Source: a virus (Duplodnaviria > Caudoviricetes). From it: a stretch of DNA of 64,000 bases. The stretch is taken from positions 66-64,065 of the IMG/VR virus record IMGVR_UViG_3300030090_004128, one strand, 5' to 3'. The first letter of the stretch is position 1. Each line of letters starts with the position of its first letter. This document shows, piece by piece, positions 1 to 64,000 of the stretch. The position numbers were made by a program, and so were the translations under genes. The notes beneath the pieces were generated by a model, which saw only the letters and a program-made list of their open reading frames with translations, ran no database searches and had not been told where the DNA came from.

Positions 1-607
1 TCTTTTGACCAGGAGTATTAAAACTAAGAGTGCTTTTAGGATTATCACTACCATCTATAATTGGTTGAAAAAAGAATGGTAAACTTCTAAACATATATAC
101 AAGCTTATCTGTAAATAAAGACTTAGCGTCAGCACCAGTCTTACTTGTTATACCTCCATGAGAATTATATCTAGCTGTTATTTCATACAACAACATAGCT
201 GCACCTTTATAAGAAGCTCCCTCCCTACGGTGCTTAACCATTATCATTCCAAAACAATCAGGATCTTGTTTACATATTTCCCAGAAGATAAAAAACCTTC
301 TATCTCTATCTCTGTACTCAGGATATCCAATATCCATCTTGCACCAATTTAAATAATAATAATGTTCTCCTGTTATATAGGTGGGCTTCCCATTGTTCAT
401 AAACCAAACACCTTCGTCTCTTCTTTTAAATTCCTGATCTATAAACCATGAGTATTTAGGAATAGTATCCTCGTTAAGACCCTCTGGCATATCAGTTCTT
501 TTCCATTTTTGATCTTTTTTCTTTAGATCTGAAAACAATATGTCTTTTTTCTTGGGTTTAACAGGTAGCTTGAATTTTAAACCATTTACTTTTATATACC
601 CTGTCAT
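1..607 (-). CDS. terL: Terminase large subunit, N-terminal ATPase part (runs off window start; not in ORF track)
   Basis: Manual translation from ATG at 607: MTGYIKVNGLKFKLP...YITGEHYYYLNW...MVKHRREGASYKGAA...FFQPIIDGSDNPKSTLSFNTPGQK. The KxRRxGxS Walker A and YITGxHYxYLN motifs are typical of Bacteroidota phage TerL. Confidence 0.9.
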   Translation of the reverse strand, partial: MTGYIKVNGLKFKLPVKPKKKDILFSDLKKKDQKWKRTDMPEGLNEDTIPKYSWFIDQEFKRRDEGVWFMNNGKPTYITGEHYYYLNWCKMDIGYPEYRDRDRRFFIFWEICKQDPDCFGMIMVKHRREGASYKGAAMLLYEITARYNSHGGITSKTGADAKSLFTDKLVYMFRSLPFFFQPIIDGSDNPKSTLSFNTPGQK

Positions 608-628
608 AATAAATTTTAGCCAATTATG

Positions 629-636
629 CAAATATA
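629..636 (-). promoter_or_regulatory. Bacteroidota sigma70 -7 element (TATATTTG) upstream of terL
   Basis: CAAATATA on + strand in the intergenic gap, 21 nt before the terL ATG. Confidence 0.6.
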
Positions 637-655
637 ATAAAATAAATTATACTCT

Positions 656-949
656 CTATTTTTTAGCGTACTTTTCTGAGAAGCCAGCTTTAAAGGATTT
701 ATCCTCTAGTTCAGGTTCGTTTTCAATTATATCGCCATCATTAATTTGATTCTGCATTTTATGTATAGCCATTAGAATATCTTGAGCATCCATAAAGCAC
801 TCTTTTTTAGCCTTCATAGCATTTCTAGCTTTATCATCTTGCAAGTCTGGATCTATAGGTTTTTTAACCTCTTCCAATAATAAGTCAAAAGCTTTATTCC
901 CTGATTCTATCAGTCTCTCTATTTTCTTGCTGACATCTATTTCTTTCAT
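656..949 (-). CDS. Probable terminase small subunit
   Basis: 97-aa helical protein directly upstream of terL; assigned by position. Confidence 0.5.
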   Translation of the reverse strand: MKEIDVSKKIERLIESGNKAFDLLLEEVKKPIDPDLQDDKARNAMKAKKECFMDAQDILMAIHKMQNQINDGDIIENEPELEDKSFKAGFSEKYAKK

Positions 950-1187
950 TTAATTTTATATTTAACAATACAGAACACCTTTCATAATATTCCATGTCCT
1001 CATAATAATTTATCATAAAATCTATAAAACTATCAAATATTTCTTGATCAAGTTCTTCTTCAACAACATTCCATAAAAAATATGGCCTACTTGATGAATC
1101 TAATATGTCTTCTATAGATTTTTTTCCTGTTAATAAATTATATGAGTTTTCCACGCATATATCTATTATTTCTTGGGTTCCTATCAT
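894..1187 (-). CDS. Hypothetical protein with UvrB/C (UVR)-like motif
   Basis: C-terminal YYEDMEYYERCSVL resembles the ExYExC/A UVR motif. Confidence 0.55.
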   Translation of the reverse strand: MIGTQEIIDICVENSYNLLTGKKSIEDILDSSSRPYFLWNVVEEELDQEIFDSFIDFMINYYEDMEYYERCSVLLNIKLNERNRCQQENRETDRIRE

Positions 1188-1765
1188 TATTCTACTTTTG
1201 CTAGTATATCAAAGTTACGCATTCTTAACAACTTTTCCCCCTCTATTACCATTTCATATTCAGAATTTTCAGAAAAAACCACCTCATCATCCTTCTTTAC
1301 ACCTAGATTTTTCAAATCTTTATTCATGTATTTTACATATCCATGCAACTCTATCTCTTCTGCTTCTGGCTTTAAATATATACCTGTGTCAGATATGTAA
1401 TTAGATTCATCCTCTACTTTTTGTTTCACAAAATTCCAATGATGTAGCATCTTTATTTTCCCCTTTCTAACAATAGCATATACATAAGACCAATGTATGC
1501 TGAAAACTTTTTCATCTTCATGAAATTTAACCCTATTCTCTTCGTTTGTTAAAAAATGGTGACAATAAATTTTATCTCCCACTTTAACATCTAAATTTAT
1601 ACCTTTGGGTAAACTGTGAGGTAGTGCAACAACTGTGCCATACTGTCTAGCATGTTTTAACTCGTCATAAGAGGTGTCCATAAATAATTCTCTACCATTT
1701 ACTATTATAGTGTCCTCTTGGATTTTTTCTACTTCAACAAAGTAGTAATCTTTTACTGGTCTCAT
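1187..1765 (-). CDS. GroES-like co-chaperonin (two tandem Cpn10-like domains)
   Basis: MRPVKDYYFVE...GTVVALP...VKVGDKIY and a second unit GIYLKP...GVKKDDEVVFSENSEYEMVIEGEKLLRMRNFDILAKVE, which matches the GroES C-terminus. Confidence 0.8.
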   Translation of the reverse strand: MRPVKDYYFVEVEKIQEDTIIVNGRELFMDTSYDELKHARQYGTVVALPHSLPKGINLDVKVGDKIYCHHFLTNEENRVKFHEDEKVFSIHWSYVYAIVRKGKIKMLHHWNFVKQKVEDESNYISDTGIYLKPEAEEIELHGYVKYMNKDLKNLGVKKDDEVVFSENSEYEMVIEGEKLLRMRNFDILAKVE

Positions 1766-1766
1766 A

Positions 1767-2042
1767 TTAATTAACTTCGTAGTTTTCTCTATCTTGAATA
1801 TCGTACTCTATAGCTGTAGGCTGATCAAAAAACCTCTTCCAAGGTCTTGAAAATTCATCTCCTCTAGCTTTAACATATACATCGTAGACAACCTGCTGGT
1901 GTTTATACCATGCAGCCTCATCTTGTATAATAGCTGTTATCTCCATATTTCCAGCATTCATTAATTGACCAACTTTATATGTTAATCCTTGTTTTAAATC
2001 TCCTATAGTTATTTTTCTTATAATAGGGCTTATAGCTTCCAT
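1767..2042 (-). CDS. Conserved phage hypothetical protein
   Basis: IIRKITIG...YKVGQ...WKRF...AIEYD pattern; tightly packed in operon. Confidence 0.7.
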   Translation of the reverse strand: MEAISPIIRKITIGDLKQGLTYKVGQLMNAGNMEITAIIQDEAAWYKHQQVVYDVYVKARGDEFSRPWKRFFDQPTAIEYDIQDRENYEVN

Positions 2043-2049
2043 AATTATA

Positions 2050-2430
2050 TTATTTTTTATTTTCGTAGTATATGTCTAAATCTTCTATTGTTGCTATAGG
2101 TTTCCCATTTATATTAGCATGACCACCCATAGCTATAGTTTCTTTAAACGCATCATATTCACTATTTCTTTCTTTATGCATAGCAACTTTAAGTAGTATT
2201 AAATATCCTATAAGATCTGATACTGTATCTTCTGTTTTATCATTTATCCCTTTGTTTTGTATACGCATAAGTTTGTCATCTATACGTGCACATAAAGAGT
2301 CTATTGGTGATCCTGAAGAAAATACGCTTGATGGGCTGGTGGCTGAGTCGCCATAGTCTCGATTCTTCTGTATAAGAAGATCTTTCATAGATTCACACAT
2401 CTCCTCTATGAGTTGTTCTGTGTCTTTCAT
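2050..2430 (-). CDS. DUF1599 / nucleotide-modification-associated domain 1 protein
   Basis: KNRDYGDS...RIDDKLMRI...EDTVSDLIGYLIL signature. Confidence 0.8.
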   Translation of the reverse strand: MKDTEQLIEEMCESMKDLLIQKNRDYGDSATSPSSVFSSGSPIDSLCARIDDKLMRIQNKGINDKTEDTVSDLIGYLILLKVAMHKERNSEYDAFKETIAMGGHANINGKPIATIEDLDIYYENKK

Positions 2431-2474
2431 AATATTGTATTAAATTAAATTTCCACTAATATAGTGAAAATATT

Positions 2475-3833
2475 TTATTCAAACAATACTCTGCTAATTT
2501 TTTGGTAATGAACTACTAATTCTGTTGTTTTAGATCCTGCCATTTGTTGAACACCAATGTAAGGTATGAAGTCATGATCATCTTCTAGTGCTAAAGATTT
2601 TGTCGTAACAACACTTTGAGTTGCTCCTCCAGCGGTTGCTGAGGTAACTAAACCATATTGAACATCATTTACAAACACAGAAACCTGTCTATTTGAATCT
2701 ATTTCTATTCTAAACCTATAAGTGGTAGAAGCAGCTACTGCTATACCTAGATCTGTTATGTAATCTACATTATCTTTAGAATAAACAAAATGTAAATTAG
2801 CGTTTGTTGTTAGAGCACCTTGATCATCATCTGTACAAAATAAGAAATAAGCCTGATCATCGTCAGTCGCATAAACTGGAGTATTTGTTAATTTCATGCC
2901 AGCCCAAAATGAATAGTCTGTTATAGTTCCATGAGTGGTTATAGCACACTCCCATTCTACTTGATTTTCTGTCCCCCATTTAATACCCGTCCAAGCTGAT
3001 TGCCTAGCGTCTAAGTGTGGAGCTATAATAACTTGATCGTTGTCAGCACCGTCTGTTTGTATTTGTATACCAGCGTAATTGTTAGAAAACGTAGCGTCAC
3101 CAGTTCCAGCGTTAGTTCCTACTAATTCAAAGTTTCTGTTAACAGTCATTCGTGTTGCTTCAGAAGCGTCTTGAATATCAGCATTTTCATGCGGTAACAT
3201 CTCAAAGAACTCTTCTAGATAATATCTTTCAGAACTTCTTCTAAGATTTCCTTTTACTTCTAAATCTGCATTAACAGTAACTTTATCGTTAGCAGTATCC
3301 GCAACAAAGAATGTTGTATTACTACTACTAGTAATTTTAAAAGCATTGGGATGTGCTCCCAAAGAAAATAGAGCTGTACCTGAATTAGATCCAACATGTA
3401 ATGTGCACGTGGGTACAGTTTGATTTACCCCAAAATATGAGGTTTTAGATACTATTCTACTGGAAGAATCCTCCACATATAAATATGTATTGTTGCCAGG
3501 AGATTTAACATCAATATCTCCAACTTTTACATTGTAAGAGCCTAAATAATCTCCTATATAAAATTTATTATATCCATTAACATTTTGAACTAACATTGAC
3601 TGAGTTGTTGTCCCAATTATATGTAGATTGGCCCTAGGAGTTGATGTGGTAGATAAGTTAAAAGACAAACTACCCACTATATTAACCCTTGATTGACCCA
3701 AGTACATAGCACTTTGCCTACCACTTCCATCCTCAATTCTAGTTGGAGTGTTACCACTAAAACCTACAGTTGATTCTGTTTTTAATAAACTTTTATAAGT
3801 GTCTTTTACTGCTTGTCCTGTTAATGTTGCCAT
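2475..3833 (-). CDS. Tail fibre / virion appendage protein
   Basis: 452 aa, beta-rich; fibre-type motifs (TPRANLHI, GVNQTVPTCTLHV) and a lectin-like C-terminal region. Confidence 0.6.
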   Translation of the reverse strand: MATLTGQAVKDTYKSLLKTESTVGFSGNTPTRIEDGSGRQSAMYLGQSRVNIVGSLSFNLSTTSTPRANLHIIGTTTQSMLVQNVNGYNKFYIGDYLGSYNVKVGDIDVKSPGNNTYLYVEDSSSRIVSKTSYFGVNQTVPTCTLHVGSNSGTALFSLGAHPNAFKITSSSNTTFFVADTANDKVTVNADLEVKGNLRRSSERYYLEEFFEMLPHENADIQDASEATRMTVNRNFELVGTNAGTGDATFSNNYAGIQIQTDGADNDQVIIAPHLDARQSAWTGIKWGTENQVEWECAITTHGTITDYSFWAGMKLTNTPVYATDDDQAYFLFCTDDDQGALTTNANLHFVYSKDNVDYITDLGIAVAASTTYRFRIEIDSNRQVSVFVNDVQYGLVTSATAGGATQSVVTTKSLALEDDHDFIPYIGVQQMAGSKTTELVVHYQKISRVLFE

Positions 3834-3834
3834 A

Positions 3835-4134
3835 TTATCCTCTACTTACTTTTAAAATTCCACTACTATTCCATAATTGACCCGCTACCCCTGGATCTGA
3901 TGTGGGTATTGAGTCCCCCATTGTATTTGGCAATAACAATTCGGCACTAACTATATACCTCCTTAATTCATCTATATCTTCCTGCATTAATTCCATTTGA
4001 TGCAACAAAGCAGCTTCACTAGGGAAAGCTATTAAATTGTGATGTTTATCGGCATTATATGCGTTTGTCATTTCAGTTAAATCACCCCCTGTCTTATCAT
4101 GTATCTCTGCCGATCTTTTACTTGCTAAAGCCAT
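3835..4134 (-). CDS. Small tail-fibre-associated protein
   Basis: C-terminal IPTSDPGVAGQLWNSSGILKVS motif common in phage fibre proteins. Confidence 0.55.
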   Translation of the reverse strand: MALASKRSAEIHDKTGGDLTEMTNAYNADKHHNLIAFPSEAALLHQMELMQEDIDELRRYIVSAELLLPNTMGDSIPTSDPGVAGQLWNSSGILKVSRG

Positions 4135-4152
4135 ATTATTATATTTTTATTA

Positions 4153-5760
4153 TTATGCTGTTAAAGTTACTTTTGCACCCCATAAGTATACAGAGCTACT
4201 TCCTAAAGCTACTTTTATCCATAAATCCTGAGCTGCACCTCCAGCTATTGAATTACCCCCTAAAGATATGTCAGTATTTGTATCCCCACTGGTTGTTGTT
4301 ACAGCATTATCTCCTCCAGTATTGTAATTGTAAGCACCAACAGTTACCGCACTAGAAACATTAGCACTTGCATAAACATGAACCGTTGTCACCGTATGTC
4401 CATAAGGTATCTCAATGTGAGCATATAGCTCGTCAGTTCCGTCATATTGGTGAATACCTAACTTATTGGTTTGCTGATCCGCAACAAAAACCGACCTTCC
4501 AGAGTCTCCATTAGAGAAAAACCTATCAGGCATAATTTTCATAAAAGCTTGCTGAACCATCACTCTACCATCGCATTCCATTAAGGCAGCTGAATTTGCA
4601 CCCTGTTCAAAAGTTATCGCTGCGGAAGCGTCTAAAGTAATAGCACCATCAGATTCAAGCTCAATATGAGCAGCAGCAGCAGCTGTATCAACAGTTCTAA
4701 GTTTAGTAAAACCATGCTCAAATACTTCAATAACGAAGTAGTCAACCGAAGAAGCTCCACCTGCTTCATACATTTGAAGTACGGTTGCGTCATCCCCTGT
4801 TATTGAACAACGTATATTTGCAATAGTGTTATTAGCATTTAAAGATGTTCCAGAGCTTCCTTTAAGAGAACCCCTAAAAGTAACACCCCCTGGCACTGCA
4901 TTTCCAGTTGACTCCCCACCACTTAAAAATAATGAACCCCCAGCATCATCCGTTTGACCAGCAGTAGCATCTCCTCCTTTCAACTCTAGTCCACCACCAG
5001 GTCCATCAGAGTGAGGTAGTCTCGTTATTTTAGCAACTGTATTATCATCTGCACCCATCCAGGTATATAATCCTTTAGGATCTATATACATATTTCCATC
5101 AACAACAAATTTTAAATGAGCGTTTGTTCCATCATCATCAATAGTAGTCATTGTGGTTTGACCTGCTGCTGTAGTAGCTATAGTAAATAAATCTCCATTA
5201 TCAGCACTACTTTGAATAGCTATATCTGCAAAAGCCCCATCATCAGTACGTATAGAAAGCCCACGTGTTTCAGCTAAATCACCACCTGAACATGAAATAA
5301 ATAAACCAAGATGAGTTATAGTTCCCGTATTGTTACTACTGTCAAGAGTAATAATTTGACCACTCATACTAACTGCTCCAGAACCATTATTTGTGGCGTT
5401 ATCGTCAATATCCACTGTAAGTCCAGTTATTTGCTTCGTTTGGCCAGGTGCTGTAACTCCATTCTTATCATAATTAATATACATCAACCTTGTGTTAGCT
5501 GTTACAGTACCAGTATCAACGAGTGTCATACCAATAGCATGACCAGTGGTAAGTGTTGTGGAAGTTATATCTATAATATTAGCTGTTGTATTATTAGCGT
5601 TTATATCTAGAGCTATCTGGTCTTCGTCAAGATTTGATATTGTAGCTGCGGCAGTACCGCCAGCTGTTGGGTTTTCTATAAATAGTTTTCCCCATGATTT
5701 TGCTGAGGTTCCTAAACCTCCTTCCTGATCGGCTCTAGGTACTATGTTTGGTGTTGCCAT
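4153..5760 (-). CDS. Tail fibre / tail spike protein
   Basis: 535 aa, G/T/A/D-rich; N-terminal IVPRADQEGGLGTSAKSW fibre motif; GGxLxLxGG repeats. Confidence 0.65.
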   Translation of the reverse strand: MATPNIVPRADQEGGLGTSAKSWGKLFIENPTAGGTAAATISNLDEDQIALDINANNTTANIIDITSTTLTTGHAIGMTLVDTGTVTANTRLMYINYDKNGVTAPGQTKQITGLTVDIDDNATNNGSGAVSMSGQIITLDSSNNTGTITHLGLFISCSGGDLAETRGLSIRTDDGAFADIAIQSSADNGDLFTIATTAAGQTTMTTIDDDGTNAHLKFVVDGNMYIDPKGLYTWMGADDNTVAKITRLPHSDGPGGGLELKGGDATAGQTDDAGGSLFLSGGESTGNAVPGGVTFRGSLKGSSGTSLNANNTIANIRCSITGDDATVLQMYEAGGASSVDYFVIEVFEHGFTKLRTVDTAAAAAHIELESDGAITLDASAAITFEQGANSAALMECDGRVMVQQAFMKIMPDRFFSNGDSGRSVFVADQQTNKLGIHQYDGTDELYAHIEIPYGHTVTTVHVYASANVSSAVTVGAYNYNTGGDNAVTTTSGDTNTDISLGGNSIAGGAAQDLWIKVALGSSSVYLWGAKVTLTA

Positions 5761-5788
5761 ATTATTTCTTTTTTATATATTTTTATAT

Positions 5789-6121
5789 TTAACCTTCACT
5801 ATTATAAGGCTCAGGGAATGATGCTGGATCTATAGGTTGAAGACCTCCTCCAGCGTCTAAATCCCAATACCCTTCATCACTTGAAGGATCTTGAGGCATA
5901 TAATCATACATGCTATTTATTAATCCTGTAGCTATATCTAAATCCCAGGCATCATTAAAATCATAGAGGGTTGGTATAGGTGTCACCGCATCGTATGTAC
6001 TTCCAGATCCAGTTGAAGTTGTCCCCACCCACATGTAATCCTCTGTGAATAAAACAGCAGCAGAAGACCCTGCCCCCACTAAATCACCACATACTAATGA
6101 ACATCCTAATCCTAATGCCAT
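5789..6121 (-). CDS. Putative structural protein
   Basis: MALGLGxSL start typical of phage virion proteins; acidic. Confidence 0.55.
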   Translation of the reverse strand: MALGLGCSLVCGDLVGAGSSAAVLFTEDYMWVGTTSTGSGSTYDAVTPIPTLYDFNDAWDLDIATGLINSMYDYMPQDPSSDEGYWDLDAGGGLQPIDPASFPEPYNSEG

Positions 6122-6131
6122 ATTCTAACTT

Positions 6132-6497
6132 TTAATGTGTTGGACCAAAGTAAACTATCACTCCTCCATCAGCATCAGCAGTAGCTAACATAATAGTTTT
6201 CCATCGTCCATAGATAGTCAACCCTTTAGGGAATATTGTGCTACTTGTAATTACATCCCCACCAGACCCTTCACTTCCTGTGTATGATGAATGGGCAGCG
6301 TTACTCATATTAGGAAATATTCTTGTACCAGCATCAGCCTCGTAAGCTTGCATCGCTTGCAGAGTTGTGTCCGCCATAAATGTAATTGCACATATAATTC
6401 TATCTGCTGGAGGTAAAACAAGATCTGTTCCATTTACAAATGCTGATCCATACTGACCCAACGTTACCTCTTGTGCTTTTGTTCCTGATAATGCCAT
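6132..6497 (-). CDS. Putative structural protein
   Basis: LGQYGSAF...FPKGLTIYGRW motif; first gene of the fibre operon. Confidence 0.6.
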   Translation of the reverse strand: MALSGTKAQEVTLGQYGSAFVNGTDLVLPPADRIICAITFMADTTLQAMQAYEADAGTRIFPNMSNAAHSSYTGSEGSGGDVITSSTIFPKGLTIYGRWKTIMLATADADGGVIVYFGPTH

Positions 6498-6524
6498 ATT
6501 ATATTATTTTTTAATTGTTCCGTA

Positions 6525-6571
6525 CAAATATAGTAATTAATTCCAAATATAAGAAATATTTAGTATATTTG
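6525..6571. promoter_or_regulatory. Divergent Bacteroidota-type promoters
   Basis: CAAATATA at 6525-6532 and 6544-6551 (minus-strand TATATTTG); TATATTTG at 6564-6571 on +. Confidence 0.6.
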
Positions 6572-6597
6572 CTCTATTATAATTAAATTTAATACTT

Positions 6598-6945
6598 TTG
6601 GATAGAGACAATTATCTTAAACATTATAGAAATGTTCTATTTAATTTTAGGGATAAGTATAGTCTAAAGGTTTCTGACATTGAATTTTTATTCTTTGTTT
6701 ACGACAGTGAATGTTTTACAGGTTCAACTATAGCTAATTATTATAGATGTTCAAATAGCTTCATAACAAGAAATCTTCCAGAGCTAATGAAAAAGGGATA
6801 TATAACAATATATTTAGAAAAAGCTCACAATAGAGCTAGAAGATATATGATATCTCAAAAAGGAAAAATATTAGTTACTAAATTTTATAGAGCATTAAAA
6901 GAATACAGTTATGGCTTACATGAACAAAAGAAAGAAAAAGTATAA
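6598..6945 (+). CDS. MarR-like winged-helix transcription regulator (TTG start)
   Basis: LKVSDIEFLFFVY...ITRNLPELMKKGYI...YMISQKGK, a wHTH/MarR pattern. Confidence 0.7.
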   Translation: MDRDNYLKHYRNVLFNFRDKYSLKVSDIEFLFFVYDSECFTGSTIANYYRCSNSFITRNLPELMKKGYITIYLEKAHNRARRYMISQKGKILVTKFYRALKEYSYGLHEQKKEKV

Positions 6946-9514
6946 ACTTAATAGAAACGCCCCTAAAGCACAAGAAGGAATAGCAACTGTTGGCCAATGG
7001 GCTGAACACGTATGGGACGGTATAGTTGATACTATTCAAAATATTAATCTTAATGCACCGCAAATAGATTTTGGTGGAGGTGCACGTAAAGGTGGGGAAG
7101 GTCCAGGGGGTGAGTCCACATCTGAGAATGATCCGTATAGTGGTGATTACGTCCCTTCTAACAAAAACAACTACACCAACTTGAGTAAGGATGATCTTAT
7201 GTGGAGATATGGTAAGTATTATGATCTTCCTACACATTATAGTATGCTTGAAGATAACCCAAACCAAAGGAGAGGTGCAACTGGAAGACGTTTTGATTGG
7301 GCTAAACAGTTTCATACTCCAGAAAATGTAAATTTTGACTACGATGTAAAAAAAGGCAATCAAAAAAGCGGGAGAGATCAAGGTTTTAGAGTTGGTGATC
7401 AAATTACAAATAGACATCCTTATAATATTTCTGCTGTTCTTATGGACGCTCTCTATCAAGACCCTGAAGCTATACAAGCATTAAAAAGAAATTCATATCA
7501 ATTTGCACCCAGAACAGACGCTGTTACAAACTTAAGTAAAAAACATGGTTTACCAGATGATAATGTAATTGGGCATAATAGGAGATTTTTAAGAGATATT
7601 GATCAGAAAAAATTAGATAGACAAAACGAGAAACTTGCTCTTTCAAAATCAGGTAAAAAATTTAAAAACTTCAAGGATCACGCTTATGATGTAGACTTAA
7701 TGAATCAGTTACTGGGACCATATTTACCTAAAGGAATGACTATTGATAGCCAGACAGCTGACATGATAAATTACTTTATAGGTGACGATATGTTTACTGA
7801 TGCCGCAGCTGCTATGCATCCTGATATTTTCGATCCAGGAGTAGCAGGTGGAGGTCAAATGAAGGATGGAACATATTCTCCTTTTAGAACCAGAAAGGAT
7901 CCAAGTGCGGGGTTTGACAAGTTTATTAATGCTCCCCAAAACTACATTTATAATTTAGAAGCATCTGGTATGAGTCCAGACGACAGACCTAGCCAAGAAT
8001 GGCTACACATGCAACACTTATCTAACCAGGGTGCTAATGAGGGTATGGGTGGATATAATAAACATGAGCTTGCACAGATGTTGATGCAAGATAAAAACTT
8101 TCTTGCAAAGAACGCACTCAATAGAAATGAAATATATAGAATCTCTGAACTTGATAATTGGGGTGTTTTCCATAAAGGGGAAGATCCTAATGTTTTTAAA
8201 TTTGGTGTTTCATGGGATGATAAAAATCAAAAGTGGTACTCTGAAGGGACAAAAGATTGGTTAACTGACAAGCAAGCTGCTGCACTTGAAAGAAATATAA
8301 CTCAAAAATATATAGACGATTCTGGATGGCAACAGTTTGATCCACAGCATAATATAGAGCCAGTAACAATAGGACATGTTCCTTCTGGAAAAACAGATGA
8401 GGGGCAAATGCCAACTCCTGCTGGACCTTTAGGGTTTACAGATACTAGTGATGATCTTGAAACAGATATAAATGAATTTAATCAGGTTAATCAGGGTGTT
8501 GATGTGTCGGGAGGTACAGAAGGCACTGAAGGTGGTGGAGCTACTGAAACTACTGGTGGCGGTAGAGGAAAAAGTAGAGAAAGACGATCTATGGACGCTA
8601 TTTTAGATTCTGTAACAAGTGGAACACACGTAGTAACTGGAGAGAATTATAATGAGTCTGATTTAAAAAGAGATTCCGCAATTATAAAAAGAGAATTTGG
8701 AGACGATGCTTATAACACTTTATTAAAAGAGTTAATGAGTGTAGACACAGTAGAGCCTGGGTCTGAAGAGACCGTTGTTAATGAGACACCAACAGGAGGA
8801 GGAGGTATGCCTAAAAAAAGAAATTTATCTGCCGACTTTGTTGTAGATGATGAGGATAGTTTTTGGAATAGAAATCAAGGTGAAGAAGAAGAAATGTCTT
8901 TAGGGGAGTGGATATCAGCCATAAGAAACGATGACTGGGATGATGAGGATGATGAGGAAGAAGAAGAAGTGGAAGGGCAAGAATCTGGAGCTAGTTATAG
9001 CGGAGACTCTATGAGTGGATTTGCTGGCGACTCGGGACTTTCTGGTATCAATCCTATAAATAGAAAAGGTGGATATTCTCCTTTCCCTGGTCAAATGAGT
9101 GCTGAAGAAATGCAGAGGATGATGGCTAAAGGTGAAACTCCTGTATATAAACATGGAGGATTTGGTAAGGGTTTTGACATGAATAAAATGAAATTCTATA
9201 GAAAAGGGGGTAAACCAATTAAAGCTGAAGGCGGGGTTGATCTATCTCAGGTTGCTAGGGCTTTTAGTGGAGGACAAGGAGTTGGTGGATTTAATATCGC
9301 ACCTATTTATAATACAGCAGCTAAAGACCCTATACAGGCAGGAGACACTTATCTATCAATGAAAATAATGAGGTTAGAAAAAGAATTATCACAGTTGGAT
9401 CCAAATGATCCAGCTAATCAAGATACTATAGCTTCATTAATGCAGGAAATAGAAGAGTCTAAAGCTGAACTTATAGCAATTAGAGGTGGAGGTGTTGGTG
9501 CTTCAAGAGGATAA
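6911..9514 (+). CDS. Large acidic/Gly-rich protein, probable internal virion (cargo) protein
   Basis: 867 aa; KAQEG, YKHGG, YRKGG and KAEGG motifs shared with other putative cargo proteins; poly-D/E tract. Confidence 0.6.
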   Translation: MAYMNKRKKKYKLNRNAPKAQEGIATVGQWAEHVWDGIVDTIQNINLNAPQIDFGGGARKGGEGPGGESTSENDPYSGDYVPSNKNNYTNLSKDDLMWRYGKYYDLPTHYSMLEDNPNQRRGATGRRFDWAKQFHTPENVNFDYDVKKGNQKSGRDQGFRVGDQITNRHPYNISAVLMDALYQDPEAIQALKRNSYQFAPRTDAVTNLSKKHGLPDDNVIGHNRRFLRDIDQKKLDRQNEKLALSKSGKKFKNFKDHAYDVDLMNQLLGPYLPKGMTIDSQTADMINYFIGDDMFTDAAAAMHPDIFDPGVAGGGQMKDGTYSPFRTRKDPSAGFDKFINAPQNYIYNLEASGMSPDDRPSQEWLHMQHLSNQGANEGMGGYNKHELAQMLMQDKNFLAKNALNRNEIYRISELDNWGVFHKGEDPNVFKFGVSWDDKNQKWYSEGTKDWLTDKQAAALERNITQKYIDDSGWQQFDPQHNIEPVTIGHVPSGKTDEGQMPTPAGPLGFTDTSDDLETDINEFNQVNQGVDVSGGTEGTEGGGATETTGGGRGKSRERRSMDAILDSVTSGTHVVTGENYNESDLKRDSAIIKREFGDDAYNTLLKELMSVDTVEPGSEETVVNETPTGGGGMPKKRNLSADFVVDDEDSFWNRNQGEEEEMSLGEWISAIRNDDWDDEDDEEEEEVEGQESGASYSGDSMSGFAGDSGLSGINPINRKGGYSPFPGQMSAEEMQRMMAKGETPVYKHGGFGKGFDMNKMKFYRKGGKPIKAEGGVDLSQVARAFSGGQGVGGFNIAPIYNTAAKDPIQAGDTYLSMKIMRLEKELSQLDPNDPANQDTIASLMQEIEESKAELIAIRGGGVGASRG

Positions 9515-9520
9515 ATATAT

Positions 9521-10000
9521 ATGTCTATGGAAACAATGATGATTATTATAGAGCCCATGAGCTCGCACTCCAAAGAAATGGCTAGTGATGGTCATAGCGG
9601 AGAGATGGATATCATGGGTTATCAAACTCAGAATTTTCATGTATGCCCAGGAGCACAAGAGTCTTTTAGTATGATGGTTAAACAAGGCCACAGAGATGAA
9701 GATGCTGACGCTTTAGTTAATCTAGCTATGTTGGTAGATGAATATTTAGGTATGAAATCAAGTGCTATGGAATCGGGGCCAAGCCCAGAGCTTATTAAAG
9801 GTATGGTAGATAAAGGTAATAGTGCTATGTTTCACTTAGGATCCTTTGCTAATAAATTAGGCGATGAATCGATGATTCAGTTATTTGACTTTATGCCTGG
9901 ACATATATTACAAGCTATGGGTCACGATGATGAGCCTATATCAATGGAAGGTTTAAACGATGAATCTCTGTCTATAGAAATGGGTGGGGGTTCTTGTTAA
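9521..10000 (+). CDS. Met-rich hypothetical protein
   Basis: 159-aa ORF with YQTQNFHVCPGA motif; follows the 867-aa gene by 6 nt. Confidence 0.7.
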   Translation: MSMETMMIIIEPMSSHSKEMASDGHSGEMDIMGYQTQNFHVCPGAQESFSMMVKQGHRDEDADALVNLAMLVDEYLGMKSSAMESGPSPELIKGMVDKGNSAMFHLGSFANKLGDESMIQLFDFMPGHILQAMGHDDEPISMEGLNDESLSIEMGGGSC

Positions 10001-10380
10001 CTTCTTACTTTAGATCTATTCCTTCTATATTCAACTCTAGACTTTTTACAACCATCACATCGACATCCCTTTCTATATGCTGTAGTTGACGGACATGGAG
10101 CCCCCTCTTTTTGCCTGGCGGCAGCGTAATTGCAGGAAGCATGTGAAAACGCTATATTATCTAAGTTGAAAAAATTACCTACAGGATCCGAAGAATCTAA
10201 CCATGGAGTCTTATGCTCTACAGTCATCCTCTTAGCTGTTTTTATTTCTGCTCCACACTGATAACACCAGTTGATTTTTAACCTTTTAGCTAAGCTGTAT
10301 AATAATTCTTTTTTTAATCTGTTTGAAGCTGTGCCAGGATTCATTCCCAGCTGTTTAGTCTTTTTAGCTTTAATGCACAT
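9997..10380 (-). CDS. HNH endonuclease with C-terminal Zn-binding motif
   Basis: CYQC...TVEHKTPW...NIAFSHASCN plus AYRKGCRCDGC. Confidence 0.8.
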   Translation of the reverse strand: MCIKAKKTKQLGMNPGTASNRLKKELLYSLAKRLKINWCYQCGAEIKTAKRMTVEHKTPWLDSSDPVGNFFNLDNIAFSHASCNYAAARQKEGAPCPSTTAYRKGCRCDGCKKSRVEYRRNRSKVRS

Positions 10381-10625
10381 TACTTTTTACGTTTGTTAAT
10401 CTTTACGCCTCTAGCATTTCGATCACCAACAGTCCTAGTCTTATTGCCTCTATTCTTAGAAGGGTCTTCCATAATAAAGGATCCATCAGCCATATGAGAA
10501 ACGTCCTTACCACCCTTACCATATATACCGTTATCCCTACGTATTTTATTGAGTGTAGCACGCTTTTTTTTAGCCTTATCGCTCTTATGAAACTTATCGT
10601 ATTCTTCTTTGTAATTTCTTGGCAT
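10380..10625 (-). CDS. Small basic HNH-like protein (true start probably MPRNYKEEY at 10625)
   Basis: RNYKEEY...GKGGKDVSH...EDPSKNRG pattern; promoter element directly before this ATG. Confidence 0.65.
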   Translation of the reverse strand: MPRNYKEEYDKFHKSDKAKKKRATLNKIRRDNGIYGKGGKDVSHMADGSFIMEDPSKNRGNKTRTVGDRNARGVKINKRKK

Positions 10626-10629
10626 AGGG

Positions 10630-10637
10630 CAAATATA
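10630..10637 (-). promoter_or_regulatory. -7 promoter element, probable leaderless transcript
   Basis: TATATTTG-CCCT-ATG on the minus strand. Confidence 0.6.
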
Positions 10638-10639
10638 TA

Positions 10640-11040
10640 AAAAAATTGTGAGATAAGTGTAGGTTTGGGATAATAATGTAATGTAACAGGTGTGCAACCG
10701 ATCCCGAAACCGATATTTTTTAGGGGGGTGGGTGTGCATATCTATATGCAAACGATTTGAAACATCGATTTTTGACAACTATTATCTAAATACATATATA
10801 ATATATATACTACTACCTAAGTCCAAAATAAATATATATATATATACATACACCGAAAGTTTATTTTTATTTAGTTTTAATTATTGCACAAAAGATTTTA
10901 GCTATTAACTATGATTGTGTGAAGTGTGCGAAGGTAGGGGCTAATACCCTAACTAATTTTATTCATCATCTATTTAACATACTGAAACTATATTTATATA
11001 ATTTATTTAAAACCTTTTTCCTCAAGAGAATGAAAATAAT
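10640..11040. other. Non-coding strand-switch region, candidate genome terminus / pac region
   Basis: No credible ORF; G-tract GGGGGGTGGGTG, iterated AA(C)CGAT motifs, TGCATA-TCTA-TATGCA inverted repeat, TATA runs; early genes start just downstream. Confidence 0.4.
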
Positions 11041-11051
11041 TTACATTTTAC

Positions 11052-11083
11052 TAGGATATTAAAATTATTTAACATTATATTTG
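11052..11083 (+). promoter_or_regulatory. Early promoter P1
   Basis: TAGGA at -33 and TATATTTG at 11076-11083, followed by hairpin TGATACG-TATTAAG-TGTATCA. Confidence 0.65.
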
Positions 11084-11145
11084 TAGGACTGATACGTATT
11101 AAGTGTATCACTAACTAAACTAAATAACTAATAAATTATACAACT

Positions 11146-11487
11146 ATGAATAAAGAATTTGGAATATGTAGAAAATATAACAGAGATGTAGAAATAAAGC
11201 AACTACATAAAAGAAACAATACAAAAACTTTAAATAAATACTCAAAGATAGTAGATAAGATTGGAACAATAGGCGATACAGGGGGAACTCATCACGATAC
11301 TCATTACTATAATTATCAAGGTGCTTTGGAAGATTTTTATCTATTAGAGGATAGTATTAAAGATGGATTATATGAAGTATCTAAAGCTATAATGTGCAGA
11401 TTAGACAAGGCACTAATTGTATCAAAAACAATAAGCAAGATAGACAAACTTGAAGATATTCTAGATGAGAATATACAATACGGATAA
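11146..11487 (+). CDS. Early hypothetical protein
   Basis: ORF preceded by ACAACTATG start context. Confidence 0.7.
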   Translation: MNKEFGICRKYNRDVEIKQLHKRNNTKTLNKYSKIVDKIGTIGDTGGTHHDTHYYNYQGALEDFYLLEDSIKDGLYEVSKAIMCRLDKALIVSKTISKIDKLEDILDENIQYG

Positions 11488-11489
11488 AT

Positions 11490-11712
11490 TAAATTACTAA
11501 CTAATAAACTATAAAACTATGAACCCTGAGATACTAGAAAGGAATAGAATGCTACTTAATTTGGTAAACAAGGAGATCGCTATAACAAACAAACAAGAAG
11601 AAGACAAATATAATATGTTGGAAGAATTGAGAAGAAATTTAGAAAGGACAATATCAATGCAATTATTTCAAGATTAAATAAATTACTAACTAATAAACTA
11701 TAAAACTATGAA
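11490..11712 (+). repeat. 34-bp perfect direct repeat of a translation-initiation region
   Basis: TAAATTACTAACTAATAAACTATAAAACTATGAA at 11490-11523 and 11679-11712. Confidence 0.9.
11519..11677 (+). CDS. Small early protein, 52 aa (not in ORF track)
   Basis: MNPEILERNRMLL...QLFQD after TAAAACTATG. Confidence 0.65.
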   Translation: MNPEILERNRMLLNLVNKEIAITNKQEEDKYNMLEELRRNLERTISMQLFQD

Positions 11713-11860
11713 TGACTTAATAGAACAATTTGAAATGGAACAAGCTAAACTTAATACTAATGTTAGCGACACCATAAACACGATCAATAAAGCACTATCG
11801 CCATTTAGAAATAAAGAGGCACACGAAAAGATAAAGCTAATGATTGATCAATTAAAGTAG
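11708..11860 (+). CDS. Small early protein, 50 aa (not in ORF track)
   Basis: MNDLIEQFEME...IDQLK after TAAAACTATG. Confidence 0.65.
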   Translation: MNDLIEQFEMEQAKLNTNVSDTINTINKALSPFRNKEAHEKIKLMIDQLK

Positions 11861-11919
11861 AGTATTACTGATGATAGCTAATAGCTTGAAATAGGGGATA
11901 ATCTCCCCTATATAATACT
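11861..11919 (+). ncRNA. Type I hammerhead ribozyme
   Basis: AGTATTA (stem I), CTGATGA, T-AGCT-AAT-AGCT-T (stem II), GAAA, TAGGGGA-TAATC-TCCCCTA (stem III), TA (UH), TAATACT (stem I'). Confidence 0.8.
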
Positions 11920-11939
11920 AAAAACTAAAGATTATAACT

Positions 11940-12146
11940 ATGAAAGCATACATATTAAAACTGAAATACCTATTTATTAATAACATTGGAGAACTAGATT
12001 TTCATGGAGAAGATTTTACAACACTGCATATCGATATGATGTTCTCAGATAGGTCTTTCCAAGATGTTATATTAAATAACTATTACAACGGAACGAGTGT
12101 AATAGAAACATACGAAGAACTAGCCGAAGGATTTATTACTAACTAA
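11940..12146 (+). CDS. Early hypothetical protein
   Basis: ORF track; AACTATG context. Confidence 0.65.
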   Translation: MKAYILKLKYLFINNIGELDFHGEDFTTLHIDMMFSDRSFQDVILNNYYNGTSVIETYEELAEGFITN

Positions 12147-12160
12147 AAAACTATACAACT

Positions 12161-12460
12161 ATGAATTACAATGAAGTAAACAACTATCGTAAAATTAAAT
12201 TTAAATACATACCTGCAACAAATCATAGAGGATCAAGAATATCTGTATATGAAACTGCAAGATGGAATAGAGACAAGACAAGAAGAATATCTTTAAATAA
12301 TAGTAATGAATATAATACAATAGATGAACAAGTATTCAACTACTTAAAGGACAAAGGATTTAATATAATAGGCAAAGGATATGAAAATGAATATGGTTTA
12401 TTCTTTGTAGATAATTGGGGGGAAGATTATATTGAAGTAAACGGAACTAAAAAAATATAA
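12161..12460 (+). CDS. Early hypothetical protein
   Basis: KYIPATNHRGSRI motif, a pattern I recall from small phage early proteins. Confidence 0.7.
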   Translation: MNYNEVNNYRKIKFKYIPATNHRGSRISVYETARWNRDKTRRISLNNSNEYNTIDEQVFNYLKDKGFNIIGKGYENEYGLFFVDNWGEDYIEVNGTKKI

Positions 12461-12572
12461 TTATGAATGACAAGGAATTAAAAGAATGGGAAGAAGAATA
12501 TAAAGAAGTCCAACAAAATATTAAGTGGCTACTACCACTAATGATAACAATTATAATCTTAAATATAATACT

Positions 12573-12803
12573 ATGAATAATATAAAACTAACAGACAAGG
12601 AACTTGTATTAATAATAAATGCACTAACTGAAAAGATCAGATACAAAGGTGTACAGAAACTATTATCTAATATACACAATCAATTATTTACTAATGGTAC
12701 ACTAATGCTTGAAGAAGAAGAAAAAAAAACTAACAAAAGAAATTGGTTTGATTTTAACAAGGCACACCAAAAATATCTTGATAAATTAACAGATACAGAA
12801 TGA
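12573..12803 (+). CDS. Early hypothetical protein (start revised to ATG 12573)
   Basis: MNNIKLTDKELVLIINAL; ACTATG context. Confidence 0.6.
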   Translation: MNNIKLTDKELVLIINALTEKIRYKGVQKLLSNIHNQLFTNGTLMLEEEEKKTNKRNWFDFNKAHQKYLDKLTDTE

Positions 12804-12819
12804 AATAAAGTGAAAATAA

Positions 12820-12851
12820 TTTGCATATATGAAATATAATTCGTATGTTTG
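12820..12851 (+). promoter_or_regulatory. Early promoter P2, consensus Bacteroidota sigma70
   Basis: TTTG (12820-12823), 20 bp spacer, TATGTTTG (12844-12851). Confidence 0.8.
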
Positions 12852-12882
12852 TAAAACAATCAACAACTAAAACTAAATAATT

Positions 12883-13122
12883 ATGAAACTAAACACAAAA
12901 TACTTAACGGATCAATTAACTAATATACTAACTAACACCAAGAATTTTTTAATCTATGTATTGCTACATATAGTAATGTTATCATTTTTAATAGGTGGTG
13001 GATATATGATGATGATGATAGTGATAAATAAGTGGTGGATCATACTTGAATTTGTTTGTGGTACACTAATGTTAACCTCAGGTATTATAATGATCTTAAC
13101 TGCAATAGAAATAAATAAATAA
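12883..13122 (+). CDS. Early membrane protein (2 TM)
   Basis: Two long hydrophobic stretches. Confidence 0.65.
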   Translation: MKLNTKYLTDQLTNILTNTKNFLIYVLLHIVMLSFLIGGGYMMMMIVINKWWIILEFVCGTLMLTSGIIMILTAIEINK

Positions 13123-13142
13123 TAACTTAAAACTAAATAACT

Positions 13143-13445
13143 ATGAATGATAAAACTATAATTGTAAACAAAGATACTAATGTATGGACTTTAATAGACA
13201 CCAAGAATTTGATAACATTTGAAGAATTTAAAGAACAATTAATACATTATAAAAGTAGTATATCATGGATCGACAAGTACGGAACAAAACATTATATGTA
13301 TGGAAAAGATCCGATATTAAATGATGAGGGGGAAGTGGACTTTGAAATGGCTACAAAAATATGGCGAGAAAATGATAAGAAGTGTTATGATTGGATCAGA
13401 GAAAATAAATTGGACTTATTAATTAAAAAAAACAATGGTTGTTAG
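13143..13445 (+). CDS. Early hypothetical protein
   Basis: ORF track; AACTATG context. Confidence 0.65.
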   Translation: MNDKTIIVNKDTNVWTLIDTKNLITFEEFKEQLIHYKSSISWIDKYGTKHYMYGKDPILNDEGEVDFEMATKIWRENDKKCYDWIRENKLDLLIKKNNGC

Positions 13446-13455
13446 GTTTTTAGTT

Positions 13456-13531
13456 TGATAAGTAGGTTAAGATTAGGAGAAACCAATCTTGTAATTATAA
13501 GCTATATGTCGTGCTTATTCCCTACATATCA
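13456..13531 (+). ncRNA. Candidate three-way-junction structured RNA
   Basis: P1 TGATA-A-GTAGG/CCTAC-A-TATCA; P2 AAGATT(A)GG-AGAAA-CCAATCTT; P3 ATAAGC-TATATGTCGT-GCTTAT. Confidence 0.5.
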
Positions 13532-13576
13532 TAATCAAAACAACTAAAGTATTAACTAAATAAAAAAACTAAAACT

Positions 13577-13873
13577 ATGGAATTTAAAGTATTAAAACAA
13601 CAAATAACAACAAGAGGTGGTGGAATAGAGATAGACCTAACACCCTTTGGCTACAAATATATGAAAATGACTGCATATCAAAACTATTTAGGTGGTGGTA
13701 TGTTGGGAAGTATTGCTAATGATTGTACCCTTAGAGATTGGGAAGATGATCCTAAATTGGTAGATATAGCAAAACATTTGAGTATGTATTTTCATGGATT
13801 AACTAATCCTGATTGCGAATATGAGGGAATGAGTTTTGAAGATAGACAAAGTTTGCCGACAAGTGCTTATTAG
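13577..13873 (+). CDS. Early hypothetical protein
   Basis: MTAYQNYLGGGMLG motif; AAAACTAAAACTATG context. Confidence 0.7.
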   Translation: MEFKVLKQQITTRGGGIEIDLTPFGYKYMKMTAYQNYLGGGMLGSIANDCTLRDWEDDPKLVDIAKHLSMYFHGLTNPDCEYEGMSFEDRQSLPTSAY

Positions 13874-13999
13874 ATATAGCTATCCTTTGATACAAATAGC
13901 TACTAACATTAAGGAAGTAGGAGAAGTAGAAGACAAGAGATATATATTTTTTATATAAAAATTATATAACTAACATAGTTATCTACTAATAATGATCGG

Positions 14000-14028
14000 A
14001 AGGTACAAGAAAAAAATGAGAATGTCAA
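14000..14028 (-). promoter_or_regulatory. Antisense-oriented sigma70-like promoter
   Basis: Minus strand TTGACA (14028-14023), 17 bp spacer, TACCTT (14005-14000); fires into a non-coding AT-rich gap. Confidence 0.45.
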
Positions 14029-14052
14029 GTATTAACTAAAAAAAATAAAACT

Positions 14053-14364
14053 ATGAACACAAACACATTAAACAAACATTTAGAAAATAGATCAACAAAA
14101 GATATAACTAAAATGATAAATGAAATAACAGATATTTTTGATAAATATGATGAAGAATATAATATAAGACACCAAAATTTTTATCTTTTAAAGATTAATA
14201 AAAATGATAGGAATTGTAAAGAGAAAATAGTTTATGAGGATAAATTATTTAAAATGAGCAACATAAGAGATATGTTAAGAAGTATGTTTGAAGAAAGATA
14301 TTTTGATCGAATACTTAAAACAAGAACAGAGAACTTATTAAAGAAAGTAGAATTATTAGATTAA
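14053..14364 (+). CDS. Early hypothetical protein
   Basis: ORF track; TAAAACTATG. Confidence 0.65.
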   Translation: MNTNTLNKHLENRSTKDITKMINEITDIFDKYDEEYNIRHQNFYLLKINKNDRNCKEKIVYEDKLFKMSNIRDMLRSMFEERYFDRILKTRTENLLKKVELLD

Positions 14365-14498
14365 CAAAAAAAAAATAAAACTATGGAAAAAGAATTTGAA
14401 TATATAAAATGTAGTGAGTGTTCTTTTGACTTATTAGATGATAACAAAAAATTATTAGAACACTATTGTATTAATGATGAACTTAAATAAATAAAACT

Positions 14499-14843
14499 AT
14501 GGAAAAGAAAATAAGTAAAGAAGAATTTGACTTTAGGGTTAAGTGTGTTGAATTATGTCTTGAAGATATTAAGAATAATGATGAGCCACTAAGAAGTTTG
14601 TTTGATATAAATATAGCAACAGATTTAGATGATAAAGAATGTTTAGATTGGTATGAAGGGGGTTGGGGAGAAAGGCAAATTAAAATTATGGAAAAAGAAA
14701 ATATAAAATTTACACCAACAGAATTAAGTTGTCTTTTAGATATGGTAGAACAAGATATAGAAGATAATGATGAGTGTATTAGAGAACTACATAAAGAAAC
14801 ATTAAAAGATATATATAATAAATTAGTAATCTTAAATAAATAA
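14499..14843 (+). CDS. Early hypothetical protein
   Basis: ORF track; TAAAACTATG; an internal second MEKE start-like segment suggests fusion of two small ORFs. Confidence 0.65.
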   Translation: MEKKISKEEFDFRVKCVELCLEDIKNNDEPLRSLFDINIATDLDDKECLDWYEGGWGERQIKIMEKENIKFTPTELSCLLDMVEQDIEDNDECIRELHKETLKDIYNKLVILNK

Positions 14844-14846
14844 ATT

Positions 14847-15236
14847 ATGGGATATAGAAGTAAAGTGATCTTTGGTGTAAAGAAAACACATAAAGATAAA
14901 TTTGATAAATTAATAGATAAAGCAGATCGATTACAAGACAATGAAAAAGATAAATATGTATGCGACTATTTTAAGAAGAATGTTAAAATTGTTAAGCCAA
15001 AATATGAAAAAGAATACATTGTATTTGAAGATGATTGGTTAAAATGGATAGGTTATGAGGGAGATGATAACTTTCCTTATATTGATTTAGTTAATGAAAC
15101 TATTGAAGAATGGTATGATAGTGATGAAGATATGGGTGCTTTTATAATAGCTTTAGGTGAAGATGGCTATAAATTTGAGTACGGAGAATGGTATGATGTT
15201 GTTAGTGAAAAACATGAGATAACTATAAACGAATAA
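14847..15236 (+). CDS. Early hypothetical protein
   Basis: MGYRSKV...WLKW...FIIALGEDG pattern. Confidence 0.7.
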   Translation: MGYRSKVIFGVKKTHKDKFDKLIDKADRLQDNEKDKYVCDYFKKNVKIVKPKYEKEYIVFEDDWLKWIGYEGDDNFPYIDLVNETIEEWYDSDEDMGAFIIALGEDGYKFEYGEWYDVVSEKHEITINE

Positions 15237-15239
15237 ATT

Positions 15240-15380
15240 ATGGAAAAGAAAGTAGAACAAGTAAACAAAGAGATTGCAATAGAAGCATTAAGGTCTATGT
15301 TAGGTTGGTCGGATCGGATCGGATCAGATGAAAGAGATGAGATAGATTTTGTAATAGATATATTAACTAGAAAAAAATAA
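15240..15380 (+). CDS. Small early protein, 46 aa (not in ORF track)
   Basis: MEKKVEQVNKEIAIEAL...ILTRKK. Confidence 0.55.
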   Translation: MEKKVEQVNKEIAIEALRSMLGWSDRIGSDERDEIDFVIDILTRKK

Positions 15381-15384
15381 AATT

Positions 15385-15528
15385 ATGGGATATACAGAAA
15401 AGTGGCGACTTAATGCAAGAGATTTTTGCGACCATTGTGAAATAGAATGTGAGGACTTAATAGAAACTATTAATGAGGAATTTTTATGTAGTGGTTGCGA
15501 TAGTAAAAGATTAATTAACGAACAATAA
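15385..15528 (+). CDS. Small CxxC...CxxC zinc-finger protein, 47 aa (not in ORF track)
   Basis: FCDHC...LCSGC. Confidence 0.6.
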   Translation: MGYTEKWRLNARDFCDHCEIECEDLIETINEEFLCSGCDSKRLINEQ

Positions 15529-15538
15529 AAATAAAATT

Positions 15539-15796
15539 ATGAAGAAATATAAATTAACAAAAAAGAGATTTGCAGATTGGTTGTTCTCAGATAGTGATGA
15601 TGTAGAGTATTGGGGCAGAAGATTTGTGAGTGAATTAAGAGATAGTGGAGAGTATAGTATAACATTACAAGAGATATTTGATGAAAGAGATGAGATACCT
15701 ATATATATATTAGAAAACTACCACGATCTTAATGAAAAACAAGTAGATGATTGGGTTGATGAAGTATGTATAACAAAGGTTGAATTAATAGACTAA
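15539..15796 (+). CDS. Early hypothetical protein
   Basis: ORF track. Confidence 0.65.
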   Translation: MKKYKLTKKRFADWLFSDSDDVEYWGRRFVSELRDSGEYSITLQEIFDERDEIPIYILENYHDLNEKQVDDWVDEVCITKVELID

Positions 15797-15801
15797 TAAT
15801 T

Positions 15802-15927
15802 ATGAATGATTACGATAGAGAACCATACCAAGATCAAGTAGATCAGACACCATGTAAATTCTGTGGAGAAGATACTAACTATGACTTTTGTTCTACCTCT
15901 TGTAATAGGGCATATTGGAATGACTAA
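15802..15927 (+). CDS. Small zinc-finger protein, 41 aa (not in ORF track)
   Basis: CKFCGE...FCSTSC. Confidence 0.6.
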   Translation: MNDYDREPYQDQVDQTPCKFCGEDTNYDFCSTSCNRAYWND

Positions 15928-15959
15928 TTTGCATAAGTGAAAAAAATTTACTATATTGC
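15928..15959 (+). promoter_or_regulatory. Early promoter P3
   Basis: TTTG (15928-15931), 20 bp spacer, TATATTGC (15952-15959). Confidence 0.65.
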
Positions 15960-15988
15960 ATTAACTAAAACTAATTAAAACTAAAACT

Positions 15989-16354
15989 ATGGATAAAAAA
16001 ACTAGCGAAATGTGGTCTAAAAAAATTCTAGAATGGGGAAAAGAATACAGAAATAAACCCGTAGCACCAAGAGACAGATATATGGTATATGATCTTCAAC
16101 AAGGGGAATACAGAGGGGAAAGTTCAATGTCTAGTATTGGAGAACCTTATAAATACTCAACATTAATGGATATAGAGGGAGATTTATATCACTTTCACTC
16201 AGTAGATTGTGGTGGATTAGATAGTCAGGAAGAGTTTGATAGCATAAACCTTATTGATATGTGTTCTTTGTTTGGTTGGGAGATCAGAGATTTAAATGGC
16301 AACACTATAACTCTTTCTATGGGTAAAAATGGTAGATATAAACTAAATAAATAA
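15989..16354 (+). CDS. Early hypothetical protein
   Basis: ORF track; TTAAAACTAAAACTATG context. Confidence 0.7.
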   Translation: MDKKTSEMWSKKILEWGKEYRNKPVAPRDRYMVYDLQQGEYRGESSMSSIGEPYKYSTLMDIEGDLYHFHSVDCGGLDSQEEFDSINLIDMCSLFGWEIRDLNGNTITLSMGKNGRYKLNK

Positions 16355-16362
16355 ATAAAACT

Positions 16363-16566
16363 ATGAGAATTAAAATAGAAGATTACTTTGGTAATGATAT
16401 AGTAGAATTACATATAAGAAATTATGATCAACAATATAAAAATATAGAAGAAGATATTATGGAAACAGATGAATATAATATAGCAGATGTAGATGAAGAC
16501 GAGCATGGTATATATGTAAGAGTACAATTATCAACTTCAATGACAATGTATAAACTAAATAAATAA
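16363..16566 (+). CDS. Early acidic hypothetical protein
   Basis: ORF track. Confidence 0.65.
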   Translation: MRIKIEDYFGNDIVELHIRNYDQQYKNIEEDIMETDEYNIADVDEDEHGIYVRVQLSTSMTMYKLNK

Positions 16567-16570
16567 AATT

Positions 16571-16789
16571 ATGGAAGAAATTGAAATTAATATAAAAGGG
16601 CAAAAGGTTGTTGTAAGGACAGATATGGATTGGACTGAAGAATATAATCAAGGTTGGAGATATGTTGTTTGGGTAGGTGGTTGTGATGATTACTTCACTA
16701 ATTATGAAGATGCGAAATTAGAGCATGATATATGGAAAAATGAGGGGTATGATGAACTTGGCATTGAAAAATTAACTATAAATAACTAA
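16571..16789 (+). CDS. Early hypothetical protein
   Basis: YVVWVGG...GYD motif. Confidence 0.7.
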   Translation: MEEIEINIKGQKVVVRTDMDWTEEYNQGWRYVVWVGGCDDYFTNYEDAKLEHDIWKNEGYDELGIEKLTINN

Positions 16790-16793
16790 AACT

Positions 16794-17117
16794 ATGGAGA
16801 TAAAAATAGAAGATCATTTAGATGATCAAAAGTGTTTAAGTATAGGTATATATATAAATGATAGATTTACAGGTTGTTTTTGGGATAGCCACGAACAAAC
16901 TAATAACTGGATAATAAACGATATGAATATAACAGATAATCTATGTGATTTAGGTTGCGACTTTGATGAAGATGATTACCAAGCTGTATTCGTACTATGT
17001 GTAAATATAACACAAAGATACCCAATAATGGGGGTTAGATTACTTAGACAAATAATGGAAGCCTTTGATCATAATTATGATAGTGATGAAGGTATAATAA
17101 CTAAACTTAAAAAATAA
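16794..17117 (+). CDS. Early hypothetical protein
   Basis: ORF track. Confidence 0.65.
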   Translation: MEIKIEDHLDDQKCLSIGIYINDRFTGCFWDSHEQTNNWIINDMNITDNLCDLGCDFDEDDYQAVFVLCVNITQRYPIMGVRLLRQIMEAFDHNYDSDEGIITKLKK

Positions 17118-17121
17118 AACT

Positions 17122-17292
17122 ATGAATAAAGAAGAATTAATAGAATTATGGTTAGAGGCAGAAGAAGAATTAAGAAGTGGAAATGATAATAAATGTATAG
17201 AGTTTAAAGACTCTTTTCTCTACCAATATGCAAAATTAAATAGGAACGAACAAGAGTATGTTAGAGACTATTTGGATAGTTGTGGGGCATAA
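17122..17292 (+). CDS. Small early protein, 56 aa (not in ORF track)
   Basis: MNKEELIELWLEAEE...LDSCGA after TAAAACTATG. Confidence 0.6.
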   Translation: MNKEELIELWLEAEEELRSGNDNKCIEFKDSFLYQYAKLNRNEQEYVRDYLDSCGA

Positions 17293-17317
17293 AAATAATA
17301 ACTTAAAAAATAAAACT

Positions 17318-17725
17318 ATGAATAAGAAAAAAATGAAAGAAATAAGAAAACAAGTAAGAAGTGCTATGCAATCTTCAGTACAAGAAATGAGAAATGACTT
17401 AGATTATGCAAACTCTCAAGCAAATGAGGATCAATTAAAAAAAGAAGAAAAATTTGTACCCCATGCAATAAGTAATGCAACATTTGGACACTACAGACAA
17501 CAACAGAAAGAAATAGATGAAGCTATGAAAACATTAAGAAATGCAGGTTATTATGTGGATAGTATGTATCATATAGATGATGTAAAAAGTCATTATGATT
17601 GTGAAGATGAAATAGCACAAGAAATAATTGGCTTAGCTATTGACAGTGATGGTACTGCAAATCAAATATGGGAAGCTATAACATATATGGCTGAAGATGA
17701 GTATGGCTTAGAACCTAAAGAATAA
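17318..17725 (+). CDS. Early hypothetical protein (start revised to ATG 17318)
   Basis: MNKKKMKE after TAAAACTATG; LRNAGYYVDSMYHIDDVK motif. Confidence 0.7.
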   Translation: MNKKKMKEIRKQVRSAMQSSVQEMRNDLDYANSQANEDQLKKEEKFVPHAISNATFGHYRQQQKEIDEAMKTLRNAGYYVDSMYHIDDVKSHYDCEDEIAQEIIGLAIDSDGTANQIWEAITYMAEDEYGLEPKE

Positions 17726-17870
17726 GATATGGATATAATTATAAAATTAACAATGGTTTTTATAGTCTTGTATTTATGTATTTTTATAACTATATTTAGT
17801 TTTGTGGTTATATTGTCATTCTATACTCAATTAATACTACCTATAATAAAACTAATTAAAAGAATATAAC

Positions 17871-18200
17871 ATGGATAGTATAACTTTTAGAAAAGCTCAT
17901 GATCTTAAATTCTCTATTGAGAAGGTGGGTAAAAAATCAAACTCATGTCAAGATTATGTTATTGAAAAAAAACTACAAAAGATAGTTAAGAATAGCATGA
18001 ATGATAAAGACACTATAAACTCACTAATGGGTAAAAAGGGCTTTGGAAATACAGAGAAATCTGTTATTGAAAATATAAAAATAGTTATTCAAGATAAAAT
18101 TACATCATTAAATGGCGAGGAGATTAAATACTATATTGAAAAATTACAGAATGTTCCTGTTTCGAGTTGTATTAAGCAAATTAGAAAAAAATACTCATAA
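17871..18200 (+). CDS. Hypothetical protein
   Basis: ORF track. Confidence 0.6.
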   Translation: MDSITFRKAHDLKFSIEKVGKKSNSCQDYVIEKKLQKIVKNSMNDKDTINSLMGKKGFGNTEKSVIENIKIVIQDKITSLNGEEIKYYIEKLQNVPVSSCIKQIRKKYS

Positions 18201-18207
18201 TTTAGAT

Positions 18208-18408
18208 ATGTTAGTAAATCATACTGAAGAAGATGATCTATATAAATACATATTTGAGGACAACAGGGATATAAAAAAGGTAATACCGAGAGGTTGCACT
18301 AAAGAATTTATGGAAGTCCTACAGCATTTGCTGTATCATTATGAAGAAGATCAAGAATATGAAAAATGTCAGAAGATTTGCGACTTTATAGATCAATGGG
18401 AAATGTAA
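18208..18408 (+). CDS. Hypothetical protein with UVR-like motif (start revised to ATG 18208)
   Basis: HYEEDQEYEKCQKI. Confidence 0.55.
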   Translation: MLVNHTEEDDLYKYIFEDNRDIKKVIPRGCTKEFMEVLQHLLYHYEEDQEYEKCQKICDFIDQWEM

Positions 18409-18455
18409 TGTCAACTGGCCTTGCGAATTATTTTGAAAAAAACTTTCAATAATAG

Positions 18456-18486
18456 TAGGATAAATGAAACTTATTTACTATATTGC
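18456..18486 (+). promoter_or_regulatory. Promoter for the replication/recombination operon
   Basis: TAGGA...TATATTGC; shares TTTACTATATTGCA with P3. Confidence 0.6.
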
Positions 18487-18513
18487 AATTAAATTAACTT
18501 AAATTAAATTAAA

Positions 18514-19023
18514 ATGACGAAACTTAAAACAATAAATATTAAAGGAAAGAAGTATGTAGAAGTAAACGAAAGACTTAAATACTTTAGATCAAACTACCCT
18601 AATCATTCATTAACAAGTAGGATAACACATATTGACTCAGAGATGGTTGTTGTACAATCGGATATACTTGATCCTGAAGGTAGGATTTTAGCTAGTGGGC
18701 ATGCACATGAAGAAAAGTCTGCTAGCTTTATTAATAAAACAAGCTATGTAGAAAACTGTGAAACATCATCATGGGGTAGAGCATTGGCTAATTTTGGAAT
18801 AGGTATTGATGAGTCTGTAGCTTCAGCTAACGAAGTAGATATAGCTATTAAAAAACAAAACACAAAACCCAAAAAAGCTAAAATGACTATAAACACGTAT
18901 CAAGCTATGATGAAGGCTATTAAAGAAGGAAAGGGGGATTTTGTAAAGCAACATATGGATAAATACGATATATCTAAAGAGCAAGAAGAAGGTCTTAATA
19001 AAGCTATTAACGAAACAGCATAA
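18514..19023 (+). CDS. Rad52/Sak-like single-strand annealing recombinase
   Basis: KGKKYVEVNERL...SGHAHE...SFINKTSYVENCETSSWGRAL signature. Confidence 0.75.
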   Translation: MTKLKTINIKGKKYVEVNERLKYFRSNYPNHSLTSRITHIDSEMVVVQSDILDPEGRILASGHAHEEKSASFINKTSYVENCETSSWGRALANFGIGIDESVASANEVDIAIKKQNTKPKKAKMTINTYQAMMKAIKEGKGDFVKQHMDKYDISKEQEEGLNKAINETA

Positions 19024-19028
19024 TAATT

Positions 19029-19802
19029 ATGGATGAAATAATAAAAAAGTTTGCCTCTGATGAGGTATACTACAGCGACTATTCATTTGTGACTAACTCG
19101 CAATTAGGTTTAATTAAACGGAGCCCAGCTACCTATCAACATTACAGGGATAATCCCAGTGATCGACCTATAACTAAAGCACTTAATTTTGGTAAAGCAT
19201 TTCATATGTGTATGCTTGAGCATGATAAGTACAAAAAGGAAGTTGTGGTTGAACCTGATGTAAATAAAAGAACTAAAGCGGGGAAGGAAGAATATCAAAA
19301 GTTTTTAACCCTACATGAGGGTATGACAATACTATCTAATGATGAGGATCAATCTTTAGTGGGTATGAGAAAGAGGTTGACATCTTCTGTTGAAGCTATG
19401 GAATTATTATCTGGTGGTGTAGCTGAACAAGTCAACATTTGGAATGATCCTGACACTAAAACCCCATGTAAGGGTAAGGCTGATTATTGGAATAAAGATA
19501 GGAATATTCTTGTAGATATAAAAACGACTCAAGACTCTAGCCCTGAAGGGTTTAGAAAGTCAGCATATAAATATGGATATGACAGGCAGGCCTCTTTTTA
19601 TTTAGATGGATTTGGAGTAGAGCAATTTTGGTTCATAGTTATAGAAAAGTCAGCTCCATATAATATGGCTATCTATAATTGTAGTGAGGAATTTTTAGAA
19701 GAGGGTAGAGCTAAATATAAACATTTATTAGATATACATGACTATTACTTTATACAGGAGCTTTTTGATCCATATGAACATGTATATACAGGAACATTAT
19801 AA
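19029..19802 (+). CDS. RecE/exonuclease VIII-like PD-(D/E)XK nuclease (DUF3799-like)
   Basis: FGKAFH, KRTKAGKEEY, CKGKAD, VDIKTT, YGYDRQASFY. Confidence 0.85.
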   Translation: MDEIIKKFASDEVYYSDYSFVTNSQLGLIKRSPATYQHYRDNPSDRPITKALNFGKAFHMCMLEHDKYKKEVVVEPDVNKRTKAGKEEYQKFLTLHEGMTILSNDEDQSLVGMRKRLTSSVEAMELLSGGVAEQVNIWNDPDTKTPCKGKADYWNKDRNILVDIKTTQDSSPEGFRKSAYKYGYDRQASFYLDGFGVEQFWFIVIEKSAPYNMAIYNCSEEFLEEGRAKYKHLLDIHDYYFIQELFDPYEHVYTGTL

Positions 19803-19813
19803 AATTAAAAACT

Positions 19814-20020
19814 ATGAGTAAATTATTTAAAACATTAAAACAAAGTAAGATAACAAAGAATAAGGTTGGGGATATAACTGGATTGTCTATACCTACCGTC
19901 AGAAAGTATTTAAAAAACCCTGACCTATTCTCTGTTGGAGATGGAAAAAACATTATAAAACACTTAAAATCAAAAAACTATGAGTACACTTTTGGAGAAT
20001 TATTTAACACTGAAGAATAG
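19814..20020 (+). CDS. Small HTH DNA-binding protein
   Basis: TKNKVGDITGLSIPTVRKYLKNP helix-turn-helix. Confidence 0.7.
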   Translation: MSKLFKTLKQSKITKNKVGDITGLSIPTVRKYLKNPDLFSVGDGKNIIKHLKSKNYEYTFGELFNTEE

Positions 20021-20435
20021 CTTTAGGGATAGATCATTTAGCAACACACTTCTTTTAATAAGTGAAACATTTAAAGTTAAGCCCAACCAGATAATGGCCA
20101 GTGGCGGTAGAAAAAGAAGATTTGTGCAACCTAGAAATGTGTTGTGTTATATGATGTATACTAAGTTGGACTATAGGCTAGAGGAAATAGCTGAAAGGGT
20201 AGGTTATCGTAATCACACTTCTGTAATGCATGCACTTAATATGCATAGTGTTGACCTTAAGTGGGATGAAAACTATAAAGAAAAATATCAAATTGTTGTG
20301 GATGATTTAAAAATAGATGATCCGCATGAAACTGGTGTTGACTTCGGAAATACCGAAGGAACTCTAAAGTCTTTTCACTATAAACTATTAACAATAGAGA
20401 GTAGAATGGAGGCTTTAGAAAAATTTATTAACTAA
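19980..20435 (+). CDS. DnaA C-terminal (domain IV)-like HTH protein
   Basis: RKRRFVQPRNVLCYMM...LEEIAERVGYRNHTSVMHA matches the DnaA R-DHTTV HTH. Confidence 0.8.
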   Translation: MSTLLENYLTLKNSFRDRSFSNTLLLISETFKVKPNQIMASGGRKRRFVQPRNVLCYMMYTKLDYRLEEIAERVGYRNHTSVMHALNMHSVDLKWDENYKEKYQIVVDDLKIDDPHETGVDFGNTEGTLKSFHYKLLTIESRMEALEKFIN

Positions 20436-20450
20436 TTAATTATTTATAAA

Positions 20451-20720
20451 ATGGAGAAATCTGAAAACATTTACTGCGGAAGCGGTACAGAGAAGGTCTT
20501 CGATGAAGGAAGATCACTCGTAAACTTTTCATTAGATCTAGCTAAATTGAAAGATCACGTGTATGAGTATAACGGGAAAAAGTATGTCAACCTTACTATG
20601 GGTGCCAATAGAGATGGTGCTAATGAGTATGGTAAAACACACTATGTTAAAATAAATACGTTTAAACCTGAACCTCAAAATAACTCTACGGAGAAGAAAG
20701 AGGAAGCTTTACCGTTTTAA
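20451..20720 (+). CDS. Probable ssDNA-binding protein
   Basis: NGKKYVNL...EYGKTHYV; acidic C-terminus ending LPF. Confidence 0.65.
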   Translation: MEKSENIYCGSGTEKVFDEGRSLVNFSLDLAKLKDHVYEYNGKKYVNLTMGANRDGANEYGKTHYVKINTFKPEPQNNSTEKKEEALPF

Positions 20721-20732
20721 TTTAACACTTAT

Positions 20733-20760
20733 GGAGAGGTTGACGGGGGTTGGCCTCTCT
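20733..20760 (+). terminator. GC-rich hairpin (terminator/processing site)
   Basis: GGAGAGGTTGAC-GGGG-GTTGGCCTCTCT with G-U pairs on +. Confidence 0.5.
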
Positions 20761-20777
20761 ATATAAAAAACTAAACT

Positions 20778-21275
20778 ATGTATCTAAAAATATCTGAACA
20801 CACATCTATTGATAGTAATTCTGTTGCGGGATTTTCTTGCGAAGGAAGAGTCTTATATATAATAAGAAAAAATCACGATAAACCTTTAGATATTATATAT
20901 GATACAGAAGAAGAATGTAGCAGGATATTTCAAAACCTAAATAAACATTTTAAAAGTAAGGACTTGATGATAGTGAAATCAAGTGTAGAAAAAACAGAGG
21001 ATAGAGAAATAAAGATAGCTATGTTTAAAGCATTTTGGAACTTATATGATAAGAAAACAGGAATGCAGAGGTGTCAGGATAAGTTTTTAAAATACAATAT
21101 GAGCACAATGCAGATAATCTTAGAGTCTGTGCCATCATATATAAAAGAAACTCCTGATCCAAAATTTAGAAAGAACCCACTTACTTGGCTGAATGGAGAG
21201 TATTGGAAGGATGAGAAAGTAAAGGAAGAAGAGAAAAAGAAACAAGAATTTAATGTAAACGACTTATTTAAATGA
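20778..21275 (+). CDS. Replication initiator / helicase-loader-like protein
   Basis: FKAFWNLYDKK...FRKNPLTWLNGEYWKDE motif; upstream of primase-helicase. Confidence 0.6.
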   Translation: MYLKISEHTSIDSNSVAGFSCEGRVLYIIRKNHDKPLDIIYDTEEECSRIFQNLNKHFKSKDLMIVKSSVEKTEDREIKIAMFKAFWNLYDKKTGMQRCQDKFLKYNMSTMQIILESVPSYIKETPDPKFRKNPLTWLNGEYWKDEKVKEEEKKKQEFNVNDLFK

Positions 21276-23023
21276 GCCTAAATAATGATAGAATACAGAT
21301 TAATAAAACACAAGGTGAGGTAAGATGTGTATGTCGAAATTGTTCTACAGATCGTAAAAAGTCTAAAGAAAAATGTCTAGCTATAAATGGAGAGACTGGA
21401 GCATATATATGTCATCATTGTGGAGATAGTGGAATTATTAATCAATATAAAACATACACTAAAGAGAAAATAGAATACTCTAGACCTAAAATGACAAACT
21501 CAACTGACTTGTCAGATGAAATGGTTGACTGGTTTAGAACTAGGGGAATATCTCAAAAGGTGTTAAATAAAAATAAAGTATCACAAAAAAAAGAATATAT
21601 GCCACAAGTTTCTGCAAATAGAAATGTAATATGCTTTAATTATTTTAGAGATGGAGAGCTTGTGAACGTAAAATACAGAGATGGAGAAAAGAATTTCAAG
21701 CAATTTAAGGATGCGGAAAAGATATTTTATGGATTAGATGATATAAAGGATCATAGCGATGTGTATATAGTTGAAGGAGAAATGGATAAACTTTCTTTAG
21801 ATGAAATAGGAATAAGTAATTGTGTTTCTGTTCCTGATGGAGCTCCTAATCCAGGTACTAAAAATTACGATAATAAATTCTCATATCTAGATAATTGCTG
21901 GGAGTATTTTGAGGATAAAGAAAGAATATATATATGTTCAGATAATGATACTAATGGTAGGGTTTTATTGGAAGAATTAAGTAGAAGGATAGGTAGAGAG
22001 AGATGTTATGTGGTAAAATTTCCAAGTAATATAAAAGACGCTAACCAAATGTTAGTAGATGAAGGTGTGTTCGCCTTAGAAAAAATACTAAAAGAAGCTG
22101 AGCCATATCCAGTTGATGGTGTTTTTACTGTTAAATCAGAAGAAGATTATATGATAGATGTTTTTAATAATGGTAAAAAGAAAGGATTAACTACAGGATA
22201 TCAAGTTTTAGATAATCACTATACCCTCAGAACTTCAGAGTTAGATGTGTGGACAGGTATTCCAGGCTCAGGTAAGACAATGATGGCGTTTCAAATAATG
22301 CTTAATTCATCTGTTTTATATGGGTGGAAATGGGGGATATTTTCCCCAGAAAACTACCCAGTGGGAGACCTGTTCGACACTCTAGCTGAAATGTATATAG
22401 GAAACACATCAGATGTGGATGTTAATGATAGAATGTCTATACATGAATATCATGAAGCTATTGAGTTTCTAAATAAACATTTCTTTGCTATATATCCTGA
22501 AGATGATTTCAGTCTTGATAACATATTATCTAAGTTTAAACACTTAGTGTTAAGGCATGGAATAAAGGGTTGTTTACTAGATCCTTTCAATCAATTAGAT
22601 CATAAGTTTGGAGGTAAAGATGAAACAACATATATAGGGGAGTGCTTAACTCATATACGTAGATTTGAACAGGTTAATGATCTTAAATTTATAATAATAG
22701 CACACCCTAGAAAAATGGATAGAGATGATCAGGGCGGGTATAAAAAACCTACAGCGTATGATATTAGTGGTAGTCAAAATTGGTTTAATAAAGCGGATAA
22801 TGTTATCTGTATACACAGAGATGATGCTATGGATATAAACAATACTTCAGTAGCTTTTAGTGTTCAGAAGGTTAAGTTTCAGAAATTAGTAGGGGTTCCA
22901 GGAGAAGAATCTTTAAAATATGATAGAAGATCTGGAAGGTATCTGGACTACCATATGAACTGCCCTTTAGATACAGTAAGTCAGACTCATAGTCTGTGGA
23001 GACAAAATAATGATTTTTATTGA
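21272..23023 (+). CDS. Primase-helicase (T7 gp4/Twinkle-like)
   Basis: Zn finger (CRNC...CHHC), TOPRIM (VEGEMD, DNDTNG), Walker A GIPGSGKT, IAHPRK, ISGSQNWFNKADN. Confidence 0.93.
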   Translation: MSLNNDRIQINKTQGEVRCVCRNCSTDRKKSKEKCLAINGETGAYICHHCGDSGIINQYKTYTKEKIEYSRPKMTNSTDLSDEMVDWFRTRGISQKVLNKNKVSQKKEYMPQVSANRNVICFNYFRDGELVNVKYRDGEKNFKQFKDAEKIFYGLDDIKDHSDVYIVEGEMDKLSLDEIGISNCVSVPDGAPNPGTKNYDNKFSYLDNCWEYFEDKERIYICSDNDTNGRVLLEELSRRIGRERCYVVKFPSNIKDANQMLVDEGVFALEKILKEAEPYPVDGVFTVKSEEDYMIDVFNNGKKKGLTTGYQVLDNHYTLRTSELDVWTGIPGSGKTMMAFQIMLNSSVLYGWKWGIFSPENYPVGDLFDTLAEMYIGNTSDVDVNDRMSIHEYHEAIEFLNKHFFAIYPEDDFSLDNILSKFKHLVLRHGIKGCLLDPFNQLDHKFGGKDETTYIGECLTHIRRFEQVNDLKFIIIAHPRKMDRDDQGGYKKPTAYDISGSQNWFNKADNVICIHRDDAMDINNTSVAFSVQKVKFQKLVGVPGEESLKYDRRSGRYLDYHMNCPLDTVSQTHSLWRQNNDFY

Positions 23024-23295
23024 TGAGAAAACAGATATATGTATTAACTATTGAATGTTCCTATCGAAATATTAATGTAAATAAATTAGGTAGAAGGGTG
23101 CCAAGTAAAAATAAAAACTATATAACTATTGATAATGTTTTTACAGAAAATACTATTGAAGGGTTGCAAGGTTGTGAAAGATCTATGAATAAAATAAAAT
23201 TTGAAATAAGAAAGAAGAATAAAAAAGATATTGAAATAACAATAGATAGAATTTTAGACTCATTACCAGTTGGTATGAGTAATGATATATATTAA
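23020..23295 (+). CDS. Hypothetical protein
   Basis: ORF track. Confidence 0.6.
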   Translation: MMRKQIYVLTIECSYRNINVNKLGRRVPSKNKNYITIDNVFTENTIEGLQGCERSMNKIKFEIRKKNKKDIEITIDRILDSLPVGMSNDIY

Positions 23296-23310
23296 CCAAA
23301 ATTATTAATT

Positions 23311-23730
23311 ATGAAGAGGATATTTTTTATTGCGTTTATACTGACGGGTCAGTTATTCGCACAAATTGAAAGCGGATTATATTATTCTGAGGATATTTAT
23401 AAATCTGATGTGGAGAATAACAAAAGGTATAACACTATTAAGATGGAAACATCTATGTATTTAGATATAGATGAAATAGGAATAAGGATGTATCTACCAA
23501 ATAATGTAGGACTTTACCATGGATGGAAAGATATAGGTTTTTTTACAGATTATTACACTTATCTTTTAACCAACAACACTAAGATTTGTGTAGGTCCAGA
23601 AATAAATGGAATATATTATTTTTATGAAACTGAATATGATCATCTAGAGTATAAAAAGTTAATAGAATTTAGAGATCTTATTAGAGTATCTGATTTACAT
23701 GGAAATGGTAATTACCTAATGGAGAGATAA
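23311..23730 (+). CDS. Secreted hypothetical protein
   Basis: Sec signal peptide MKRIFFIAFILTGQLFA|Q (Bacteroidota Q-rule). Confidence 0.65.
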   Translation: MKRIFFIAFILTGQLFAQIESGLYYSEDIYKSDVENNKRYNTIKMETSMYLDIDEIGIRMYLPNNVGLYHGWKDIGFFTDYYTYLLTNNTKICVGPEINGIYYFYETEYDHLEYKKLIEFRDLIRVSDLHGNGNYLMER

Positions 23731-24263
23731 TGAGAAGAAAAAAAAGAAATAAAAAAGTAAGGAATGCCACAGCCACCACATTTAATGGTGTTAAATTTAA
23801 ATCAAAGTTAGAGAAGTTTACATACCAATGCCTTAAGGTGGCTGGCATACCTTTTAAGTATGAGGAAGATAGATTTGTATTGATAGATAAGTTTAAATAT
23901 GAAGGCGAATGTATTGAGAAGAAAAAGAAGAAGGGGAAGAGTGTTTTTATAAAGTCTTCTGAGAATATATCGCAAGCAACATACCTGCCCGACTTCACTA
24001 ACCTTGAGCAAGGATGGATCATAGAATGTAAAGGTTTAAGGACGGAGGCTTTTAATTTGAGATGGAAATTATTCAAGAACATGCTTGCAAAAGAGAAAAA
24101 AAGTTACGATCTTTACATGCCAGGGACACAGAAGCAGATAATGGAGGTTATTGAAAAGCTTAAATTAAAAAACAATGATTTCAAAGGAAGACAAAGAAAG
24201 GTTGAACAAAAAAATAAGAAGAGAGTCCCAGTTGGAAGCAGAAAAAAACGGAATGGATATTAG
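23730..24263 (+). CDS. T7 endonuclease I-like Holliday junction resolvase
   Basis: FKSKLE...FKYE...YLPDF...IIECKG. Confidence 0.8.
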   Translation: MRRKKRNKKVRNATATTFNGVKFKSKLEKFTYQCLKVAGIPFKYEEDRFVLIDKFKYEGECIEKKKKKGKSVFIKSSENISQATYLPDFTNLEQGWIIECKGLRTEAFNLRWKLFKNMLAKEKKSYDLYMPGTQKQIMEVIEKLKLKNNDFKGRQRKVEQKNKKRVPVGSRKKRNGY

Positions 24264-24336
24264 ATCTAAACCGTATAGGAATAAGAAGAAATATACAAGA
24301 AAAGAAAAACACAGTGATTCTAGGAGACATATTTAA
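24175..24336 (+). CDS. ArfA-like basic peptide, 53 aa (not in ORF track)
   Basis: MISKEDKERLNKKIRRESQLEAEKNGMDIRSKPYRNKKKYTRKEKHSDSRRHI. Confidence 0.55.
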   Translation: MISKEDKERLNKKIRRESQLEAEKNGMDIRSKPYRNKKKYTRKEKHSDSRRHI

Positions 24337-24700
24337 AAGCTTAATAGGTAATGCATCAACTATAATAGATGAGGTAGTTACAACAAAAGAGGAGAAGCTA
24401 TCTTTAAAGTTAAGAATGAAAGAGCTTATAGCTAAATCTCAAATGAATGCTCAAGAGCAGGTCACTAGAAGATGGGAGGCTGATGCTAAAGCAGGATGGT
24501 TGCCAGCTAATATTAGGCCTTTAACTCTAGCTTTTTTAACTATTATGCTAGTAGTCATGTCGTTCTTTGATGGTAATGTGGGTGAGTTTAAAATGAATCC
24601 AATGTATGGCCCAATTTATACCCAACTCCTACTTGTAGTATACTCAGCATACTTCGCTGGTAGATCAATCGAGAAAATTAAAAATAATAAAAATAAATAA
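24314..24700 (+). CDS. Holin (3TM/GTA-holin-like)
   Basis: RWEAD...WLPANIRP...YFAGRSIEK with TM helices. Confidence 0.75.
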   Translation: MILGDIFKSLIGNASTIIDEVVTTKEEKLSLKLRMKELIAKSQMNAQEQVTRRWEADAKAGWLPANIRPLTLAFLTIMLVVMSFFDGNVGEFKMNPMYGPIYTQLLLVVYSAYFAGRSIEKIKNNKNK

Positions 24701-24701
24701 A

Positions 24702-24992
24702 ATGGAAGCAAAAAAATTAGAAGAAAAAGAAATTAAAGAAATTAAAGAAATAGCTAGTGAAAAAAATCAAATAACAGTTGATCTTGGTAAACTTAAAACT
24801 GACATGATTTTAATGGAGGCTCAAATGAAAGAATATGAAAAAATGGAAGAAGATATGGTAGCTAAATTTAAAGGAAACCAAACTAAAGGAAAGAAGTTAA
24901 TGGATAAAATGAATAAGAAATACGGTTCTGGTACTATCAATATTGATCAAGGTGTATTTACTCCAAATACTAAAGAGAATGGGGAAGGCTAA
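24702..24992 (+). CDS. Coiled-coil hypothetical protein
   Basis: KYGSGTINIDQGVF C-terminal motif. Confidence 0.7.
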   Translation: MEAKKLEEKEIKEIKEIASEKNQITVDLGKLKTDMILMEAQMKEYEKMEEDMVAKFKGNQTKGKKLMDKMNKKYGSGTINIDQGVFTPNTKENGEG

Positions 24993-25125
24993 TGCCAAAA
25001 GGAAAGCTTGGAGAGAGAAATTGACTCTACTTAATATTCTTCGTAAACGAATGAAGAGAACTAAATCTGAGTCTAAATCTATGGAGATCCAAAATAAAAT
25101 AAGCTCAATAAAGTCTAAGTTATAA
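24979..25125 (+). CDS. Small basic protein
   Basis: MGKANAKRKAWREKL... Confidence 0.5.
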   Translation: MGKANAKRKAWREKLTLLNILRKRMKRTKSESKSMEIQNKISSIKSKL

Positions 25126-25199
25126 AACAATAAACCCATCGGAGAGATGGGCTTATCGAAAACTTAAAACTAAAACTATGTAAACACGAATGTTAACAC
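25122..25199 (-). ncRNA. Candidate trans-acting antisense sRNA against early-gene translation starts
   Basis: Promoter-like CTTG-21bp-TATATTGA; core CAUAGUUUUAGUUUUAAGUUUU; hairpin UAAGCCCAUC-UCUCC-GAUGGGUUUA followed by UUGUUUU. Confidence 0.6.
25124..25155 (-). terminator. Rho-independent terminator
   Basis: 10-bp stem whose G-U pair works only on the minus strand, plus a U-rich tail. Confidence 0.7.
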
Positions 25200-25254
25200 A
25201 GATTCAATATACAAATATTTATTGGTTTTTCACAAGTTTGTGGTAAAAAAATTA

Positions 25255-25752
25255 TTAACAACTGATTGGTGAGGAGTGTGAATCAAAATCTATATATGTT
25301 ATTGTGACATCTTCGTCACATTCAATAGCCTTCATTATATATTCATACACTCTCTTATAAGCTTGTGTAGATCTACCTATAAAACCGTCCTTCTTGATTT
25401 GATTGTTTTCCTGTGAGTCCCCAACAAGTAGACACCCAGCTGTGTGTTCATCAGTATTGCCACAATGAATGAGAATATAATCAAAGCCAGGAACATTAGT
25501 GACATGAAGCATACCACGATGCATTTTACCAAACTTCTTAGAGTATCTAGAATGAAACCCACCAACATCTCTAATTTTAATTTCATAAGTTCCTGCTGGT
25601 ATACGAGTTTCACCCCTAACCTTTTCACTTCTTTTTTCATCCTCTAAGGTATAACATAAGAATCTCTTTCCATCTAACTTATTGCTAGCGTCAAATAGAA
25701 TCCCATTTGTAGAATCGGACTCACTAGAAAATCTTAATACCTCAAGTTCCAT
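25255..25752 (-). CDS. DUF5675 family protein, putative endolysin/L,D-transpeptidase-like
   Basis: CYTLED...ETRIPAGTY...ILIHCGNTDEHTAGCLLVG; converges on the holin. Confidence 0.75.
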   Translation of the reverse strand: MELEVLRFSSESDSTNGILFDASNKLDGKRFLCYTLEDEKRSEKVRGETRIPAGTYEIKIRDVGGFHSRYSKKFGKMHRGMLHVTNVPGFDYILIHCGNTDEHTAGCLLVGDSQENNQIKKDGFIGRSTQAYKRVYEYIMKAIECDEDVTITYIDFDSHSSPISC

Positions 25753-26166
25753 TTACGCAGATATAAACATCATATACTCTACAGTCATGCTTGTTGCTAC
25801 GCTTGGTGTATATACAATGTCATTATTGTCATCGTGAGCACTCCAAGGCATAAACATCCAGTCTCCAGCGTATAGTCTACCCATCTCTTCACCATTGATA
25901 GTAACAGTAATATATTCTGATCTAGTTGTAGAACAGTTTTTAAGATACACTTTATGAGCTTTATTTTGACCATAAGTTGTAGCTGGAGTTGCATTAAACA
26001 AAGTAACAGCATCAGTTGCTGTAGTTGTTTTTCTACCTATACCTGTTGTTTGTGAAATACCAGTTGATGTACCAGTATCATACAGAGTAGCTGTTGTTGT
26101 TAAGCTTAAAGCATCTGACGTTAAGTCGCTAGAGGATAACGTAATTTGTGCAGTTGTTGTCGCCAT
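25753..26166 (-). CDS. Putative structural protein
   Basis: MATTTAQITLSSSDL, Thr-rich; RLYAGDWMFMPW. Confidence 0.6.
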   Translation of the reverse strand: MATTTAQITLSSSDLTSDALSLTTTATLYDTGTSTGISQTTGIGRKTTTATDAVTLFNATPATTYGQNKAHKVYLKNCSTTRSEYITVTINGEEMGRLYAGDWMFMPWSAHDDNNDIVYTPSVATSMTVEYMMFISA

Positions 26167-26215
26167 TTATTTTTATTTTAAATTGTTAACTAATTTTTTA
26201 CCAAATATAATCATT

Positions 26216-26398
26216 TTATATCTCAAAACCAAAGTTCAAGATCATAAATCTAAATCTTTTACAACTACCTTTTTTGTTTTCACAATACAAGCAGGGGCAA
26301 AACATTAATTCAAATATAGTAAGTGTACTTATTCTGAATGTTAATTCGTATCTATCTTTTTTATTTCCTGAAGTCCAGGAATTAATCCAGTTAATCAT
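26216..26398 (-). CDS. Small hypothetical protein
   Basis: MINWINSW...RFMILNFGFEI. Confidence 0.55.
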   Translation of the reverse strand: MINWINSWTSGNKKDRYELTFRISTLTIFELMFCPCLYCENKKGSCKRFRFMILNFGFEI

Positions 26399-26421
26399 AT
26401 TTTTTATTTTTTTTATTATTA

Positions 26422-26838
26422 TTAATCTCCAAAGGGAACATCCTCATTCAAATCAGATGAGTCTTCTTCCACTTTTTTCTTTACCTTCTTTCCACCGTTA
26501 TATTCAACAGCGTGACCTTCACTAACTAATGTCTCATTAACATTAATTGGTAGATCCATATTGTCAGGATATACAGTTAAAACACCTAAGACTCTACCGT
26601 ATTTGCCAACCTCCTTACTTTCAACAACCAAACTACCTTTGTCAAGAATTTCAGTTAACCTGTATTTAGCGGCTAACCCTCGTTTCTTTTCTTCTAAATC
26701 TCTAGTTCTAGATTCTGGAGTATCTATCCCAGCTAGCCTAACTCTTTTGTGAACGCTAATATCAAAGCCTAAATTTATATTAACATCTACAGTGTCTCCA
26801 TCGACTACCCTGTCTAATTTCGCTTTATAAGTATACAT
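26422..26838 (-). CDS. Thermonuclease (SNase-like)
   Basis: RVVDGDT, RVRLAGIDTPE, GKYGRVLG. Confidence 0.9.
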   Translation of the reverse strand: MYTYKAKLDRVVDGDTVDVNINLGFDISVHKRVRLAGIDTPESRTRDLEEKKRGLAAKYRLTEILDKGSLVVESKEVGKYGRVLGVLTVYPDNMDLPINVNETLVSEGHAVEYNGGKKVKKKVEEDSSDLNEDVPFGD

Positions 26839-26839
26839 A

Positions 26840-27232
26840 TTAATTGAATTTTGCGATCATGATTTGATCAATGCTTTTTTGCACTTCTTTTTTATCAGCT
26901 TCAAGTTCAAACATTATATTAGCTTTAAATCTTTCTTTCTCCTCTCCACTCTCAAATATAATAACAGTAGGTATGCAAGTTACTTCATACTTAGCTTGAA
27001 GATTAGGATATTCAGCTATATCAATTCTATACTTTGAGCAGTCATTTAAATTTGAAAGATCAACAAATTCATTAGACGAGTTCCATTCAACCCAAAATTC
27101 TACAGCCACTATATCTTTAGCTATTTTCTGATTGAAATTATCTTCATTAATAAACTCTTGTCCTGTAACTTTAGATCCTATAACAAGGATTAATATAAAT
27201 GCTATTAATAATTTTAAGTCTAAATATTTCAT
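26840..27232 (-). CDS. Secreted thioredoxin-fold protein lacking CxxC
   Basis: Signal peptide; VEFWVEWNSSN in place of WCxxC; IPTVIIF...GEEKERF. Confidence 0.7.
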   Translation of the reverse strand: MKYLDLKLLIAFILILVIGSKVTGQEFINEDNFNQKIAKDIVAVEFWVEWNSSNEFVDLSNLNDCSKYRIDIAEYPNLQAKYEVTCIPTVIIFESGEEKERFKANIMFELEADKKEVQKSIDQIMIAKFN

Positions 27233-27233
27233 A

Positions 27234-27515
27234 TTATTTCATATTATCCATCTTCTCCCTAAGATATTTGATATCATCTTTTATCTCTTTTACATCCTCC
27301 TCTGTTTTTAAAATTGAAGCTCTTATATATTCATCTTTCATTTTGAACTCCATTTGAGTAACCTCTGGTTTTGGGGGCTCAGGAAGTAATTTAGCTTCAT
27401 CAATATCAGCCTGTAAAGTGAACCACATACCAACTAATGTGGCTATTAAAAAAGCTATTCCACCCATTGTTTTTAGGCTTACTTCAAATTTAGAATCTTC
27501 TGATATTTCTTTCAT
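27234..27515 (-). CDS. Membrane-anchored coiled-coil protein
   Basis: One TM helix followed by heptads. Confidence 0.65.
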   Translation of the reverse strand: MKEISEDSKFEVSLKTMGGIAFLIATLVGMWFTLQADIDEAKLLPEPPKPEVTQMEFKMKDEYIRASILKTEEDVKEIKDDIKYLREKMDNMK

Positions 27516-27517
27516 AA

Positions 27518-27925
27518 TTATTTCTTTTTTTTGTTAACTCTACATTTCCATTTTCTAAGTGCTAAAGCTTTTCTTGTTGGCTTACCTTTACTATCCTTCA
27601 TTGGTCCCTTCATTCCACCCATTCTAGCACAAAAAGACTTACGTCTCTTAGCGTCTTTACTACCCTTTTTAACCTTCCCAGTTACAGGAGCCTTTAGCTT
27701 ACTACCAGGGTTTTCTCTTTTATAAGAGTCCCTACCTTTTTTATTTAATCCTCCTGTAGGATTTTTACCTTCTTTTCTTGTCCAAGCTGCTGTTTTAGCT
27801 CCCTTTTTAGCTTTAGGAAAACCAGCTTTCATGTCAGCATAAGACTCATCACTTATAGTAGAATCTTTTTTAGACCTACTTGTCCCAGCTTTTTTTCTTT
27901 TATTTATGTTAGCATACAAACTCAC
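27518..27925 (-). CDS. Basic DUF6321-like protein, possibly DNA-condensing core protein
   Basis: SLYANIN, EGKNPTGGLN, RRKSFCARM, ALRKWKC. Confidence 0.7.
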   Translation of the reverse strand: MSLYANINKRKKAGTSRSKKDSTISDESYADMKAGFPKAKKGAKTAAWTRKEGKNPTGGLNKKGRDSYKRENPGSKLKAPVTGKVKKGSKDAKRRKSFCARMGGMKGPMKDSKGKPTRKALALRKWKCRVNKKKK

Positions 27926-28134
27926 TTCTTAGCGAATTTTTCTACACCACTAATACCAAAACAACCAAGGACAACCCATACAAACGAATCGTAAACAAAC
28001 TCATTTATAACTAGATCATAACCATACCAGCCCGTCATTAGATCAGCGACCATTATTATACACATTATTAAGAAAGCTATAAAACCGATTATAGCCTTTT
28101 CATTCCAATTATTATCGTCTTTAAATATATTCAT
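27922..28134 (-). CDS. Small 2-TM membrane protein (holin-like)
   Basis: NEKAIIGF...LGCFGISGVEKF. Confidence 0.6.
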   Translation of the reverse strand: MNIFKDDNNWNEKAIIGFIAFLIMCIIMVADLMTGWYGYDLVINEFVYDSFVWVVLGCFGISGVEKFAKK

Positions 28135-29051
28135 TATTCTTTCATTTGTCTAACTCCTCCAAAACTTTCTTTTAAAACGTTCATTATCTCATCCTTACTC
28201 ATATTTTGCATAAAAGCAGGTAATTTACCTTTTCCTTCTTCCTCATTATTTTTTGCTCCTTCAGCATTTTCTAGACTAGGTAGAACAGTTTCGTTCTGGC
28301 CAGCCATAATATATTTAATATAAGGTCTAAGATATTTTTGACTATGATACATTTGATCCATATCTTCACCAGCGTCCATCATTTCATAAACTGTTATTAA
28401 AAAAGGAACATGTTCTTCAGAGGCACCATACGTTGGAGGCGGTTTGTCACCTAGCCATTTTTCTCCATCAGGTCTTTCAGTAGTTAGATTTTTTGTTGGA
28501 TTACCAGCTTCTTCAGTGCTTTCTCCCTTCATCATCTCAATTTCTTCAGGCGTTACGCCAAGCTCTCTCTGCATGTAATCGTCTACAGCGTCATTACGAA
28601 ATCTTTCTTCCCAATGCATTTCCTCCTTAGATTCTTCATCAAATTCAGGCTTACCTCCATCCTGCATAAATTGCATTTTTGCCCCATCACGTGCATCAAA
28701 AGGTCTAAATGTTTTTGTGTTAATCCTTCTCTGACCATCGTTATCCTCTCCAAAAAAATGAAGGTGATATTCATTGTTTAATATCTCACTTTTAGGAGCG
28801 TTCTTTTTATAAGACCCATCTTCTATAGCTGCATTAGCTTCTTCTAAACTGTTATATATATGTCCTGTATATGTTTTTTTAGATGGAACATTACCCGTTT
28901 CTTTACCTCCTTCTTGATAAGTTCTTAATGGAGTGTCTCCCTTATTACCCATTAAAGGGGTTAATGGTTGAGGACTTGGGAAAACCATAGATTGATTACC
29001 CATTCTTTTTTTATTAATTCCTCCTCCTTGATATTTTTTGTTTATTTTCAT
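28134..29051 (-). CDS. Probable internal virion protein
   Basis: Repeated YQGGG, YQEGG, ARDGA and MQDGG motifs. Confidence 0.55.
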   Translation of the reverse strand: MKINKKYQGGGINKKRMGNQSMVFPSPQPLTPLMGNKGDTPLRTYQEGGKETGNVPSKKTYTGHIYNSLEEANAAIEDGSYKKNAPKSEILNNEYHLHFFGEDNDGQRRINTKTFRPFDARDGAKMQFMQDGGKPEFDEESKEEMHWEERFRNDAVDDYMQRELGVTPEEIEMMKGESTEEAGNPTKNLTTERPDGEKWLGDKPPPTYGASEEHVPFLITVYEMMDAGEDMDQMYHSQKYLRPYIKYIMAGQNETVLPSLENAEGAKNNEEEGKGKLPAFMQNMSKDEIMNVLKESFGGVRQMKE

Positions 29052-29863
29052 TTCAATAAGTATTTTATTTTACCACCCTCTATATATATTCCTTCTGGCT
29101 TTCTTATAACTCTACCAGTTAAATCATATAAAAGTCCAGTATCAATAGATTTATCTAATATTTCTTCCATCCCAGAATTGCAAGGCATTCCTGTATCACA
29201 ATCTACATATTCTGTATTTATTACTTCAACATATTCTACAACAGTATCAACAACAACTATCTCTACATATTCAGTCTCTACAACTGTGTCTATCACTATC
29301 ACTTCTACGTATTCAATAACATCTACATACATAGTGTCTAAAGCTCCATCCATCCATAACGTGTCTGTTACATATATATATTCAGGAACCATAACCTCAA
29401 CCTCAAATGTATCTACAACAATCTGAGTTATATATTCTGTTTGTATTATTGTGTCTAATTGTATTATAGTTTCATAGATATAAAAAGGAACTTCAACCTC
29501 TACTGTATCAGTTATATATTCTGTTTCAATAATTGTGTCTGTTTCATATATATATTCATATTCTACTACAGGTATCTCTACATACACTGTATCACATTCC
29601 TCTACAGGAGGAGCACAGTCTTCTAATGTTGTTGGAACAGCACCGTTTTCATCACTGGCATCGACACAATCTTCCCATTCGTCATTTATCCAAGAGTTTT
29701 GAACACAACCCATTGGAGCATACTGAGTCCAATTAGCTGGATCGTCACCACAATAATAACCACCTGCATTAGCACAATCTATACATAATTGTTGAAAATC
29801 ATAACCTTGAGCATTAACAAACGAACAACTCAAAGTAAATAATATTATTAATAATTTTTTCAT
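29048..29863 (-). CDS. Secreted protein with LDL-receptor class A-like motif, VDT/EY repeats and T9SS-CTD-like tail
   Basis: Signal peptide ...VNA|Q; CVQNSWINDEWEDCVDASDE; LYDLTGRVIRKPEGIYIEGGKIKY. Confidence 0.65.
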   Translation of the reverse strand: MKKLLIILFTLSCSFVNAQGYDFQQLCIDCANAGGYYCGDDPANWTQYAPMGCVQNSWINDEWEDCVDASDENGAVPTTLEDCAPPVEECDTVYVEIPVVEYEYIYETDTIIETEYITDTVEVEVPFYIYETIIQLDTIIQTEYITQIVVDTFEVEVMVPEYIYVTDTLWMDGALDTMYVDVIEYVEVIVIDTVVETEYVEIVVVDTVVEYVEVINTEYVDCDTGMPCNSGMEEILDKSIDTGLLYDLTGRVIRKPEGIYIEGGKIKYLLK

Positions 29864-29870
29864 ATCTATT

Positions 29871-30578
29871 TTATTTATCGTAACTAAAATATTTCACTTG
29901 AAAATCGGAACTTTGTTCTCCAACTTTATCTAATCCTTTTTCTGTTAAATGATTATTTATAACAACCATTTGTGGTTTATCCATTTCTTTTAAAACCTCT
30001 TTGTTTTTAATTGTTCTAACAAGTCTTCCATCATAATACATTTCAATTACATCTTTTCTCCAGTTGCATCCATATTTTATAAAATGCTTTCTAGGATCTT
30101 TAAACATCATTCCAGCACGTGCAGGAAGATTAGTTTTAGTCCCCTCTGAAGTATTACCGTAGTGTATGCAAGACTCCACTTTATTGTAGGCTAATGGATT
30201 ATGTATATTAAAATGTAAGTAATCTTGTCTATTACCAGTATAACCCTCAAAAATATCTATCTCTGGGGGCCAAGGTGATCCATACATCCAAAATGCTGGC
30301 CACAAAGCATATCCCGTAGGCAGCTTAGCTTCTATCTCAAAATATCCAAAATGAAATTTCTTAATAGATGATATAAGTCCCACACCATAATTAGATTTAT
30401 AATTTACACCATTATGTTTAATTGTTGCTGGGTTAAATCGTGTCTTTAAGTGAATTACACCTTCTCCATCAATTTCAACAGCAGACTCATCATAATAATT
30501 CCAAGATTTATCAGGGTGTATTTTACCCCAAGGTTCTTGACATCTCCATTTAAAACCTGACCAATTCAGTTTTTTCAT
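29871..30578 (-). CDS. Glycoside hydrolase family 16
   Basis: GYFEIEAKLP, LWPAFW, catalytic EIDIFE. Confidence 0.9.
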   Translation of the reverse strand: MKKLNWSGFKWRCQEPWGKIHPDKSWNYYDESAVEIDGEGVIHLKTRFNPATIKHNGVNYKSNYGVGLISSIKKFHFGYFEIEAKLPTGYALWPAFWMYGSPWPPEIDIFEGYTGNRQDYLHFNIHNPLAYNKVESCIHYGNTSEGTKTNLPARAGMMFKDPRKHFIKYGCNWRKDVIEMYYDGRLVRTIKNKEVLKEMDKPQMVVINNHLTEKGLDKVGEQSSDFQVKYFSYDK

Positions 30579-30580
30579 AA

Positions 30581-31629
30581 TTAAAAGAACAAATAATTAA
30601 ACCCAAACTTCACTTCATACACTGGTTTCATCCAGTATCTCATATGGGTTCCCTCTACAAACATACCTAAATGTTTTGTTATACGAGATCCAAATACCAT
30701 ACCTGCATCCCATTCTATATTATCCCATTCCTCTCTTCCATACTCAAATGAATACTCATCCATTCCATAGTGAAAAGGCATACAATTAGCCCATATATGT
30801 AGCCAAAATTTAGGGGTATATTTATAATATGCTATTCCAACAACAGCACTTAATTCTTTTTGCATTCCAAGCTTTTCAAGCTCTCTTTCATTGTATCTTT
30901 CTACTGCGTCTCCGAAGTAGTGGTTGAAGAACTCATCATTCGAGGTAGCAACTAAAACGGAGTCTCCACCACTAACATCGTACCAGTTTTGATTTACGTA
31001 AAAACCTTGAACCCATTGTTCTGGAGCAAACCCAAAGTCTTGAGCCAACTGTTGAAAAGTAGACTCGCCAGGTATCCAGAAATCTTCTATAGGGGTTACA
31101 CCATAAACTGGATGCATACGAAAGACTCCACCTATTGTGAAGTCCCAATTTCCTTTATTAATTCTAAATCTTGTATCAAATGAGTTATATCTTAAATTAA
31201 CTCTCTGATTATCTTTATATTGAACTTTTGTCACGCATCTATTTCCAAGGTATCTAAGCCAGAAATTTTGCTCAGTATATTTATCCCCACGATTACGTAT
31301 AAATGAATAATTAAGTAAATACTCCCAACCAACGCTATTACCAATAGTAACATTGTCTGCAACAGCTTTTTCAGTGCCATAATACCATGTTTTAACTTTG
31401 TATTCATAATCAAATCTTGCTATTTTACGCAAGCCTATAGTTAAATTATAATCATATGGATGGACTCAATAGCAATATAATCACCTCTCTCAACAAAAGG
31501 GGTGTTCATTGTCATTGAAGTATAAAAAGTTGAATATTTAAAAAAGTCTCCTTGACTAAAAGCAGTGGATATTCCAAACACCACTATCATCATTATTATA
31601 TAAAGTATTTTACTTATGTCCTTTTTCAT
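30581..31629 (-). pseudogene. Frameshifted outer-membrane beta-barrel protein (split into 31441-31629 and 30581-31432)
   Basis: Signal peptide in the upstream piece; the downstream frame is open from 31465 (VHPYDYNLTIGLRKIARF...) and ends in the BAM-type YEVKFGFNYLFF. Confidence 0.7.
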
Positions 31630-31666
31630 TTTGTAAATATAGTTATTTTTTTAATTACTACCTCTA

Positions 31667-34600
31667 TTACTGTGTTTTTTTATCATCTTCTCTCGCCCAT
31701 ACCGTCATCATATATTGAACTTGAGGATCTGTCACTATACCCTCTTCTACAAATAAATCTTCTAAAGTTTGGTATCTAATCGGATTACCTACAGCCTCTT
31801 TTTGAGCTTCATAAACTATAAACGCTGCTGTCATCTTTTTACCCTGCTTAAAATCTATAACAGCTTGTTGAATATCAGATTCGTATTCCCCAAAATTCCA
31901 ATCCATAAAAATTTTTCTAGCTATTCTGAGATCTACCTGATCCCTATTCCATAATTTTTGATCTATCACTGGATCATTACCAAGCCTACCTTCAATCTGT
32001 CTATGAGTTTCAGCTATAACTTCTTGAGCTAACAAATAATAATCATCTCTAGCATCATTACCAAAACGCAATTTTTTACCATTTTTATCTACCATAGCAC
32101 CTGAGTTAGGATCTCTTCTTAAAGCAAATCTTTCAGATGCCGCCTTATAAGCTAAATTTAGGTTAGCTTGGAACCTCTCCTCTGTTTCTCTTATGTGGTC
32201 AGCTTCAGCTTGTAATTGTGTTTTTTGATTTCTAAGAAGATCAATTTCTCCAATATATCTTTTTGTTACTGGACCAAAAGCGTCATTTAAAAACACATTC
32301 ATTTGATTACCGTACTTCTCTTTTTCATACTCATTTAAACCTCCAGTGGCAGCCACATAACTATGATTAACTACAGCGTTCCATGGACTCCTATCCATAT
32401 TAGTAAGCATAGAGCCTATTGCTGACTTTATAGTTGTAACACCGAAACCTCCTTCTTTTAAACCCATTTTATCAAATCTCTTAGATAAATCCATTAACCA
32501 CCTATCTTCATATTTATCATAATCACCCTCATATTGAGTATATCCGTTAGCTGCCTCATTGTAATCATTCCATACAGGTCTATTGTAAAAAGCATCATAG
32601 TTACCTAAAACTTTTAAAGATACATTTAAAAGAGGGTTTGTTGATATTAGATCCCTAGGGTTACCACCACCAGCTGGTATAGCTTTCTGTAGTATTCTAC
32701 CGTAAGAATTTTTCTCATCACCTCTACCCCAAGGAGTATATGATGAAAAATCTTTAGACTGAATAAAGTAATCACTACCTGTTATGTGTTTAAATGCTAA
32801 CTCTTCCAAAGGTAATCTAAAAACATTTAATCTAGCATCACTAGGTATCTTTAAATATCTAGGAGTCACAATTCTATTGTCAGACAACTGATTTTTTATT
32901 TCAGCTATCCTTTCATCTCTTTCTTCTCCAATCTGCATGCTTTCAGCTATTTTTAATTGCTCTTGTAGAGCCACTTCCTTTTCTTGACTAACTATATCTG
33001 TAACTTTACCAGGTAATATTACACAGTGGTAATTTTCTCGATCATAAGGGCTAATATGATTTATATAGTATCTTCTATTTTTATATAGTTTTTCTCTTAT
33101 CTTTTTCTCTAATTCCCTATTTCCACTTGCTACAGCCTTATCTAAAGCATCTTGTAATCTTTTTTCTTCATCTTCGTCTAAAATATCAAAATGCTGTAAA
33201 TTATAAGCCATTAAACCAAGACCAAAAACTGAAGCCCACTGTGCTGTATCCCAAAGAAATTGCTTAGGGTTTTCACTAACATACCTAACACTCTTATCAA
33301 ACACTTGTGCCGCAGCATTAAGGTAAGCAAAGCCTAAAGAATCAAGAAATTTAATCGTTCTACCTCCATTATTAAAGTTAGCATAGTCAACTGCATTAGC
33401 TACAGCTCTTTTTTTAATAGCTATAAGGTCTTCTCCTGTGGGTTCTTGCCCATCATTTTTCTCTTTATATTCTTGTGTGTATTTTTTAATCCACCTTCTA
33501 GTATTAGCAAGTCTACCTGTCATTTCAGAAGTTGAGTTCATCTTCGCAAAAAAGTTTTTTATAGCGTTTTTATACACCTTTACGGTATTAGGATTTACAT
33601 AAGGAGCGTCATCACCATACAACTTAGACATTTGTTCTCTAGCTGCCTTTTCTCTAGCACGCTCTTCATTGAGAGTGTTTTCAGGGTCTGACATTATCTC
33701 CCTTGCTCTTTTTGTTAACGCCACTTCGTCTATAGCTAAATCAGATGAATAATCCATTAATCCATATCTAGTTAAAAACTCTAAAGATCCCCCAAGCATT
33801 TTGTATTCTTGACTAAGAGGTCCATTTGTTCCCGCATCCCAAAGTACAGCGGCCCAGTCAGTAAACGCCATCCCAAATTTAGCACCTAAACCTAGGAAGG
33901 GTACAGGATTGGTGGCCATACCATTATAAGTATCTGTAAACATAACTTGCTGAGCGAAATCATAAAATACATTAGCAACAAAGAAAAATGGTGCACCAAC
34001 ACCAGTAGCGAATACTTTAAGTGCACTACCACTCCACCTCAAAGGTTTAGTAATTAATTTAAGTTTATCACCAGCAGGAACCATTTCTCTAGGGTGAGCA
34101 AATAAACTTTGGTAAGCTGCATTTTTCATAGCAAATCTAACCTTTTTACCACCTTCATTGTAGCTCATTTCAACGTATCCAGGTTTTACTTTTTCCCCAT
34201 CTTTTAATATATACCCTATATCTTCTATTGTCATTTGAAGACCATTAACATACTCAAATCCTTTTTTAGTTACTTCAGATATTATATTATATATACCTTT
34301 TCTAACTTCATTCTCGGCTCTTAATTTAGCTCCTGTAGCTAGCGTGTTCTGCAATAACTTAACTGGATCCATGTATAAAACACTATCACTACCTTGCTTT
34401 AACATTTTTAAAGGAGACTCTAAATGATCGCCCCTATCTGAACGACCTGATTTTCTTTGCTCATTTAAATTTCTCTCTGCAAATATTACATAGTCAACAA
34501 ATTTTCTTGGATTATATTTAAAGTTTTTAAGCTCATTGTAAGTTGCTTCATCTATTAATCCTGCTTCAAAATTTCTTTTTAACTCATTACTATATTCTTG

Positions 34601-37600
34601 AAATAGTTTATCTGTAGTTTCTCTAATAATATTAAATCCATCACCCTGTTCTCTCTTCATATTGTCAATCAATTCTTGAGCAAGCTCCTTATTTATCATA
34701 ACTCTACCCTCACCTTTAGGGTTTTTAACATCTGGATGTTTCATCCTCCAAGGATGAACCTTTTTCTTAGTAGTTGGATTTACTATTGATTTGATTCCAG
34801 GCTTCATTCTAACAACAATCTCTTTACCATCTTTATCTTTAGTAAGATACTCTAATTCATATTTGGTGCTCTCCTTACCCCATCTTTTGCCATCGTATTT
34901 TTTATCTCTAATTTTACCTTTACTAATTCTAACATTAGGATTGTCTTTATATATATTTTCTAATTGAGCTTCAGCTTGTTTAATTTGATCTTCTACAGCA
35001 GACCTTTCTTCTTTTGTTTTTACACTACTATATTTTTTAACTAAAGAATTTAAGTTTTTAATAATAGCATCCGCAGCAACTTTTTGAGCGTCAGATAAAT
35101 TATCAAGCTCTATTATTCTTTCAAGTGTAGATAGTTGACCTACCAGTTTTATTTGCTTTGAAGATAAAGCTCCCCATATTTTTTTATTAGCCTGATCTAT
35201 AAGTTCTTTAGCTGTACCTGGAACCGTTAACCATAAGGTTATAGAAGCAAGTGCGTTAGAAGCTGTCTCCCCCAAGTTCATATCTTTACCTATATTTCTA
35301 ATAGATCTCTTTATTCTATATTTAGTATCTACCGTTGCCTCTTTTAACTTAACAAACGCATCGTCTAAAGATCTTTTGAAATCTGCAAGCCTTCCAAAGA
35401 AATTATCTTTACCTCTAGAGAATGCTGCATCTTGATCCTTCTGTAATTCCTCTAAAACCTCTGAGTAATCTGAATCCGTCCACCCCTCCAGGTCTATCTC
35501 AGAATTTAAAGCGTCAATCATCTCAAGAGTTTGTTTTTCCCTCATCTCTTTTAAACGAGCCTCCTCCTCTTCAAGTTTAGCTGCCTCTTCTTCTGTTAAT
35601 TCAGTTTCACCAGAGACACCAGCTTCTTTAGGATTAAACAGTCCTTCTTGATTAGATAAAAAGTTTTTAAATAATTCTCTTATTTTAACTTCTTGATCTG
35701 GTATAAAATTATCCCCATCAGTTTGAGCTTTCTTTAAGTAGTCTATAGCGGCATCTACAGCTTTAGCCACACTAGAAGTAGCCCTAAGAACAACAGAAGC
35801 TGTTTTAAGAGCCGCTCTAATAATAGGTATAGACATAAACGGATCTGCATAAGCATTTCCACCCAAATCTTTATATATCTGATCTAATTTATCTGCAAAA
35901 TCTGTTAAGATTTGAAAACGCTGAACGCTTCTACTAGAGTATTCATCTCCTGTTCTGAGATCTGAGATGTCCTTGGCGTTGTCCCCGCTATTAATAGCTC
36001 TTTGCCTTCTGGCAAGCTCTCTATTGATGTCTGTTTCAAACGACTTTTCTTGTCTTGTAGTGGTTTCGTATTCCCCATTTGTAAAAACTTTTGTGTTAAT
36101 ATATCCATTTTCTACGGTATTAAAAATATCTTCACCGTATTTTTCTTGTATTTCTTTTATTCCTTTATCTACACCCTCAATCCATTTTGATTCAAAATCC
36201 TTAACGTTACCTACCGTCAATCCCTCACCCATAGGCTCCATTAAATATTCAGGAACAAACTGCATTGATAAACCTATAACTTCTCCTTTTTGATTGTAAT
36301 TTACAGTCATTCCTTCTACTCCATTAGGACCAAAATGTTCATTAGCAAACATTCTAGCATCAGTTAAAGTCATAGGAGAGTCAAACTCTATTCTTCTAAA
36401 AGGTCTAGCGTTAGGATCTTGCTTTGTTGTTACTTTAGATATAAATACAGACTCTTGTTCGTTATTGATAGCTGTGTTTAATAACTCATCAAATAAAATA
36501 GCAAGATCTGTTCCAGTATCAACAAGTATTTCTAGATTTATAGTGTCTTCCACTTGATTCATATATATACCTTCCGATTGGTATGGTCTACCCATAGCAC
36601 CTAACTGAGCAACTATAGCATCTAAATTTTGTAATGCTTGATCCATTCTTACAGCTCCCTGCATTGTTTCCGCTATAACAGACGCTATCTCTTCTTCTGT
36701 AGCATTTCTTTCTAAAGCATTTTGAACAGCTCTGGCTGTAGCACTATATATTCTTCTTTTTTGATCTGGACTTGTATTCCCTATAAAAGTGCTAGCACCT
36801 ATCATTATTCTATCTGTTATCTTAGCAGAATTAACAGCATTTTCCATAGTTGCTTGATCTTTAGCTCTCACATCCCCAGTAAATCCAGATTCGTCATATA
36901 TTTGTTTTTCTATAAACCACATAGCGGCTTGTAGGTCGTCAGGATTTAAATTTAATTGTCTAGCAGCTAAAGCGTATACACTTTGTGCAAAAGAAAAATC
37001 TTTACTACCCACTGTTGTTTCTTGAGATTGTCTTCTTCTAAATGGTACAAACCCACCTTGAGAATATAATATCCTTCTCATATTTCTAGCAGCCCAAACA
37101 TCAATAGTAGCACTTCTGTCTCTTAGAGATAAGTTATTGTAAAACTGTCCTGTTTTGTTAGCTGGATTATTAGATAACCAATTACCATATAAAACTCTAA
37201 CAATACCTGAAGTAACTACTGGCAAACCAAATGATTTTCCATTTTTCTTTTTTATTCCAGCTACAACATCTTTGTCAGAAGAAGCTTGTTTTATAAGCTC
37301 TTTAGCTTTAATTACAGCTTTTTTACCGACTCCAAAAACACCTTGATCATACTGAGCCATTATGTTTTTTACTTTATTGTCGTATATCTCTAGGGCTTCA
37401 TCAAACTTACCCTCTGAGTAAGATTTTAAAACTTCAGTAGATTTTCTGAAATTAATTTGAGGTGGTGCTTGTGGAGATGTAACCCCTAATAATTCAAAGA
37501 ATATTGATGCATTTCCACCAAACTTCTGTTGTATTAAGTTTTTTGTTTTACTATACCAACCTGTAGCTTTCTTTAAGTCTATTTTAGAACTATTAGCATT

Positions 37601-40600
37601 AAAATCCTGTACAAGAAGTTGAGAGGCTAATTCTATTTTTTGTTGCTCTGACAATCCTTGGAAGATAGGAGCCCCACTAAAGTTAAAGGGAAGCTTTTTT
37701 ATTACAGGTTTTCCATTCTTTAAAACTACAAATCCTCCATCAAATAATATTTGCATAGGATCTGATAAGCTAGGATCATTTTTCATGTCAACATTATTAT
37801 GTTGATCTACTTTTGCTTGTAAGTTATCTATTTGTTTAAGTTCAGGTTTAGTATAATTACCTCTAACAACTTTAGGGTTAACTCTTAATTTAGCTATTTT
37901 ATATATTTCTTTAGCTTCAAGTGTATTATATTGATCTGGATATCTTTCTTGTAAAGCTTCAAAGAATTTAGCTCCAGTTATTTTATTAGCTATAGCTTCC
38001 TCAGCAAATTTAACAACCCCATCATTACTAAATAAAAATCTTCTTTTCAACATTTCTATAGACTTATCAGAGCCAACCTCATTAAAAGCTTCAGCAACTG
38101 AAAACTCCCCACTCAACAGCATTTCAGCTCTAAGAGAACCATCTACTATTCTGTCTGATTTTATAGCATCAATAGCTTTATCAAAAGCGACAGAAAGAGT
38201 TTGTCCCGCTTTTAAGCCTGCTTTTAACGTTTTTAAGAACAGTTCCCACGCCACTGGTCCTAGACCCATAGTTACATCCATATACAGGTTTTTGCCCTTA
38301 TTTCGATTTATTCTATCTAATTCTGAGTCAATACCCCTAATTGTTCTATCTACAAGGCTTTCTGTGTTTTCTGGAGATTTTATATTCGGATCAACATCAG
38401 AATCATGAGCATTTGTAGAAGCATTTATTAAATCTATTACACCAGCTAGCTCTTCTGTTATTTGATCATTAGCCTCCATTAGGTCTATATTCGCAGGACC
38501 CTCCATAGATAGCTTCAAAGTTTTTATAGCTTCTTTTTTAGTTCTTCCAATAGGGGTTTTAGTTGTTAACTCTATCCACTCTTGCTTCCCATATCTTTTA
38601 GCTATTAAAAATGGTTTACCATTAACAGTTCCCTCATATACTTTTTTAGATCTATTATATTTAAAAGGAGTATCTTGAACCACTTCTGTTTCTGTGTCTG
38701 TAGACACTTCTGTTGTAGATGGTTGTTGGAATACAAATTGATCAGGAAGTAAACCTATTTTCTGGTCTGCAAAAGGCCTATCTTGAGGTCTCACATAATC
38801 AGGATCTCCTTTCTGAGGTATACTCCCATCTTCTCTTCTTAAACCTTGATTAAAGTTAACCCATGAGTTTTGACCTCTAGTTTCTGTTGTCATAGCTCTT
38901 CTAGCATCATGACTAAACATTCTAGAGTGATTAAGCCAAGCATTTTCCTCCCCTTTAATTCCAAATCCATTACCTAACTCTGTATGACCAAAGAAATCAT
39001 GAACAGCTCTAAATAAGTCATTAACCAACAAAGGATTACCGTTAACATCTTGAAATTCTGTAGGTTGAAGTAAGGGGTTTTCTGATCTCATTTGATCTGT
39101 TATTTGGCCTTGACCAAAACCAGCCTCTGTTCCAAATATATATAAATGCTTATTATCTCTAACATCTTTTATCATCTCGTCACTATTAGCGTAAGGCTCT
39201 CCTTTACCATTATAAATTTCAATGGTGTACCCAGCATTTACAAGTGATTGATATTGCATTTGAGTTTCATTAGCTAAAGCTGTGTAAGCTTTCTGAACTT
39301 TAGGGTCTTGTGGATTATGCTCCATAGACTCATAGGCATCAGCTATATTTTTAGAGTTTTCTTCATTAATCTCAGTAACTGGAACAGCATCAGAATGTTG
39401 TATTCCTAATTGAGGTGAGTTAGTGTTTATATAGTCTGACGTTATCTGTGATGTTTCTGGGTTGGGGTCATTAAATAGTCTATTACCAGGATTCACCGAG
39501 CTTATGCTTCCAGCAGAACTCCTTACCGACTCATCTTCAAATAAAGTTAGTTGTCTACCACCAGAAGAAGGCATGCCAATATCTTCGTCACGTTCATCTT
39601 TAACTGTAGGCAAACCACCAGGACCCTCTCCAATAGGAATAATAGGACCTCCAGGAGCATCTCCTCCATCATCTCCTCCGTCATCTCCATTTATTCCACT
39701 TAAGTGATCTGGAGTTTCTCCAACCATAGTATCAAAGTCTTCATCTCCCCATAGTGTTAATTGCTCTCCCTGTGGTGATTTTTTATATTCATCCATAACA
39801 CCCAAAAACTCTTGAACTAATTGAGTATCTTCAGGATTTAGAGTGCCAGAGTCCAGCATATCTTGGAAATTCTGCTCTATGCTATTAGCTGTTAAAGTTG
39901 TAAAAGCTGTAGATAACCCTACACAAATAATAGCTGTAGTCATTAACTTATTTATTCTCTCATCTTTTGAGTGACCAACTGTAGCCATTAAAGCTTCTTC
40001 CCAGTTAAAGCCCATATTAGTTAAGTTCTCAACAAACTCACCTGAATACTCAGCTAATAACTCAGCACCACCACCCGCAAGTATTCTTGGGGGTAGGGTA
40101 GCAACTTTAACTCCTTTTTTACCAAAGTTTCTGTATAATGTTAATAACCCTCTAGTTACAGGAGTTCTTTTAAATAAAGAGTTCATTACTTGTTCTGTTG
40201 CTCCCTCAGCAGCACCCATTCTCCATGTAGCCTGATCACCTGATGTCATCTCAAAAGCAACAGCCCCTTTAACTACATTCTCACTAAACTCCCACCAAAA
40301 TGTACCCACAGGAGTGCTTTTAGCAGCAATCATAGCGTTTTTAATCATAGGCACTTTGGTAAGAGTTTTTAAACCAGCACCAGCTAAAGGCATAGTAGCA
40401 ATCATTTCAATCATAATAGGAAGTGTAGTACCTACACCTTGAGCTACCATATCATTCAAGCTTATTTCCCCCGCTACCTTTTGTTCATCTGTTAACTCTA
40501 TTCCGTAAGCATTAGCTATGTCATCATAGTAGTTAATCATATCATCCTCACTATGAACATGTCTTTTATGTACAGCGTGACCAAAAGATTCTGACATTTG

Positions 40601-43255
40601 TCTCAAGAACAAGCCTGTTCCAGTTTTCTCTGCCCATTCTTTTCCTGGATCAACATTAAATGTTAATACATTAGATATAGCTACTAACTGAGTTTGATTT
40701 TCATAGTATCTACCTTTAAAATTCTTCAGCATTTCTATCATAAACTCAGCATCTTCTTTATTAGATCCCTTTGACCAAGCACCTACATTTTTAGCCCACA
40801 TCATAGGTATAGACTTATCTATAGATCTTAATTGCTGTCTTAATCCAATAACACCCACACTTCTTTCAGCCTCGCTATCGAACTGTTCTCTTAATGCTTT
40901 TGATCCTCCACCAATACCCAAACTCCAAATAGAACTTGTATCACCAGAGGCTTCTTGTATAAAACTATACATTTCTTCTAGTGTCATTTTTTGACCACTA
41001 GGAAGTGTTATCTTTTCATTCTTCCATATATCCTGATTCATTAATTCAGTAGAATATAGACCATCTTGAGCCCTCATTAGTTGATCTACAAATGCACCGT
41101 AATCATCAGCTTGATTTAAAGCTTGCATAAAACTAGTCTCCGCAGAAACTATTTGTTGCTGTAGAATTTTATCCTCCTCCGTAGCTATAGGATCTTCCAT
41201 CCTTTCTCCTGATTCTGTGAACATTTCTGTTCCCCTTTCATACCCTCTCTTTTCTCTATTCTCCTCTATCTTAGCTTTAATAACAGCTACGTCCTGCATT
41301 AGTTTAGTAGACTGCTCAACATATTCATCTTCCTCCATTTTTTCTTTTTTGGCCTCTAATTTTTGCAGTTGGAGATTTTTTTCTTTTAAAGCATTATTTA
41401 ATTTTACCTGAGTTGTATAGGTTTCTTCATTTTGCCAGTCCGCTTGAGAAGCAAGAATATTAATATCATTAACTCTGGTTTTTTGGAAATCTTTATAAAT
41501 ATTCATAAAGACTTTATCTTGAAGCATTTCTTCAGGGTTTTTAAATTTCACACCCTTGCTAGCCTGATACTTGTCTAAAAGCTTTTTAGCCTCTGTGTCA
41601 ACAGAAAATTCATTACTTAAATCCTGTTGTATCTCGCTTTTTAATTCACCTATAACTAAATTCATTTGGTAACTTTCAGACCTATCAATTTTAGAATTTA
41701 TCTGATCATTACTACTATTAAAAAAAGCTACCCTATCTTCATGAGTTTTTAAACCACCATAAGCTGTTTTAACATCATTGACACCATGTTTATTGGAGGT
41801 TGTTAACATTTGTGCTGTTAACTTAGTTTTAGCCTCTCTTACAGCATTTATTTGATTTGTTAAATCCTCATACTGAGTCCTTTGCTCCTCACTAAGTGTA
41901 TTATAATTAACATTCCCAAGTGTAGTTCTTTCATCTACGCCCTCTTCATATACAGCTATTGGTCTGTAGTATTTATATTTTTTCTCTTCTTTATATACGT
42001 GACCACCACCAACAAGCTCACTCCTTTTATTTAATAGGCTAGCCATATGATTATCCATATTTAAAATAGTCTCATACTGAGATAAGCCCAACTCATCTAC
42101 AGATTGGAATGATTGATTTTCATCGCCTGTCTGAAGACCTGGCTCTATACCATATTCTGATAAAATCTCTTCATTTTCTCCACCACCGATAGGAACTTCA
42201 TGAAAGAATGTGTTAGTATCAGGATTAACAGCAGATAATAAATCTTTTCCATTTTCAGATATAGATGTTGTTAAAGGTATTTGCATGCCCTCATAATCTA
42301 TAAACTGACCCTCTTCGACACCCTCTAATAATAAGTTAAAGTTTTCAGGATTTTCACTATATATTTGTGCTGCTTTATAAAAATTAAAATCACCTTCCTG
42401 ACCGTAGAATTGTTCAAAGTTTTGGTTAAACTCTACATTTTTTAATTCTGCTTGAATCTCAGGATTATTTCTCGACTTCTCTCTTTTTTGAAGATCATGT
42501 TGATTTTGTATATCTATCTTTAGATCCGCCATCACATTAAAAGGAACCTCAGCAGCATCCACAGGTGATCCATTTTTAGTAAAGGTTTTTAATATATAGT
42601 CATAATCCCAAATGTCTTCTTCGGCATTTATATCCACCTCTGTGTTATTTTGTTCTTGAGGAACGATAGCTCCATCTTGAGCTGTAAAATATTTGTCTGT
42701 TGGAAGTTCTACTATCTTAGACGCTGGAGATGTTGTCATTTTACCTCCAGGTTTTAATATACCCTGATACCCACCATCTGCATAAACGTGTATAGGATAA
42801 CCTTGTCTTCCTTCTAGTAATCTAGGTTCTTTGCCTTTAAAATTAAGAGTAGCTGAGGTGCCAGGTTTTGCACCTTCTAAACCTTTATATAATTCTTCAT
42901 CTGAACTTAAATTAAGATCAGTTACAAAGGCTCCATCTTTAGCTGTAAAACTCTTATTATTTTCGCTTATTTCTAATTGCTCCGATTCTCCAGTTTCCGA
43001 TTCTAATAAACCATTTGCCGAATCTTTTTTTTTTAAGGCGTAATGATTAACTACACTTGTTATGTCACTATCACTAGGTTTATATTTAGTTAGTGCACCG
43101 TAAATGTCTTTAACCATGGTTTCATAATCACCATCGTACTGGGCAAAGATCGAATCAATCTCAACTTGAGTTAACCTATAGTTAGGTTTAAACTTCTTGT
43201 AGAAATCTGTTACGAATCTAATAGCGTTTTTATCTTTTTGATATACTACTGCCAT
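31667..43255 (-). CDS. Giant polyvalent virion/ejected protein (3862 aa)
   Basis: HDFFGH metallo-domain, TIDVW/LQAAMW domain, SAM-lyase-like segment and LPD38-like C-terminus; lies downstream of cargo genes; no RNAP DxDxD catalytic motif recognised. Confidence 0.8.
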   Translation of the reverse strand: MAVVYQKDKNAIRFVTDFYKKFKPNYRLTQVEIDSIFAQYDGDYETMVKDIYGALTKYKPSDSDITSVVNHYALKKKDSANGLLESETGESEQLEISENNKSFTAKDGAFVTDLNLSSDEELYKGLEGAKPGTSATLNFKGKEPRLLEGRQGYPIHVYADGGYQGILKPGGKMTTSPASKIVELPTDKYFTAQDGAIVPQEQNNTEVDINAEEDIWDYDYILKTFTKNGSPVDAAEVPFNVMADLKIDIQNQHDLQKREKSRNNPEIQAELKNVEFNQNFEQFYGQEGDFNFYKAAQIYSENPENFNLLLEGVEEGQFIDYEGMQIPLTTSISENGKDLLSAVNPDTNTFFHEVPIGGGENEEILSEYGIEPGLQTGDENQSFQSVDELGLSQYETILNMDNHMASLLNKRSELVGGGHVYKEEKKYKYYRPIAVYEEGVDERTTLGNVNYNTLSEEQRTQYEDLTNQINAVREAKTKLTAQMLTTSNKHGVNDVKTAYGGLKTHEDRVAFFNSSNDQINSKIDRSESYQMNLVIGELKSEIQQDLSNEFSVDTEAKKLLDKYQASKGVKFKNPEEMLQDKVFMNIYKDFQKTRVNDINILASQADWQNEETYTTQVKLNNALKEKNLQLQKLEAKKEKMEEDEYVEQSTKLMQDVAVIKAKIEENREKRGYERGTEMFTESGERMEDPIATEEDKILQQQIVSAETSFMQALNQADDYGAFVDQLMRAQDGLYSTELMNQDIWKNEKITLPSGQKMTLEEMYSFIQEASGDTSSIWSLGIGGGSKALREQFDSEAERSVGVIGLRQQLRSIDKSIPMMWAKNVGAWSKGSNKEDAEFMIEMLKNFKGRYYENQTQLVAISNVLTFNVDPGKEWAEKTGTGLFLRQMSESFGHAVHKRHVHSEDDMINYYDDIANAYGIELTDEQKVAGEISLNDMVAQGVGTTLPIMIEMIATMPLAGAGLKTLTKVPMIKNAMIAAKSTPVGTFWWEFSENVVKGAVAFEMTSGDQATWRMGAAEGATEQVMNSLFKRTPVTRGLLTLYRNFGKKGVKVATLPPRILAGGGAELLAEYSGEFVENLTNMGFNWEEALMATVGHSKDERINKLMTTAIICVGLSTAFTTLTANSIEQNFQDMLDSGTLNPEDTQLVQEFLGVMDEYKKSPQGEQLTLWGDEDFDTMVGETPDHLSGINGDDGGDDGGDAPGGPIIPIGEGPGGLPTVKDERDEDIGMPSSGGRQLTLFEDESVRSSAGSISSVNPGNRLFNDPNPETSQITSDYINTNSPQLGIQHSDAVPVTEINEENSKNIADAYESMEHNPQDPKVQKAYTALANETQMQYQSLVNAGYTIEIYNGKGEPYANSDEMIKDVRDNKHLYIFGTEAGFGQGQITDQMRSENPLLQPTEFQDVNGNPLLVNDLFRAVHDFFGHTELGNGFGIKGEENAWLNHSRMFSHDARRAMTTETRGQNSWVNFNQGLRREDGSIPQKGDPDYVRPQDRPFADQKIGLLPDQFVFQQPSTTEVSTDTETEVVQDTPFKYNRSKKVYEGTVNGKPFLIAKRYGKQEWIELTTKTPIGRTKKEAIKTLKLSMEGPANIDLMEANDQITEELAGVIDLINASTNAHDSDVDPNIKSPENTESLVDRTIRGIDSELDRINRNKGKNLYMDVTMGLGPVAWELFLKTLKAGLKAGQTLSVAFDKAIDAIKSDRIVDGSLRAEMLLSGEFSVAEAFNEVGSDKSIEMLKRRFLFSNDGVVKFAEEAIANKITGAKFFEALQERYPDQYNTLEAKEIYKIAKLRVNPKVVRGNYTKPELKQIDNLQAKVDQHNNVDMKNDPSLSDPMQILFDGGFVVLKNGKPVIKKLPFNFSGAPIFQGLSEQQKIELASQLLVQDFNANSSKIDLKKATGWYSKTKNLIQQKFGGNASIFFELLGVTSPQAPPQINFRKSTEVLKSYSEGKFDEALEIYDNKVKNIMAQYDQGVFGVGKKAVIKAKELIKQASSDKDVVAGIKKKNGKSFGLPVVTSGIVRVLYGNWLSNNPANKTGQFYNNLSLRDRSATIDVWAARNMRRILYSQGGFVPFRRRQSQETTVGSKDFSFAQSVYALAARQLNLNPDDLQAAMWFIEKQIYDESGFTGDVRAKDQATMENAVNSAKITDRIMIGASTFIGNTSPDQKRRIYSATARAVQNALERNATEEEIASVIAETMQGAVRMDQALQNLDAIVAQLGAMGRPYQSEGIYMNQVEDTINLEILVDTGTDLAILFDELLNTAINNEQESVFISKVTTKQDPNARPFRRIEFDSPMTLTDARMFANEHFGPNGVEGMTVNYNQKGEVIGLSMQFVPEYLMEPMGEGLTVGNVKDFESKWIEGVDKGIKEIQEKYGEDIFNTVENGYINTKVFTNGEYETTTRQEKSFETDINRELARRQRAINSGDNAKDISDLRTGDEYSSRSVQRFQILTDFADKLDQIYKDLGGNAYADPFMSIPIIRAALKTASVVLRATSSVAKAVDAAIDYLKKAQTDGDNFIPDQEVKIRELFKNFLSNQEGLFNPKEAGVSGETELTEEEAAKLEEEEARLKEMREKQTLEMIDALNSEIDLEGWTDSDYSEVLEELQKDQDAAFSRGKDNFFGRLADFKRSLDDAFVKLKEATVDTKYRIKRSIRNIGKDMNLGETASNALASITLWLTVPGTAKELIDQANKKIWGALSSKQIKLVGQLSTLERIIELDNLSDAQKVAADAIIKNLNSLVKKYSSVKTKEERSAVEDQIKQAEAQLENIYKDNPNVRISKGKIRDKKYDGKRWGKESTKYELEYLTKDKDGKEIVVRMKPGIKSIVNPTTKKKVHPWRMKHPDVKNPKGEGRVMINKELAQELIDNMKREQGDGFNIIRETTDKLFQEYSNELKRNFEAGLIDEATYNELKNFKYNPRKFVDYVIFAERNLNEQRKSGRSDRGDHLESPLKMLKQGSDSVLYMDPVKLLQNTLATGAKLRAENEVRKGIYNIISEVTKKGFEYVNGLQMTIEDIGYILKDGEKVKPGYVEMSYNEGGKKVRFAMKNAAYQSLFAHPREMVPAGDKLKLITKPLRWSGSALKVFATGVGAPFFFVANVFYDFAQQVMFTDTYNGMATNPVPFLGLGAKFGMAFTDWAAVLWDAGTNGPLSQEYKMLGGSLEFLTRYGLMDYSSDLAIDEVALTKRAREIMSDPENTLNEERAREKAAREQMSKLYGDDAPYVNPNTVKVYKNAIKNFFAKMNSTSEMTGRLANTRRWIKKYTQEYKEKNDGQEPTGEDLIAIKKRAVANAVDYANFNNGGRTIKFLDSLGFAYLNAAAQVFDKSVRYVSENPKQFLWDTAQWASVFGLGLMAYNLQHFDILDEDEEKRLQDALDKAVASGNRELEKKIREKLYKNRRYYINHISPYDRENYHCVILPGKVTDIVSQEKEVALQEQLKIAESMQIGEERDERIAEIKNQLSDNRIVTPRYLKIPSDARLNVFRLPLEELAFKHITGSDYFIQSKDFSSYTPWGRGDEKNSYGRILQKAIPAGGGNPRDLISTNPLLNVSLKVLGNYDAFYNRPVWNDYNEAANGYTQYEGDYDKYEDRWLMDLSKRFDKMGLKEGGFGVTTIKSAIGSMLTNMDRSPWNAVVNHSYVAATGGLNEYEKEKYGNQMNVFLNDAFGPVTKRYIGEIDLLRNQKTQLQAEADHIRETEERFQANLNLAYKAASERFALRRDPNSGAMVDKNGKKLRFGNDARDDYYLLAQEVIAETHRQIEGRLGNDPVIDQKLWNRDQVDLRIARKIFMDWNFGEYESDIQQAVIDFKQGKKMTAAFIVYEAQKEAVGNPIRYQTLEDLFVEEGIVTDPQVQYMMTVWAREDDKKTQ
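43025..43034 (-). other. A10 slippery run (candidate -1 frameshift / transcriptional slippage site)
   Basis: TTA AAA AAA AAA GAT; the -1 frame reads RFGKWFIRIGNWRIGAIRNKRK-stop (TAA 42957-42959). Confidence 0.55.
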
Positions 43256-43273
43256 ATTTAATTAATTTTAATT

Positions 43274-45361
43274 TTATGCCATCATTGTTTCATCAGCTCC
43301 AGGAAATCCCCACTCCTCATTAATTATGCTGTCGTCACCCATAGCTATTTCCTTTCTCTTACCATCTTCTATTATAACCTTCTTAATATCCTTCATTCTA
43401 TCAAGCCCTTCTTTGTAAGGTTTTAACTCATCAGTGCTTAAAAGAGAACTATTTATAGGGAAGAATCCTGGAATACCTTTTTTGTCTCTCATTATATTAT
43501 CAATCCATACTCTCTCTTCATTTTTTAAATTACCCTCAGCATCTCCAGAGTACAACTCTCTAACATCTTCTGGATTTTTAGCGTTCCAAAATCCATCAAA
43601 ACCAAACACAACCATAGCATTTTCTGCGTCTTCTTCATTAGAAAACACAAACGAATTAGTTTGCTTATCCCATTGAGTGTTAGACATTAATCGACCTGTT
43701 CGCTTATCTATAACCCTATAACCCATTGTTCCTGCGGATAACTCACCTTGAGCAGCACCTTCTTGTAAAATTTTAGTCAGTTTAGGGTCAAAAGCTTGAA
43801 ATCCTACGTCATTATAATCATTTAAATTATTTATATCTGTAGGCTTCCATGGTCTGTCAATATTAGGTAAATCTTTACTTACTGTATGTATTCCTCCCAT
43901 CGCACTAATAGATGACGATCCATCCATTAACTCTATCTTTGTATTAAGAGTTCCAGCATTATCCCAATCCCAACTTAAATTTTTATTATCTATACCTGTA
44001 ACAGTTGGATTATTAATCTTCACGCTAGTATGTCTAGCTTTCCACTGTTCTAGTATCATTTCCACCATGTAATCTTGATAAGTCTCTAACGTTTTTCCTG
44101 GAGCGTATTCACTAGATCTCTTTAATTCTTCTGGTAATTCTCCTAGTAAATTACCATCATTATCTTTATGGCTCCCCTGCTGAATCATTCTAATAATATT
44201 GCTCCTAGCCCCTTCACTAGGGTTATTATTTCCTTGCTCTGCTAGTATAGCATCTGCAACCTGATTAGAAGCTATAGTACCATAATCGTTCTGCCAATCA
44301 CCTCTACCTTCACTTGCATTTCTATCCCACCCAGAAACACTAATAGCTTGATCCCATATACCATTCATAGCTTCAGCAGTTAAATAAGAATTTGTACCAC
44401 CAACAGCCTCATCGTACATTCCTTCAAATTTTAATCCTTGAGATATTTCATATAATCCATTTGTAGAGTATTTCTTTTTATCTATTTGAGTAAAGTCTCT
44501 GCTCCATTGTTTATAGAAAGGAGTTTCACTACCCTCTTCTCCATATACTATATTTCCTTTAATATCAAACCTAAGAAGCTTAGGATTATACTCTTGATTG
44601 TAAATGGACTCAAATTTATAAACGCCTGATTTAGTTTGAGAAACCTCATTGTTTGCGTTTAATTCATAGGCTGTTAATCTTTTACCATCCTCACCTAATA
44701 AATACTGCTCTCCGTTAGGACCTAGCTCATATTGATACTCTCCGTCCTCATTTTTCAATGCTGTTTGTTGACCCATTCCATCATCATAGGCTGTACCTTC
44801 AGCGTTCCACATCCAGCTATAATCATCCATATTCTCTATAATGTTTCCACTCTCATCCTTACCCATTTTAGACTCTACCATTTCCTTAGTTAAATAAACT
44901 TCATCCTGCTCTATTAAGTCTAAATTGTACACGTTATTACCAAACTCATCTACCTCATACACTTTATCATGAAATGCTTTATAGTCAGTTACATATGCTG
45001 TGGTGTGATCTGCAAAATCCTCTATCTGACGCTCCATATTTCTATATACGGACCAATGGTAGTGGCTAAATTCACCTTCTATATCATCTGTAGCTGTGTT
45101 TTTATGATTTAATTCATTGGCATATTTAGCGGCATAAGCATCTAGTTGCCTCATTAATTCTTCCTGACCAGGCATGAATTTCTCTTGAAACTTAGGGTCT
45201 ATCTGAGACTGCCTAACAGCAGACTGTTTCATTTGTTCACCCTCTTTCCCTTGTTTTTTATTTATCTGCCTCTCCTTAAGTCTCAGTTCTTGTTTTCTTA
45301 ATCTGTGACCAGCAAAATCAAATATCTGAGGGTCAAAGCCACTAGTAAATCCTCCAGCCAT
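43274..45361 (-). CDS. Probable ejection/cargo protein
   Basis: 695 aa; position between the muzzle-like gene and the giant protein. Confidence 0.6.
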   Translation of the reverse strand: MAGGFTSGFDPQIFDFAGHRLRKQELRLKERQINKKQGKEGEQMKQSAVRQSQIDPKFQEKFMPGQEELMRQLDAYAAKYANELNHKNTATDDIEGEFSHYHWSVYRNMERQIEDFADHTTAYVTDYKAFHDKVYEVDEFGNNVYNLDLIEQDEVYLTKEMVESKMGKDESGNIIENMDDYSWMWNAEGTAYDDGMGQQTALKNEDGEYQYELGPNGEQYLLGEDGKRLTAYELNANNEVSQTKSGVYKFESIYNQEYNPKLLRFDIKGNIVYGEEGSETPFYKQWSRDFTQIDKKKYSTNGLYEISQGLKFEGMYDEAVGGTNSYLTAEAMNGIWDQAISVSGWDRNASEGRGDWQNDYGTIASNQVADAILAEQGNNNPSEGARSNIIRMIQQGSHKDNDGNLLGELPEELKRSSEYAPGKTLETYQDYMVEMILEQWKARHTSVKINNPTVTGIDNKNLSWDWDNAGTLNTKIELMDGSSSISAMGGIHTVSKDLPNIDRPWKPTDINNLNDYNDVGFQAFDPKLTKILQEGAAQGELSAGTMGYRVIDKRTGRLMSNTQWDKQTNSFVFSNEEDAENAMVVFGFDGFWNAKNPEDVRELYSGDAEGNLKNEERVWIDNIMRDKKGIPGFFPINSSLLSTDELKPYKEGLDRMKDIKKVIIEDGKRKEIAMGDDSIINEEWGFPGADETMMA

Positions 45362-45363
45362 AA

Positions 45364-46758
45364 TTAATTATATTTAAGTATTGGTTTAGGTCTATATCCC
45401 ATTTTAGCTCCACCCATAGCATCTTGATCCATATTTTTTTCAGCATGCTCTCTAGCGTTTTGATCCCACTTATCGAATAATTGTTTTAATTTATTAAATA
45501 CAGCATTTTTATCTCCGTCAGCAATTAATTGCTCAAATTCATTAACGTCTTTAGGTGGCATAATAGCCTCACCGCCAGTCATTTCTCCTATTTTCTCTCC
45601 ATCCTGAACTATATCAATAGGATTCTCTTTGTGAGAAAATTTACCTGGAGTTACATCAGCTTCATTAGCTGGCATCATATCTTGTTTTGCTCCCTCTTCA
45701 TATTCCTGCATCTTAGCTCCCTTTTCAGCTTTCATCTCTTTCTCTTCCCCTTCTCCTTCTATTTTTTGTAGCTGTATATCTAACATATCATAATCAACAC
45801 CTAATGTGTTTTTGTTTATTTTTTTAACAGCATCTTCATGCTCTGTGCCTATAAGATCTTGTGCTATAACACCTCTATATCTACCAGGACCCTCTGGAGC
45901 ATCTTTATCTTTTTTGTAGTCAAAGTCACTAACAGGAACTCCTGATTCAGTTTCTCCTACTTTTTCAATATTTTTTTTCAACTTCTTATCAGACATTCCA
46001 GGAATCAAAGACAATAAAGACTCAAAAACTCCACTAATAAGATCTGATGTAGCCGCAGCTTCTTGACCCTGTAATTCTACTAGTCCCGCTAAAGCTGATG
46101 CTGCTAAGTCACCACTAGCACCTGCCGACATAGTAGTTAAATCTCCCGCTAGATCAAAAACAGCCTGGTCTGCACCAAACTCTTGTTGACCAAGTTGATT
46201 AATTAAAGAAGTTTCTTGTCCTGTTTCAAATTTTTCAATATCTGTTAATTGCTGTTGATATCTTTCGTCCATTCCAGCAGCTTTTTCTTGAGCCTGTATG
46301 TAAGCTTGATCAGCAGATCCTAATACATCTTTTATACCCGTCATCTTACCTGTTCTAGCTATATCCTGAGTGATACCCGCAGTCTGTTGACCAATAGTGT
46401 CTTTTATTCCCTCCGTAAATTCAGTGGAAGCTTTTTTAGGTTTAGTAAGTGATATTCCTTGATCAAAATAATCTTGTAATTGAGTTGATGGGCCAAAACC
46501 CATCTCCTCCTCTACACCTTCAGCTAGACCGACTCCATATTCATCCGCCAGGCCTTGATCTGTTAAAGCCCCTTGATATATGTCCTCTAAAGTATCCTCC
46601 ATCGAACTAATACCCCATAAAGTACCAAGAGCATCTGCAATAAAACCAAATTGACCTTTAGGAACATCTTTATTGTTTATATAAGTTTTTTTCTTATTAT
46701 TTCCTCCTTTGCCATATTTTACGGAAGATGTAGGCTTATATGTATACTTTTTTCTCAT
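45364..46758 (-). CDS. Probable ejection protein with internal peptidase S74 (intramolecular chaperone) domain
   Basis: Q/G/A-rich helical N-half; MSDKKLKKNI...RYRGVIAQDL...VDYDML; C-terminal GEMTGGEAI. Confidence 0.7.
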   Translation of the reverse strand: MRKKYTYKPTSSVKYGKGGNNKKKTYINNKDVPKGQFGFIADALGTLWGISSMEDTLEDIYQGALTDQGLADEYGVGLAEGVEEEMGFGPSTQLQDYFDQGISLTKPKKASTEFTEGIKDTIGQQTAGITQDIARTGKMTGIKDVLGSADQAYIQAQEKAAGMDERYQQQLTDIEKFETGQETSLINQLGQQEFGADQAVFDLAGDLTTMSAGASGDLAASALAGLVELQGQEAAATSDLISGVFESLLSLIPGMSDKKLKKNIEKVGETESGVPVSDFDYKKDKDAPEGPGRYRGVIAQDLIGTEHEDAVKKINKNTLGVDYDMLDIQLQKIEGEGEEKEMKAEKGAKMQEYEEGAKQDMMPANEADVTPGKFSHKENPIDIVQDGEKIGEMTGGEAIMPPKDVNEFEQLIADGDKNAVFNKLKQLFDKWDQNAREHAEKNMDQDAMGGAKMGYRPKPILKYN

Positions 46759-46763
46759 TTTTA

Positions 46764-46771
46764 CAAATATA
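46764..46771 (-). promoter_or_regulatory. -7 promoter element, probable leaderless transcript
   Basis: TATATTTG-TAAAA-ATG. Confidence 0.6.
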
Positions 46772-46795
46772 TTTATTATTTTTCACTTGTACAAG

Positions 46796-49700
46796 TTAGT
46801 CGTCACTTAACTCACTATTAAATATTGTGGCACTACCACTAAAAATTTCTAATAATTTTCTTGATCTTTTTCTCATTTTAACCTCCATATACCTTCCTTT
46901 CATTCTATCACCTTCAGCATAGCCATTTCTTTTTATAAATAAAAAGTTACTATTAAAGTCAAAAGGTGAATCAGCAGCTAACGTTAATTGATTGCTACTA
47001 TCTACGCTAAATATTGTTCCCACAAGAATATCATTACCTGAGTCATTATAATATAATTGATCACCATAAGTAATTAGTGAGTCATCAGAAGATGTTCCTG
47101 TTATTATATTTGCAGCTCCAAAATTAGTTCCATTACCAACAACAGTTATTAAATCTGTAGCCTCAACTGAACCAATTCCAAGACCTATAATCTCTGAGCC
47201 TGTACTATTTACTGTTACAAAAGGTATTTGTGCATACTGCTTATTTTCTCTTTGATCAAAATTATGTCTATCAACAAAAGTCTCTGTCATATCAGTAACT
47301 AAAGTCACATCATAAGAAGTATTAAGTTCACCCTCAAACTCAAAACCTTCAGAGTCTGCTTCAGGAGCTTGATTAGCTTCTAAAGTTAGTGATTTAAAAC
47401 CTTTCACTGAAGATGGCCCTTCATTTATAGAAAAGTCTAATTCAGTATAAAAAGTTACTCCATAAAAAGTATTATAATTTTCCTCATCTACATCATGCAA
47501 GTATAAAAACCCTTCATCCCAAGAAACAAACAATCTATTTACCTTGCAATAATATTCAGCAAAATGAGAATAAAAACTAGTCCATCTTTTCTGTTTATCT
47601 CTCCATGCTGTTACAGAACCACCAACCAATATATCCTGCTGATCTGTTACTCCAGTCCCATCCCATTCACCTAGAACATCAAATGTTTCTTCTGTAATAT
47701 TATAATGTCCTAATTGAGCTGGTATAGAATCCATTTGAACTATATACTCCTCATGCTTAGGGTTAAAGCCACCTTTTATTCTAAAGAATTGATGTTGCCC
47801 TGTCAACATTTCCCCCGATATATTACCATAATCACTACTCCAATCAAATTGGGGATCATAAGACCTAAAATCTTCTTCTCTATCTCTAAAGTAATCATGC
47901 ATTTTAGCATCAGATATAGGGGTTATACCGTCTCCAGATAATCTTAAAACAGCACCTCTTCTTATATCAGTCCAAAACAACACATTACCATTAGCTACAA
48001 AAGACTCAGGATTTTTACTTATACCATAATTACCGACAAAAGGAACTACTGGGTTTAATATTTTATTAGAGACACCAACTGTACCTTTACCATCTGCACT
48101 AAGAAGTATATCTCTCTGTACAGGAACTTTATATGTTGCGTCCTCTTGTATCATCACTATATCAACTTCCCTGTAATGTATTTTCTGTATACTACCATCT
48201 ATTCTACTATAATCCTCCCAGTTGCCCTCATTATAATCAAATGTGCTTAAACCATTAAAACTAGTAGCTGGTTGATAAACATCAGAATATGTTATAGAAG
48301 CCTCCTTATCTTGTTGTCTATAAAAAGCAGAATAAATATTTGCTCTACCTATATTAATATGATTACTATCTGTATAATCGTTTAAGAAATAATCCTCAAC
48401 ATAAAAGTTTTGAAGACCTCTAACGTTGTTAGCAAACCTCTGCATATTTCTTTGCTTATAATATACATCTCCAAACATAAACTCCCCTACCGCTGGAGTA
48501 CCAGATGTAGCATTACCAAAAGCATCATAAGTCCATGGATATCCTTGATCAGATATAGGCCCCATATGCCTTCCGCCAGTATCTATTCCATATAATTCAC
48601 TAAACTCAAAATATAACATCTCTCCTGGTTCAGGATCTGCTTTAGGCTTATATATCTCAACTATAGCCTGTTCTAATAAATCTGTATTTGCAGCAACAGA
48701 GGCAGCGTTATAGTTAGCTATTGGGGTTCCATTAGAATCTATTAATTGCTCTATAATAAGATACCACCCATCTTCAGACCCATCATCATTAAGAGCATTT
48801 GTTGAAGGAATTGCGTTAGTTCGTATAGGTATGTTAGGATCGTTCTGAGCATAATACTCAAACCCTGAAACTCTAGCGTCAAGATATGTTGTTGTAACAT
48901 TGTCTGCTGGTGCCCCAACTCCTGCACCTATTTGAGTGCCTGAAGTTATAATCCTTACTCTATCACCTTTTGTAAACTCATAATCTAAAATACTTATATC
49001 TGGATTTGGAACCGCATTAGGATCTAGCTCAGCATTTGTTATGTATGAATCATCAGACCCTTTTAAGCCTCTTAAGTTTAAGAATATTCTATTATCAGTA
49101 GAGGCTGGATCCTGATTGTTAAATGCTTGTAAAACCCTAAACTGAACAAATTCATCGACAGTATTATTCCTTGAATAAAACCACCTATAATGATTAGCCC
49201 AAAGAGGGGCTCTATGGTTTATTTCCCACTTCATTGTTACAGCTCCAGTAAGATCAAAGTTTGCTACACCAGTAGGTATATCTGCAAGCACTGTTCTTTC
49301 TGTGGGAAACTTAACATAACACCTTCCATCAGATGAATTACCACCTTTCTGTTCTGAGTCAACTAATACAGTAGAACATCTACCTTTTTCATCATAATAT
49401 ACTATACCAAAACTATGAAAGGCTCCACTTTTAAAAGAAGGGACAGCATCCCCTGTTTGAAGTGTTACTGGGTCTTGGTAGTTTGGACCTCCATATATTC
49501 CAGCTGAACTATAACCATATTGAGGTGTTACAGTAAAAGCAACTTTAGGAACATCAAACCCTTCGGTATAATTACCGTATGTTAATCTATTATTTCCTAA
49601 TATAGTTTGTGTATGTGCAGATCTAGGAACAGCATCATATAATCTCTCTCCTTCTCCCGCTTCTACAAGCGGAAAAGCTTGATCATTAAAGAAACGAAAT

Positions 49701-51760
49701 GTTTGTTCTGAATCAGGGTCTAATTGCCAAGCACCAAAATTATTATCTAACGTAGCTACAATAGCATATGGACCCCTGTTACCTCTTCCTATAATACCTA
49801 AATCTTTACATTTTCTTCCAGCTACTTCTATTTTTTTAACTATACCTGAAGAGTTTTTTACAGATACTATTAAATGGTTATCAACTCCAGGAGTTATGTT
49901 GGTTTGTGATACATTATTATTATCAAAAGCAGATCTTACAATATCACTAATAGGCGACCATGCACTAACCTCATTGTCATAAAAAACATACCTATATCTA
50001 AATTGAAATAAATTCCCAAAAAGCTCATTTTTCGCTATAGAAGGACTACTTCCAAATACATATGTAGGTGCATGTAAAGGTGGTCTCTTAATAACTTCCA
50101 CATATTGTCTTTTAGATTCTGATGGATATAATGGATCATATAAGTTATACGGATAATAATCCTCTAAACTAATATCATCTGTTCCACCCTCCTCATTTAA
50201 TATATATGGATCATCGAATAAATCTACAGCAGCTATACTGTTTTTTGATTTTCTAACATTTATAGAGCAAGGCTCACCGTATTGTCTAGAAGTCCAGTAT
50301 AAAACATCTCCCACTTTATCAATGTCATTAATAAGGAAGTTTTTTCTCCAGTTAAAAACCGATGTGTTAGAATTTCCTGAGTCCCTAAATACAGTCTCTA
50401 TAGCACCCGTTTTAAGATCGTACTCTAATATTAAGTGATAATGATGATCACTGGCAACAAACCAATATATCTTATCATTTCTAGTATCTTCATAAGCACC
50501 TATAGTATCATAATTAATAGGTTCACCCTCGTCTGTGAGATCATTAGATATAGTAGCGTTTGCTTGCATGAAAGTTTTTACAACTTCAATATCATGTCCC
50601 GCACCAGACTCTATAGTTGTATGACCTACAGTCCATCCGACAGACTCTAATCCATTTAAATATTCTGTAATATATAATTCCGCCTCATCTGATTCCCCAA
50701 CAATACCCCAATCATCAGAGTTATTTAATTCTTCCTGGCCAGTAGCATATCCATATCCATCCTCAACTCCAGTATCTTCTGCTCCCCACCAGTATGGCTC
50801 CTCTCCATTAGAATTTGTAGTAAATAATGTTCCAGTTAAATCATCTACGATTCCAGCATCAAAAGGTTGTGAACTTCCTGATGTTTGTAGATCAACATAA
50901 AAAACTCCATCCTCAGTATAGCCATCACTAGAATATGGAGCTTCAAATAAAAGTGCGTATGCAAAAACTTGACCTGGAGTGTAATCTTCATGATTAGCTA
51001 CGTTCTCCATCGCAGGCTGACCAAAGAAATATGCAGTATCAAAATAAGGGCTATTATTATCAATAACGCTCACAGTTATACCTAATGCAGATATTTGAGA
51101 AGAGTTTTGACTAACCCAATGAGTTAGGTAATTATACATCTCTACATGAGTCTCTCCATTATATGAAATTTGAAATGTATTTGTTGGGGCTTGTAATTCA
51201 GCTAAAGAAAATCCTATAACAATATCAAAAAGTAAAAGAGTTATCGAAGGTTCACCTAAATCAGTATAAGTTGAAGACGCAGGCCCATCTTCACCTGGAT
51301 TATCACCAGGACCGTATTGTTGTGCATAATAAGCTGGGAAGGGGTAATTTGTCACCTCAACCTCATAACCATATCCTAAAGGATATCCATCTTCATCGTA
51401 AGCAGATTCCCACGTTGTATATGTATTAGGATCATTTTCATCTCTAAGGTGGCCATCAAAACCCTCTATGTTAGTTGCTAGATCAGAATCAGCATATCCA
51501 ACACCACCATAATTAAACCAATAATTAGTCCAAGGCATAAAAAGACAGATTCTTCTTTTACCTTGCTGTGGAGGAGTAGGAAAATCATAAGCAACTTTTT
51601 TGTTTCCTTTTATGTTTTCAACAACACCTTCTGTATTAGCTTCTGAAGAAATATTCCTTATATTTAAAGCGTGGTGATAATCACCATTCTTTAAAGCTCT
51701 AAGATCAGTGTCTTTATCCAATCCACCAACAAATATTTTTTTAGACTGTTTACTAGGCAT
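46796..51760 (-). CDS. Tail stabilisation / muzzle (nozzle) protein, crAss-like
   Basis: GGLDKDTD...YHHALNIR...GVVENIKGN, GNNRLTYGNY, FGIVYYDEKGR, YGISKNPESF, GAVLRLS, MKGRYM. Confidence 0.8.
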   Translation of the reverse strand: MPSKQSKKIFVGGLDKDTDLRALKNGDYHHALNIRNISSEANTEGVVENIKGNKKVAYDFPTPPQQGKRRICLFMPWTNYWFNYGGVGYADSDLATNIEGFDGHLRDENDPNTYTTWESAYDEDGYPLGYGYEVEVTNYPFPAYYAQQYGPGDNPGEDGPASSTYTDLGEPSITLLLFDIVIGFSLAELQAPTNTFQISYNGETHVEMYNYLTHWVSQNSSQISALGITVSVIDNNSPYFDTAYFFGQPAMENVANHEDYTPGQVFAYALLFEAPYSSDGYTEDGVFYVDLQTSGSSQPFDAGIVDDLTGTLFTTNSNGEEPYWWGAEDTGVEDGYGYATGQEELNNSDDWGIVGESDEAELYITEYLNGLESVGWTVGHTTIESGAGHDIEVVKTFMQANATISNDLTDEGEPINYDTIGAYEDTRNDKIYWFVASDHHYHLILEYDLKTGAIETVFRDSGNSNTSVFNWRKNFLINDIDKVGDVLYWTSRQYGEPCSINVRKSKNSIAAVDLFDDPYILNEEGGTDDISLEDYYPYNLYDPLYPSESKRQYVEVIKRPPLHAPTYVFGSSPSIAKNELFGNLFQFRYRYVFYDNEVSAWSPISDIVRSAFDNNNVSQTNITPGVDNHLIVSVKNSSGIVKKIEVAGRKCKDLGIIGRGNRGPYAIVATLDNNFGAWQLDPDSEQTFRFFNDQAFPLVEAGEGERLYDAVPRSAHTQTILGNNRLTYGNYTEGFDVPKVAFTVTPQYGYSSAGIYGGPNYQDPVTLQTGDAVPSFKSGAFHSFGIVYYDEKGRCSTVLVDSEQKGGNSSDGRCYVKFPTERTVLADIPTGVANFDLTGAVTMKWEINHRAPLWANHYRWFYSRNNTVDEFVQFRVLQAFNNQDPASTDNRIFLNLRGLKGSDDSYITNAELDPNAVPNPDISILDYEFTKGDRVRIITSGTQIGAGVGAPADNVTTTYLDARVSGFEYYAQNDPNIPIRTNAIPSTNALNDDGSEDGWYLIIEQLIDSNGTPIANYNAASVAANTDLLEQAIVEIYKPKADPEPGEMLYFEFSELYGIDTGGRHMGPISDQGYPWTYDAFGNATSGTPAVGEFMFGDVYYKQRNMQRFANNVRGLQNFYVEDYFLNDYTDSNHINIGRANIYSAFYRQQDKEASITYSDVYQPATSFNGLSTFDYNEGNWEDYSRIDGSIQKIHYREVDIVMIQEDATYKVPVQRDILLSADGKGTVGVSNKILNPVVPFVGNYGISKNPESFVANGNVLFWTDIRRGAVLRLSGDGITPISDAKMHDYFRDREEDFRSYDPQFDWSSDYGNISGEMLTGQHQFFRIKGGFNPKHEEYIVQMDSIPAQLGHYNITEETFDVLGEWDGTGVTDQQDILVGGSVTAWRDKQKRWTSFYSHFAEYYCKVNRLFVSWDEGFLYLHDVDEENYNTFYGVTFYTELDFSINEGPSSVKGFKSLTLEANQAPEADSEGFEFEGELNTSYDVTLVTDMTETFVDRHNFDQRENKQYAQIPFVTVNSTGSEIIGLGIGSVEATDLITVVGNGTNFGAANIITGTSSDDSLITYGDQLYYNDSGNDILVGTIFSVDSSNQLTLAADSPFDFNSNFLFIKRNGYAEGDRMKGRYMEVKMRKRSRKLLEIFSGSATIFNSELSDD

Positions 51761-51764
51761 TTAA

Positions 51765-52490
51765 TTATAATTTAGGAGCCTGCTTAAAAGCTTTTCTTGT
51801 AGTCTGCATAGCCTCCTGCTTATTGAATGACTGCATTCTAGCTCTAGCAAGTCTCTTTTGGTTATAGTATTCTTTTTTAGCTAACATTTTTTCATTCATA
51901 TTGATAGCCCTTTTTCTGTATATCGATTTCCAATATATATATGACTTTAAAGCCTCCTCAGCAAAGGAGTGTACCTTTATTGATTCCCCCTGTAGATCAG
52001 ATGATCCATCTGAAATATATTCTATTATTACAGTTCCTGTAGCATTAGAAAACTCAATAGTTTCCTCTTCAAAATTCTCTCTATAATACCCGTTAGCATT
52101 ATTTCCTCCACCTTGCCCATATCTTCCCCATAATCCATCTCCAGGAGTGTTGTCGGTAAAGACTGGATGTTGGGTTGTATCTTCTGTATTAGAAGATGTT
52201 GACCCATGAACTAAATTTATTCTATCTCTAGCTCCCAAGTAATTTAATTCACCATTACTATTGACTTTAGATATTCTTATATATGAAACATAATCAGTTG
52301 GTAAAGAGACTGTATTTTTATGATCTATAGTTAATTCTATAGATTTTATTTGCCTTACGGTATCGAAATTCAATTCCTTAAGTCCGCTCATAGCTAAATT
52401 AAAATATCTTAAATACTCATGCTCACTAGACTTCCCTTCTTCTATTAAAAGATTTTGTATTACTTCCTCAACTGGTATAAATTGTGCCAT
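51765..52490 (-). CDS. Tail ring / tubular protein
   Basis: LPTDYVSYIRIS, IEYISDG, VHSFAEEALKSYI. Confidence 0.7.
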   Translation of the reverse strand: MAQFIPVEEVIQNLLIEEGKSSEHEYLRYFNLAMSGLKELNFDTVRQIKSIELTIDHKNTVSLPTDYVSYIRISKVNSNGELNYLGARDRINLVHGSTSSNTEDTTQHPVFTDNTPGDGLWGRYGQGGGNNANGYYRENFEEETIEFSNATGTVIIEYISDGSSDLQGESIKVHSFAEEALKSYIYWKSIYRKRAINMNEKMLAKKEYYNQKRLARARMQSFNKQEAMQTTRKAFKQAPKL

Positions 52491-52492
52491 TA

Positions 52493-54142
52493 TTAATCTA
52501 TATTATCATTAGCCATATCGTCACTAGCATTTTTCATAACTGTTAGTAATTCAACTAAATTCTTTATTATTATTTTTTCATAATCTGCTGGTATAGGATA
52601 AGTTACATGATCTTCCACTAAAGACGATGTTCCTATATAATGCACCCTAATAGTATTTCCATACTTATTTGTTTTATCATCCATGCTATATCTTTTATAT
52701 AAGTATATAGCCGCTCCCCCTATTGGATTTGTCGAACCACCAGCATTTACAAGGTTTTCTATGTAATAATACTGTCTTCCTGATCTTTTAACGGTTTTAT
52801 CATATAGAGAATTATGTTGACTACCAGAGGGCATTCTGTAAAAAATTTCTGGGCTAAAGTTTACTGCTGAAGCATCCGCATTTGCACTTGCTGTACTATA
52901 ATGTTCTAATGTAAATGCACTTCCTGGGGTAAAAGGTACTAAATCATAACCTCCACCTGGTTCTATTTCTTGAAAATTTAAAGTATAAACCTGATCAGGC
53001 ACAACACCTAAAGTTTCTTTTTGAAGTCTAATGTTTTGCTCTTGAGCAATTTTAGTAGCATTTTCAAGCACAAACTTATCTATAGCGTCTACGTAAGAAA
53101 CATCTCTTCTTCTTGACACAAACTCAGTTGTATACATAGTATCATTAATCATAAACCCTATACCATGAGAATCTGCATGCCCAACTATATCTACCTGTTC
53201 ATTAGTGCTTCCTCCAAGATTCTTGATAACCCAACTAAATCCAATATCATTTAATATCTCATTATTCATATTTATTGCAGCACCGCCATATTCACTATCA
53301 GTCCCATCATCAAATCCATTATCCCCAACTCCATTGATTTTAAAATTATCAATTCTAGACCCATATTTAGTCTCTAAAGTTATAGCCCCCGAATGCATTA
53401 TCTGCACTGGATTATCAAACATTTGATTATCTTCTGCGGTTAAAGCTTCTCCCTGTTTCCAATCTAAACCATATCTAATATCAAAATCTTTAACAAACTT
53501 TTTAAAACCAGCACTATTAACTAAACATTTCATAAAGTCAAGATGTTGATTTTCGTAAGTATCATACTCAGAAGTGTCCACATTAAACTCTATTTTATGT
53601 TTTCTAATTCCAGCATATTGATGTTGCTCAGTTACTCCATTTTGCATTATAGTTTTTGTTAGATGGAAATCGAAAGAAATAGAGTATTTTTTATCCATCA
53701 CTTTAGGACCAAACTTAAAAATAAGGTCTACTTTACCTGTGTTATAATGAGGGCCTTTCAGAGTTCCCGTCACTTTATATATATCGCTCTGTTTTTCAAA
53801 TCTAACATCAACGGTCTCTACTTTTTGTATACCCGCATCATTAGGAAGAGAAATATAACCGAAATTTAATCTACCATAAAGAGCATGATTTCTACTGTCA
53901 TCTCTTATCAAAGGAATTGTAGCTTGAGAAATCCAACCACCATTTATTTCTAATTCACCTTTAGCTGTGGCTGTAGATTTAGTATAATGCCAATCCATTA
54001 TTTCAGATTTTATAAGAGCATCTCTCTCTTGGTCAACCAAGAGCATCACCTCTCTTATATCTATAGAGCTATCTTCAGTAGGGTCCCCACCGTTTACTAT
54101 TCTAAGAACTTGTTCCGCTATTTTATATCTTGTTGTTGCCAT
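52493..54142 (-). CDS. Tail ring protein with large insertion
   Basis: N-terminal GGDPTEDSSIDIRE and C-terminal YPIPADY...DDMANDN of ring proteins flank a long insert. Confidence 0.6.
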   Translation of the reverse strand: MATTRYKIAEQVLRIVNGGDPTEDSSIDIREVMLLVDQERDALIKSEIMDWHYTKSTATAKGELEINGGWISQATIPLIRDDSRNHALYGRLNFGYISLPNDAGIQKVETVDVRFEKQSDIYKVTGTLKGPHYNTGKVDLIFKFGPKVMDKKYSISFDFHLTKTIMQNGVTEQHQYAGIRKHKIEFNVDTSEYDTYENQHLDFMKCLVNSAGFKKFVKDFDIRYGLDWKQGEALTAEDNQMFDNPVQIMHSGAITLETKYGSRIDNFKINGVGDNGFDDGTDSEYGGAAINMNNEILNDIGFSWVIKNLGGSTNEQVDIVGHADSHGIGFMINDTMYTTEFVSRRRDVSYVDAIDKFVLENATKIAQEQNIRLQKETLGVVPDQVYTLNFQEIEPGGGYDLVPFTPGSAFTLEHYSTASANADASAVNFSPEIFYRMPSGSQHNSLYDKTVKRSGRQYYYIENLVNAGGSTNPIGGAAIYLYKRYSMDDKTNKYGNTIRVHYIGTSSLVEDHVTYPIPADYEKIIIKNLVELLTVMKNASDDMANDNID

Positions 54143-55053
54143 TATCTTCTCATTGTAGTTGGTGTAGGTACTCTAGGTCTCCCCACTGATGGGCTTGAGG
54201 CACTCTGTTCTTTAACTTTAGCCTCTGCATAAGCCATAGGCTCTTGATCTCTTAGCGATATTCCTATGTAGGATAACATTCTTTGAGCGATTTCTCTATG
54301 GGTTTTACTAGGTAGAGTTAATTCTTGACTACTTGCACTAGATGGATTATACACGTATTGATTATTAACCATATTATAGCCCCAAAATGGAGATATAGGT
54401 TTTGCTATGTAAACTAAATATATTTGTTTGTAATCTGTATCTTTTAATTCTGCTATCTCATTTGTTATTCCTTCTGCATTTTGTCCAGGCTCAAATCCAT
54501 AAATTTCAAATCCTTTATCAAACATTACAGCTACATAATTATGTTCATCTGGGTAAAGAATCTCACTATGTAATCTGTACGATAGTTGATCGTGAGTTAT
54601 TAAATCTATTTTCCCCCTTCTTAGTTCTTTATTTATATCTCCCCCATCATCATTTGTATGAATCATTCCAGGTTGAACTTCATTTGGATCAGGTGTCGCA
54701 TTTCCAGGTATATGGTAAAGCCTTAAAAAATGTAGATATTCTCCTGATATTTTTCCTTTGTCATCCATTTCATTCTCTGGATACTTCCAAACACCAAGAC
54801 CACTATCATCATATGTAAGCTGTTTTCTAAAAACAACACTTCTAATATCATCTAAAACAGAATGATTTTGAACTAAAACTTTAGACCCTTTACTCATAGC
54901 CTCAGCCTCAGTCTTATATCTAGCAACTCTATCATGTATTAAATCTAGTTGAGCCTGTTGTGCTAATAAGTTAAATTCAGAAGGTTTTATAAACCCTCTT
55001 TGCTCTTTATTTGCTATAAGTTGTACAAACCTGTATAATTCATCTATCGTCAT
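54142..55053 (-). CDS. Head-tail adaptor / ring protein
   Basis: IANKEQRGFIKPSEFNLLAQQAQ; YIAKP...WGY...YNP. Confidence 0.7.
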   Translation of the reverse strand: MTIDELYRFVQLIANKEQRGFIKPSEFNLLAQQAQLDLIHDRVARYKTEAEAMSKGSKVLVQNHSVLDDIRSVVFRKQLTYDDSGLGVWKYPENEMDDKGKISGEYLHFLRLYHIPGNATPDPNEVQPGMIHTNDDGGDINKELRRGKIDLITHDQLSYRLHSEILYPDEHNYVAVMFDKGFEIYGFEPGQNAEGITNEIAELKDTDYKQIYLVYIAKPISPFWGYNMVNNQYVYNPSSASSQELTLPSKTHREIAQRMLSYIGISLRDQEPMAYAEAKVKEQSASSPSVGRPRVPTPTTMRR

Positions 55054-55071
55054 TATTTGTCTATTTTAAAA

Positions 55072-55079
55072 CAAATATA
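55072..55079 (-). promoter_or_regulatory. -7 promoter element for the tail operon
   Basis: TATATTTG immediately after a terminator. Confidence 0.55.
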
Positions 55080-55081
55080 GC

Positions 55082-55117
55082 AAAAAAAAAGGAGGTAACA
55101 AACCTGTAACCCCCTTT
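55082..55117 (-). terminator. Rho-independent terminator
   Basis: AAAGGGGGTTACAGGTTTGTTACCTCC followed by T9. Confidence 0.8.
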
Positions 55118-55141
55118 AAGTAGCATTATTATATGTTATAA

Positions 55142-56041
55142 TTAATTCGTGGTTCCCATTTTTGCTTTTATTTGATCCACAATTCCACTACCTGCATCAG
55201 TCATACACATATCTGCTAAACAGTCCACTGGTTTAACCCCTAACGGTACATGAGTTATAACAGGTCTTTGATTTCCCTGAACCCAAGTGATTTTTCCAGA
55301 GTCCCAAGATATCACACCAGCCTCTTTACCTCTAAGTATAGTTTGCTTAATTTCCATTTTAGGATCATCCAATCCAGCTATAAAATTAATAGGATCTTTT
55401 TCAGCTAAAACTTTCATATCATATCTTATCTCATCAGTAGATTTATCTACATTAACCCCTAAAACCTGTGCATATCCTAATAATTTATTTAAAGGCATAT
55501 CAAATACAGTTCTTAAAGCGTCCATAGATTGAATCTCTTTTTCCATCTTTTCTTTAGCGTCTTTTTCAAAATCTAATCTCTTAAAAACTCTTGATGAACC
55601 AGGTATTCTATCAGGGTTACTAGCATTAGCATTACACATATCTAGATATTTTCTTAAAGTAGGATTAGTGTAATCTACCATTAACACTCCATTATTGAAA
55701 GTTATAGGAGATTTTACCATTGAATCCTCTTTTTGCTCATCTTCAAATATAGAAGGCTCTCCTGGTATATATCTAATTTTTCTATTTATACCTTTTTCTG
55801 GATCAAAAATAATATCTTCAGCTTTAAGCATATGTACGATAGGAAATTTTACCTTTCCAGTTTTCTTATCCTTACGCTCCCTGTAAAGCCTATATGTTGT
55901 TGGTTTTCTAGTATTCTTCTTTCTCCCCTGATTAAGGTTTGCAATACCATTAGTGTTTGATTTTGGTGCTGTAGGAGTCTCAACAGTATTCATTACCGCT
56001 GTCTCTACAGACTTTGTAGTAGGTTGTTTTTTCTTTGTCAT
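55142..56041 (-). CDS. Conserved structural protein (portal-vertex/capsid-associated)
   Basis: RKIRYIPGEPSIFEDEQ...ITFNNGVL; position after capsid genes. Confidence 0.6.
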   Translation of the reverse strand: MTKKKQPTTKSVETAVMNTVETPTAPKSNTNGIANLNQGRKKNTRKPTTYRLYRERKDKKTGKVKFPIVHMLKAEDIIFDPEKGINRKIRYIPGEPSIFEDEQKEDSMVKSPITFNNGVLMVDYTNPTLRKYLDMCNANASNPDRIPGSSRVFKRLDFEKDAKEKMEKEIQSMDALRTVFDMPLNKLLGYAQVLGVNVDKSTDEIRYDMKVLAEKDPINFIAGLDDPKMEIKQTILRGKEAGVISWDSGKITWVQGNQRPVITHVPLGVKPVDCLADMCMTDAGSGIVDQIKAKMGTTN

Positions 56042-56097
56042 TTTTCTTAAATTAAATTAAACTATAAATAATACACCTATCTCTAGATGTTGTTTTT

Positions 56098-56511
56098 TTA
56101 TTCTGGGTTATCTAAGGTTATATGGAACTTGTTGTTAGCAACTGATAAAGATGGATCATCTATCCAGTCGGTTCCACAATATGTACGAGGATCTGTAGAT
56201 GCGTCAGCAATAACTATAAATCCATTATTTTGAGCTAAGTGATCACTTATTTTTAAAACTATGTCTTTAAAAGCTCTTTTATGATTCCATTTAGTAGCTA
56301 TAGATATTGTTATGTAATCAACTCCTTTTGTGTCATTCTCAGCGTCTGTTCCAATCGATTGAGCCGACTCGAAAAGCATATAAAATTGACTATGGCCTTT
56401 AACTGTAACACCTTTTAACCGACTTAAAGGATAAGCAGCACACATAGCTGTTGTTTCAGATCCCATATTAAAGTCTCCGTTTTCGCTGTTCATAAAATAT
56501 AATAACTTCAT
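56098..56511 (-). CDS. Capsid-adjacent paralog 3 (start revised to MKLLYF)
   Basis: LYF...YPLSRLKG...DYITISI...FIVIAD pattern shared with the two neighbouring genes. Confidence 0.65.
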   Translation of the reverse strand: MKLLYFMNSENGDFNMGSETTAMCAAYPLSRLKGVTVKGHSQFYMLFESAQSIGTDAENDTKGVDYITISIATKWNHKRAFKDIVLKISDHLAQNNGFIVIADASTDPRTYCGTDWIDDPSLSVANNKFHITLDNPE

Positions 56512-56533
56512 ATCTCTTTTTTTTAAAACTTTA

Positions 56534-56938
56534 TTAATCTGCTGTTGCAGTTCTAACACTTATAACACAGTTAAGTATATCATCGTGTATTTTTTCACCG
56601 TTATATATATCTGAAATAACTAAAAATCTACCAGTTCTTGAAACAGGTTCATTTAGTTTATCGACTATTCTTTTCATAACGCTAGCTTGTTTACCAGCTG
56701 TAACGGTGAGTGCTATTAAGTCTGTCTCATCACTAACGTCACCAGCGTCCTCTTGATTAACTCCTAACCCCCTCATTAAAGGCTTAAACCTCATATTAAC
56801 AACCTCATCAGCTGCATCGCTACTAGTACAATCAAATCCTAAAAAACTATCTACATGATACATTACCGCTGAATGTACAGCTTCCGATATTGTATTTATC
56901 TGGAAGTAAAGGAACTTATCTGTTTCATCTATAAACAT
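56534..56938 (-). CDS. Capsid-adjacent paralog 2
   Basis: FLYF...YHVDSFLGF...FKP...DLIALTV...FLVISD. Confidence 0.7.
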   Translation of the reverse strand: MFIDETDKFLYFQINTISEAVHSAVMYHVDSFLGFDCTSSDAADEVVNMRFKPLMRGLGVNQEDAGDVSDETDLIALTVTAGKQASVMKRIVDKLNEPVSRTGRFLVISDIYNGEKIHDDILNCVISVRTATAD

Positions 56939-56962
56939 AACTTATATATTTTTTAATCTTTA

Positions 56963-56970
56963 CAAATATA
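56963..56970 (-). promoter_or_regulatory. -7 promoter element
   Basis: TATATTTG after a terminator. Confidence 0.55.
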
Positions 56971-56984
56971 ATGATTTATTTTTA

Positions 56985-57029
56985 ATAAAACACCTTTGGA
57001 GGAAGAAAAACTCTTCCCCCTTAGATGTG
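56985..57029 (-). terminator. Rho-independent terminator after the capsid operon
   Basis: CACATCTAAGGGGGAAGAGTTTTTCTTCCTCCAAAGGTG followed by TTTT. Confidence 0.65.
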
Positions 57030-57077
57030 TTCTTTAGACTGCCTGTATATCATTTCAAGACAGTTAGCAAAGTGCTA

Positions 57078-57497
57078 TTAAGCAGCAGCTCCAGCCTGAA
57101 CAGTTATTGACATGTCAGAAATTGCAACAGCAGTTCCTGATGAGTCAGGTCCTACTGGAAGAAAATCCTGAAGCATAAGGTCAGCAATAACAATCATGCT
57201 CTTGCCAGTACCAGCAACTTTAGGTGCGTCTATAGCAGCTAAAATAGCTTCGATAACTTCTTTGTGCTTATCAGAAGTAATAGTTAGAGTAACAACGTCA
57301 TTTACATTGTCACCTCCACCATCAGCGTCTCCAACTTCACCTTCTATTGGCTTAAAACACATCGCAAGATGAGTTTGTGTTGTAGTCTGATTGGTAAATC
57401 CTCTAAAACTACTTACTGGATAAACAGCAACATCGTGAGCAGCGTTAAATAACTTATCACCACTTCCTCCTTTGCAGAAATATAAATACTTTTCCAT
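57078..57497 (-). CDS. Capsid-adjacent paralog 1 (auxiliary capsid/decoration protein?)
   Basis: YLYF...YPVSSFRGF...FKP...DVVTLTI...MIVIAD; immediately after the major capsid gene. Confidence 0.7.
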   Translation of the reverse strand: MEKYLYFCKGGSGDKLFNAAHDVAVYPVSSFRGFTNQTTTQTHLAMCFKPIEGEVGDADGGGDNVNDVVTLTITSDKHKEVIEAILAAIDAPKVAGTGKSMIVIADLMLQDFLPVGPDSSGTAVAISDMSITVQAGAAA

Positions 57498-57524
57498 TTT
57501 ATATAAACTTTAAAAGGTTAATAA

Positions 57525-58973
57525 TTAAGACTTCTTAATCAGCATGTAACGGTTAGCCGCAAACCCTTCAAAACCTCTTTCACATCTGTAGTGCGATTGT
57601 AGCACGTCAGTTGTGTTAGTTTTGTTTTGTAGAATAGCAGATCCCGTTAACCAGTGCTCCATATCTCTCGAATAACCATTAGCAGCTTTATATCGTATTC
57701 TCAACGATGGAATACTTTCACCAGATTTAGCGTCTTTTTTCATATCCATAGGAATACAAACACCATATCCAGGATAGTTAAATCCAGAAGCACCTAATAA
57801 TCGTGGGTGATTAAACAAATCATAAGTTTTCTTATGGAATGTATATCCACCTCTACTGAAAGAATTAAACCCTAAGTTTAACGCCATGTTTTTATTATTT
57901 TGAAAAGTACCAAAATTAGCACCACCCGCAGCATACGCACCTTGAGCAGCTAATAAGTCATCGATATCTAGAGATAAATCAATACCAGCATAAATGCAGT
58001 ATTCTTTAGCACCTCTATATTTATCTAATGATTTAATCATAGCGTCAAAGTCTGCCATTGTAATTGAAGCAGCACCTAAGTCCATAGACTGTCCGTCTGT
58101 TTCAATCCAAGGAAGTAAACCTTGAGTTCCTCTAAGTGTTGAGTTATCAGCAACGTTGTTACCAGATTTAAAAGCTGTTGTAGTAGCCTCTAAAGTAGCG
58201 TTGTCAATATCCTCACCTAACATCATCATAATCTCAGAATAATCCAAGAATCTCTTATAAGTGTCTGATTCACCTTTTAAATACCATACATACCCTGAGC
58301 CCATTTTTTCATTGTCAACTTTTACGTAAACAACATTTGTAGCCTCAGAACCTGTTACTTCAAAAGATTCTTTTAAGATCATACATTTATTAGAATATTC
58401 ATGTACTAGCGGAGATAAACTATCTGGCTGTGATCCTCCTTCTGGATGAGCATTACCAATAATAGCAAATTCATAATCCACTCCCGTTGATTTAGCACCT
58501 GCACCACCAGTTGCAATAGAGTACATTGTTACTTGATATGTACCCGCATTCGGGAAAGTTGTAGCTGTTACATAGAACATATCACCATCTTTATCTCGTA
58601 GAATATCACCAGGTCGAACTGGAGTATATTCACTAGTAGTACCTGCAAAGTTTGCAGCAAAACCACCAGCTTGTACCGCTAAAGTCACTGACGCTGCTCC
58701 AGGAGCTGCACCAGGGAATTGTCCTGTAATGCTATTGTGTCTGAACGCTTCTTCATAGTGTTCAAACGTAGTGTTGTTCGATGGAGCTTTTGAGCCCATC
58801 AATTCCATAAGTCCCGTAATACCTTGTTCGCCATAACGCTTAACAAGTTTTTCAGAGACATCTCTTTGACGTAAAGAGTTCGTAGTTAAATTACTTACGT
58901 AGTTCTCATTGGTTGCAATTTGAACCGCAGAAGGTTTAACATGAACTTGTCCGCCTAAACTTACTGTAGCCAT
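57525..58973 (-). CDS. Major capsid protein
   Basis: 482 aa after scaffold; ILKESFEVTGS, WYLKGE, GTQGL, LGFNSFSRGGYTFHK, HYRCERG. Confidence 0.88.
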   Translation of the reverse strand: MATVSLGGQVHVKPSAVQIATNENYVSNLTTNSLRQRDVSEKLVKRYGEQGITGLMELMGSKAPSNNTTFEHYEEAFRHNSITGQFPGAAPGAASVTLAVQAGGFAANFAGTTSEYTPVRPGDILRDKDGDMFYVTATTFPNAGTYQVTMYSIATGGAGAKSTGVDYEFAIIGNAHPEGGSQPDSLSPLVHEYSNKCMILKESFEVTGSEATNVVYVKVDNEKMGSGYVWYLKGESDTYKRFLDYSEIMMMLGEDIDNATLEATTTAFKSGNNVADNSTLRGTQGLLPWIETDGQSMDLGAASITMADFDAMIKSLDKYRGAKEYCIYAGIDLSLDIDDLLAAQGAYAAGGANFGTFQNNKNMALNLGFNSFSRGGYTFHKKTYDLFNHPRLLGASGFNYPGYGVCIPMDMKKDAKSGESIPSLRIRYKAANGYSRDMEHWLTGSAILQNKTNTTDVLQSHYRCERGFEGFAANRYMLIKKS

Positions 58974-59006
58974 TTTATATTATTTTTTAACTATTAATTA
59001 TTATTA

Positions 59007-60158
59007 TTATCTAATCCACATTGATCCTGTTCCATTCATTTGATCATCTAGTTCGTCTAAAATATCCTTTTTCTGATCCACATTTTGTCTAGGTTCGTTA
59101 TTAAACGAAGGATTTTTAATATCCCTTACTACCTGCTCGGTTCCCTTAGACCTGTATTGATTAGCTACACTTCTTATTATATCTTGAAAATTATTCAATA
59201 CAAACATATCAGTATTTAACTTATCAAAATTCCAGTTACCATCTTTTGATATATATTGATTAAAGAAAGAGTTTAAATTAGAATTTGCATCCACCAAACC
59301 TTTTCTATGATCATCTGTTAAGGAAAAAGTAAATTTCTCCCCAGAATCATTAATATCAAATGTTATAGACTCAACCTCATCAACTTGAGATGACATATTT
59401 TTAACCCAATCTTGCCTTACAGCTTCCTGTTCGGCTGAATTATCTTTTTTGTTTTCAACAGGCATTCTATATTTTTCCTGCATCTCTATAAGATTCTTCC
59501 TTGCGTTAGCAACATCCTTCTTAAGTTCAATTTTACCAAGAGTTTTTTCAGCATCACTATGTTTATCCTTGCCTAACTTATATTTAGATTCTATTAAAAC
59601 ATTTACTTCATCCATACTTAATTCAGGATTTTCTTGCTTTAAAGTTAGTCTCATAACATCTTCATTAGACATTTTAGAATAATCAACAGCTTGCGTTCTA
59701 ATGTAGTCCGCCATACTTCTCCCTGTCTCATTAATAAAATTATTCATCTTCTCTATCTGCTCGTTAGCGAAAGATGTTTTTTTACTAGACAAAGCATTAC
59801 TGAAAGAATCAATAGAATCAAAGTCTTGTTTAAACTGCTCGTTTATAAACTTTAAAAACTCTTGCTTATTCTTATTAGTAACTTCGTTAGCGTCTACAAC
59901 CTCTTTTTGAGATTGATTACTAGATTCATTATTTAAAGAACGATCAACATTATCCTGTGATTCTGATACAGACTCTTTTGGAGCCTCTACAGTTTCATCA
60001 GTTTTACTTTCTGTTGTGGTTTCTGTACTTTCTTGAGGTTGTTCAGTTTGAGTTGTTAAATCAACCGTTGTAGGTTGAAGCATTTGCTCCTGTACACCAT
60101 CTGAAATTACTTCTCCACTTAATTGTTCAGCGATTAAATCGCCCATTTCATCTGCCAT
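59007..60158 (-). CDS. Capsid scaffolding protein
   Basis: Acidic disordered N-terminus; TGRSMADY...DYSKMS; located between portal and capsid genes. Confidence 0.7.
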   Translation of the reverse strand: MADEMGDLIAEQLSGEVISDGVQEQMLQPTTVDLTTQTEQPQESTETTTESKTDETVEAPKESVSESQDNVDRSLNNESSNQSQKEVVDANEVTNKNKQEFLKFINEQFKQDFDSIDSFSNALSSKKTSFANEQIEKMNNFINETGRSMADYIRTQAVDYSKMSNEDVMRLTLKQENPELSMDEVNVLIESKYKLGKDKHSDAEKTLGKIELKKDVANARKNLIEMQEKYRMPVENKKDNSAEQEAVRQDWVKNMSSQVDEVESITFDINDSGEKFTFSLTDDHRKGLVDANSNLNSFFNQYISKDGNWNFDKLNTDMFVLNNFQDIIRSVANQYRSKGTEQVVRDIKNPSFNNEPRQNVDQKKDILDELDDQMNGTGSMWIR

Positions 60159-60236
60159 AATATATTAAATTAAATTAAACCTTTTTTGCAAAAATATAAC
60201 ATTTACAGATATAATCAAATTATCCATAAGTTTTTT

Positions 60237-62633
60237 TTACATTCCTAATTCTAAATCAGGATCCCCTATAGGACCCTCTTTACCTTTTCTTTGCTCTATC
60301 ATTTTAGATTGAAAATGTGCACTTTTAGCTACCGTTTTCTCTCTAGACTCTCCTTGAGCTTTATTAGCTGCAACTTTTCCAATATTACCAGCTTGTATTT
60401 CTTTTAACTTTCTAACATGAGCAGCTTCCTCAAATTGATTTTTCATTTGATACTCCATCTGTAATTTTTGCATATCAAACTGAGCATCCATCTCCTTCAT
60501 TTTAGCGTCTATCTGAGCTTGCATTTGTAATTCTTGTTGCTTCATTTGTGCGGCCATAGCAGCTGATTGTTGCTGTTGTTGAGCGTTACTTTGAGATTGA
60601 GCCTGAACCATTTTCATCTGCTCCTCCTGATACTTCTTTCTCCTTAACATTAACATTCTAGATCCTAACTTAGGATTATTAATATCTCTTATCATTATAG
60701 CATCTTCTATTCTTAACTCTTTTTGAGCTAAAGACATTTGTATAGCTTGTTCTAATTGAGCTTTTTCTTGTTCATCTGGAGCTATTTCTATACCTATTCC
60801 AAAATCATGAAGAGAAATTTCTTTATTAACCTCTATCGTTCTCATTACAGACTTTCCAAGTGCAGACATATAACCCTTTACAGGTTTGTCATAATCAACT
60901 ATATCTTGAAGTTTCATGCAAATAGACTTAGCTAAATTTTCAACCACCTTATTAAATCCATCATCTATAGCTCTAGTAGCATTATTAGATGCCATTAATT
61001 GTATTTTCTGAACACCAACCAAAGCCTCACTAGATGGTTTAGCACCATCTCTAGCTTCATTAACACCTGTAACATCCCGAATCATACCTAGGTTGTGTTG
61101 ATATATTTGTATGAGTTGCATCATATCTCTACCTATACCATTCTCAAGTTCTTGTATGGGAATAGTATTAGAAGCTACACCTTCATCATCCACACGTCTA
61201 TAATATATATTACCAGTTTGATCATAAATCTCCTGTAATTCTAGAGGTGTAAATGTCCCCCCATCACCCTTAGAAACATTCTCTAAAGATCCTATTTCAA
61301 AAGCAGCTCCTTTTGGTCTAGCTTTAGCTAAAACTTGTTGCATTTTTAAATGTGCTAATTGTATCTGATCAGCAAAAGGCATCATTCTTTCAACTAAAGA
61401 TACATTACGCATATTATTTAAATTAGGACTATATATTATGTATGATAATTTTGTTTCGGAAAGATTAGATTTAGGTCTAGACATATTCTTAGCTAATCCA
61501 TAATCAAAAATATAATCAGTTCCAACTATATACTTTCCACTATAAACAACTTTTACTGTGCTGTTTAATTGTTCTCTTTTATATTTGGATTTTTTAGGAG
61601 GTTTATACCCCTTCTTTCTTTTACTAACAGAATAACCTCCAAATGCGTTATCTTTTTTCTCATAGTTTAAATCGTAAGTTGATATAAATTCAGCGTCCAT
61701 TATTTGAACAGAAAATTTATCATGCTCACTAGCGTAAGATGAATAGTTACCAAAAGACCTCCCATACAAGCTATCCTCATCTCTAAGTTTATTAGCATGA
61801 TTTGTTGCTATATCATTATACTCATCTTCAGTAAACTGATCTCCAGCCATTTCTTTTAACTGTGCTATAGTCACTGTATAAATCTCTCCCGCATGTTGAA
61901 TGTTTCTATAATCAGAAGACTGTGAATGTGAAGTTATTAGATTCAAAGGATCAACATATCTTATTTTTATACCTTCAGATGAATGTATGTATGTTTTTAT
62001 CGCAGCTGTTCCCACAACAACCAAATCTCTTATACATTTCTTTTTTATCTCGTCAAAATCATTTTGCTGAAGAACAAACTCTATACCTCTCTCTATAGAA
62101 ACCTCATGTGCCTGCTTATAGTTTAAACTCATAAATAGTTGAATCTCCTCCATGTCGCCAGCAATAAAACCTTTTTTATTATGATCAAAGCCTGTTTTTT
62201 GAGAAATCTTTTGTCTAATTGGAGCGTTCATCATATCAGCTACCATTTTTCTCCTATCTGAATCTCTTTTATCTACAGATAATTTATCTATAGCGTTAGC
62301 TTTTATAGCAAACTCTCTATTTGTCATATCACCACATACAACATCAACGAATTTAGGTATTATAGAAACTGGAGTCCAATCAATATTCATGTACGAAGAA
62401 TCACCCTCGACATCTAATAGGTCTTTATATTTAGAAACACTTTGAGTCCCTTCCGCATAAGCTCTCATTTTATTAAAAGCTCTCTTCTTATCTTGATAAG
62501 CTAGTTCTGTACTATTTTTCCAATCAGAATACATAGTCTTAAAATACTGAAGACCATACTCTTTTGTTTCTTTTTCCTTATTTGTTGCGAAGATTGTAGG
62601 ATAACCTCCTATTAATTCAAATTCTTTTTTCAT
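60237..62633 (-). CDS. Portal protein
   Basis: 798 aa after TerL; YMNIDWTPVSIIPKFVD, IRDVTGVNEARDG, Q-rich coiled-coil C-terminus. Confidence 0.9.
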   Translation of the reverse strand: MKKEFELIGGYPTIFATNKEKETKEYGLQYFKTMYSDWKNSTELAYQDKKRAFNKMRAYAEGTQSVSKYKDLLDVEGDSSYMNIDWTPVSIIPKFVDVVCGDMTNREFAIKANAIDKLSVDKRDSDRRKMVADMMNAPIRQKISQKTGFDHNKKGFIAGDMEEIQLFMSLNYKQAHEVSIERGIEFVLQQNDFDEIKKKCIRDLVVVGTAAIKTYIHSSEGIKIRYVDPLNLITSHSQSSDYRNIQHAGEIYTVTIAQLKEMAGDQFTEDEYNDIATNHANKLRDEDSLYGRSFGNYSSYASEHDKFSVQIMDAEFISTYDLNYEKKDNAFGGYSVSKRKKGYKPPKKSKYKREQLNSTVKVVYSGKYIVGTDYIFDYGLAKNMSRPKSNLSETKLSYIIYSPNLNNMRNVSLVERMMPFADQIQLAHLKMQQVLAKARPKGAAFEIGSLENVSKGDGGTFTPLELQEIYDQTGNIYYRRVDDEGVASNTIPIQELENGIGRDMMQLIQIYQHNLGMIRDVTGVNEARDGAKPSSEALVGVQKIQLMASNNATRAIDDGFNKVVENLAKSICMKLQDIVDYDKPVKGYMSALGKSVMRTIEVNKEISLHDFGIGIEIAPDEQEKAQLEQAIQMSLAQKELRIEDAIMIRDINNPKLGSRMLMLRRKKYQEEQMKMVQAQSQSNAQQQQQSAAMAAQMKQQELQMQAQIDAKMKEMDAQFDMQKLQMEYQMKNQFEEAAHVRKLKEIQAGNIGKVAANKAQGESREKTVAKSAHFQSKMIEQRKGKEGPIGDPDLELGM

Positions 62634-64000
62634 CTATATTTTCTTAGACATTAATCCTATATTCCTATATTTTTTCACAAAGTTAAGATTTATTTTTGGA
62701 ATTTTCTTTTCTATTACATATTTTTGTGCCGCTAAAAGAGCTAAACTTGAAGCTACTGTGGCATCATACTTTGTTCTATTTGATGGTTCAAACCTACTCC
62801 AATCATCTAAAAGTCTATTAAAATAACATTTACCCATCTCTTGAGTATCTGCATTCATACCCACATAATCATAAACATAACTAGCTACAGCTTCCGTTTG
62901 AGCATTAAGAACAGCTACACCAGTAGAAGGTATTCCTTTTGTTTGTTGTTTCCTACTACTCTCTGTGTGTGTAGACTCTGGTCTATCCATTAGATAATTA
63001 TAATAACCTCTTCTTTCAAAATATTTTATTATACCTATTTTATTATTTTCTATAAGTATTGGGCACCCATAAAAGACGCAAGTTTTTAAAACATCTTCAT
63101 AAAACATCTCAGCCTTTGGAGGTCTAGCTATATACTCACAAACAAACTGATTGGAAAAGTCATCTATCATGCTAAATTTCTTATACACATAACAGGCAGC
63201 ATCAGATCTTCTACCATCGGTAGTTGTATCATGATCATAAGGGTCACATCCAGCAACCATTTCAATATCATTACCAGGAGCTTTTTTATTATATATCATT
63301 TTAATCTTATTCCGCCTATCCTCTGGTGGTATCCAAGAAATTCTCCATCTACCTTGAGAACCTGGCTTCCACATTACGGTTGTATCTTTTTCTCCATTAC
63401 TCCAAATAAAATCACCTTTAACTATTAAATTTCTAGCTTCCTCATTGTAATCCATTTGTTGATATATTCTTTCTACATCAAAAGGACTATATCTTGAATC
63501 ACTCCTAAATGCTTCATCAATAGTAAATGGTCTTTGTCTTTTTTCTTCAGATAACTTAGTGGTGTTCCCTTGATAAGCGTCTCTTATGTTTTGTAAATAT
63601 TCTTTAGCTCCTATTTTTTTACCTATAAATTTAGCTTGATCTTTAGTTGGTGTATCAATAACAGAAAACCCATATTCATCTATAAATCCTTCATACCCAT
63701 CATACGCTGGTGTAAAATAAGAATACATACCTGATCTCGTTCTACCATTGGCATCTCTCTCCTCTATATCACTATCATACCATATATTTTTAAAGTTCTC
63801 ACCTCCAGATATTTCTAATTCATTAACAGTAGATGGCATAAAACATCTTCCTATTATCTTATCCCCTAGAGTTAAACACGACCTAACAACTTCCCAATTC
63901 TTCTCAACACTAGCCTCTGTCCATTTACCAGCCTCATCACATAAATATCTTATTAGCTTAACTGAGTCATATGAATTTTCCCTAGTGTTTCTCCAATCTA
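62634..64000 (-). CDS. terL: Terminase large subunit, C-terminal part (frame open to window end)
   Basis: IDWRNTRENSYDSVKLIRYLCDEAGKW (Walker B), GCDPYD RNase H-like nuclease motif, ENNK, KYDATV. Confidence 0.92.
   Translation of the reverse strand, partial: DWRNTRENSYDSVKLIRYLCDEAGKWTEASVEKNWEVVRSCLTLGDKIIGRCFMPSTVNELEISGGENFKNIWYDSDIEERDANGRTRSGMYSYFTPAYDGYEGFIDEYGFSVIDTPTKDQAKFIGKKIGAKEYLQNIRDAYQGNTTKLSEEKRQRPFTIDEAFRSDSRYSPFDVERIYQQMDYNEEARNLIVKGDFIWSNGEKDTTVMWKPGSQGRWRISWIPPEDRRNKIKMIYNKKAPGNDIEMVAGCDPYDHDTTTDGRRSDAACYVYKKFSMIDDFSNQFVCEYIARPPKAEMFYEDVLKTCVFYGCPILIENNKIGIIKYFERRGYYNYLMDRPESTHTESSRKQQTKGIPSTGVAVLNAQTEAVASYVYDYVGMNADTQEMGKCYFNRLLDDWSRFEPSNRTKYDATVASSLALLAAQKYVIEKKIPKINLNFVKKYRNIGLMSKKI

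Follow-up and report, generated by a model that had tools for sequence, protein, structure and literature searches.

The element at positions 11861-11919 on the plus strand of the 64,000-nt stretch of viral DNA analysed here (the window) is, as judged from its sequence, very probably a real self-cleaving hammerhead ribozyme located just upstream of a small phage gene. The virus record that contains the window comprises 64,065 bases and is complete-looking, with a CheckV estimate of 100. The element is likely to be a type I hammerhead of the U10.1.U11.1 form of a common phage family, cutting co-transcriptionally to uncouple the downstream RNA. The motif, its statistical significance and its membership in a covarying family were observed, as was its conservation in front of several different genes, and from these we infer cleavage, its site and its effect. 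Both the hammerhead class and the U.U variant are already known; the results provide good support for a hammerhead in a phage lineage where the library models detect none.

The 59 nt of the element were read in type I order, and the reading of the sequence together with the minimum free energy (MFE) fold confirmed the original prediction that all core elements are present and in order. The 5' strand of stem I (AGUAUUA, 11861-11867) is paired with the 3' strand (UAAUACU, 11913-11919), and all seven pairs are kept in the eight lineage sequences described below. The core residues C3-U4-G5-A6-U7-G8-A9 (CUGAUGA, 11868-11874) follow and are alike in the same eight sequences except for N7 (U/C) in one of them (L231). 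Stem-loop II (11875-11887) opens with U10.1 (11875) facing U11.1 (11887) and continues with the arms AGCU (11876-11879) and AGCU (11883-11886) on either side of AAU (11880-11882). Residues G12-A13-A14 and A15.1 (GAAA, 11888-11891) are invariant in both the 26-member and the lineage alignments. The stem III hairpin with U16.1 (11892-11911) is formed by UAGGGGA (11892-11898) and UCCCCUA (11904-11910) closing the loop UAAUC, and is extended by pairing of A15.1 (11891) with U16.1 (11911). Residue H17 is the A at 11912, so that the cleavage triplet is AUA (11910-11912), fitting N-U-H with H not G. Hammerhead numbering places the predicted cleavage between 11912 and 11913, with the predicted 5'-OH end of the downstream RNA at U11913.

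Both the MFE and the centroid structure of 11855-11925 (71 nt) were exactly the three-way junction with both ends of the element in stem I. The fold had a free energy of -16.6 kcal/mol and a z-score of -2.86, and only one of 200 shuffled sequences was as stable. In a 151-nt context the MFE structure differed, with the 5' strand of stem I pairing with the downstream coding sequence (frequency 0.001), an alternative of little weight if the hammerhead folds co-transcriptionally. All three forward frames encounter a stop codon within 11861-11919, and no ORF of 30 aa or more covers the element on either strand.

Both strands of the window were scanned with a descriptor comprising CUGANGA, a stem II hairpin in which a 10.1/11.1 mismatch was optional, GAAA, stem III, UH and stem I, in the type I and type III topologies. 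The sole match was 11861-11919. When 300 random 64-kb sequences were generated with a second-order Markov model trained on the window and scanned, a loose match was present in 11, and a match as strong as that in the window (stem I at least 6, stem II at least 4 and stem III at least 6) in none. This chance estimate, combined with the covariance model and the compensatory changes among relatives presented below, supports the proposed hammerhead identity.

A comparison with the Rfam hammerhead models, put forward in the original prediction as a check, gave no match at the gathering threshold in the whole window, none at E≤10 in the 401 nt and 81 nt surrounding the element, and none with RF00163 over the genome at E≤10. 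The Hammerhead_1 (RF00163), Hammerhead_3 (RF00008) and Hammerhead_HH9 (RF02275) models represent the same class as the window element and did not match it even at E≤10 with 81 nt. The RAGATH-1 hammerhead (RF03152) is also type I, and its stem I is short and resembles that of the window element in sequence, but its consensus has a hairpin upstream and a stem II that is reduced; this model gave no match in the window at gathering, nor at E≤10 in the 401 and 81 nt. Matches to KatA thermometer, Termite-leu, SNORD100, mir-12 and PK1, with 13-15 bits and far under the cut-offs, were dismissed.

The same models were applied to a control locus (L120) containing seven hammerheads identified with the descriptor, five of which have the canonical G10.1-C11.1 pair. 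None of the seven reached gathering. At E≤10, five gave sub-threshold scores of 19.8-26.7 bits with Hammerhead_3, HH9 or RAGATH-1-hammerhead, while two (7987-8058 with G-C and 8593-8658 with U.U) had no match to any Rfam hammerhead model. For these relatives RF00008 and RF02275 gave sub-threshold scores of 16-27 bits, and the G-C hammerheads matched the ribozyme part of RF03152 with 20.6-25.5 bits. Twelve more hammerhead-bearing loci gave no hammerhead match at gathering, and overall the gathering threshold of the Rfam 15 hammerhead models was reached by none tested in L120, L153, L128 and 24 other loci, the highest sub-threshold score among the tested phage hammerheads being 26.7 bits against a cut-off of 48.5. 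Since the models also miss the control hammerheads, five of them canonical G-C, the failure to detect the window element says little. The results indicate that Rfam hammerhead models miss the whole group of these phage ribozymes and, consequently, that automated annotation undercounts them.

The standard pair opening stem II, whether G10.1-C11.1 or other, is absent from the element, with U11875 and U11887 in its place. The U.U closing stem II was correctly recognized in the original prediction as a deviation, and is a published natural variant: section 8 of Perreault 2011 (PMC3088659) describes natural U10.1-U11.1 hammerheads and U-U as the best tolerated mismatch, and the variants of that section and of the Figure 5 legend open stem II with U.U as does the window element. 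G10.1-C11.1 is the best conserved stem pair of the hammerhead class, and since U.U removes the guanine at 10.1 the activity may be lower. The register of the mismatch is fixed by two paralogues (the first copy in L002 and the copy in L229) which agree with the window element in stem I and in loop II (UAAUA) but have G-C at this pair. The predicted 3-nt loop of stem II holds for the structure as drawn by the MFE fold, with 4 bp, whereas the relatives favour the mismatch followed by three pairs (AGC/GCU) and the 5-nt loop UAAUA, so that on comparison of the sequences stem-loop II is better read in the latter way. The 13-nt stem-loop II unit is common to all 26 type I hammerheads of the family alignment (A2). 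With regard to the tertiary contact of loop II with stem I, which hammerheads need for fast cleavage at low Mg2+, the U at position 1 and the A at position 3 of loop II, as well as the G-C at the sixth pair of stem I, match invariant or nearly invariant positions of this family (n = 26); the final base of loop II is A in the window element and U in at least 90% of the 26 members.

The L229 paralogue, which has the G10.1-C11.1 pair and a stem III unlike that of the window element, is located after a homologue of the ORF upstream of the window element. Since both follow the homologous ORF, the two hammerheads occupy the same genomic position, and from this comparison the U.U and G-C forms appear to be interchangeable at one position. 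The U.U variant receives a single sentence in Perreault 2011 (PMC3088659); the present results show it to be common in phage contigs.

The variant was sought in IMG/VR contigs with the pattern CUGAUGA-U-NGC...GCN-U-GAAA, which matched at least 111 loci, with 118 core matches among the matches listed. Of the 118 listed, 18 are type I hammerheads complete in all elements, whose stems I and III are quite unlike one another, dozens more of those listed are type III hammerheads (by eye and with the descriptor), and approximately 45 are one near-identical, probably coding, sequence without hammerhead stems. The U.U form is therefore frequent in the phage contigs searched, in the type I and type III topologies, when read with the approximately 45 non-hammerhead matches in mind. 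Hammerheads with G10.1-C11.1, which lie outside what the pattern requested, are also numerous in these loci, and in the loci listed there are at least 45 distinct strict type I hammerheads (24 G-C and 21 U.U). When the U10.1-U11.1 pattern matches were inspected by eye for a pseudoknot joining loop II to flanking sequence, no consistent partner was seen, and this candidate was dropped. A separate loose pattern gave 111 loci with few weak descriptor matches and was used as background sequence only.

Alignment A2 was assembled from 26 of these type I hammerheads that have the 13-nt stem-loop II in common, excluding the window and its relative L002. In this alignment 97.8% of the cells are paired, a value partly built in since the selecting script demanded pairing, and both partners are altered in 13 of the 16 pairs. 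A covariance model (R1) built from A2 was run on the whole window with filters off and gave 54.6 bits for 11862-11918 with a rough E-value of 1.4e-12; the next match in the window scored 16.6 bits and was without the core. The score indicates that the window element belongs to the A2 phage hammerhead family. Of the 45 distinct type I hammerheads in the loci listed, 38 terminate no more than 60 nt away from an ATG that opens an ORF, the median distance being 25 nt, compared to 12% of 874 random positions; for the window element the distance is 20 nt.

The original prediction looked to core conservation in related phages as evidence, and such conservation was found, with seven lineage relatives keeping the core unchanged apart from N7. 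Three lineage patterns, which left the stem II partners, stem III and the 3' strand of stem I unspecified, matched nine sites in seven loci outside the window, every one of which is a full hammerhead. The loci are L002 (two copies), L226, L227 (identical in sequence to the second copy of L002), L228, L229, L230 and L231. Model R1 added two further copies, one that is incomplete and lies at the end of L227, and a second one in L230 missed by the patterns. The eight distinct lineage sequences, the window included, were aligned in 60 columns (A4). The core is invariant except for N7 (U or C), and 96.6% of the cells are paired, the unpaired cells being five U.U only. Seven pairs change on both sides; none of 500 shuffles reached these values, and controls in which the alignment was slid were 31-49% paired. 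The changes on both sides include four of the eight pairs of stem III, which is wholly different among paralogues yet always paired.

The 10.2-11.2 pair is A-U in the window and L226 and U-A in L002, L228 and L231. The hammerheads of the window, L002, L226 and L228 differ from one another only in this pair and in loop III (UAAUC, CAAUGU or UAAAUU), and their flanks are unrelated. Alignment by blastn showed that the block common to the window and L002 begins exactly at 11861, and that L228 has only 11852-11945 in common with the window. L226, otherwise 96-97% identical, is without window positions 11945-12140, which include the 68-aa gene downstream of the element, and the hammerhead of L226 therefore precedes a homologue of the window's next gene. 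The loss corresponds to a deletion between two of the start-context motifs described below. Overall, nine lineage copies (the eight aligned and the first copy in L002) precede eight different proteins, 16-20 nt before the ATG, and the leaders behind the nine copies are similar to each other. The first copy in L002 (8866-9003) is a G10.1-C11.1 paralogue with an insert of approximately 80 nt in stem III, and with stem I and loop II UAAUA as in the window. The difference between the window and L002 is exactly one unit comprised of a hammerhead and a 64-aa gene, and in L002 the last seven codons and the stop codon of the 64-aa gene are inside the next hammerhead. A blastn search with 10500-13500 against a GenBank phage collection gave no match.

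The element starts, as originally described, on the base following the TAG (11858-11860) of a 50-aa ORF on the plus strand (P0001, 11708-11860). It is followed by a 20-nt A/U-rich leader (11920-11939) and a 68-aa ORF (P0002, 11940-12146, plus strand) with a 91% identical homologue in the L002/L003 phage, the only one found in a search for related loci with the 68-aa protein. The distance of 27 nt from the predicted 11912/11913 site to the ATG at 11940 was also correctly calculated. Neither small ORF matched a family in PHROGs or Pfam. No Shine-Dalgarno-like run was seen in the leader, which ends in the recurrent start context of the phage (..AUAACUAUG). This context, AACTATAAAACTATG and variants ending in AAAACTATG, precedes many small plus-strand ORFs between 11134 and 25180, also with no Shine-Dalgarno-like run seen; with up to three mismatches 37 matches were found compared to 8.9 ± 2.8 expected, and none of 100 shuffles gave as many.

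The element is within a plus-strand run of small ORFs at approximately 10.5-24 kb, followed by a PDDEXK-like protein and a primase/helicase, whereas the structural genes (P22-like portal and SU10-like capsid protein) are on the opposite strand. The phage is podovirus-like, roughly 64 kb, with the element on its replication side. Also on the minus strand is an ORF of 3862 aa (31667-43255), very large for a 64-kb phage, with two weak PHROG matches of unknown function. A scan of 10400-14400 for promoter-like and terminator-like sites listed none where the element lies.

The predicted mechanism is as follows. During synthesis of the multi-gene transcript the 59-nt element would fold into the three-way junction and, through internal transesterification, cut itself after A11912. 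This would leave the upstream RNA carrying the 50-aa ORF with a 2',3'-cyclic phosphate end, and the downstream RNA would begin with a 5'-OH at U11913 followed by a 27-nt unstructured leader to the ATG at which the 68-aa ORF starts. Cleavage would probably serve to uncouple the RNA of the 68-aa gene from the upstream RNA and provide it with a fixed, context-independent 5' end which, in turn, may give the downstream gene stability and translation behaviour of its own. In bacterial RNA, 5'-OH ends slow 5'-end-dependent decay. The idea that cleavage exposes the initiation region was not borne out. The leader is unpaired in the uncleaved fold and in the cleaved product (product fold -0.4 kcal/mol), and since it lies outside the hammerhead fold before cleavage and is unstructured after, cleavage does not unmask the start site; changed RNA stability or changed coupling to upstream translation is more likely.

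Self-processing of an early polycistron, as originally suggested, agrees with the processing of long or multi-gene phage transcripts proposed for phage hammerheads (PMC3088659; PMC6765202), and this role fits the setting in that ORFs on the same strand are present on both sides and the scan lists neither a promoter-like nor a terminator-like site there. The "early" part of the suggestion derives from gene order and layout alone, by which the region may be early. According to a review, what hammerheads encoded in bacterial and phage genomes do biologically is still undetermined (PMC6765202).

It is unlikely that the element is a hammerhead derivative with no useful cleavage, kept either because it links exchangeable gene cassettes through homologous recombination or because a protein binds it as a structured target. 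The U.U in place of the best conserved stem pair would suit such a derivative, yet U.U is a natural and tolerated variant as reported in PMC3088659, and the U.U and G-C forms are found at the same genomic position. A linker is also consistent with the location of the element exactly at the borders of mosaic blocks in at least four gene contexts, with stem I and loop II nearly identical among lineage paralogues as recombination or gene conversion would give, and with the loss of the 68-aa gene from L226 by deletion between two repeated start motifs. Recombination, however, needs no compensatory changes, whereas seven pairs of the lineage alignment change on both sides around a fixed core and stem III is always paired in spite of being wholly different between paralogues.

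It is highly improbable that the conserved residues represent a sigma-70-type promoter for the 68-aa gene with the hairpin in the spacer. TTGAAA (11886-11891) followed by 17 nt and TATATA, or by 19 nt and TATAAT, can be read in the sequence 25-30 nt upstream of the ATG; however, the site is not listed by the promoter scan, the AT-rich region has no excess of such sites (29 found versus 31.1 expected), and in L002 the first hexamer is ATGAAA with a spacer longer by 1 nt. Moreover, GAAA and the UAU/GUC triplet are separated by widely varying distances across the family, stem III with U16.1 being 11-37 nt among the matches listed, which argues against a promoter since its spacer would not tolerate such variation, and the positions conserved are those of the hammerhead core with stems that covary. 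It is extremely improbable that stem III, rich in G+C, acts as an intrinsic terminator or attenuator hairpin, or that the fold arose by chance in DNA of high AT content. Stem III is a stable hairpin of eight pairs, four of them G-C, but no T-run follows and the terminator scan lists nothing at the element, and the 54.6 bits obtained with R1 and the lack of a match as strong in 300 random sequences are contrary to chance.

A self-cleaving type I hammerhead that uncouples the downstream RNA remains the preferred reading, to which a tentative extension may be added: it is possible, if somewhat doubtful, that the hammerhead and its 16-20-nt leader form a portable gene-cassette junction providing the same 5'-OH leader for every gene and, in addition, a homologous crossover point. 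The crossover role is suggested by the near identity of stem I, loop II and leader among the copies. The one-unit difference between the window and L002, the absence of the 68-aa gene from L226, the eight different genes behind the copies and the closure of all reading frames fit a cassette junction. If this were true, early genes would be swapped, gained and lost between related phages at the hammerhead, and the junction would be a natural counterpart of a ribozyme insulator. RiboJ, a synthetic ribozyme insulator and engineered part, is reportedly self-cleaving directly upstream of an ORF and thereby sets where the translated RNA begins. The presence of the element before eight different genes with a fixed leader would make it a convenient system in which to study the effect of cleavage on mRNA stability and translation.

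The type I hammerheads of phages and prophages described in Perreault 2011 (PMC3088659) have the same core and topology as the window element and the same proposed role in the processing of long transcripts. They likewise flank single genes or short gene blocks in phage DNA, with neighbour genes that are not constant. The lineage has a stem I (AGUAUUA/UAAUACU) and a loop II (UAAUA) of its own, with no difference in kind from the hammerheads described there. Hammerheads in the 5' UTRs of linear RNA viruses, which enable translation (PMC13725137), are also located directly upstream of an ORF and set the 5' end; these systems are from eukaryotic RNA viruses, and an effect on translation is not reported for phage hammerheads in the literature compared.

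Several arrangements of hammerheads were observed in the other loci. Ten strict type I copies are arrayed in L188 (2016-8607), each a few nucleotides before a gene start with AGGAGG and ATG. The seven copies of L120 (7213-10034), six of them strict type I, are within 2.8 kb, mix G-C and U.U and are alike in stem I and loop II. In L194 a Twister-P5 ribozyme scoring 48 bits, above gathering, is located between two type III U10.1.U11.1 hammerheads (7406-7456, 7859-7921 and 10584-10633). Short type I-like U.U motifs with only four pairs in stem III were found on the minus strands of L134 (1181-1229), L164 (5106-5154) and L202 (8764-8812), the motif in L134 being closely followed by four tRNA genes, also encoded on that strand.

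Follow-up and report, generated by a model that had tools for sequence, protein, structure and literature searches.

The gap between the two convergent operons of this phage holds on its minus strand a real and conserved unit that is best read, from its sequence, as a small RNA gene, in which a promoter-like motif, a U-rich body antisense to the start regions of the phage's own early genes, and an intrinsic terminator follow one another. A discrete minus-strand RNA is probably made from this unit, and the full proposal, in which the gap RNA would repress the early starts in trans, is given a little less than an even chance. How the unit is built, on which strand it lies, how far it is conserved and how specific its complementarity is can be read directly from the DNA of the phage and its relatives.

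The window, i.e., the whole stretch of DNA that was analysed, comprises 64,000 nucleotides and covers nearly the whole of a 64,065-bp virus record with 33% G+C, and 93% of the genome is coding. The gap consists of the 129 nt (25126-25254) between the stop of the plus-strand operon (25125) and the stop of the minus-strand operon (25255), and its surroundings are as follows.

11146-25125, plus strand: block of small ORFan genes followed by replication genes (ORF map)
11146..20435, plus strand: early block of 27 small genes with a common start-region motif (motif counts, ORF map and duplex energies)
21272-23023, plus strand: DnaB/Toprim helicase-primase, in the replication part of the plus-strand block
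24979..25125, plus strand: 48-aa gene, the last of the plus-strand operon, which stops 2 nt before the hairpin of the unit (ORF map)
63839 down to 25255, minus strand: late block, convergent with the plus-strand block (ORF map and family searches)
25255..25752, minus strand: DUF5675 gene, the final gene of the late operon (Pfam PF18925, E 3e-28)

A PDDEXK protein is also encoded among the replication genes of the plus-strand block, and the 48-aa ORF at its end is kept in the relatives L077, L058 and L054. The late minus-strand block encodes a portal protein, an SU10-type capsid protein, a crAss muzzle-domain protein, a 3862-aa protein, an SNase and, last, the DUF5675 protein, the 3' UTR of whose gene is the same sequence as the candidate RNA unit. 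The capsid protein is 28% identical to the capsids of Flavobacterium and Cellulophaga podophages, and canonical Bacteroidota -7 boxes (TAnnTTTG) precede genes on both strands of the window; the host would be a member of the Bacteroidota, probably a marine flavobacterium. A DNA search of a phage collection returned no close cultured relative, and a protein search with DUF5675 gave matches below 60% identity in unrelated phages.

Read along the minus strand, the gap is ordered as CTTG, 21 nt, TATATTGA (25211-25204), a 45-nt body containing CATAGTTTTAGTTTTAAGTTTT, a 13-pair hairpin and TTTTAT. The organization as a stand-alone minus-strand unit with promoter, anti-start body and terminator, which the initial annotation had proposed, is thereby upheld, and the same unit is conserved in many diverged relatives. 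Its parts are listed below.

25232..25235, minus strand: -33-like element CTTG, with its TTG 21 nt 5' of the -7 box (motif)
25204..25211, minus strand: -7-like box TATATTGA, of the Bacteroidota TAnnTTTG type (motif and homologous boxes in relatives)
25176..25201, minus strand: predicted 5' hairpin of the RNA, which holds the CAU mirroring the start codon (fold and changes in relatives)
25159..25180, minus strand: anti-start core CAUAGUUUUAGUUUUAAGUUUU, of which 25159-25175 is predicted to be unpaired (fold and exact matches)
25128..25158, minus strand: intrinsic terminator hairpin of 13 pairs, including two G-U pairs (fold)
25122..25127, minus strand: U tract TTTTAT, 3' of the terminator (sequence)

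Promoters of the primary sigma factor of Bacteroidota carry a -33 TTTG and a -7 TAnnTTTG about 19-21 nt apart. The -7 box of the window, TATATTGA, is non-canonical, agreeing with the -7 consensus at 6 of 8 positions in a CTTG-N21 spacing. The similar variant that had been pointed out at 15952 and 18479 was recovered at both positions as TATATTGC, where it lies 29 and 27 nt, respectively, ahead of gene starts.

The terminator has five G-C pairs among its 13 and a 5-nt loop, and a hairpin followed by a U tract occurs here on the minus strand only, in a scan that overall was not enriched for terminators (6 sites in 10 kb, where 4.3 would be expected). Because two of the 13 stem pairs are G-U, only the minus-strand RNA can form the long stem, in agreement with the earlier claim that G-U pairing fixes the strand. 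The plus-strand side of the hairpin is A-rich and the T tract is found only on the minus side; therefore, the hairpin is not a plus-strand terminator. When folded with RNAfold, the RNA from 25203 to 25122 reaches -25.2 kcal/mol (z -7.56), with 0 of 200 shuffles folding as well, and the plus strand of the gap folds weakly (z -2.47). In the predicted layout, CAUAG is part of a small 5' hairpin, which is followed by 17 open U-rich nucleotides (25175-25159) and the terminator. The "unstructured core" of the initial annotation thus holds for these 17 nucleotides but not for the CAUAG end, which RNAfold places within the 5' hairpin. In relatives, one-sided changes in this 5' hairpin retain their pairs through G-U.

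The early genes opposite which this body would act have a distinctive start region. The motif AAAACTATG has 16 matches in the window, all 16 on the plus strand, whereas shuffled sequence gives 1.85 on average and at most 6 (0 of 100 shuffles attain 16), and 13 of the 16 copies lie between 11513 and 19982 at the starts of early genes. All nine ORF starts at which the motif had been reported carry it. The minus-strand late genes start in contexts other than the early motif, which confirms, for the minus-strand genes, an observation made earlier on a selection of late structural genes. The start region of the early genes is here written as AAAACUAUG and the proposed tag within it as AACUAAAACUAUG. 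The CATAGTTTTAGTTTTAA of the body is an exact complement of 17 nt at 15975-15991; further exact matches of its plus-strand copy span 14 nt at 13124-13137, 13 nt at 16784-16796 and 12 nt at 24789-24800. The four longest of the exact matches, including one of 15 nt, agree with those already reported. When up to three mismatches are allowed, the 17-mer has 10 matches against 1.31 expected. Two of the predicted targets are given below.

15975..15991, plus strand: best predicted target, the start region of the gene at 15989-16354 (17-nt exact complement and duplex energy)
13565..13579, plus strand: predicted target, the start region of the gene at 13577-13873 (15-nt exact match and duplex energy)

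The specificity of this complementarity was assessed with RNAduplex energies of the body against start regions from -30 to +15, both within the phage and in two Flavobacteriaceae, Tenacibaculum and Algibacter, which serve as stand-ins and are not the phage's host.

Phage early genes (n=27): mean -16.0 kcal/mol, 44% at -17 or better
Replication-block genes (n=8): mean -12.1 kcal/mol
Minus-strand genes (n=40): mean -10.8 kcal/mol, 2% at -17 or better
Tenacibaculum stand-in starts (n=162): mean -10.9 kcal/mol, 2% at -17 or better
Algibacter stand-in starts (n=64): mean -10.5 kcal/mol, 5% at -17 or better

The expectation that early starts would be favored in the predicted pairing was borne out (-16.0 vs. 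-10.8 kcal/mol for late genes; Mann-Whitney p 4e-8). A duplex of -12 kcal/mol or better is predicted for 24 of 27 early genes and 12 of 40 minus-strand genes, random plus-strand windows of the early region averaging -11.7 kcal/mol already. The pattern AAAA[CT]TATG occurs in 3 of 162 Tenacibaculum and 0 of 64 Algibacter starts, and its scarcity there suggests that the seed is tuned to the C-containing tag of the phage and not to A-rich starts in general. Additionally, when the own seed of a genome was compared with shuffled seeds, 0 of 100 shuffles did as well in groups A, B and E of the relatives described below, and for the contigs G004 and G005 the own seed had no such advantage, 15 and 14 of 100 shuffles, respectively, being as good. 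The contig G003 carries a near-identical unit yet has few exact copies of AAAACTATG (5 forward and 2 reverse in 60.6 kb).

Conservation of the unit was followed with the DUF5675 protein as an anchor, which yielded 331 related IMG/VR stretches. Among the best 80 of these 331 loci, the unit was found 3' of the DUF5675 gene in 29, so the conservation in relatives on which the initial annotation had made its proposal depend is present. These 29 loci comprise 25 recognized by a terminator scan, from which L011 and L038 had been dropped as judged false, and four group D loci with long terminator loops that were added by eye. In the other 51 of the best 80 loci, another gene directly follows DUF5675 and the genome architectures differ. 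Two additional protein anchors, a 96-aa gene and the helicase, gave further groups; the helicase anchor added groups J to N, with 37 of 79 loci holding a match judged real in a scan that demanded a box and CAT and is biased accordingly, many of the remaining loci ending before the junction.

The promoter-like elements recur in these relatives. Of the 25 distinct copies, 24 have exactly one -7-like box, the expectation per 90 nt being 0.076 genome-wide and 0.24 in intergenic DNA; group H is without one. Of 24 distinct copies, 17 also carry a TTG 17-23 nt 5' of the box (background 0.11-0.13). Relatives have TATATTTG, TATCTTTG or TATATTTA as their box at this position, and the canonical TATATTTG of L004 and L069 supports TATATTGA of the window as its homologue. 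The box begins 41-46 nt and the terminator 94-102 nt after the stop codon in groups A, B, E and F, with differing sequence between them. Relative to L077, the core of the unit (25128-25222) is 95.8% identical, whereas the DUF5675 gene is 66.9% and the 48-aa gene 61.2% identical. Within group A, the columns that vary lie beside the -7 box, in the loop of the terminator and in the tail, and the seed and stems are invariant except in L001. Between groups, the terminator stems vary and remain paired (e.g., CCCATC/GATGGG becomes CCCACC/GGTGGG); compensatory double changes were found at 0 of 34 pairs within group A. Groups A, B, E, J, K and L have the unit at the convergent junction, and in groups C and D it is followed by same-strand HNH-like genes, away from the junction. 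A role in these two groups as the 5' leader of the next gene was considered and set aside, as those genes are HNH-like inserts that the window does not have at this place.

The mirroring of early starts is likewise shared. With a weight matrix built from 95 early start regions of three genomes, 23 of the 25 distinct copies score as an early start region on the strand opposite the unit, and no more than 23 of 1000 shuffles do as well; in groups G and H the mirror is not significant (105 and 375 of 1000 shuffles as good, respectively). On the plus strand of the window, the mirrored ATG at 25178 is directly followed by TAA, as had been noted, and the same start-stop is seen in 6 of 7 distinct group A copies. 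Across groups, the frame after this ATG is a start-stop, 3, 6, 8, 9 or 11 aa long, or open, and no conserved plus-strand peptide was found among the distinct copies of the unit. In L001, TAT replaces CAT and the plus strand is without the ATG. This change and that from CATAG to CATGG in group B leave the pairing intact through G-U in the minus-strand RNA only, and such wobble-compatible changes lend weak support to the minus-strand assignment. The strand is assigned from the promoter and terminator motifs together with a few wobble-compatible changes.

The seed and the early motif also vary together among relatives, as the initial annotation had expected of a functional pair. Seeds and starts were cross-scored for eight related genomes, from groups A (two), B, E, H, J, K and L; groups C and D fell outside this set because their contigs (G004 and G006) are without an early region. 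Seeds fit their own genome best in seven of the eight, the double-centred diagonal being negative with a mean of -0.75 kcal/mol (permutation p 0.0002, 20,000 permutations), a result which, at the level of sequence, shows that the unit tracks the early-start tag of its own genome and which is equally compatible with concerted evolution of repeated motifs. As complementarity restates the start-like motif of the plus strand, the energies and the co-variation fit a minus-strand RNA and a plus-strand start site alike.

Combined, these observations suggest the following mechanism. The minus strand of the gap would encode a small RNA of ~75-82 nt that has a host-type (Bacteroidota sigma-A-like) promoter to itself and ends at the strand-specific intrinsic terminator, and the 3' end of the late-operon mRNA would supply the same RNA sequence from a second source. 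A read-through 3' UTR of the DUF5675 gene had earlier been set against a discrete RNA; that opposition was not sustained, since the unit is also the 3' end of the late operon and is predicted to be a likely second source of the same RNA. To our knowledge, Bacteroidota are without Shine-Dalgarno-led initiation and without Hfq. The U-rich, largely open body and its CAU would be antisense to about -17 to +3 of SD-less, A-rich starts, namely the initiation region common to ~27 small plus-strand early genes. Pairing in trans across the start codons would most likely deny access to 30S subunits and might also leave the mRNAs open to decay, and build-up of the RNA would turn down the early class together. 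From this layout we infer transcription, its timing, pairing within the cell and repression. Among the sequencing runs listed as matching 21000-30000, none was of RNA. A constitutive host-type promoter would not by itself be sufficient for late timing. By analogy with phi14:2 (preprint, in excerpt), the 3862-aa protein was considered as a virion RNA polymerase, a reading that was rejected when a regular-expression search found no DFDxD and Pfam no RNAP family in it. No timing argument is accordingly based here on a virion RNA polymerase.

Several other explanations of the gap were weighed. The unit might be only the 3' UTR and terminator of the late operon, perhaps with a fortuitous or insulating promoter, the start-like motif being a relic of a lost plus-strand gene start or a recombination linker of early cassettes with no role in trans. 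The mosaic genomes speak for this reading, since a core at 96% identity between flanks at 61-67% is as expected at a recombination joint and the reiterated motif could promote exchange, as do the groups without a significant mirror (G and H) and the sub-threshold matches to a known RNA model in Flavobacteriaceae (see below), some of which proved to be ordinary terminator-beside-gene-start sites. However, a relic should decay, and the mirror and its CAT are retained in ~10 diverged groups with changed surroundings, the -7 and -33 boxes are conserved well beyond chance, and the gap retains its length and layout in a genome that is 93% coding. Additionally, the hairpin is not a plus-strand terminator, so an arrangement of terminator plus next gene start fails here, and the explanation is considered unlikely. 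Somewhat less likely again is that the RNA is real but has host mRNAs as its main targets, acting as a FopS-like mimic against outer-membrane, transporter or other A-rich starts, with the match to the phage being secondary. The resemblance to FopS in seed and architecture, although sub-threshold, is consistent with such a role, as are the 2-5% of stand-in bacterial starts that still reach -17 kcal/mol and the A-rich, SD-less starts described for Bacteroidota (PMC11697453, in excerpt). Against it, the seed fits the C-containing phage motif (AAAA[CT]TATG being found in 3/162 and 0/64 stand-in starts), the seeds follow the early starts of their own genomes, and the mean energies of the stand-ins are at the level of the phage late genes, which is a weak test with genomes that are not the true host. 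The possible hits on host mRNAs that the initial annotation had raised therefore find no support in the two stand-in genomes (means of -10.9 and -10.5 kcal/mol).

Two further readings locate the function at the junction itself or on its other strand. In a cis role, the minus-strand transcript or its promoter would pair or collide with plus-strand read-through and trim or stop plus-strand transcripts before the late genes. The plus-strand operon is without an intrinsic terminator of its own, its last stop lying 2 nt from a hairpin that has no plus-strand U tract, and its read-through RNA would be fully complementary here; the junction position in groups A, B, E, J, K and L would also fit. This leaves unexplained why a start-region mirror with CAT is found in every group, and in groups C and D the unit precedes same-strand HNH-like genes away from the junction. 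As the main explanation, a cis role is judged improbable, but it is possible alongside other roles and is not exclusive of them. The plus-strand copy might instead be functional as a start-stop, a mini-ORF or a decoy start, at which ribosomes would load or a protein repressor would bind near the 3' terminus of the plus-strand operon RNA. In its favor, most groups retain an ATG in a strong start context, in most cases with AAA after it, and 6 of 7 distinct group A copies have ATG-TAA. Its frame, length and sequence are not conserved, L001 is without the ATG, no plus-strand gene lies downstream to be regulated, and the flanking promoter and terminator point the opposite way, which makes this reading the most improbable of those considered. 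A protein repressor of the early genes was rejected as a rival, given that searches with 31 plus-strand proteins returned neither a RegA-like family nor any other RNA-binding one (Pfam E<=0.01, PHROGs E<=0.001).

The trans-acting antisense RNA thus stays the preferred reading of the gap unit, and a wider one, held with still more reserve, is conceivable from the comparison of relatives. Here, AACUAAAACUAUG would serve as an "address tag" of early starts that is rare in stand-in host genes and is read by one FopS-like phage sRNA silencing the early class, with seed and tag drifting together across a wide family of marine Flavobacteriia podophages, and the same design could exist in unrelated phages. 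If true, the recognition of an entire class of genes by one RNA, through a tag in their start regions, would be a new and simple design of developmental switch, and the RNA would be, as far as the literature search shows, the first sRNA described for a Bacteroidota phage; that search found no Bacteroidota phage sRNA and no class-wide early shut-off by an sRNA. The unit could additionally serve as a portable off-switch for SD-less Bacteroidota genes. The finding would be ordinary if the unit were a mere terminator with a relic motif.

Comparison with known RNAs places the unit closest to FopS. At gathering scores, Rfam reported no family in the whole window. In E-value mode, the top match of the gap was FopS (RF04319 BTncRNA_FopS) with 29.7 bits against a cut-off of 56, aligned on the minus strand at 25187-25121 over the whole model, with the seed-like stretch at model positions 1-25. 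FopS was also the top match of a group A copy (L111, 25.9 bits) and of the units of groups J (L150, 26.7 bits) and K (L154, 21.7 bits). The units of groups B-I gave no FopS match, nine of ten units tested together having none at E-values up to 10; an E-value-mode run on a 67-kb multi-locus set lost the weak FopS matches. Membership in the FopS family was rejected on these scores, which at 21.7-29.7 bits are below the 56-bit gathering cut-off. As a control, the model matched three control genomes, including B. thetaiotaomicron, with one of the 14 controls over the cut-off, and in five Flavobacteriaceae genomes it gave sub-threshold matches only (20-27 bits). Six of the latter that were inspected are without a -7-like box, and some are a terminator ahead of an opposite-strand gene start, read backwards. 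Similarly, a search of genome contigs for host sRNA look-alikes with the exact 17-nt seed returned 121 matches in 120 stretches, none of them arranged as box, seed and terminator, and most were gene starts or chance.

The initial annotation was not aware of a description of such an RNA, but RNAs of this kind have precedents in GibS/FopS (PMC11697453, in excerpt) and c4 (PMC12197685, in excerpt). According to the excerpted text of PMC11697453, the start regions of Bacteroidota are A-rich and SD-less, and GibS and FopS of Bacteroides block translation by pairing at such regions. The same text describes the Bacteroides FopS RNAs as ~65-70 nt long with canonical sigma-ABfr promoters, a single-stranded, U-rich 5' seed with CAU and a Rho-independent terminator; they pair with susC mRNAs beside the start codon and prevent their translation in vitro, and one of the 14 FopS sRNAs is 3'-UTR derived (PMC11697453, in excerpt). 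Binding by RbpB is a further trait of the family. The trans-repressor reading predicted here draws on this working precedent within the host phylum (PMC11697453, in excerpt). The gap unit is alike in its promoter and terminator motifs, its U-rich seed with CAU and its predicted pairing at SD-less starts, and the group J unit has the first 11 nt of the FopS consensus. The FopS seed lies at the 5' end of the RNA. The seed-like stretch of the window is ~16 nt past the expected start and partly within a predicted hairpin, and groups D, J and K carry theirs directly after the box. The gap unit differs in being phage-encoded and single-copy, in the extra 5' hairpin of groups A and B, and in being matched to the phage's own early genes, FopS having susC mRNAs as its targets. 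This likeness could equally well reflect convergence on one kind of target or common descent. The working principle is hence already known from the host phylum, the gap unit differing in its phage origin and its targets.

Among phages, the c4 antisense RNA of P1 and P7 prevents the translation of a phage mRNA by pairing around its ribosome binding site (PMC12197685, in excerpt). It resembles the gap RNA as a phage-encoded RNA directed against a phage mRNA start, which is here predicted from sequence, but it acts on one transcript (ant) of temperate enterobacterial phages through structured loops and in immunity, not as a class-wide shut-off. The C4 family was absent among nine Rfam matches up to E 10 on 25050-25330. 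Among cellular RNAs, DapZ and MicL are Hfq-dependent enterobacterial 3'-UTR sRNAs with their own promoter and the terminator of the mRNA. The gap unit is alike in having a promoter at the 3' end of an upstream gene, a terminator in common with the mRNA and two sources of the RNA, and it differs in organism and in a target class that is the phage's own.

In a few model phages, the timed shut-off of early genes is well known and is achieved by proteins. In T4, the repressor RegA and the endonuclease RegB act on many early mRNAs at SD-type sites. The proposal made here is similar in that many early mRNAs would be shut down through a feature of their initiation regions, and it differs in that RegA and RegB are proteins, of which no such family was found here; if it is true, the gap RNA would be the RNA counterpart of T4 RegA/RegB.

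The RNA unit, comprised of a minus-strand promoter, an anti-start body complementary to the start regions of small early genes, and a terminator, appears to take a different form in group H of the related loci (L163, L165 and L175). In these three loci, the -7 box (the Bacteroidota promoter element of TAnnTTTG type) is absent just 3' of the DUF5675-like stop, yet a small hairpin lies there, ahead of the anti-start stretch, and its stem has changed on both sides (GCAGTC...GACTGC vs. GTAGTC...GACTAC). Together, the missing promoter element and the two-sided change suggest that group H carries a 3'-UTR-only form of the RNA.

A possible cis counterpart was found in the window on the plus strand, where GGTTTTTAGTTTG (13446-13458), directly 3' of the gene at 13143-13445, resembles the anti-start seed of group B. 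RNAfold paired GGTTTTTAGTTTG with AACTAAAG, which lies approximately 90 nt downstream and ahead of the start of gene 13577; within 13440-13556, this fold reached -26.5 kcal/mol (z -2.13), with 7 of 200 shuffles folding equally well. This modeled pairing may represent a cis form of the anti-start pairing principle of the RNA unit.

Between the RNA-unit terminator and the convergent operon, groups C and D carry inserts that encode basic proteins containing H-H motifs.

Inserts encoding H-H motif proteins in groups C and D
L014:6613-7268
L054:6607-7455

These proteins are likely of HNH type and the inserts are possibly mobile; one insert protein has a 69%-identical homologue in the window (10027-10353, minus strand, within region 9997-10380). 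Separately, the 17-nt seed pattern was detected at most 25 nt from the start or end of several gut Bacteroidales contigs with similar surroundings, probably because a repetitive mobile element, with no relation to the phage, terminates there.

Contigs with a terminal 17-nt seed pattern
L203, L217, L247, L251, L296: ends of Bacteroidaceae and Prevotellaceae MAG contigs

Rfam gave no support to a candidate hammerhead ribozyme at 11861-11919: no hammerhead family matched up to E 10 in a search of 11840-11945, and across the whole window no family, those of tRNAs included, reached its gathering score. Relatives of groups D and C each encode a tRNA (L049:5425-5498, 72 bits; L017:5053-5126, 70 bits).

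Two late genes begin almost directly at a promoter element.

Late -7 boxes
46764-46771, minus strand: TATATTTG, ending 5 nt before the ATG of gene 45364-46758
31634-31641, minus strand: TATATTTA, ending 4 nt before the ATG of gene 31441-31629

Given this spacing, both mRNAs would have little or no leader. Among the early genes, 11519 and 11708 have identical upstream sequence over at least 28 nt (TTACTAACTAATAAACTATAAAACTATG; 11490-11521 and 11680-11710), and this identity marks the two regions as a duplicated cassette joint.

No virion RNA polymerase was recognized; the 3862-aa minus-strand protein (31667-43255) matched only DUF7178, weakly, and lacked a DFDxD motif. The 1654-aa protein (46796-51760, minus strand) carries the N-terminal (E 1e-11) and C-terminal (E 1e-6) domains of the crAss muzzle. 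Based on these muzzle domains, the phage has virion parts in common with Crassvirales.

What the first reader, a model, noticed from the sequence alone, without database searches (positions are those of the whole stretch)
42957..43040. Slippery A10 with apparent dual coding: a hidden ~99-aa alternative product of the 3862-aa gene
Seen: codons 74-78 read TTA AAA AAA AAA GAT. The -1 frame gives RFGKWFIRIGNWRIGAIRNKRK-stop, a cationic Trp/Phe/Ile peptide with an internal repeat (FGKW, IRIGNW, RIG). The zero frame uses TCG three times in 13 codons, which is unexpected in an AT-rich genome and is what the -1 frame F-G/I-G pairs require. Known: X XXY YYZ heptamers and A-runs of 9 or more promote -1 ribosomal shifts or RNA polymerase slippage. 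Inference: programmed recoding sets the ratio of the giant protein to a short membrane-active isoform with the same N-terminal domain, analogous to tail-chaperone frameshifts but in an ejected-protein gene.
Basis: partly seen in the sequence, partly recalled or inferred. Interest (0 to 1): 0.75.

Follow-up and report, generated by a model that had tools for sequence, protein, structure and literature searches.

The report
Conserved slippery A10 recoding site in phage
A run of ten A's near the start of a giant phage virion-protein gene, together with a hidden 22-residue peptide in the overlapping reading frame, is conserved across many marine flavobacterial phages, so the gene very probably makes a second, 99-residue protein by programmed slippage.

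Summary
Codons 74-78 of the 3862-aa gene (window 31667-43255, minus strand) read TTA AAA AAA AAA GAT. One extra A, or a -1 shift, gives RFGKWFIRIGNWRIGAIRNKRK-stop, a 99-aa product.

- **Run conserved:** 29 of 30 informative homologous loci (19 unique sequences, down to 47% identity) keep exactly A10 in the same phase.
- **Hidden frame conserved:** the -1 product is 98-99 aa in 28 of 29 loci.
- **Coding signature:** in the overlap, variation peaks at zero-frame codon position 2. dN/dS is 1.4 in the zero frame and 0.25 in the -1 frame. Synonymous change falls to 0 of 378 pair comparisons.
- **Genome avoids such runs:** this is the only one of 17 KKK windows encoded all-AAA.
- **Wider spread:** the same layout (small N-terminal module, A9-A11 run, acidic linker in the long frame, basic/aromatic/Gly peptide in the -1 frame) recurs in Elemovirus, Callevirus, Pachyviridae Cellulophaga phages, Maribacter phage Panino and two uncultured lineages. 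None of the records seen annotates it.
- **Mechanism:** no conserved RNA structure follows the run. I favour RNA-polymerase slippage over ribosomal frameshifting.

No RNA or protein evidence could be obtained, and the peptide's function (membrane or nucleic-acid binding) is inferred. I rate it a new member of a known kind of recoding.

The parts
31667..43255 (-). Giant gene (3862 aa), last large gene of the structural module; zero-frame product
   Evidence: ORF list and translation. Weak hits to phrog_3170 and DUF7178 only. Syntenic giant or large genes in related phages are labelled structural or virion proteins.
43037..43255 (-). Shared N-terminal module, codons 1-73: a small four-helix domain present in both isoforms
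   Evidence: AF2 pLDDT about 81-84 with helices at 9-22, 30-40, 44-55 and 62-71. Zero-frame dN/dS 0.18. No fold match.
43025..43034 (-). Slippery run A10 (last A of TTA-74 plus AAA-75, AAA-76, AAA-77)
   Evidence: Exact A10 in 29 of 30 informative loci. TTA 19/19 and AAA 57/57 in unique sequences, versus mixed AAA/AAG at K7 and K9. The only all-AAA case among 17 KKK windows in the window.
42957..43025 (-). -1 frame extension: 22 codons (RFGKWFIRIGNWRIGAIRNKRK) plus TAA stop, reached only from the run
   Evidence: -1 frame dN/dS 0.24-0.28, identity 0.73. No ATG/GTG/TTG in this frame between the previous stop and the run in 17 of 17 sequences. The database holds P0010, a 99-aa ORF carrying this exact tail, from a contig in which the tail is in frame (consistent with A11).
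42956..43024 (-). Zero-frame counterpart of the overlap: acidic S/E/G/T linker of the giant protein (codons 78-100), predicted disordered
   Evidence: pLDDT 33-39. Zero-frame dN/dS 1.42-1.46 with dS 0.22. Synonymous trough, 0/378 at codons 79-90. Net charge -7.

Best explanation
The A10 run is a programmed recoding site. While the late structural operon is transcribed, RNA polymerase slips backwards on the ten A:T pairs and a fraction of the mRNAs carry A11. Ordinary translation of those mRNAs gives a 99-aa protein: the 77-residue N-terminal four-helix module followed by a 22-residue strongly basic, Trp/Phe/Ile/Gly peptide. Unslipped A10 mRNA gives the 3862-aa virion protein, whose own sequence across the overlap is only a tolerant, disordered acidic linker. 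The run length sets the ratio of the two products. What is shown: the run, the hidden frame, its purifying selection, and its spread across phage families. What is inferred: that slippage happens at the RNA level, the ratio, and the role of the short isoform. My best guess for that role is that the polybasic-aromatic tail tethers the shared N-module to an anionic surface (membrane or nucleic acid) during assembly or entry.
For: - **Run conserved:** exact A10 in the same phase in 29 of 30 informative loci, 19 unique sequences.
- **Codon choice frozen:** L74 is TTA in 19/19 and K75-77 are AAA in 57/57. The two other conserved Lys columns of the same domain are AAA:AAG 10:9 and 12:6. N-domain synonymous dS is 1.45.
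- **Product length conserved:** the -1 product is 98-99 aa in 28 of 29 loci.
- **Wobble moves to the -1 frame:** pairwise difference by -1 codon position is 0.19, 0.22 and 0.39, against the normal 0.27, 0.18 and 0.47 for zero-frame positions upstream.
- **Amino-acid identity in the overlap:** -1 frame 0.73, zero frame 0.56, +1 frame 0.49.
- **NG86 dN/dS in the overlap:** zero frame 1.42-1.46, -1 frame 0.24-0.28, +1 frame 0.64-0.82; N-domain 0.18.
- **Synonymous trough:** confined to codons 73-102, with 0/378 at codons 79-90 against a background of 0.2-0.47.
- **Genome avoids slippery runs:** 16 of 17 KKK windows contain AAG although AAA is 75% of Lys codons.
- **No independent start:** none in the -1 frame in 17/17 sequences.
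- **Same layout in other lineages:** Elemovirus A10; phi38:1 and Calle_1 A10; MW202828 A11; L046/L047 A10; Pachyviridae Cellulophaga phages and Panino with A9 as deposited.
- **Favouring RNA polymerase over the ribosome:** RNAalifold finds 0 conserved pairs around and after the run, and the single-sequence fold has z = +0.79. All ten A's are conserved although seven suffice for a heptamer.
- **Published support (passages read):** single-A insertions predominate in A/T runs and rise exponentially with run length (PMC5574713). Runs of 9 slip efficiently in vivo and are used in Thermus dnaX, while A_AAA_AAA is a much poorer ribosomal shift site than A_AAA_AAG in E. coli (PMC5009743). The conserved alternative frame is the one reached by a one-A insertion.
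Against: - No transcript or protein evidence. Only assembled contigs were available. The one RNA-library contig across the site shows no indel, which is uninformative because contigs drop minority variants.
- The polymerase that transcribes this gene is unknown; no phage RNA polymerase was identified.
- A ribosomal -1 shift or poly(A) sliding would give the identical protein and cannot be excluded.
- One low-coverage contig (L023) has a partly degenerate 103-aa -1 product.
- One 555-bp contig protein (P0015) reads LNKK, an interrupted run.
- Tenacibaculum phage Gundel_1 shows no such layout in the 27 kb examined.
- The MW202828 tail has little of the aromatic-Gly motif.
- AF2 gives no structure for the tail.
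Confidence: 0.6

Rival explanations
1. Programmed -1 ribosomal frameshifting, or ribosome sliding on poly(A), at A_AAA_AAA on an unedited A10 mRNA produces the same 99-aa isoform.
For: The run contains X_XXY_YYZ heptamers in the correct phase. All the comparative evidence for a functional -1 product fits this equally well. Ribosomes are reported to slide on iterated AAA codons (PMC4363877; search listing and start of abstract only).
Against: No conserved downstream stem-loop or pseudoknot (0 pairs; z +0.79). Seven A's would suffice, yet ten are invariant, including the synonymous TTA. In E. coli A_AAA_AAA is much less shift-prone than A_AAA_AAG (PMC5009743 passage). The phase of the run differs between lineages (phase 2 in the window clade and phi38:1; phase 1 in elemoE and MW202828).
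Confidence: 0.27
2. DNA-level phase variation: replication slippage makes A9, A10 and A11 genome subpopulations, and the short protein comes from A11 genomes.
For: Assemblies do differ at the run. There is A9 in L026. Database ORFs are consistent with A9, A11 and A8 contigs (P0013, P0014, P0010, P0018). Four Pachyviridae phages and Panino are deposited with A9.
Against: 29 of 30 informative loci are A10. Variants of one base at long homopolymers are the commonest assembly and sequencing error. A genome out of frame would lack the giant virion protein unless slippage rescued it. DNA slippage rates are too low to supply a product in every infection (established knowledge, not tested here).
Confidence: 0.05
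3. There is no functional second product. The run and flanking conservation reflect a nucleic-acid element (a packaging, regulatory or recombination hotspot), or an unavoidable by-product that is degraded.
For: The 5' end of the gene is also unusually conserved at synonymous sites (codons 1-12), so nucleotide-level constraint does exist in this region. No product has been observed.
Against: Substitutions in the overlap have three-base periodicity in the -1 frame, with -1 dN/dS 0.25 and conservative replacements (K/R, W/F/Y, I/F). The stop position is conserved within one codon while the last residues differ. Unrelated nucleotide sequences in other phage families encode peptides of the same kind behind their own runs. 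No conserved RNA structure was found.
Confidence: 0.05

Closest known systems
Thermus thermophilus dnaX (tau/gamma by transcriptional slippage at a 9-base A/T run)
   Same: A homopolymer of 9 or more inside one long ORF. The full-length product comes from unslipped mRNA and truncated N-terminally identical products from slipped mRNA. No RNA structure is needed (PMC5009743 passages).
   Different: In dnaX both non-zero frames stop almost at once and the short product has no functional unique tail. Here the -1 frame encodes a 22-residue peptide under purifying selection, the shift lies at 2% of the gene length, and the gene is a phage virion protein.
E. coli dnaX -1 ribosomal frameshift (A_AAA_AAG)
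   Same: A Lys-codon slippery site yields a short isoform that shares the N-terminus.
   Different: That site needs an upstream SD-like element and a downstream stem-loop, and it uses AAG. Here no structure is conserved and the run is pure A10.
Shigella spa13 and Citrobacter tssM transcriptional frameshifting
   Same: Bacterial RNA-polymerase slippage in A-runs of secretion or injection-machine genes gives two length variants (PMC5009743 passage; PMC4256274 search listing and start of abstract only).
   Different: Those cases extend or rescue the longer product. Here the slipped product is the short one. The host is a phage genome, and the element recurs across several phage families.
Potyvirus P3N-PIPO (polymerase slippage into an overlapping ORF)
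   Same: A short overlapping ORF with a coding signature inside a much larger ORF, reached by insertion of one A at a GA6-type run. The product is an N-terminal part plus a new C-terminus (PMC5009743 passage).
   Different: That is an RNA-virus replicase, not a DNA-dependent RNA polymerase, and the biology differs. The legend of the review's table of polymerase slippage in viruses names only RNA-virus classes.
Lambda-type tail assembly chaperone G/GT -1 frameshift
   Same: Phage structural-module recoding that fixes a ratio of two proteins with a common N-terminus.
   Different: G/GT shifts near the 3' end and makes the longer, rarer product. It sits between the tail tube and tape-measure genes and uses heptamers such as G_GGA_AAG. 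Position, direction and gene family all differ here.

Membership tests
Programmed transcriptional slippage site | A/T homopolymer of about 9 or more within the coding sequence | tested here: met
   A10 at window 43025-43034. It is the only run of 9 or more inside an ORF of 100 aa or more in the window.
Programmed transcriptional slippage site | Run length conserved among homologues beyond codon-usage expectation | tested here: met
   29 of 30 loci have exact A10. TTA 19/19 and AAA 57/57, versus 10:9 and 12:6 AAA:AAG at control Lys columns.
Programmed transcriptional slippage site | Heterogeneous mRNA population with extra A's, above the DNA control | not testable with these tools
   Only assembled contigs were served. 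One RNA-library contig spans the site without an indel, which says nothing about minority forms.
Programmed transcriptional slippage site | Trans-frame protein product detected | not tested
   No proteomic data were accessible and supplements are closed. Record notes give MS/MS evidence only for the large protein of phi18:3.
-1 programmed ribosomal frameshift cassette | X_XXY_YYZ heptamer in the zero-frame phase | tested here: met
   A_AAA_AAA occurs twice within TTA AAA AAA AAA.
-1 programmed ribosomal frameshift cassette | Conserved downstream stimulatory stem-loop or pseudoknot | tested here: not met
   RNAalifold on 15 sequences finds 0 pairs. The MFE of the window sequence has z = +0.79 against shuffles.
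Overlapping (dual-coding) gene | Suppressed synonymous variation in the known frame, coincident with the alternative ORF | tested here: met
   The trough spans codons 73-102, with 0/378 at 79-90. Zero-frame dS is 0.22 against 1.45 upstream.
Overlapping (dual-coding) gene | Purifying selection and wobble periodicity in the alternative frame | tested here: met
   -1 frame dN/dS 0.24-0.28. Variation is highest at -1 codon position 3 (0.39 against 0.19 and 0.22).
Tail assembly chaperone G/GT frameshift | Shift near the 3' end of a small chaperone gene upstream of the tape measure, giving a longer fusion | tested here: not met
   The shift is at codon 77 of 3862 and truncates the product. The gene is the giant virion protein at the end of the structural module.
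Phase-variable contingency locus (DNA slippage) | Run length polymorphic at the DNA level between or within isolates | tested here: inconclusive
   29 A10 and 1 A9 among loci. A few database ORFs are consistent with A8, A9 or A11 contigs. These cannot be told apart from homopolymer assembly errors.

The most novel reading that the evidence does not exclude
A modular recoding cassette is an ancient, general feature of the giant virion-protein genes of several families of Flavobacteriia phages. It consists of a small N-terminal module, an A9-A11 run, and an overlapping basic/aromatic-Gly peptide in the -1 frame. It would work by RNA-polymerase slippage, which would be the first programmed transcriptional slippage described in dsDNA phages. 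In lineages whose genomes really carry A9 (Pachyviridae Cellulophaga phages, Maribacter phage Panino), the large virion protein itself could then only be made from slipped mRNA, so slippage would be obligatory and three products would come from one start codon.
Probability: 0.3. Interest if true: 0.85.

Novelty: new member of a known kind. Interest (0 to 1): 0.72.

Why it matters
- **An unannotated protein.** It would add a conserved protein to an abundant group of marine phages. None of the 12 annotated records examined marks the site.
- **Mis-annotated records.** In four Pachyviridae records and in Panino the gene is split or started at an internal GTG or TTG because of the run.
- **Testable in culture.** Cellulophaga phi38:1 and the Flavobacterium elemo phages are cultured, so programmed slippage in a DNA phage can be tested directly.
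- **A method point.** It shows that long homopolymers in phage genes should not be 'corrected' or treated as assembly errors by default.
- **A new peptide class.** The short isoform's tail is a recurrent peptide type (net charge +8 to +12, 4-11 aromatic residues, FG/IG/WG motifs) whose role in virion assembly or cell entry is unknown.

I found no description of the site. Searches gave nothing. The main texts of PMC5335546 and PMC8776804 contain no 'frameshift', and PMC8776804 also has no 'slippage' or 'homopolymer'. Supplements could not be seen.

Tried and rejected
- **Phage collection searches.** tblastn and megablast of the N-terminus and the locus against the phage collection gave no match.
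- **Gene identity.** Pfam, NCBIfam and PDB sequence searches of the giant protein gave only DUF7178 and phrog_3170 weakly. No phage RNA polymerase was identified.
- **N-module fold.** Foldseek against PDB and BFVD gave nothing with E below 0.49.
- **Tail structure.** AF2 of the 99-aa product (database protein P0010) left the tail unstructured, pLDDT 41-47. The helical hydrophobic moment of eight tails was not above shuffles (p 0.03-0.9), so I dropped the 'amphipathic helix' idea.
- **Self-association.** Complex prediction of two copies of P0010 returned no verdict, score 0.00.
- **ESM Atlas.** No usable hit for P0010.
- **Sequencing runs.** All 20 runs found are kept as contigs. Four were laid, and no indel was listed at the run in any of them. 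Parts of the stretch without cover in the RNA runs say nothing.
- **Independent initiation of the -1 ORF.** Rejected: no start codon in 17/17 sequences.
- **Tenacibaculum phage Gundel_1.** An A9 run in gp091 has no open alternative frame, so there is no such layout in the 27 kb examined.
- **P0028 lineage.** No DNA found in viral contigs.
- **N-modules of different phage groups.** Not significantly alike by BLASTP (E of 0.1 or more), so homology of the whole layout across families is not shown by sequence.
- **Closed or rejected calls.** Two paper searches were rejected for term syntax.

Full report
**1. What is there**

The window is a complete 64-kb virus record, GC 33%. Its minus strand carries a structural module. 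In order it holds terminase (62634-63839), a P22-like portal (60237-62633), several 'virion structural protein' PHROGs, a 1654-aa protein and a fibre-chaperone-domain protein. Last comes a 3862-aa ORF at 31667-43255.

Codons 74-78 of that ORF read TTA AAA AAA AAA GAT. This is an A10 run at 43025-43034. Adding one A, or shifting -1, gives RFGKWFIRIGNWRIGAIRNKRK and then TAA at 42959-42957. The product is 99 aa.

The other frame, reached by removing one A, stops after 6 residues (83 aa in all). Its length is not conserved in relatives: 83, 100, 104 and 123 aa.

There are three TCG in 13 codons, against 4.2% of Ser codons in the window. They are what the -1 frame F-G and I-G pairs require.

**2. 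Is it more than chance?**

An A10 on its own is not. The window has two runs of 10 or more, and my own base-composition arithmetic (no call) expects about one.

Three things set this run apart.
- It is the only homopolymer of 9 or more inside any of 49 ORFs.
- Of 17 KKK windows in those ORFs, the other 16 are interrupted by AAG although AAA is 75% of Lys codons. The genome therefore avoids slippery runs everywhere else.
- It is conserved, as the next section shows.

**3. Homologues**

Protein and pattern searches gave 7 giant homologues. They also gave 14 IMG/VR locus entries from 10 distinct contigs (four contigs were fetched twice) and 20 metagenome loci. N-terminal identity to the window falls as low as 47%.

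I examined 31 sequences: the window, L001-L004 and L010-L035. L006-L009 duplicate L001-L004 and were left out.
- One (L034) ends before the site.
- 29 of the other 30 have exactly A10 in the same phase.
- One (L026) has A9, which breaks the frame in that contig.

These collapse to 19 unique sequences. In them L74 is TTA in 19/19 and K75-K77 are AAA in 57/57. The two other conserved lysines of the same domain are AAA:AAG 10:9 and 12:6.

The -1 product is 98-99 aa in 28 of 29 loci. The exception is L023, a low-coverage 2.6-kb contig with a partly degenerate 103-aa version.

The peptide changes conservatively between clades:
- RFGKWFIRIGNWRIGAIRNKRK
- RLGRFYIRFGRWYIGFIKNENRP
- RFGKWFIRFGNWRIGVVGNKRTV

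**4. Coding signature in the overlap**

| Measure | Zero frame | -1 frame | +1 frame | N-domain upstream (zero frame) |
|---|---|---|---|---|
| Amino-acid identity | 0.56 | 0.73 | 0.49 | 0.63 |
| dN/dS (Nei-Gojobori) | 1.42-1.46 | 0.24-0.28 | 0.64-0.82 | 0.18 |
| dS | 0.22 | 0.77-0.92 | n/a | 1.45 |

Nucleotide diversity in the overlap is 0.19, 0.22 and 0.39 at -1 frame codon positions 1, 2 and 3. So the wobble sits at zero-frame position 2. Just upstream it is 0.27, 0.18 and 0.47 at zero-frame positions 1, 2 and 3, the normal pattern.

In nine sequences of the window's own subclade, synonymous differences among identical-residue pairs drop to 0/378 at codons 79-90. They stay at or below 0.06 from codon 73 to 102. 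They return to 0.2-0.47 right after the -1 stop.

The -1 frame has no ATG, GTG or TTG between its previous stop and the run in 17/17 sequences. It can therefore be entered only from the zero frame at the run.

The zero-frame residues across the overlap form an acidic S/E/G/T linker that AF2 predicts as disordered, pLDDT 33-39. This is the kind of sequence that tolerates overprinting.

**5. The same layout in other phage groups**

The portal is 25-34% identical to portals of cultured Flavobacteriia phages. The large terminal structural genes of those phages carry their own run and their own -1 peptide. Their N-terminal modules are not detectably similar to the window's.

| Phage or lineage | Run | -1 frame tail | Product |
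|---|---|---|---|
| Flavobacterium phage elemoE gp18 (3694 aa) | A10 at codon 57 | ...SFGFSYTTTRKKTYIGWRKTKNNWGFGIFCWER | 103 aa |
| Cellulophaga phage phi38:1 gp101, and Calle_1 | TTA AAA AAA AAA GAA at codon 33 | RKRRAFGIEFYLWSGSFKFGWFRL | 60 aa |
| Uncultured MW202828 (3859 aa) | A11, in frame | basic, Tyr-rich | 91 aa |
| IMG/VR lineage L046/L047 | A10 | RPIRRKFGWGRYYVRWGNWWFGLFRG | 96 aa |

In four Pachyviridae Cellulophaga phages (phi46:3, phi18:3, phi19:3, phi13:2) and in Maribacter phage Panino the deposited run is A9.
- The annotation there is split into a roughly 90-100-aa ORF plus a large ORF started at an internal TTG or GTG.
- A10 would join the two ORFs.
- The frame one further A away encodes RRFRIYFSKSAIGFGTSSRSWFFGWCTK in the Pachyviridae phages, and KSKPKRKFWGIRGRKWFIGFFRPEGGGWFFGISRKSD in Panino.
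- Whether A9 is real or a homopolymer miscount cannot be told here. I recall, without a call, that the Cellulophaga genomes were sequenced with 454.

All tails have a net charge of +8 to +12 and 4-11 aromatic residues. All but MW202828 have repeated FG, IG or WG units.

A whole-library HMMER search with P0010 also found P0027 (93 aa). Its N-module is distant and its tail is RSFRIGRWRITIENHSSKNSRRT. A zero-frame relative, P0034, reads YGLKKKD. No DNA was available for either.

**6. Assembly variants**

The protein database holds ORFs that correspond to run-length variants.
- P0010 is a 99-aa ORF with exactly the window's predicted tail.
- P0018 has the tail after KK.
- P0013, P0014, P0019, P0022 and P0026 are +1 frame forms.
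- P0015, from a 555-bp contig, reads LNKK, which is an interrupted run.

These show that the run is unstable in sequencing or in nature. They do not tell which.

**7. Mechanism**

Three observations are relevant.
- No RNA structure is conserved around or after the run. RNAalifold finds 0 pairs in 15 sequences, and the MFE has z = +0.79.
- All ten A's are under selection, although seven would serve a ribosomal heptamer.
- The conserved frame is the one reached by a one-A insertion.

Passages I read agree with a polymerase mechanism.
- Single-A insertions predominate in A/T runs and rise exponentially with run length (PMC5574713).
- Bacterial RNA polymerase slips efficiently on runs of 9, and this is used in Thermus dnaX. 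A_AAA_AAA is a much poorer ribosomal shift site than A_AAA_AAG in E. coli (PMC5009743).
- T7-type polymerases slip even more readily (PMC6260861, abstract only).

I therefore favour transcriptional slippage (0.6) over a ribosomal shift or sliding (0.27). Both give the same protein.

Direct evidence could not be had. All 20 runs that hold the sequence are stored as contigs. One oligo-dT RNA-library contig of a relative spans the site without an indel, which neither supports nor contradicts a minority A11 form.

**8. Function (inferred)**

The shared N-module is a confident small four-helix domain with no fold match. The tail is unstructured in AF2 and is not a significant amphipathic helix.

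By composition it resembles polybasic-aromatic peptides that bind anionic membranes or nucleic acids. I recall the MARCKS effector domain and Arg/Trp antimicrobial peptides as examples; neither was tested.

The tail core also matched a repeated FIQIGNWRLG-like motif in a 972-aa PAN-domain protein (P0030). The E-value was 3e-6, summed over 5 short stretches, so it may be chance.

My working model is that the short isoform places the N-module on a membrane or on DNA, and either competes or co-assembles with the giant protein. This is a guess. The self-association job gave no verdict (see Tried and rejected).

**9. Comparison and novelty**

The site works like known recoding sites: Thermus and E. 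coli dnaX, Shigella spa13, potyvirus P3N-PIPO. It is not a G/GT-type tail-chaperone frameshift.

I found no description of it.
- Paper searches gave nothing.
- The main texts of the phi38:1 transcriptome paper and the North Sea flavophage paper lack 'frameshift'. The flavophage paper also lacks 'slippage' and 'homopolymer'.
- The legend of the 2016 review's table of polymerase slippage in viruses names only RNA-virus classes.
- Supplements were closed and could hold proteomic peptides that bear on this.

**Verdict**

This is a real, conserved recoding site and a new member of a known kind. It is unannotated, or mis-annotated, in cultured phages where it can now be tested.

Noticed in passing
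L038:23634-23900 (-) and L038:18229-23718 (-), Maribacter phage Panino PP540027.1: The large gene annotated 'tRNA methyltransferase' starts at an internal GTG. An ATG ORF 180 nt upstream runs into an A9 run and would be in frame with the large gene only with A10. A plus-strand 'hypothetical protein' (CDS0070) is annotated across the gap. Either the homopolymer was miscounted or slippage is required.
   Followed up: partly
L040:19119-23758 (phi46:3), L043, L044, L045 (phi18:3, phi19:3, phi13:2): All four Pachyviridae Cellulophaga phage records have A9 at the end of an 87-103-aa ORF that lies just upstream of the large virion protein. The record note for phi18:3 gp123 says MS/MS-verified. A10 would make one continuous ORF of more than 1500 aa.
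   Followed up: partly
P0016, P0024, P0025: The phage N-terminal module (residues about 8-75) matches a repeat unit of roughly 60-95 residues. The unit occurs 17, 10 and 6 times in tandem in long proteins of unknown origin, with the pattern F-F/Y-x-K-H-N-P-x-K...D-x-I-L-x-x-Y-x-G-K-E. Pfam gave only spurious low-complexity hits.
   Followed up: partly
window 43220-43255 (-), codons 1-12 of the giant gene: There is a second trough of synonymous variation (0.04 against a background of 0.2-0.47) at the very start of the gene in the window's subclade. It may be a translation-initiation or regulatory constraint. The upstream gene ends 18 nt before the ATG, so it is not an overlap.
   Followed up: no
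window 14366-14375 (+), 12721-12729 (+), 55082-55090 (+): The other long A runs (A10, A9, A9) lie outside the 49 ORFs of 100 aa or more that I used. The A10 starts two bases after the stop of ORF 14053-14364. Their role is unknown; they may be A-tracts of promoters or terminators.
   Followed up: no
P0030: A 972-aa protein with weak PAN-domain hits carries about nine copies of a motif like F-I-Q-I-G-N-W-R-L-G-D-x-D-x-x-H-F-S-I-S-H. The motif resembles the core of the phage -1 peptide (WFIRIGNWRIGAI). This may be chance, or a hint that the tail forms a hairpin around G-N.
   Followed up: no
elemoA records such as MT497087.1 and MT497103.1: Seven listed Elemovirus genome records begin at or next to the A10 run (query position 170-171), and 26 others at position 80-81 of the giant gene. 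Assemblies or linearisation points seem to break there, probably as an artefact of the homopolymer or of circular permutation.
   Followed up: no
window 42978-43045, run X10: In one seawater metagenome, contig depth peaks at 35-55 over the run and the overlap, and several contigs end there with unlike flanks. This is consistent with many related phages sharing this conserved stretch while differing around it.
   Followed up: no
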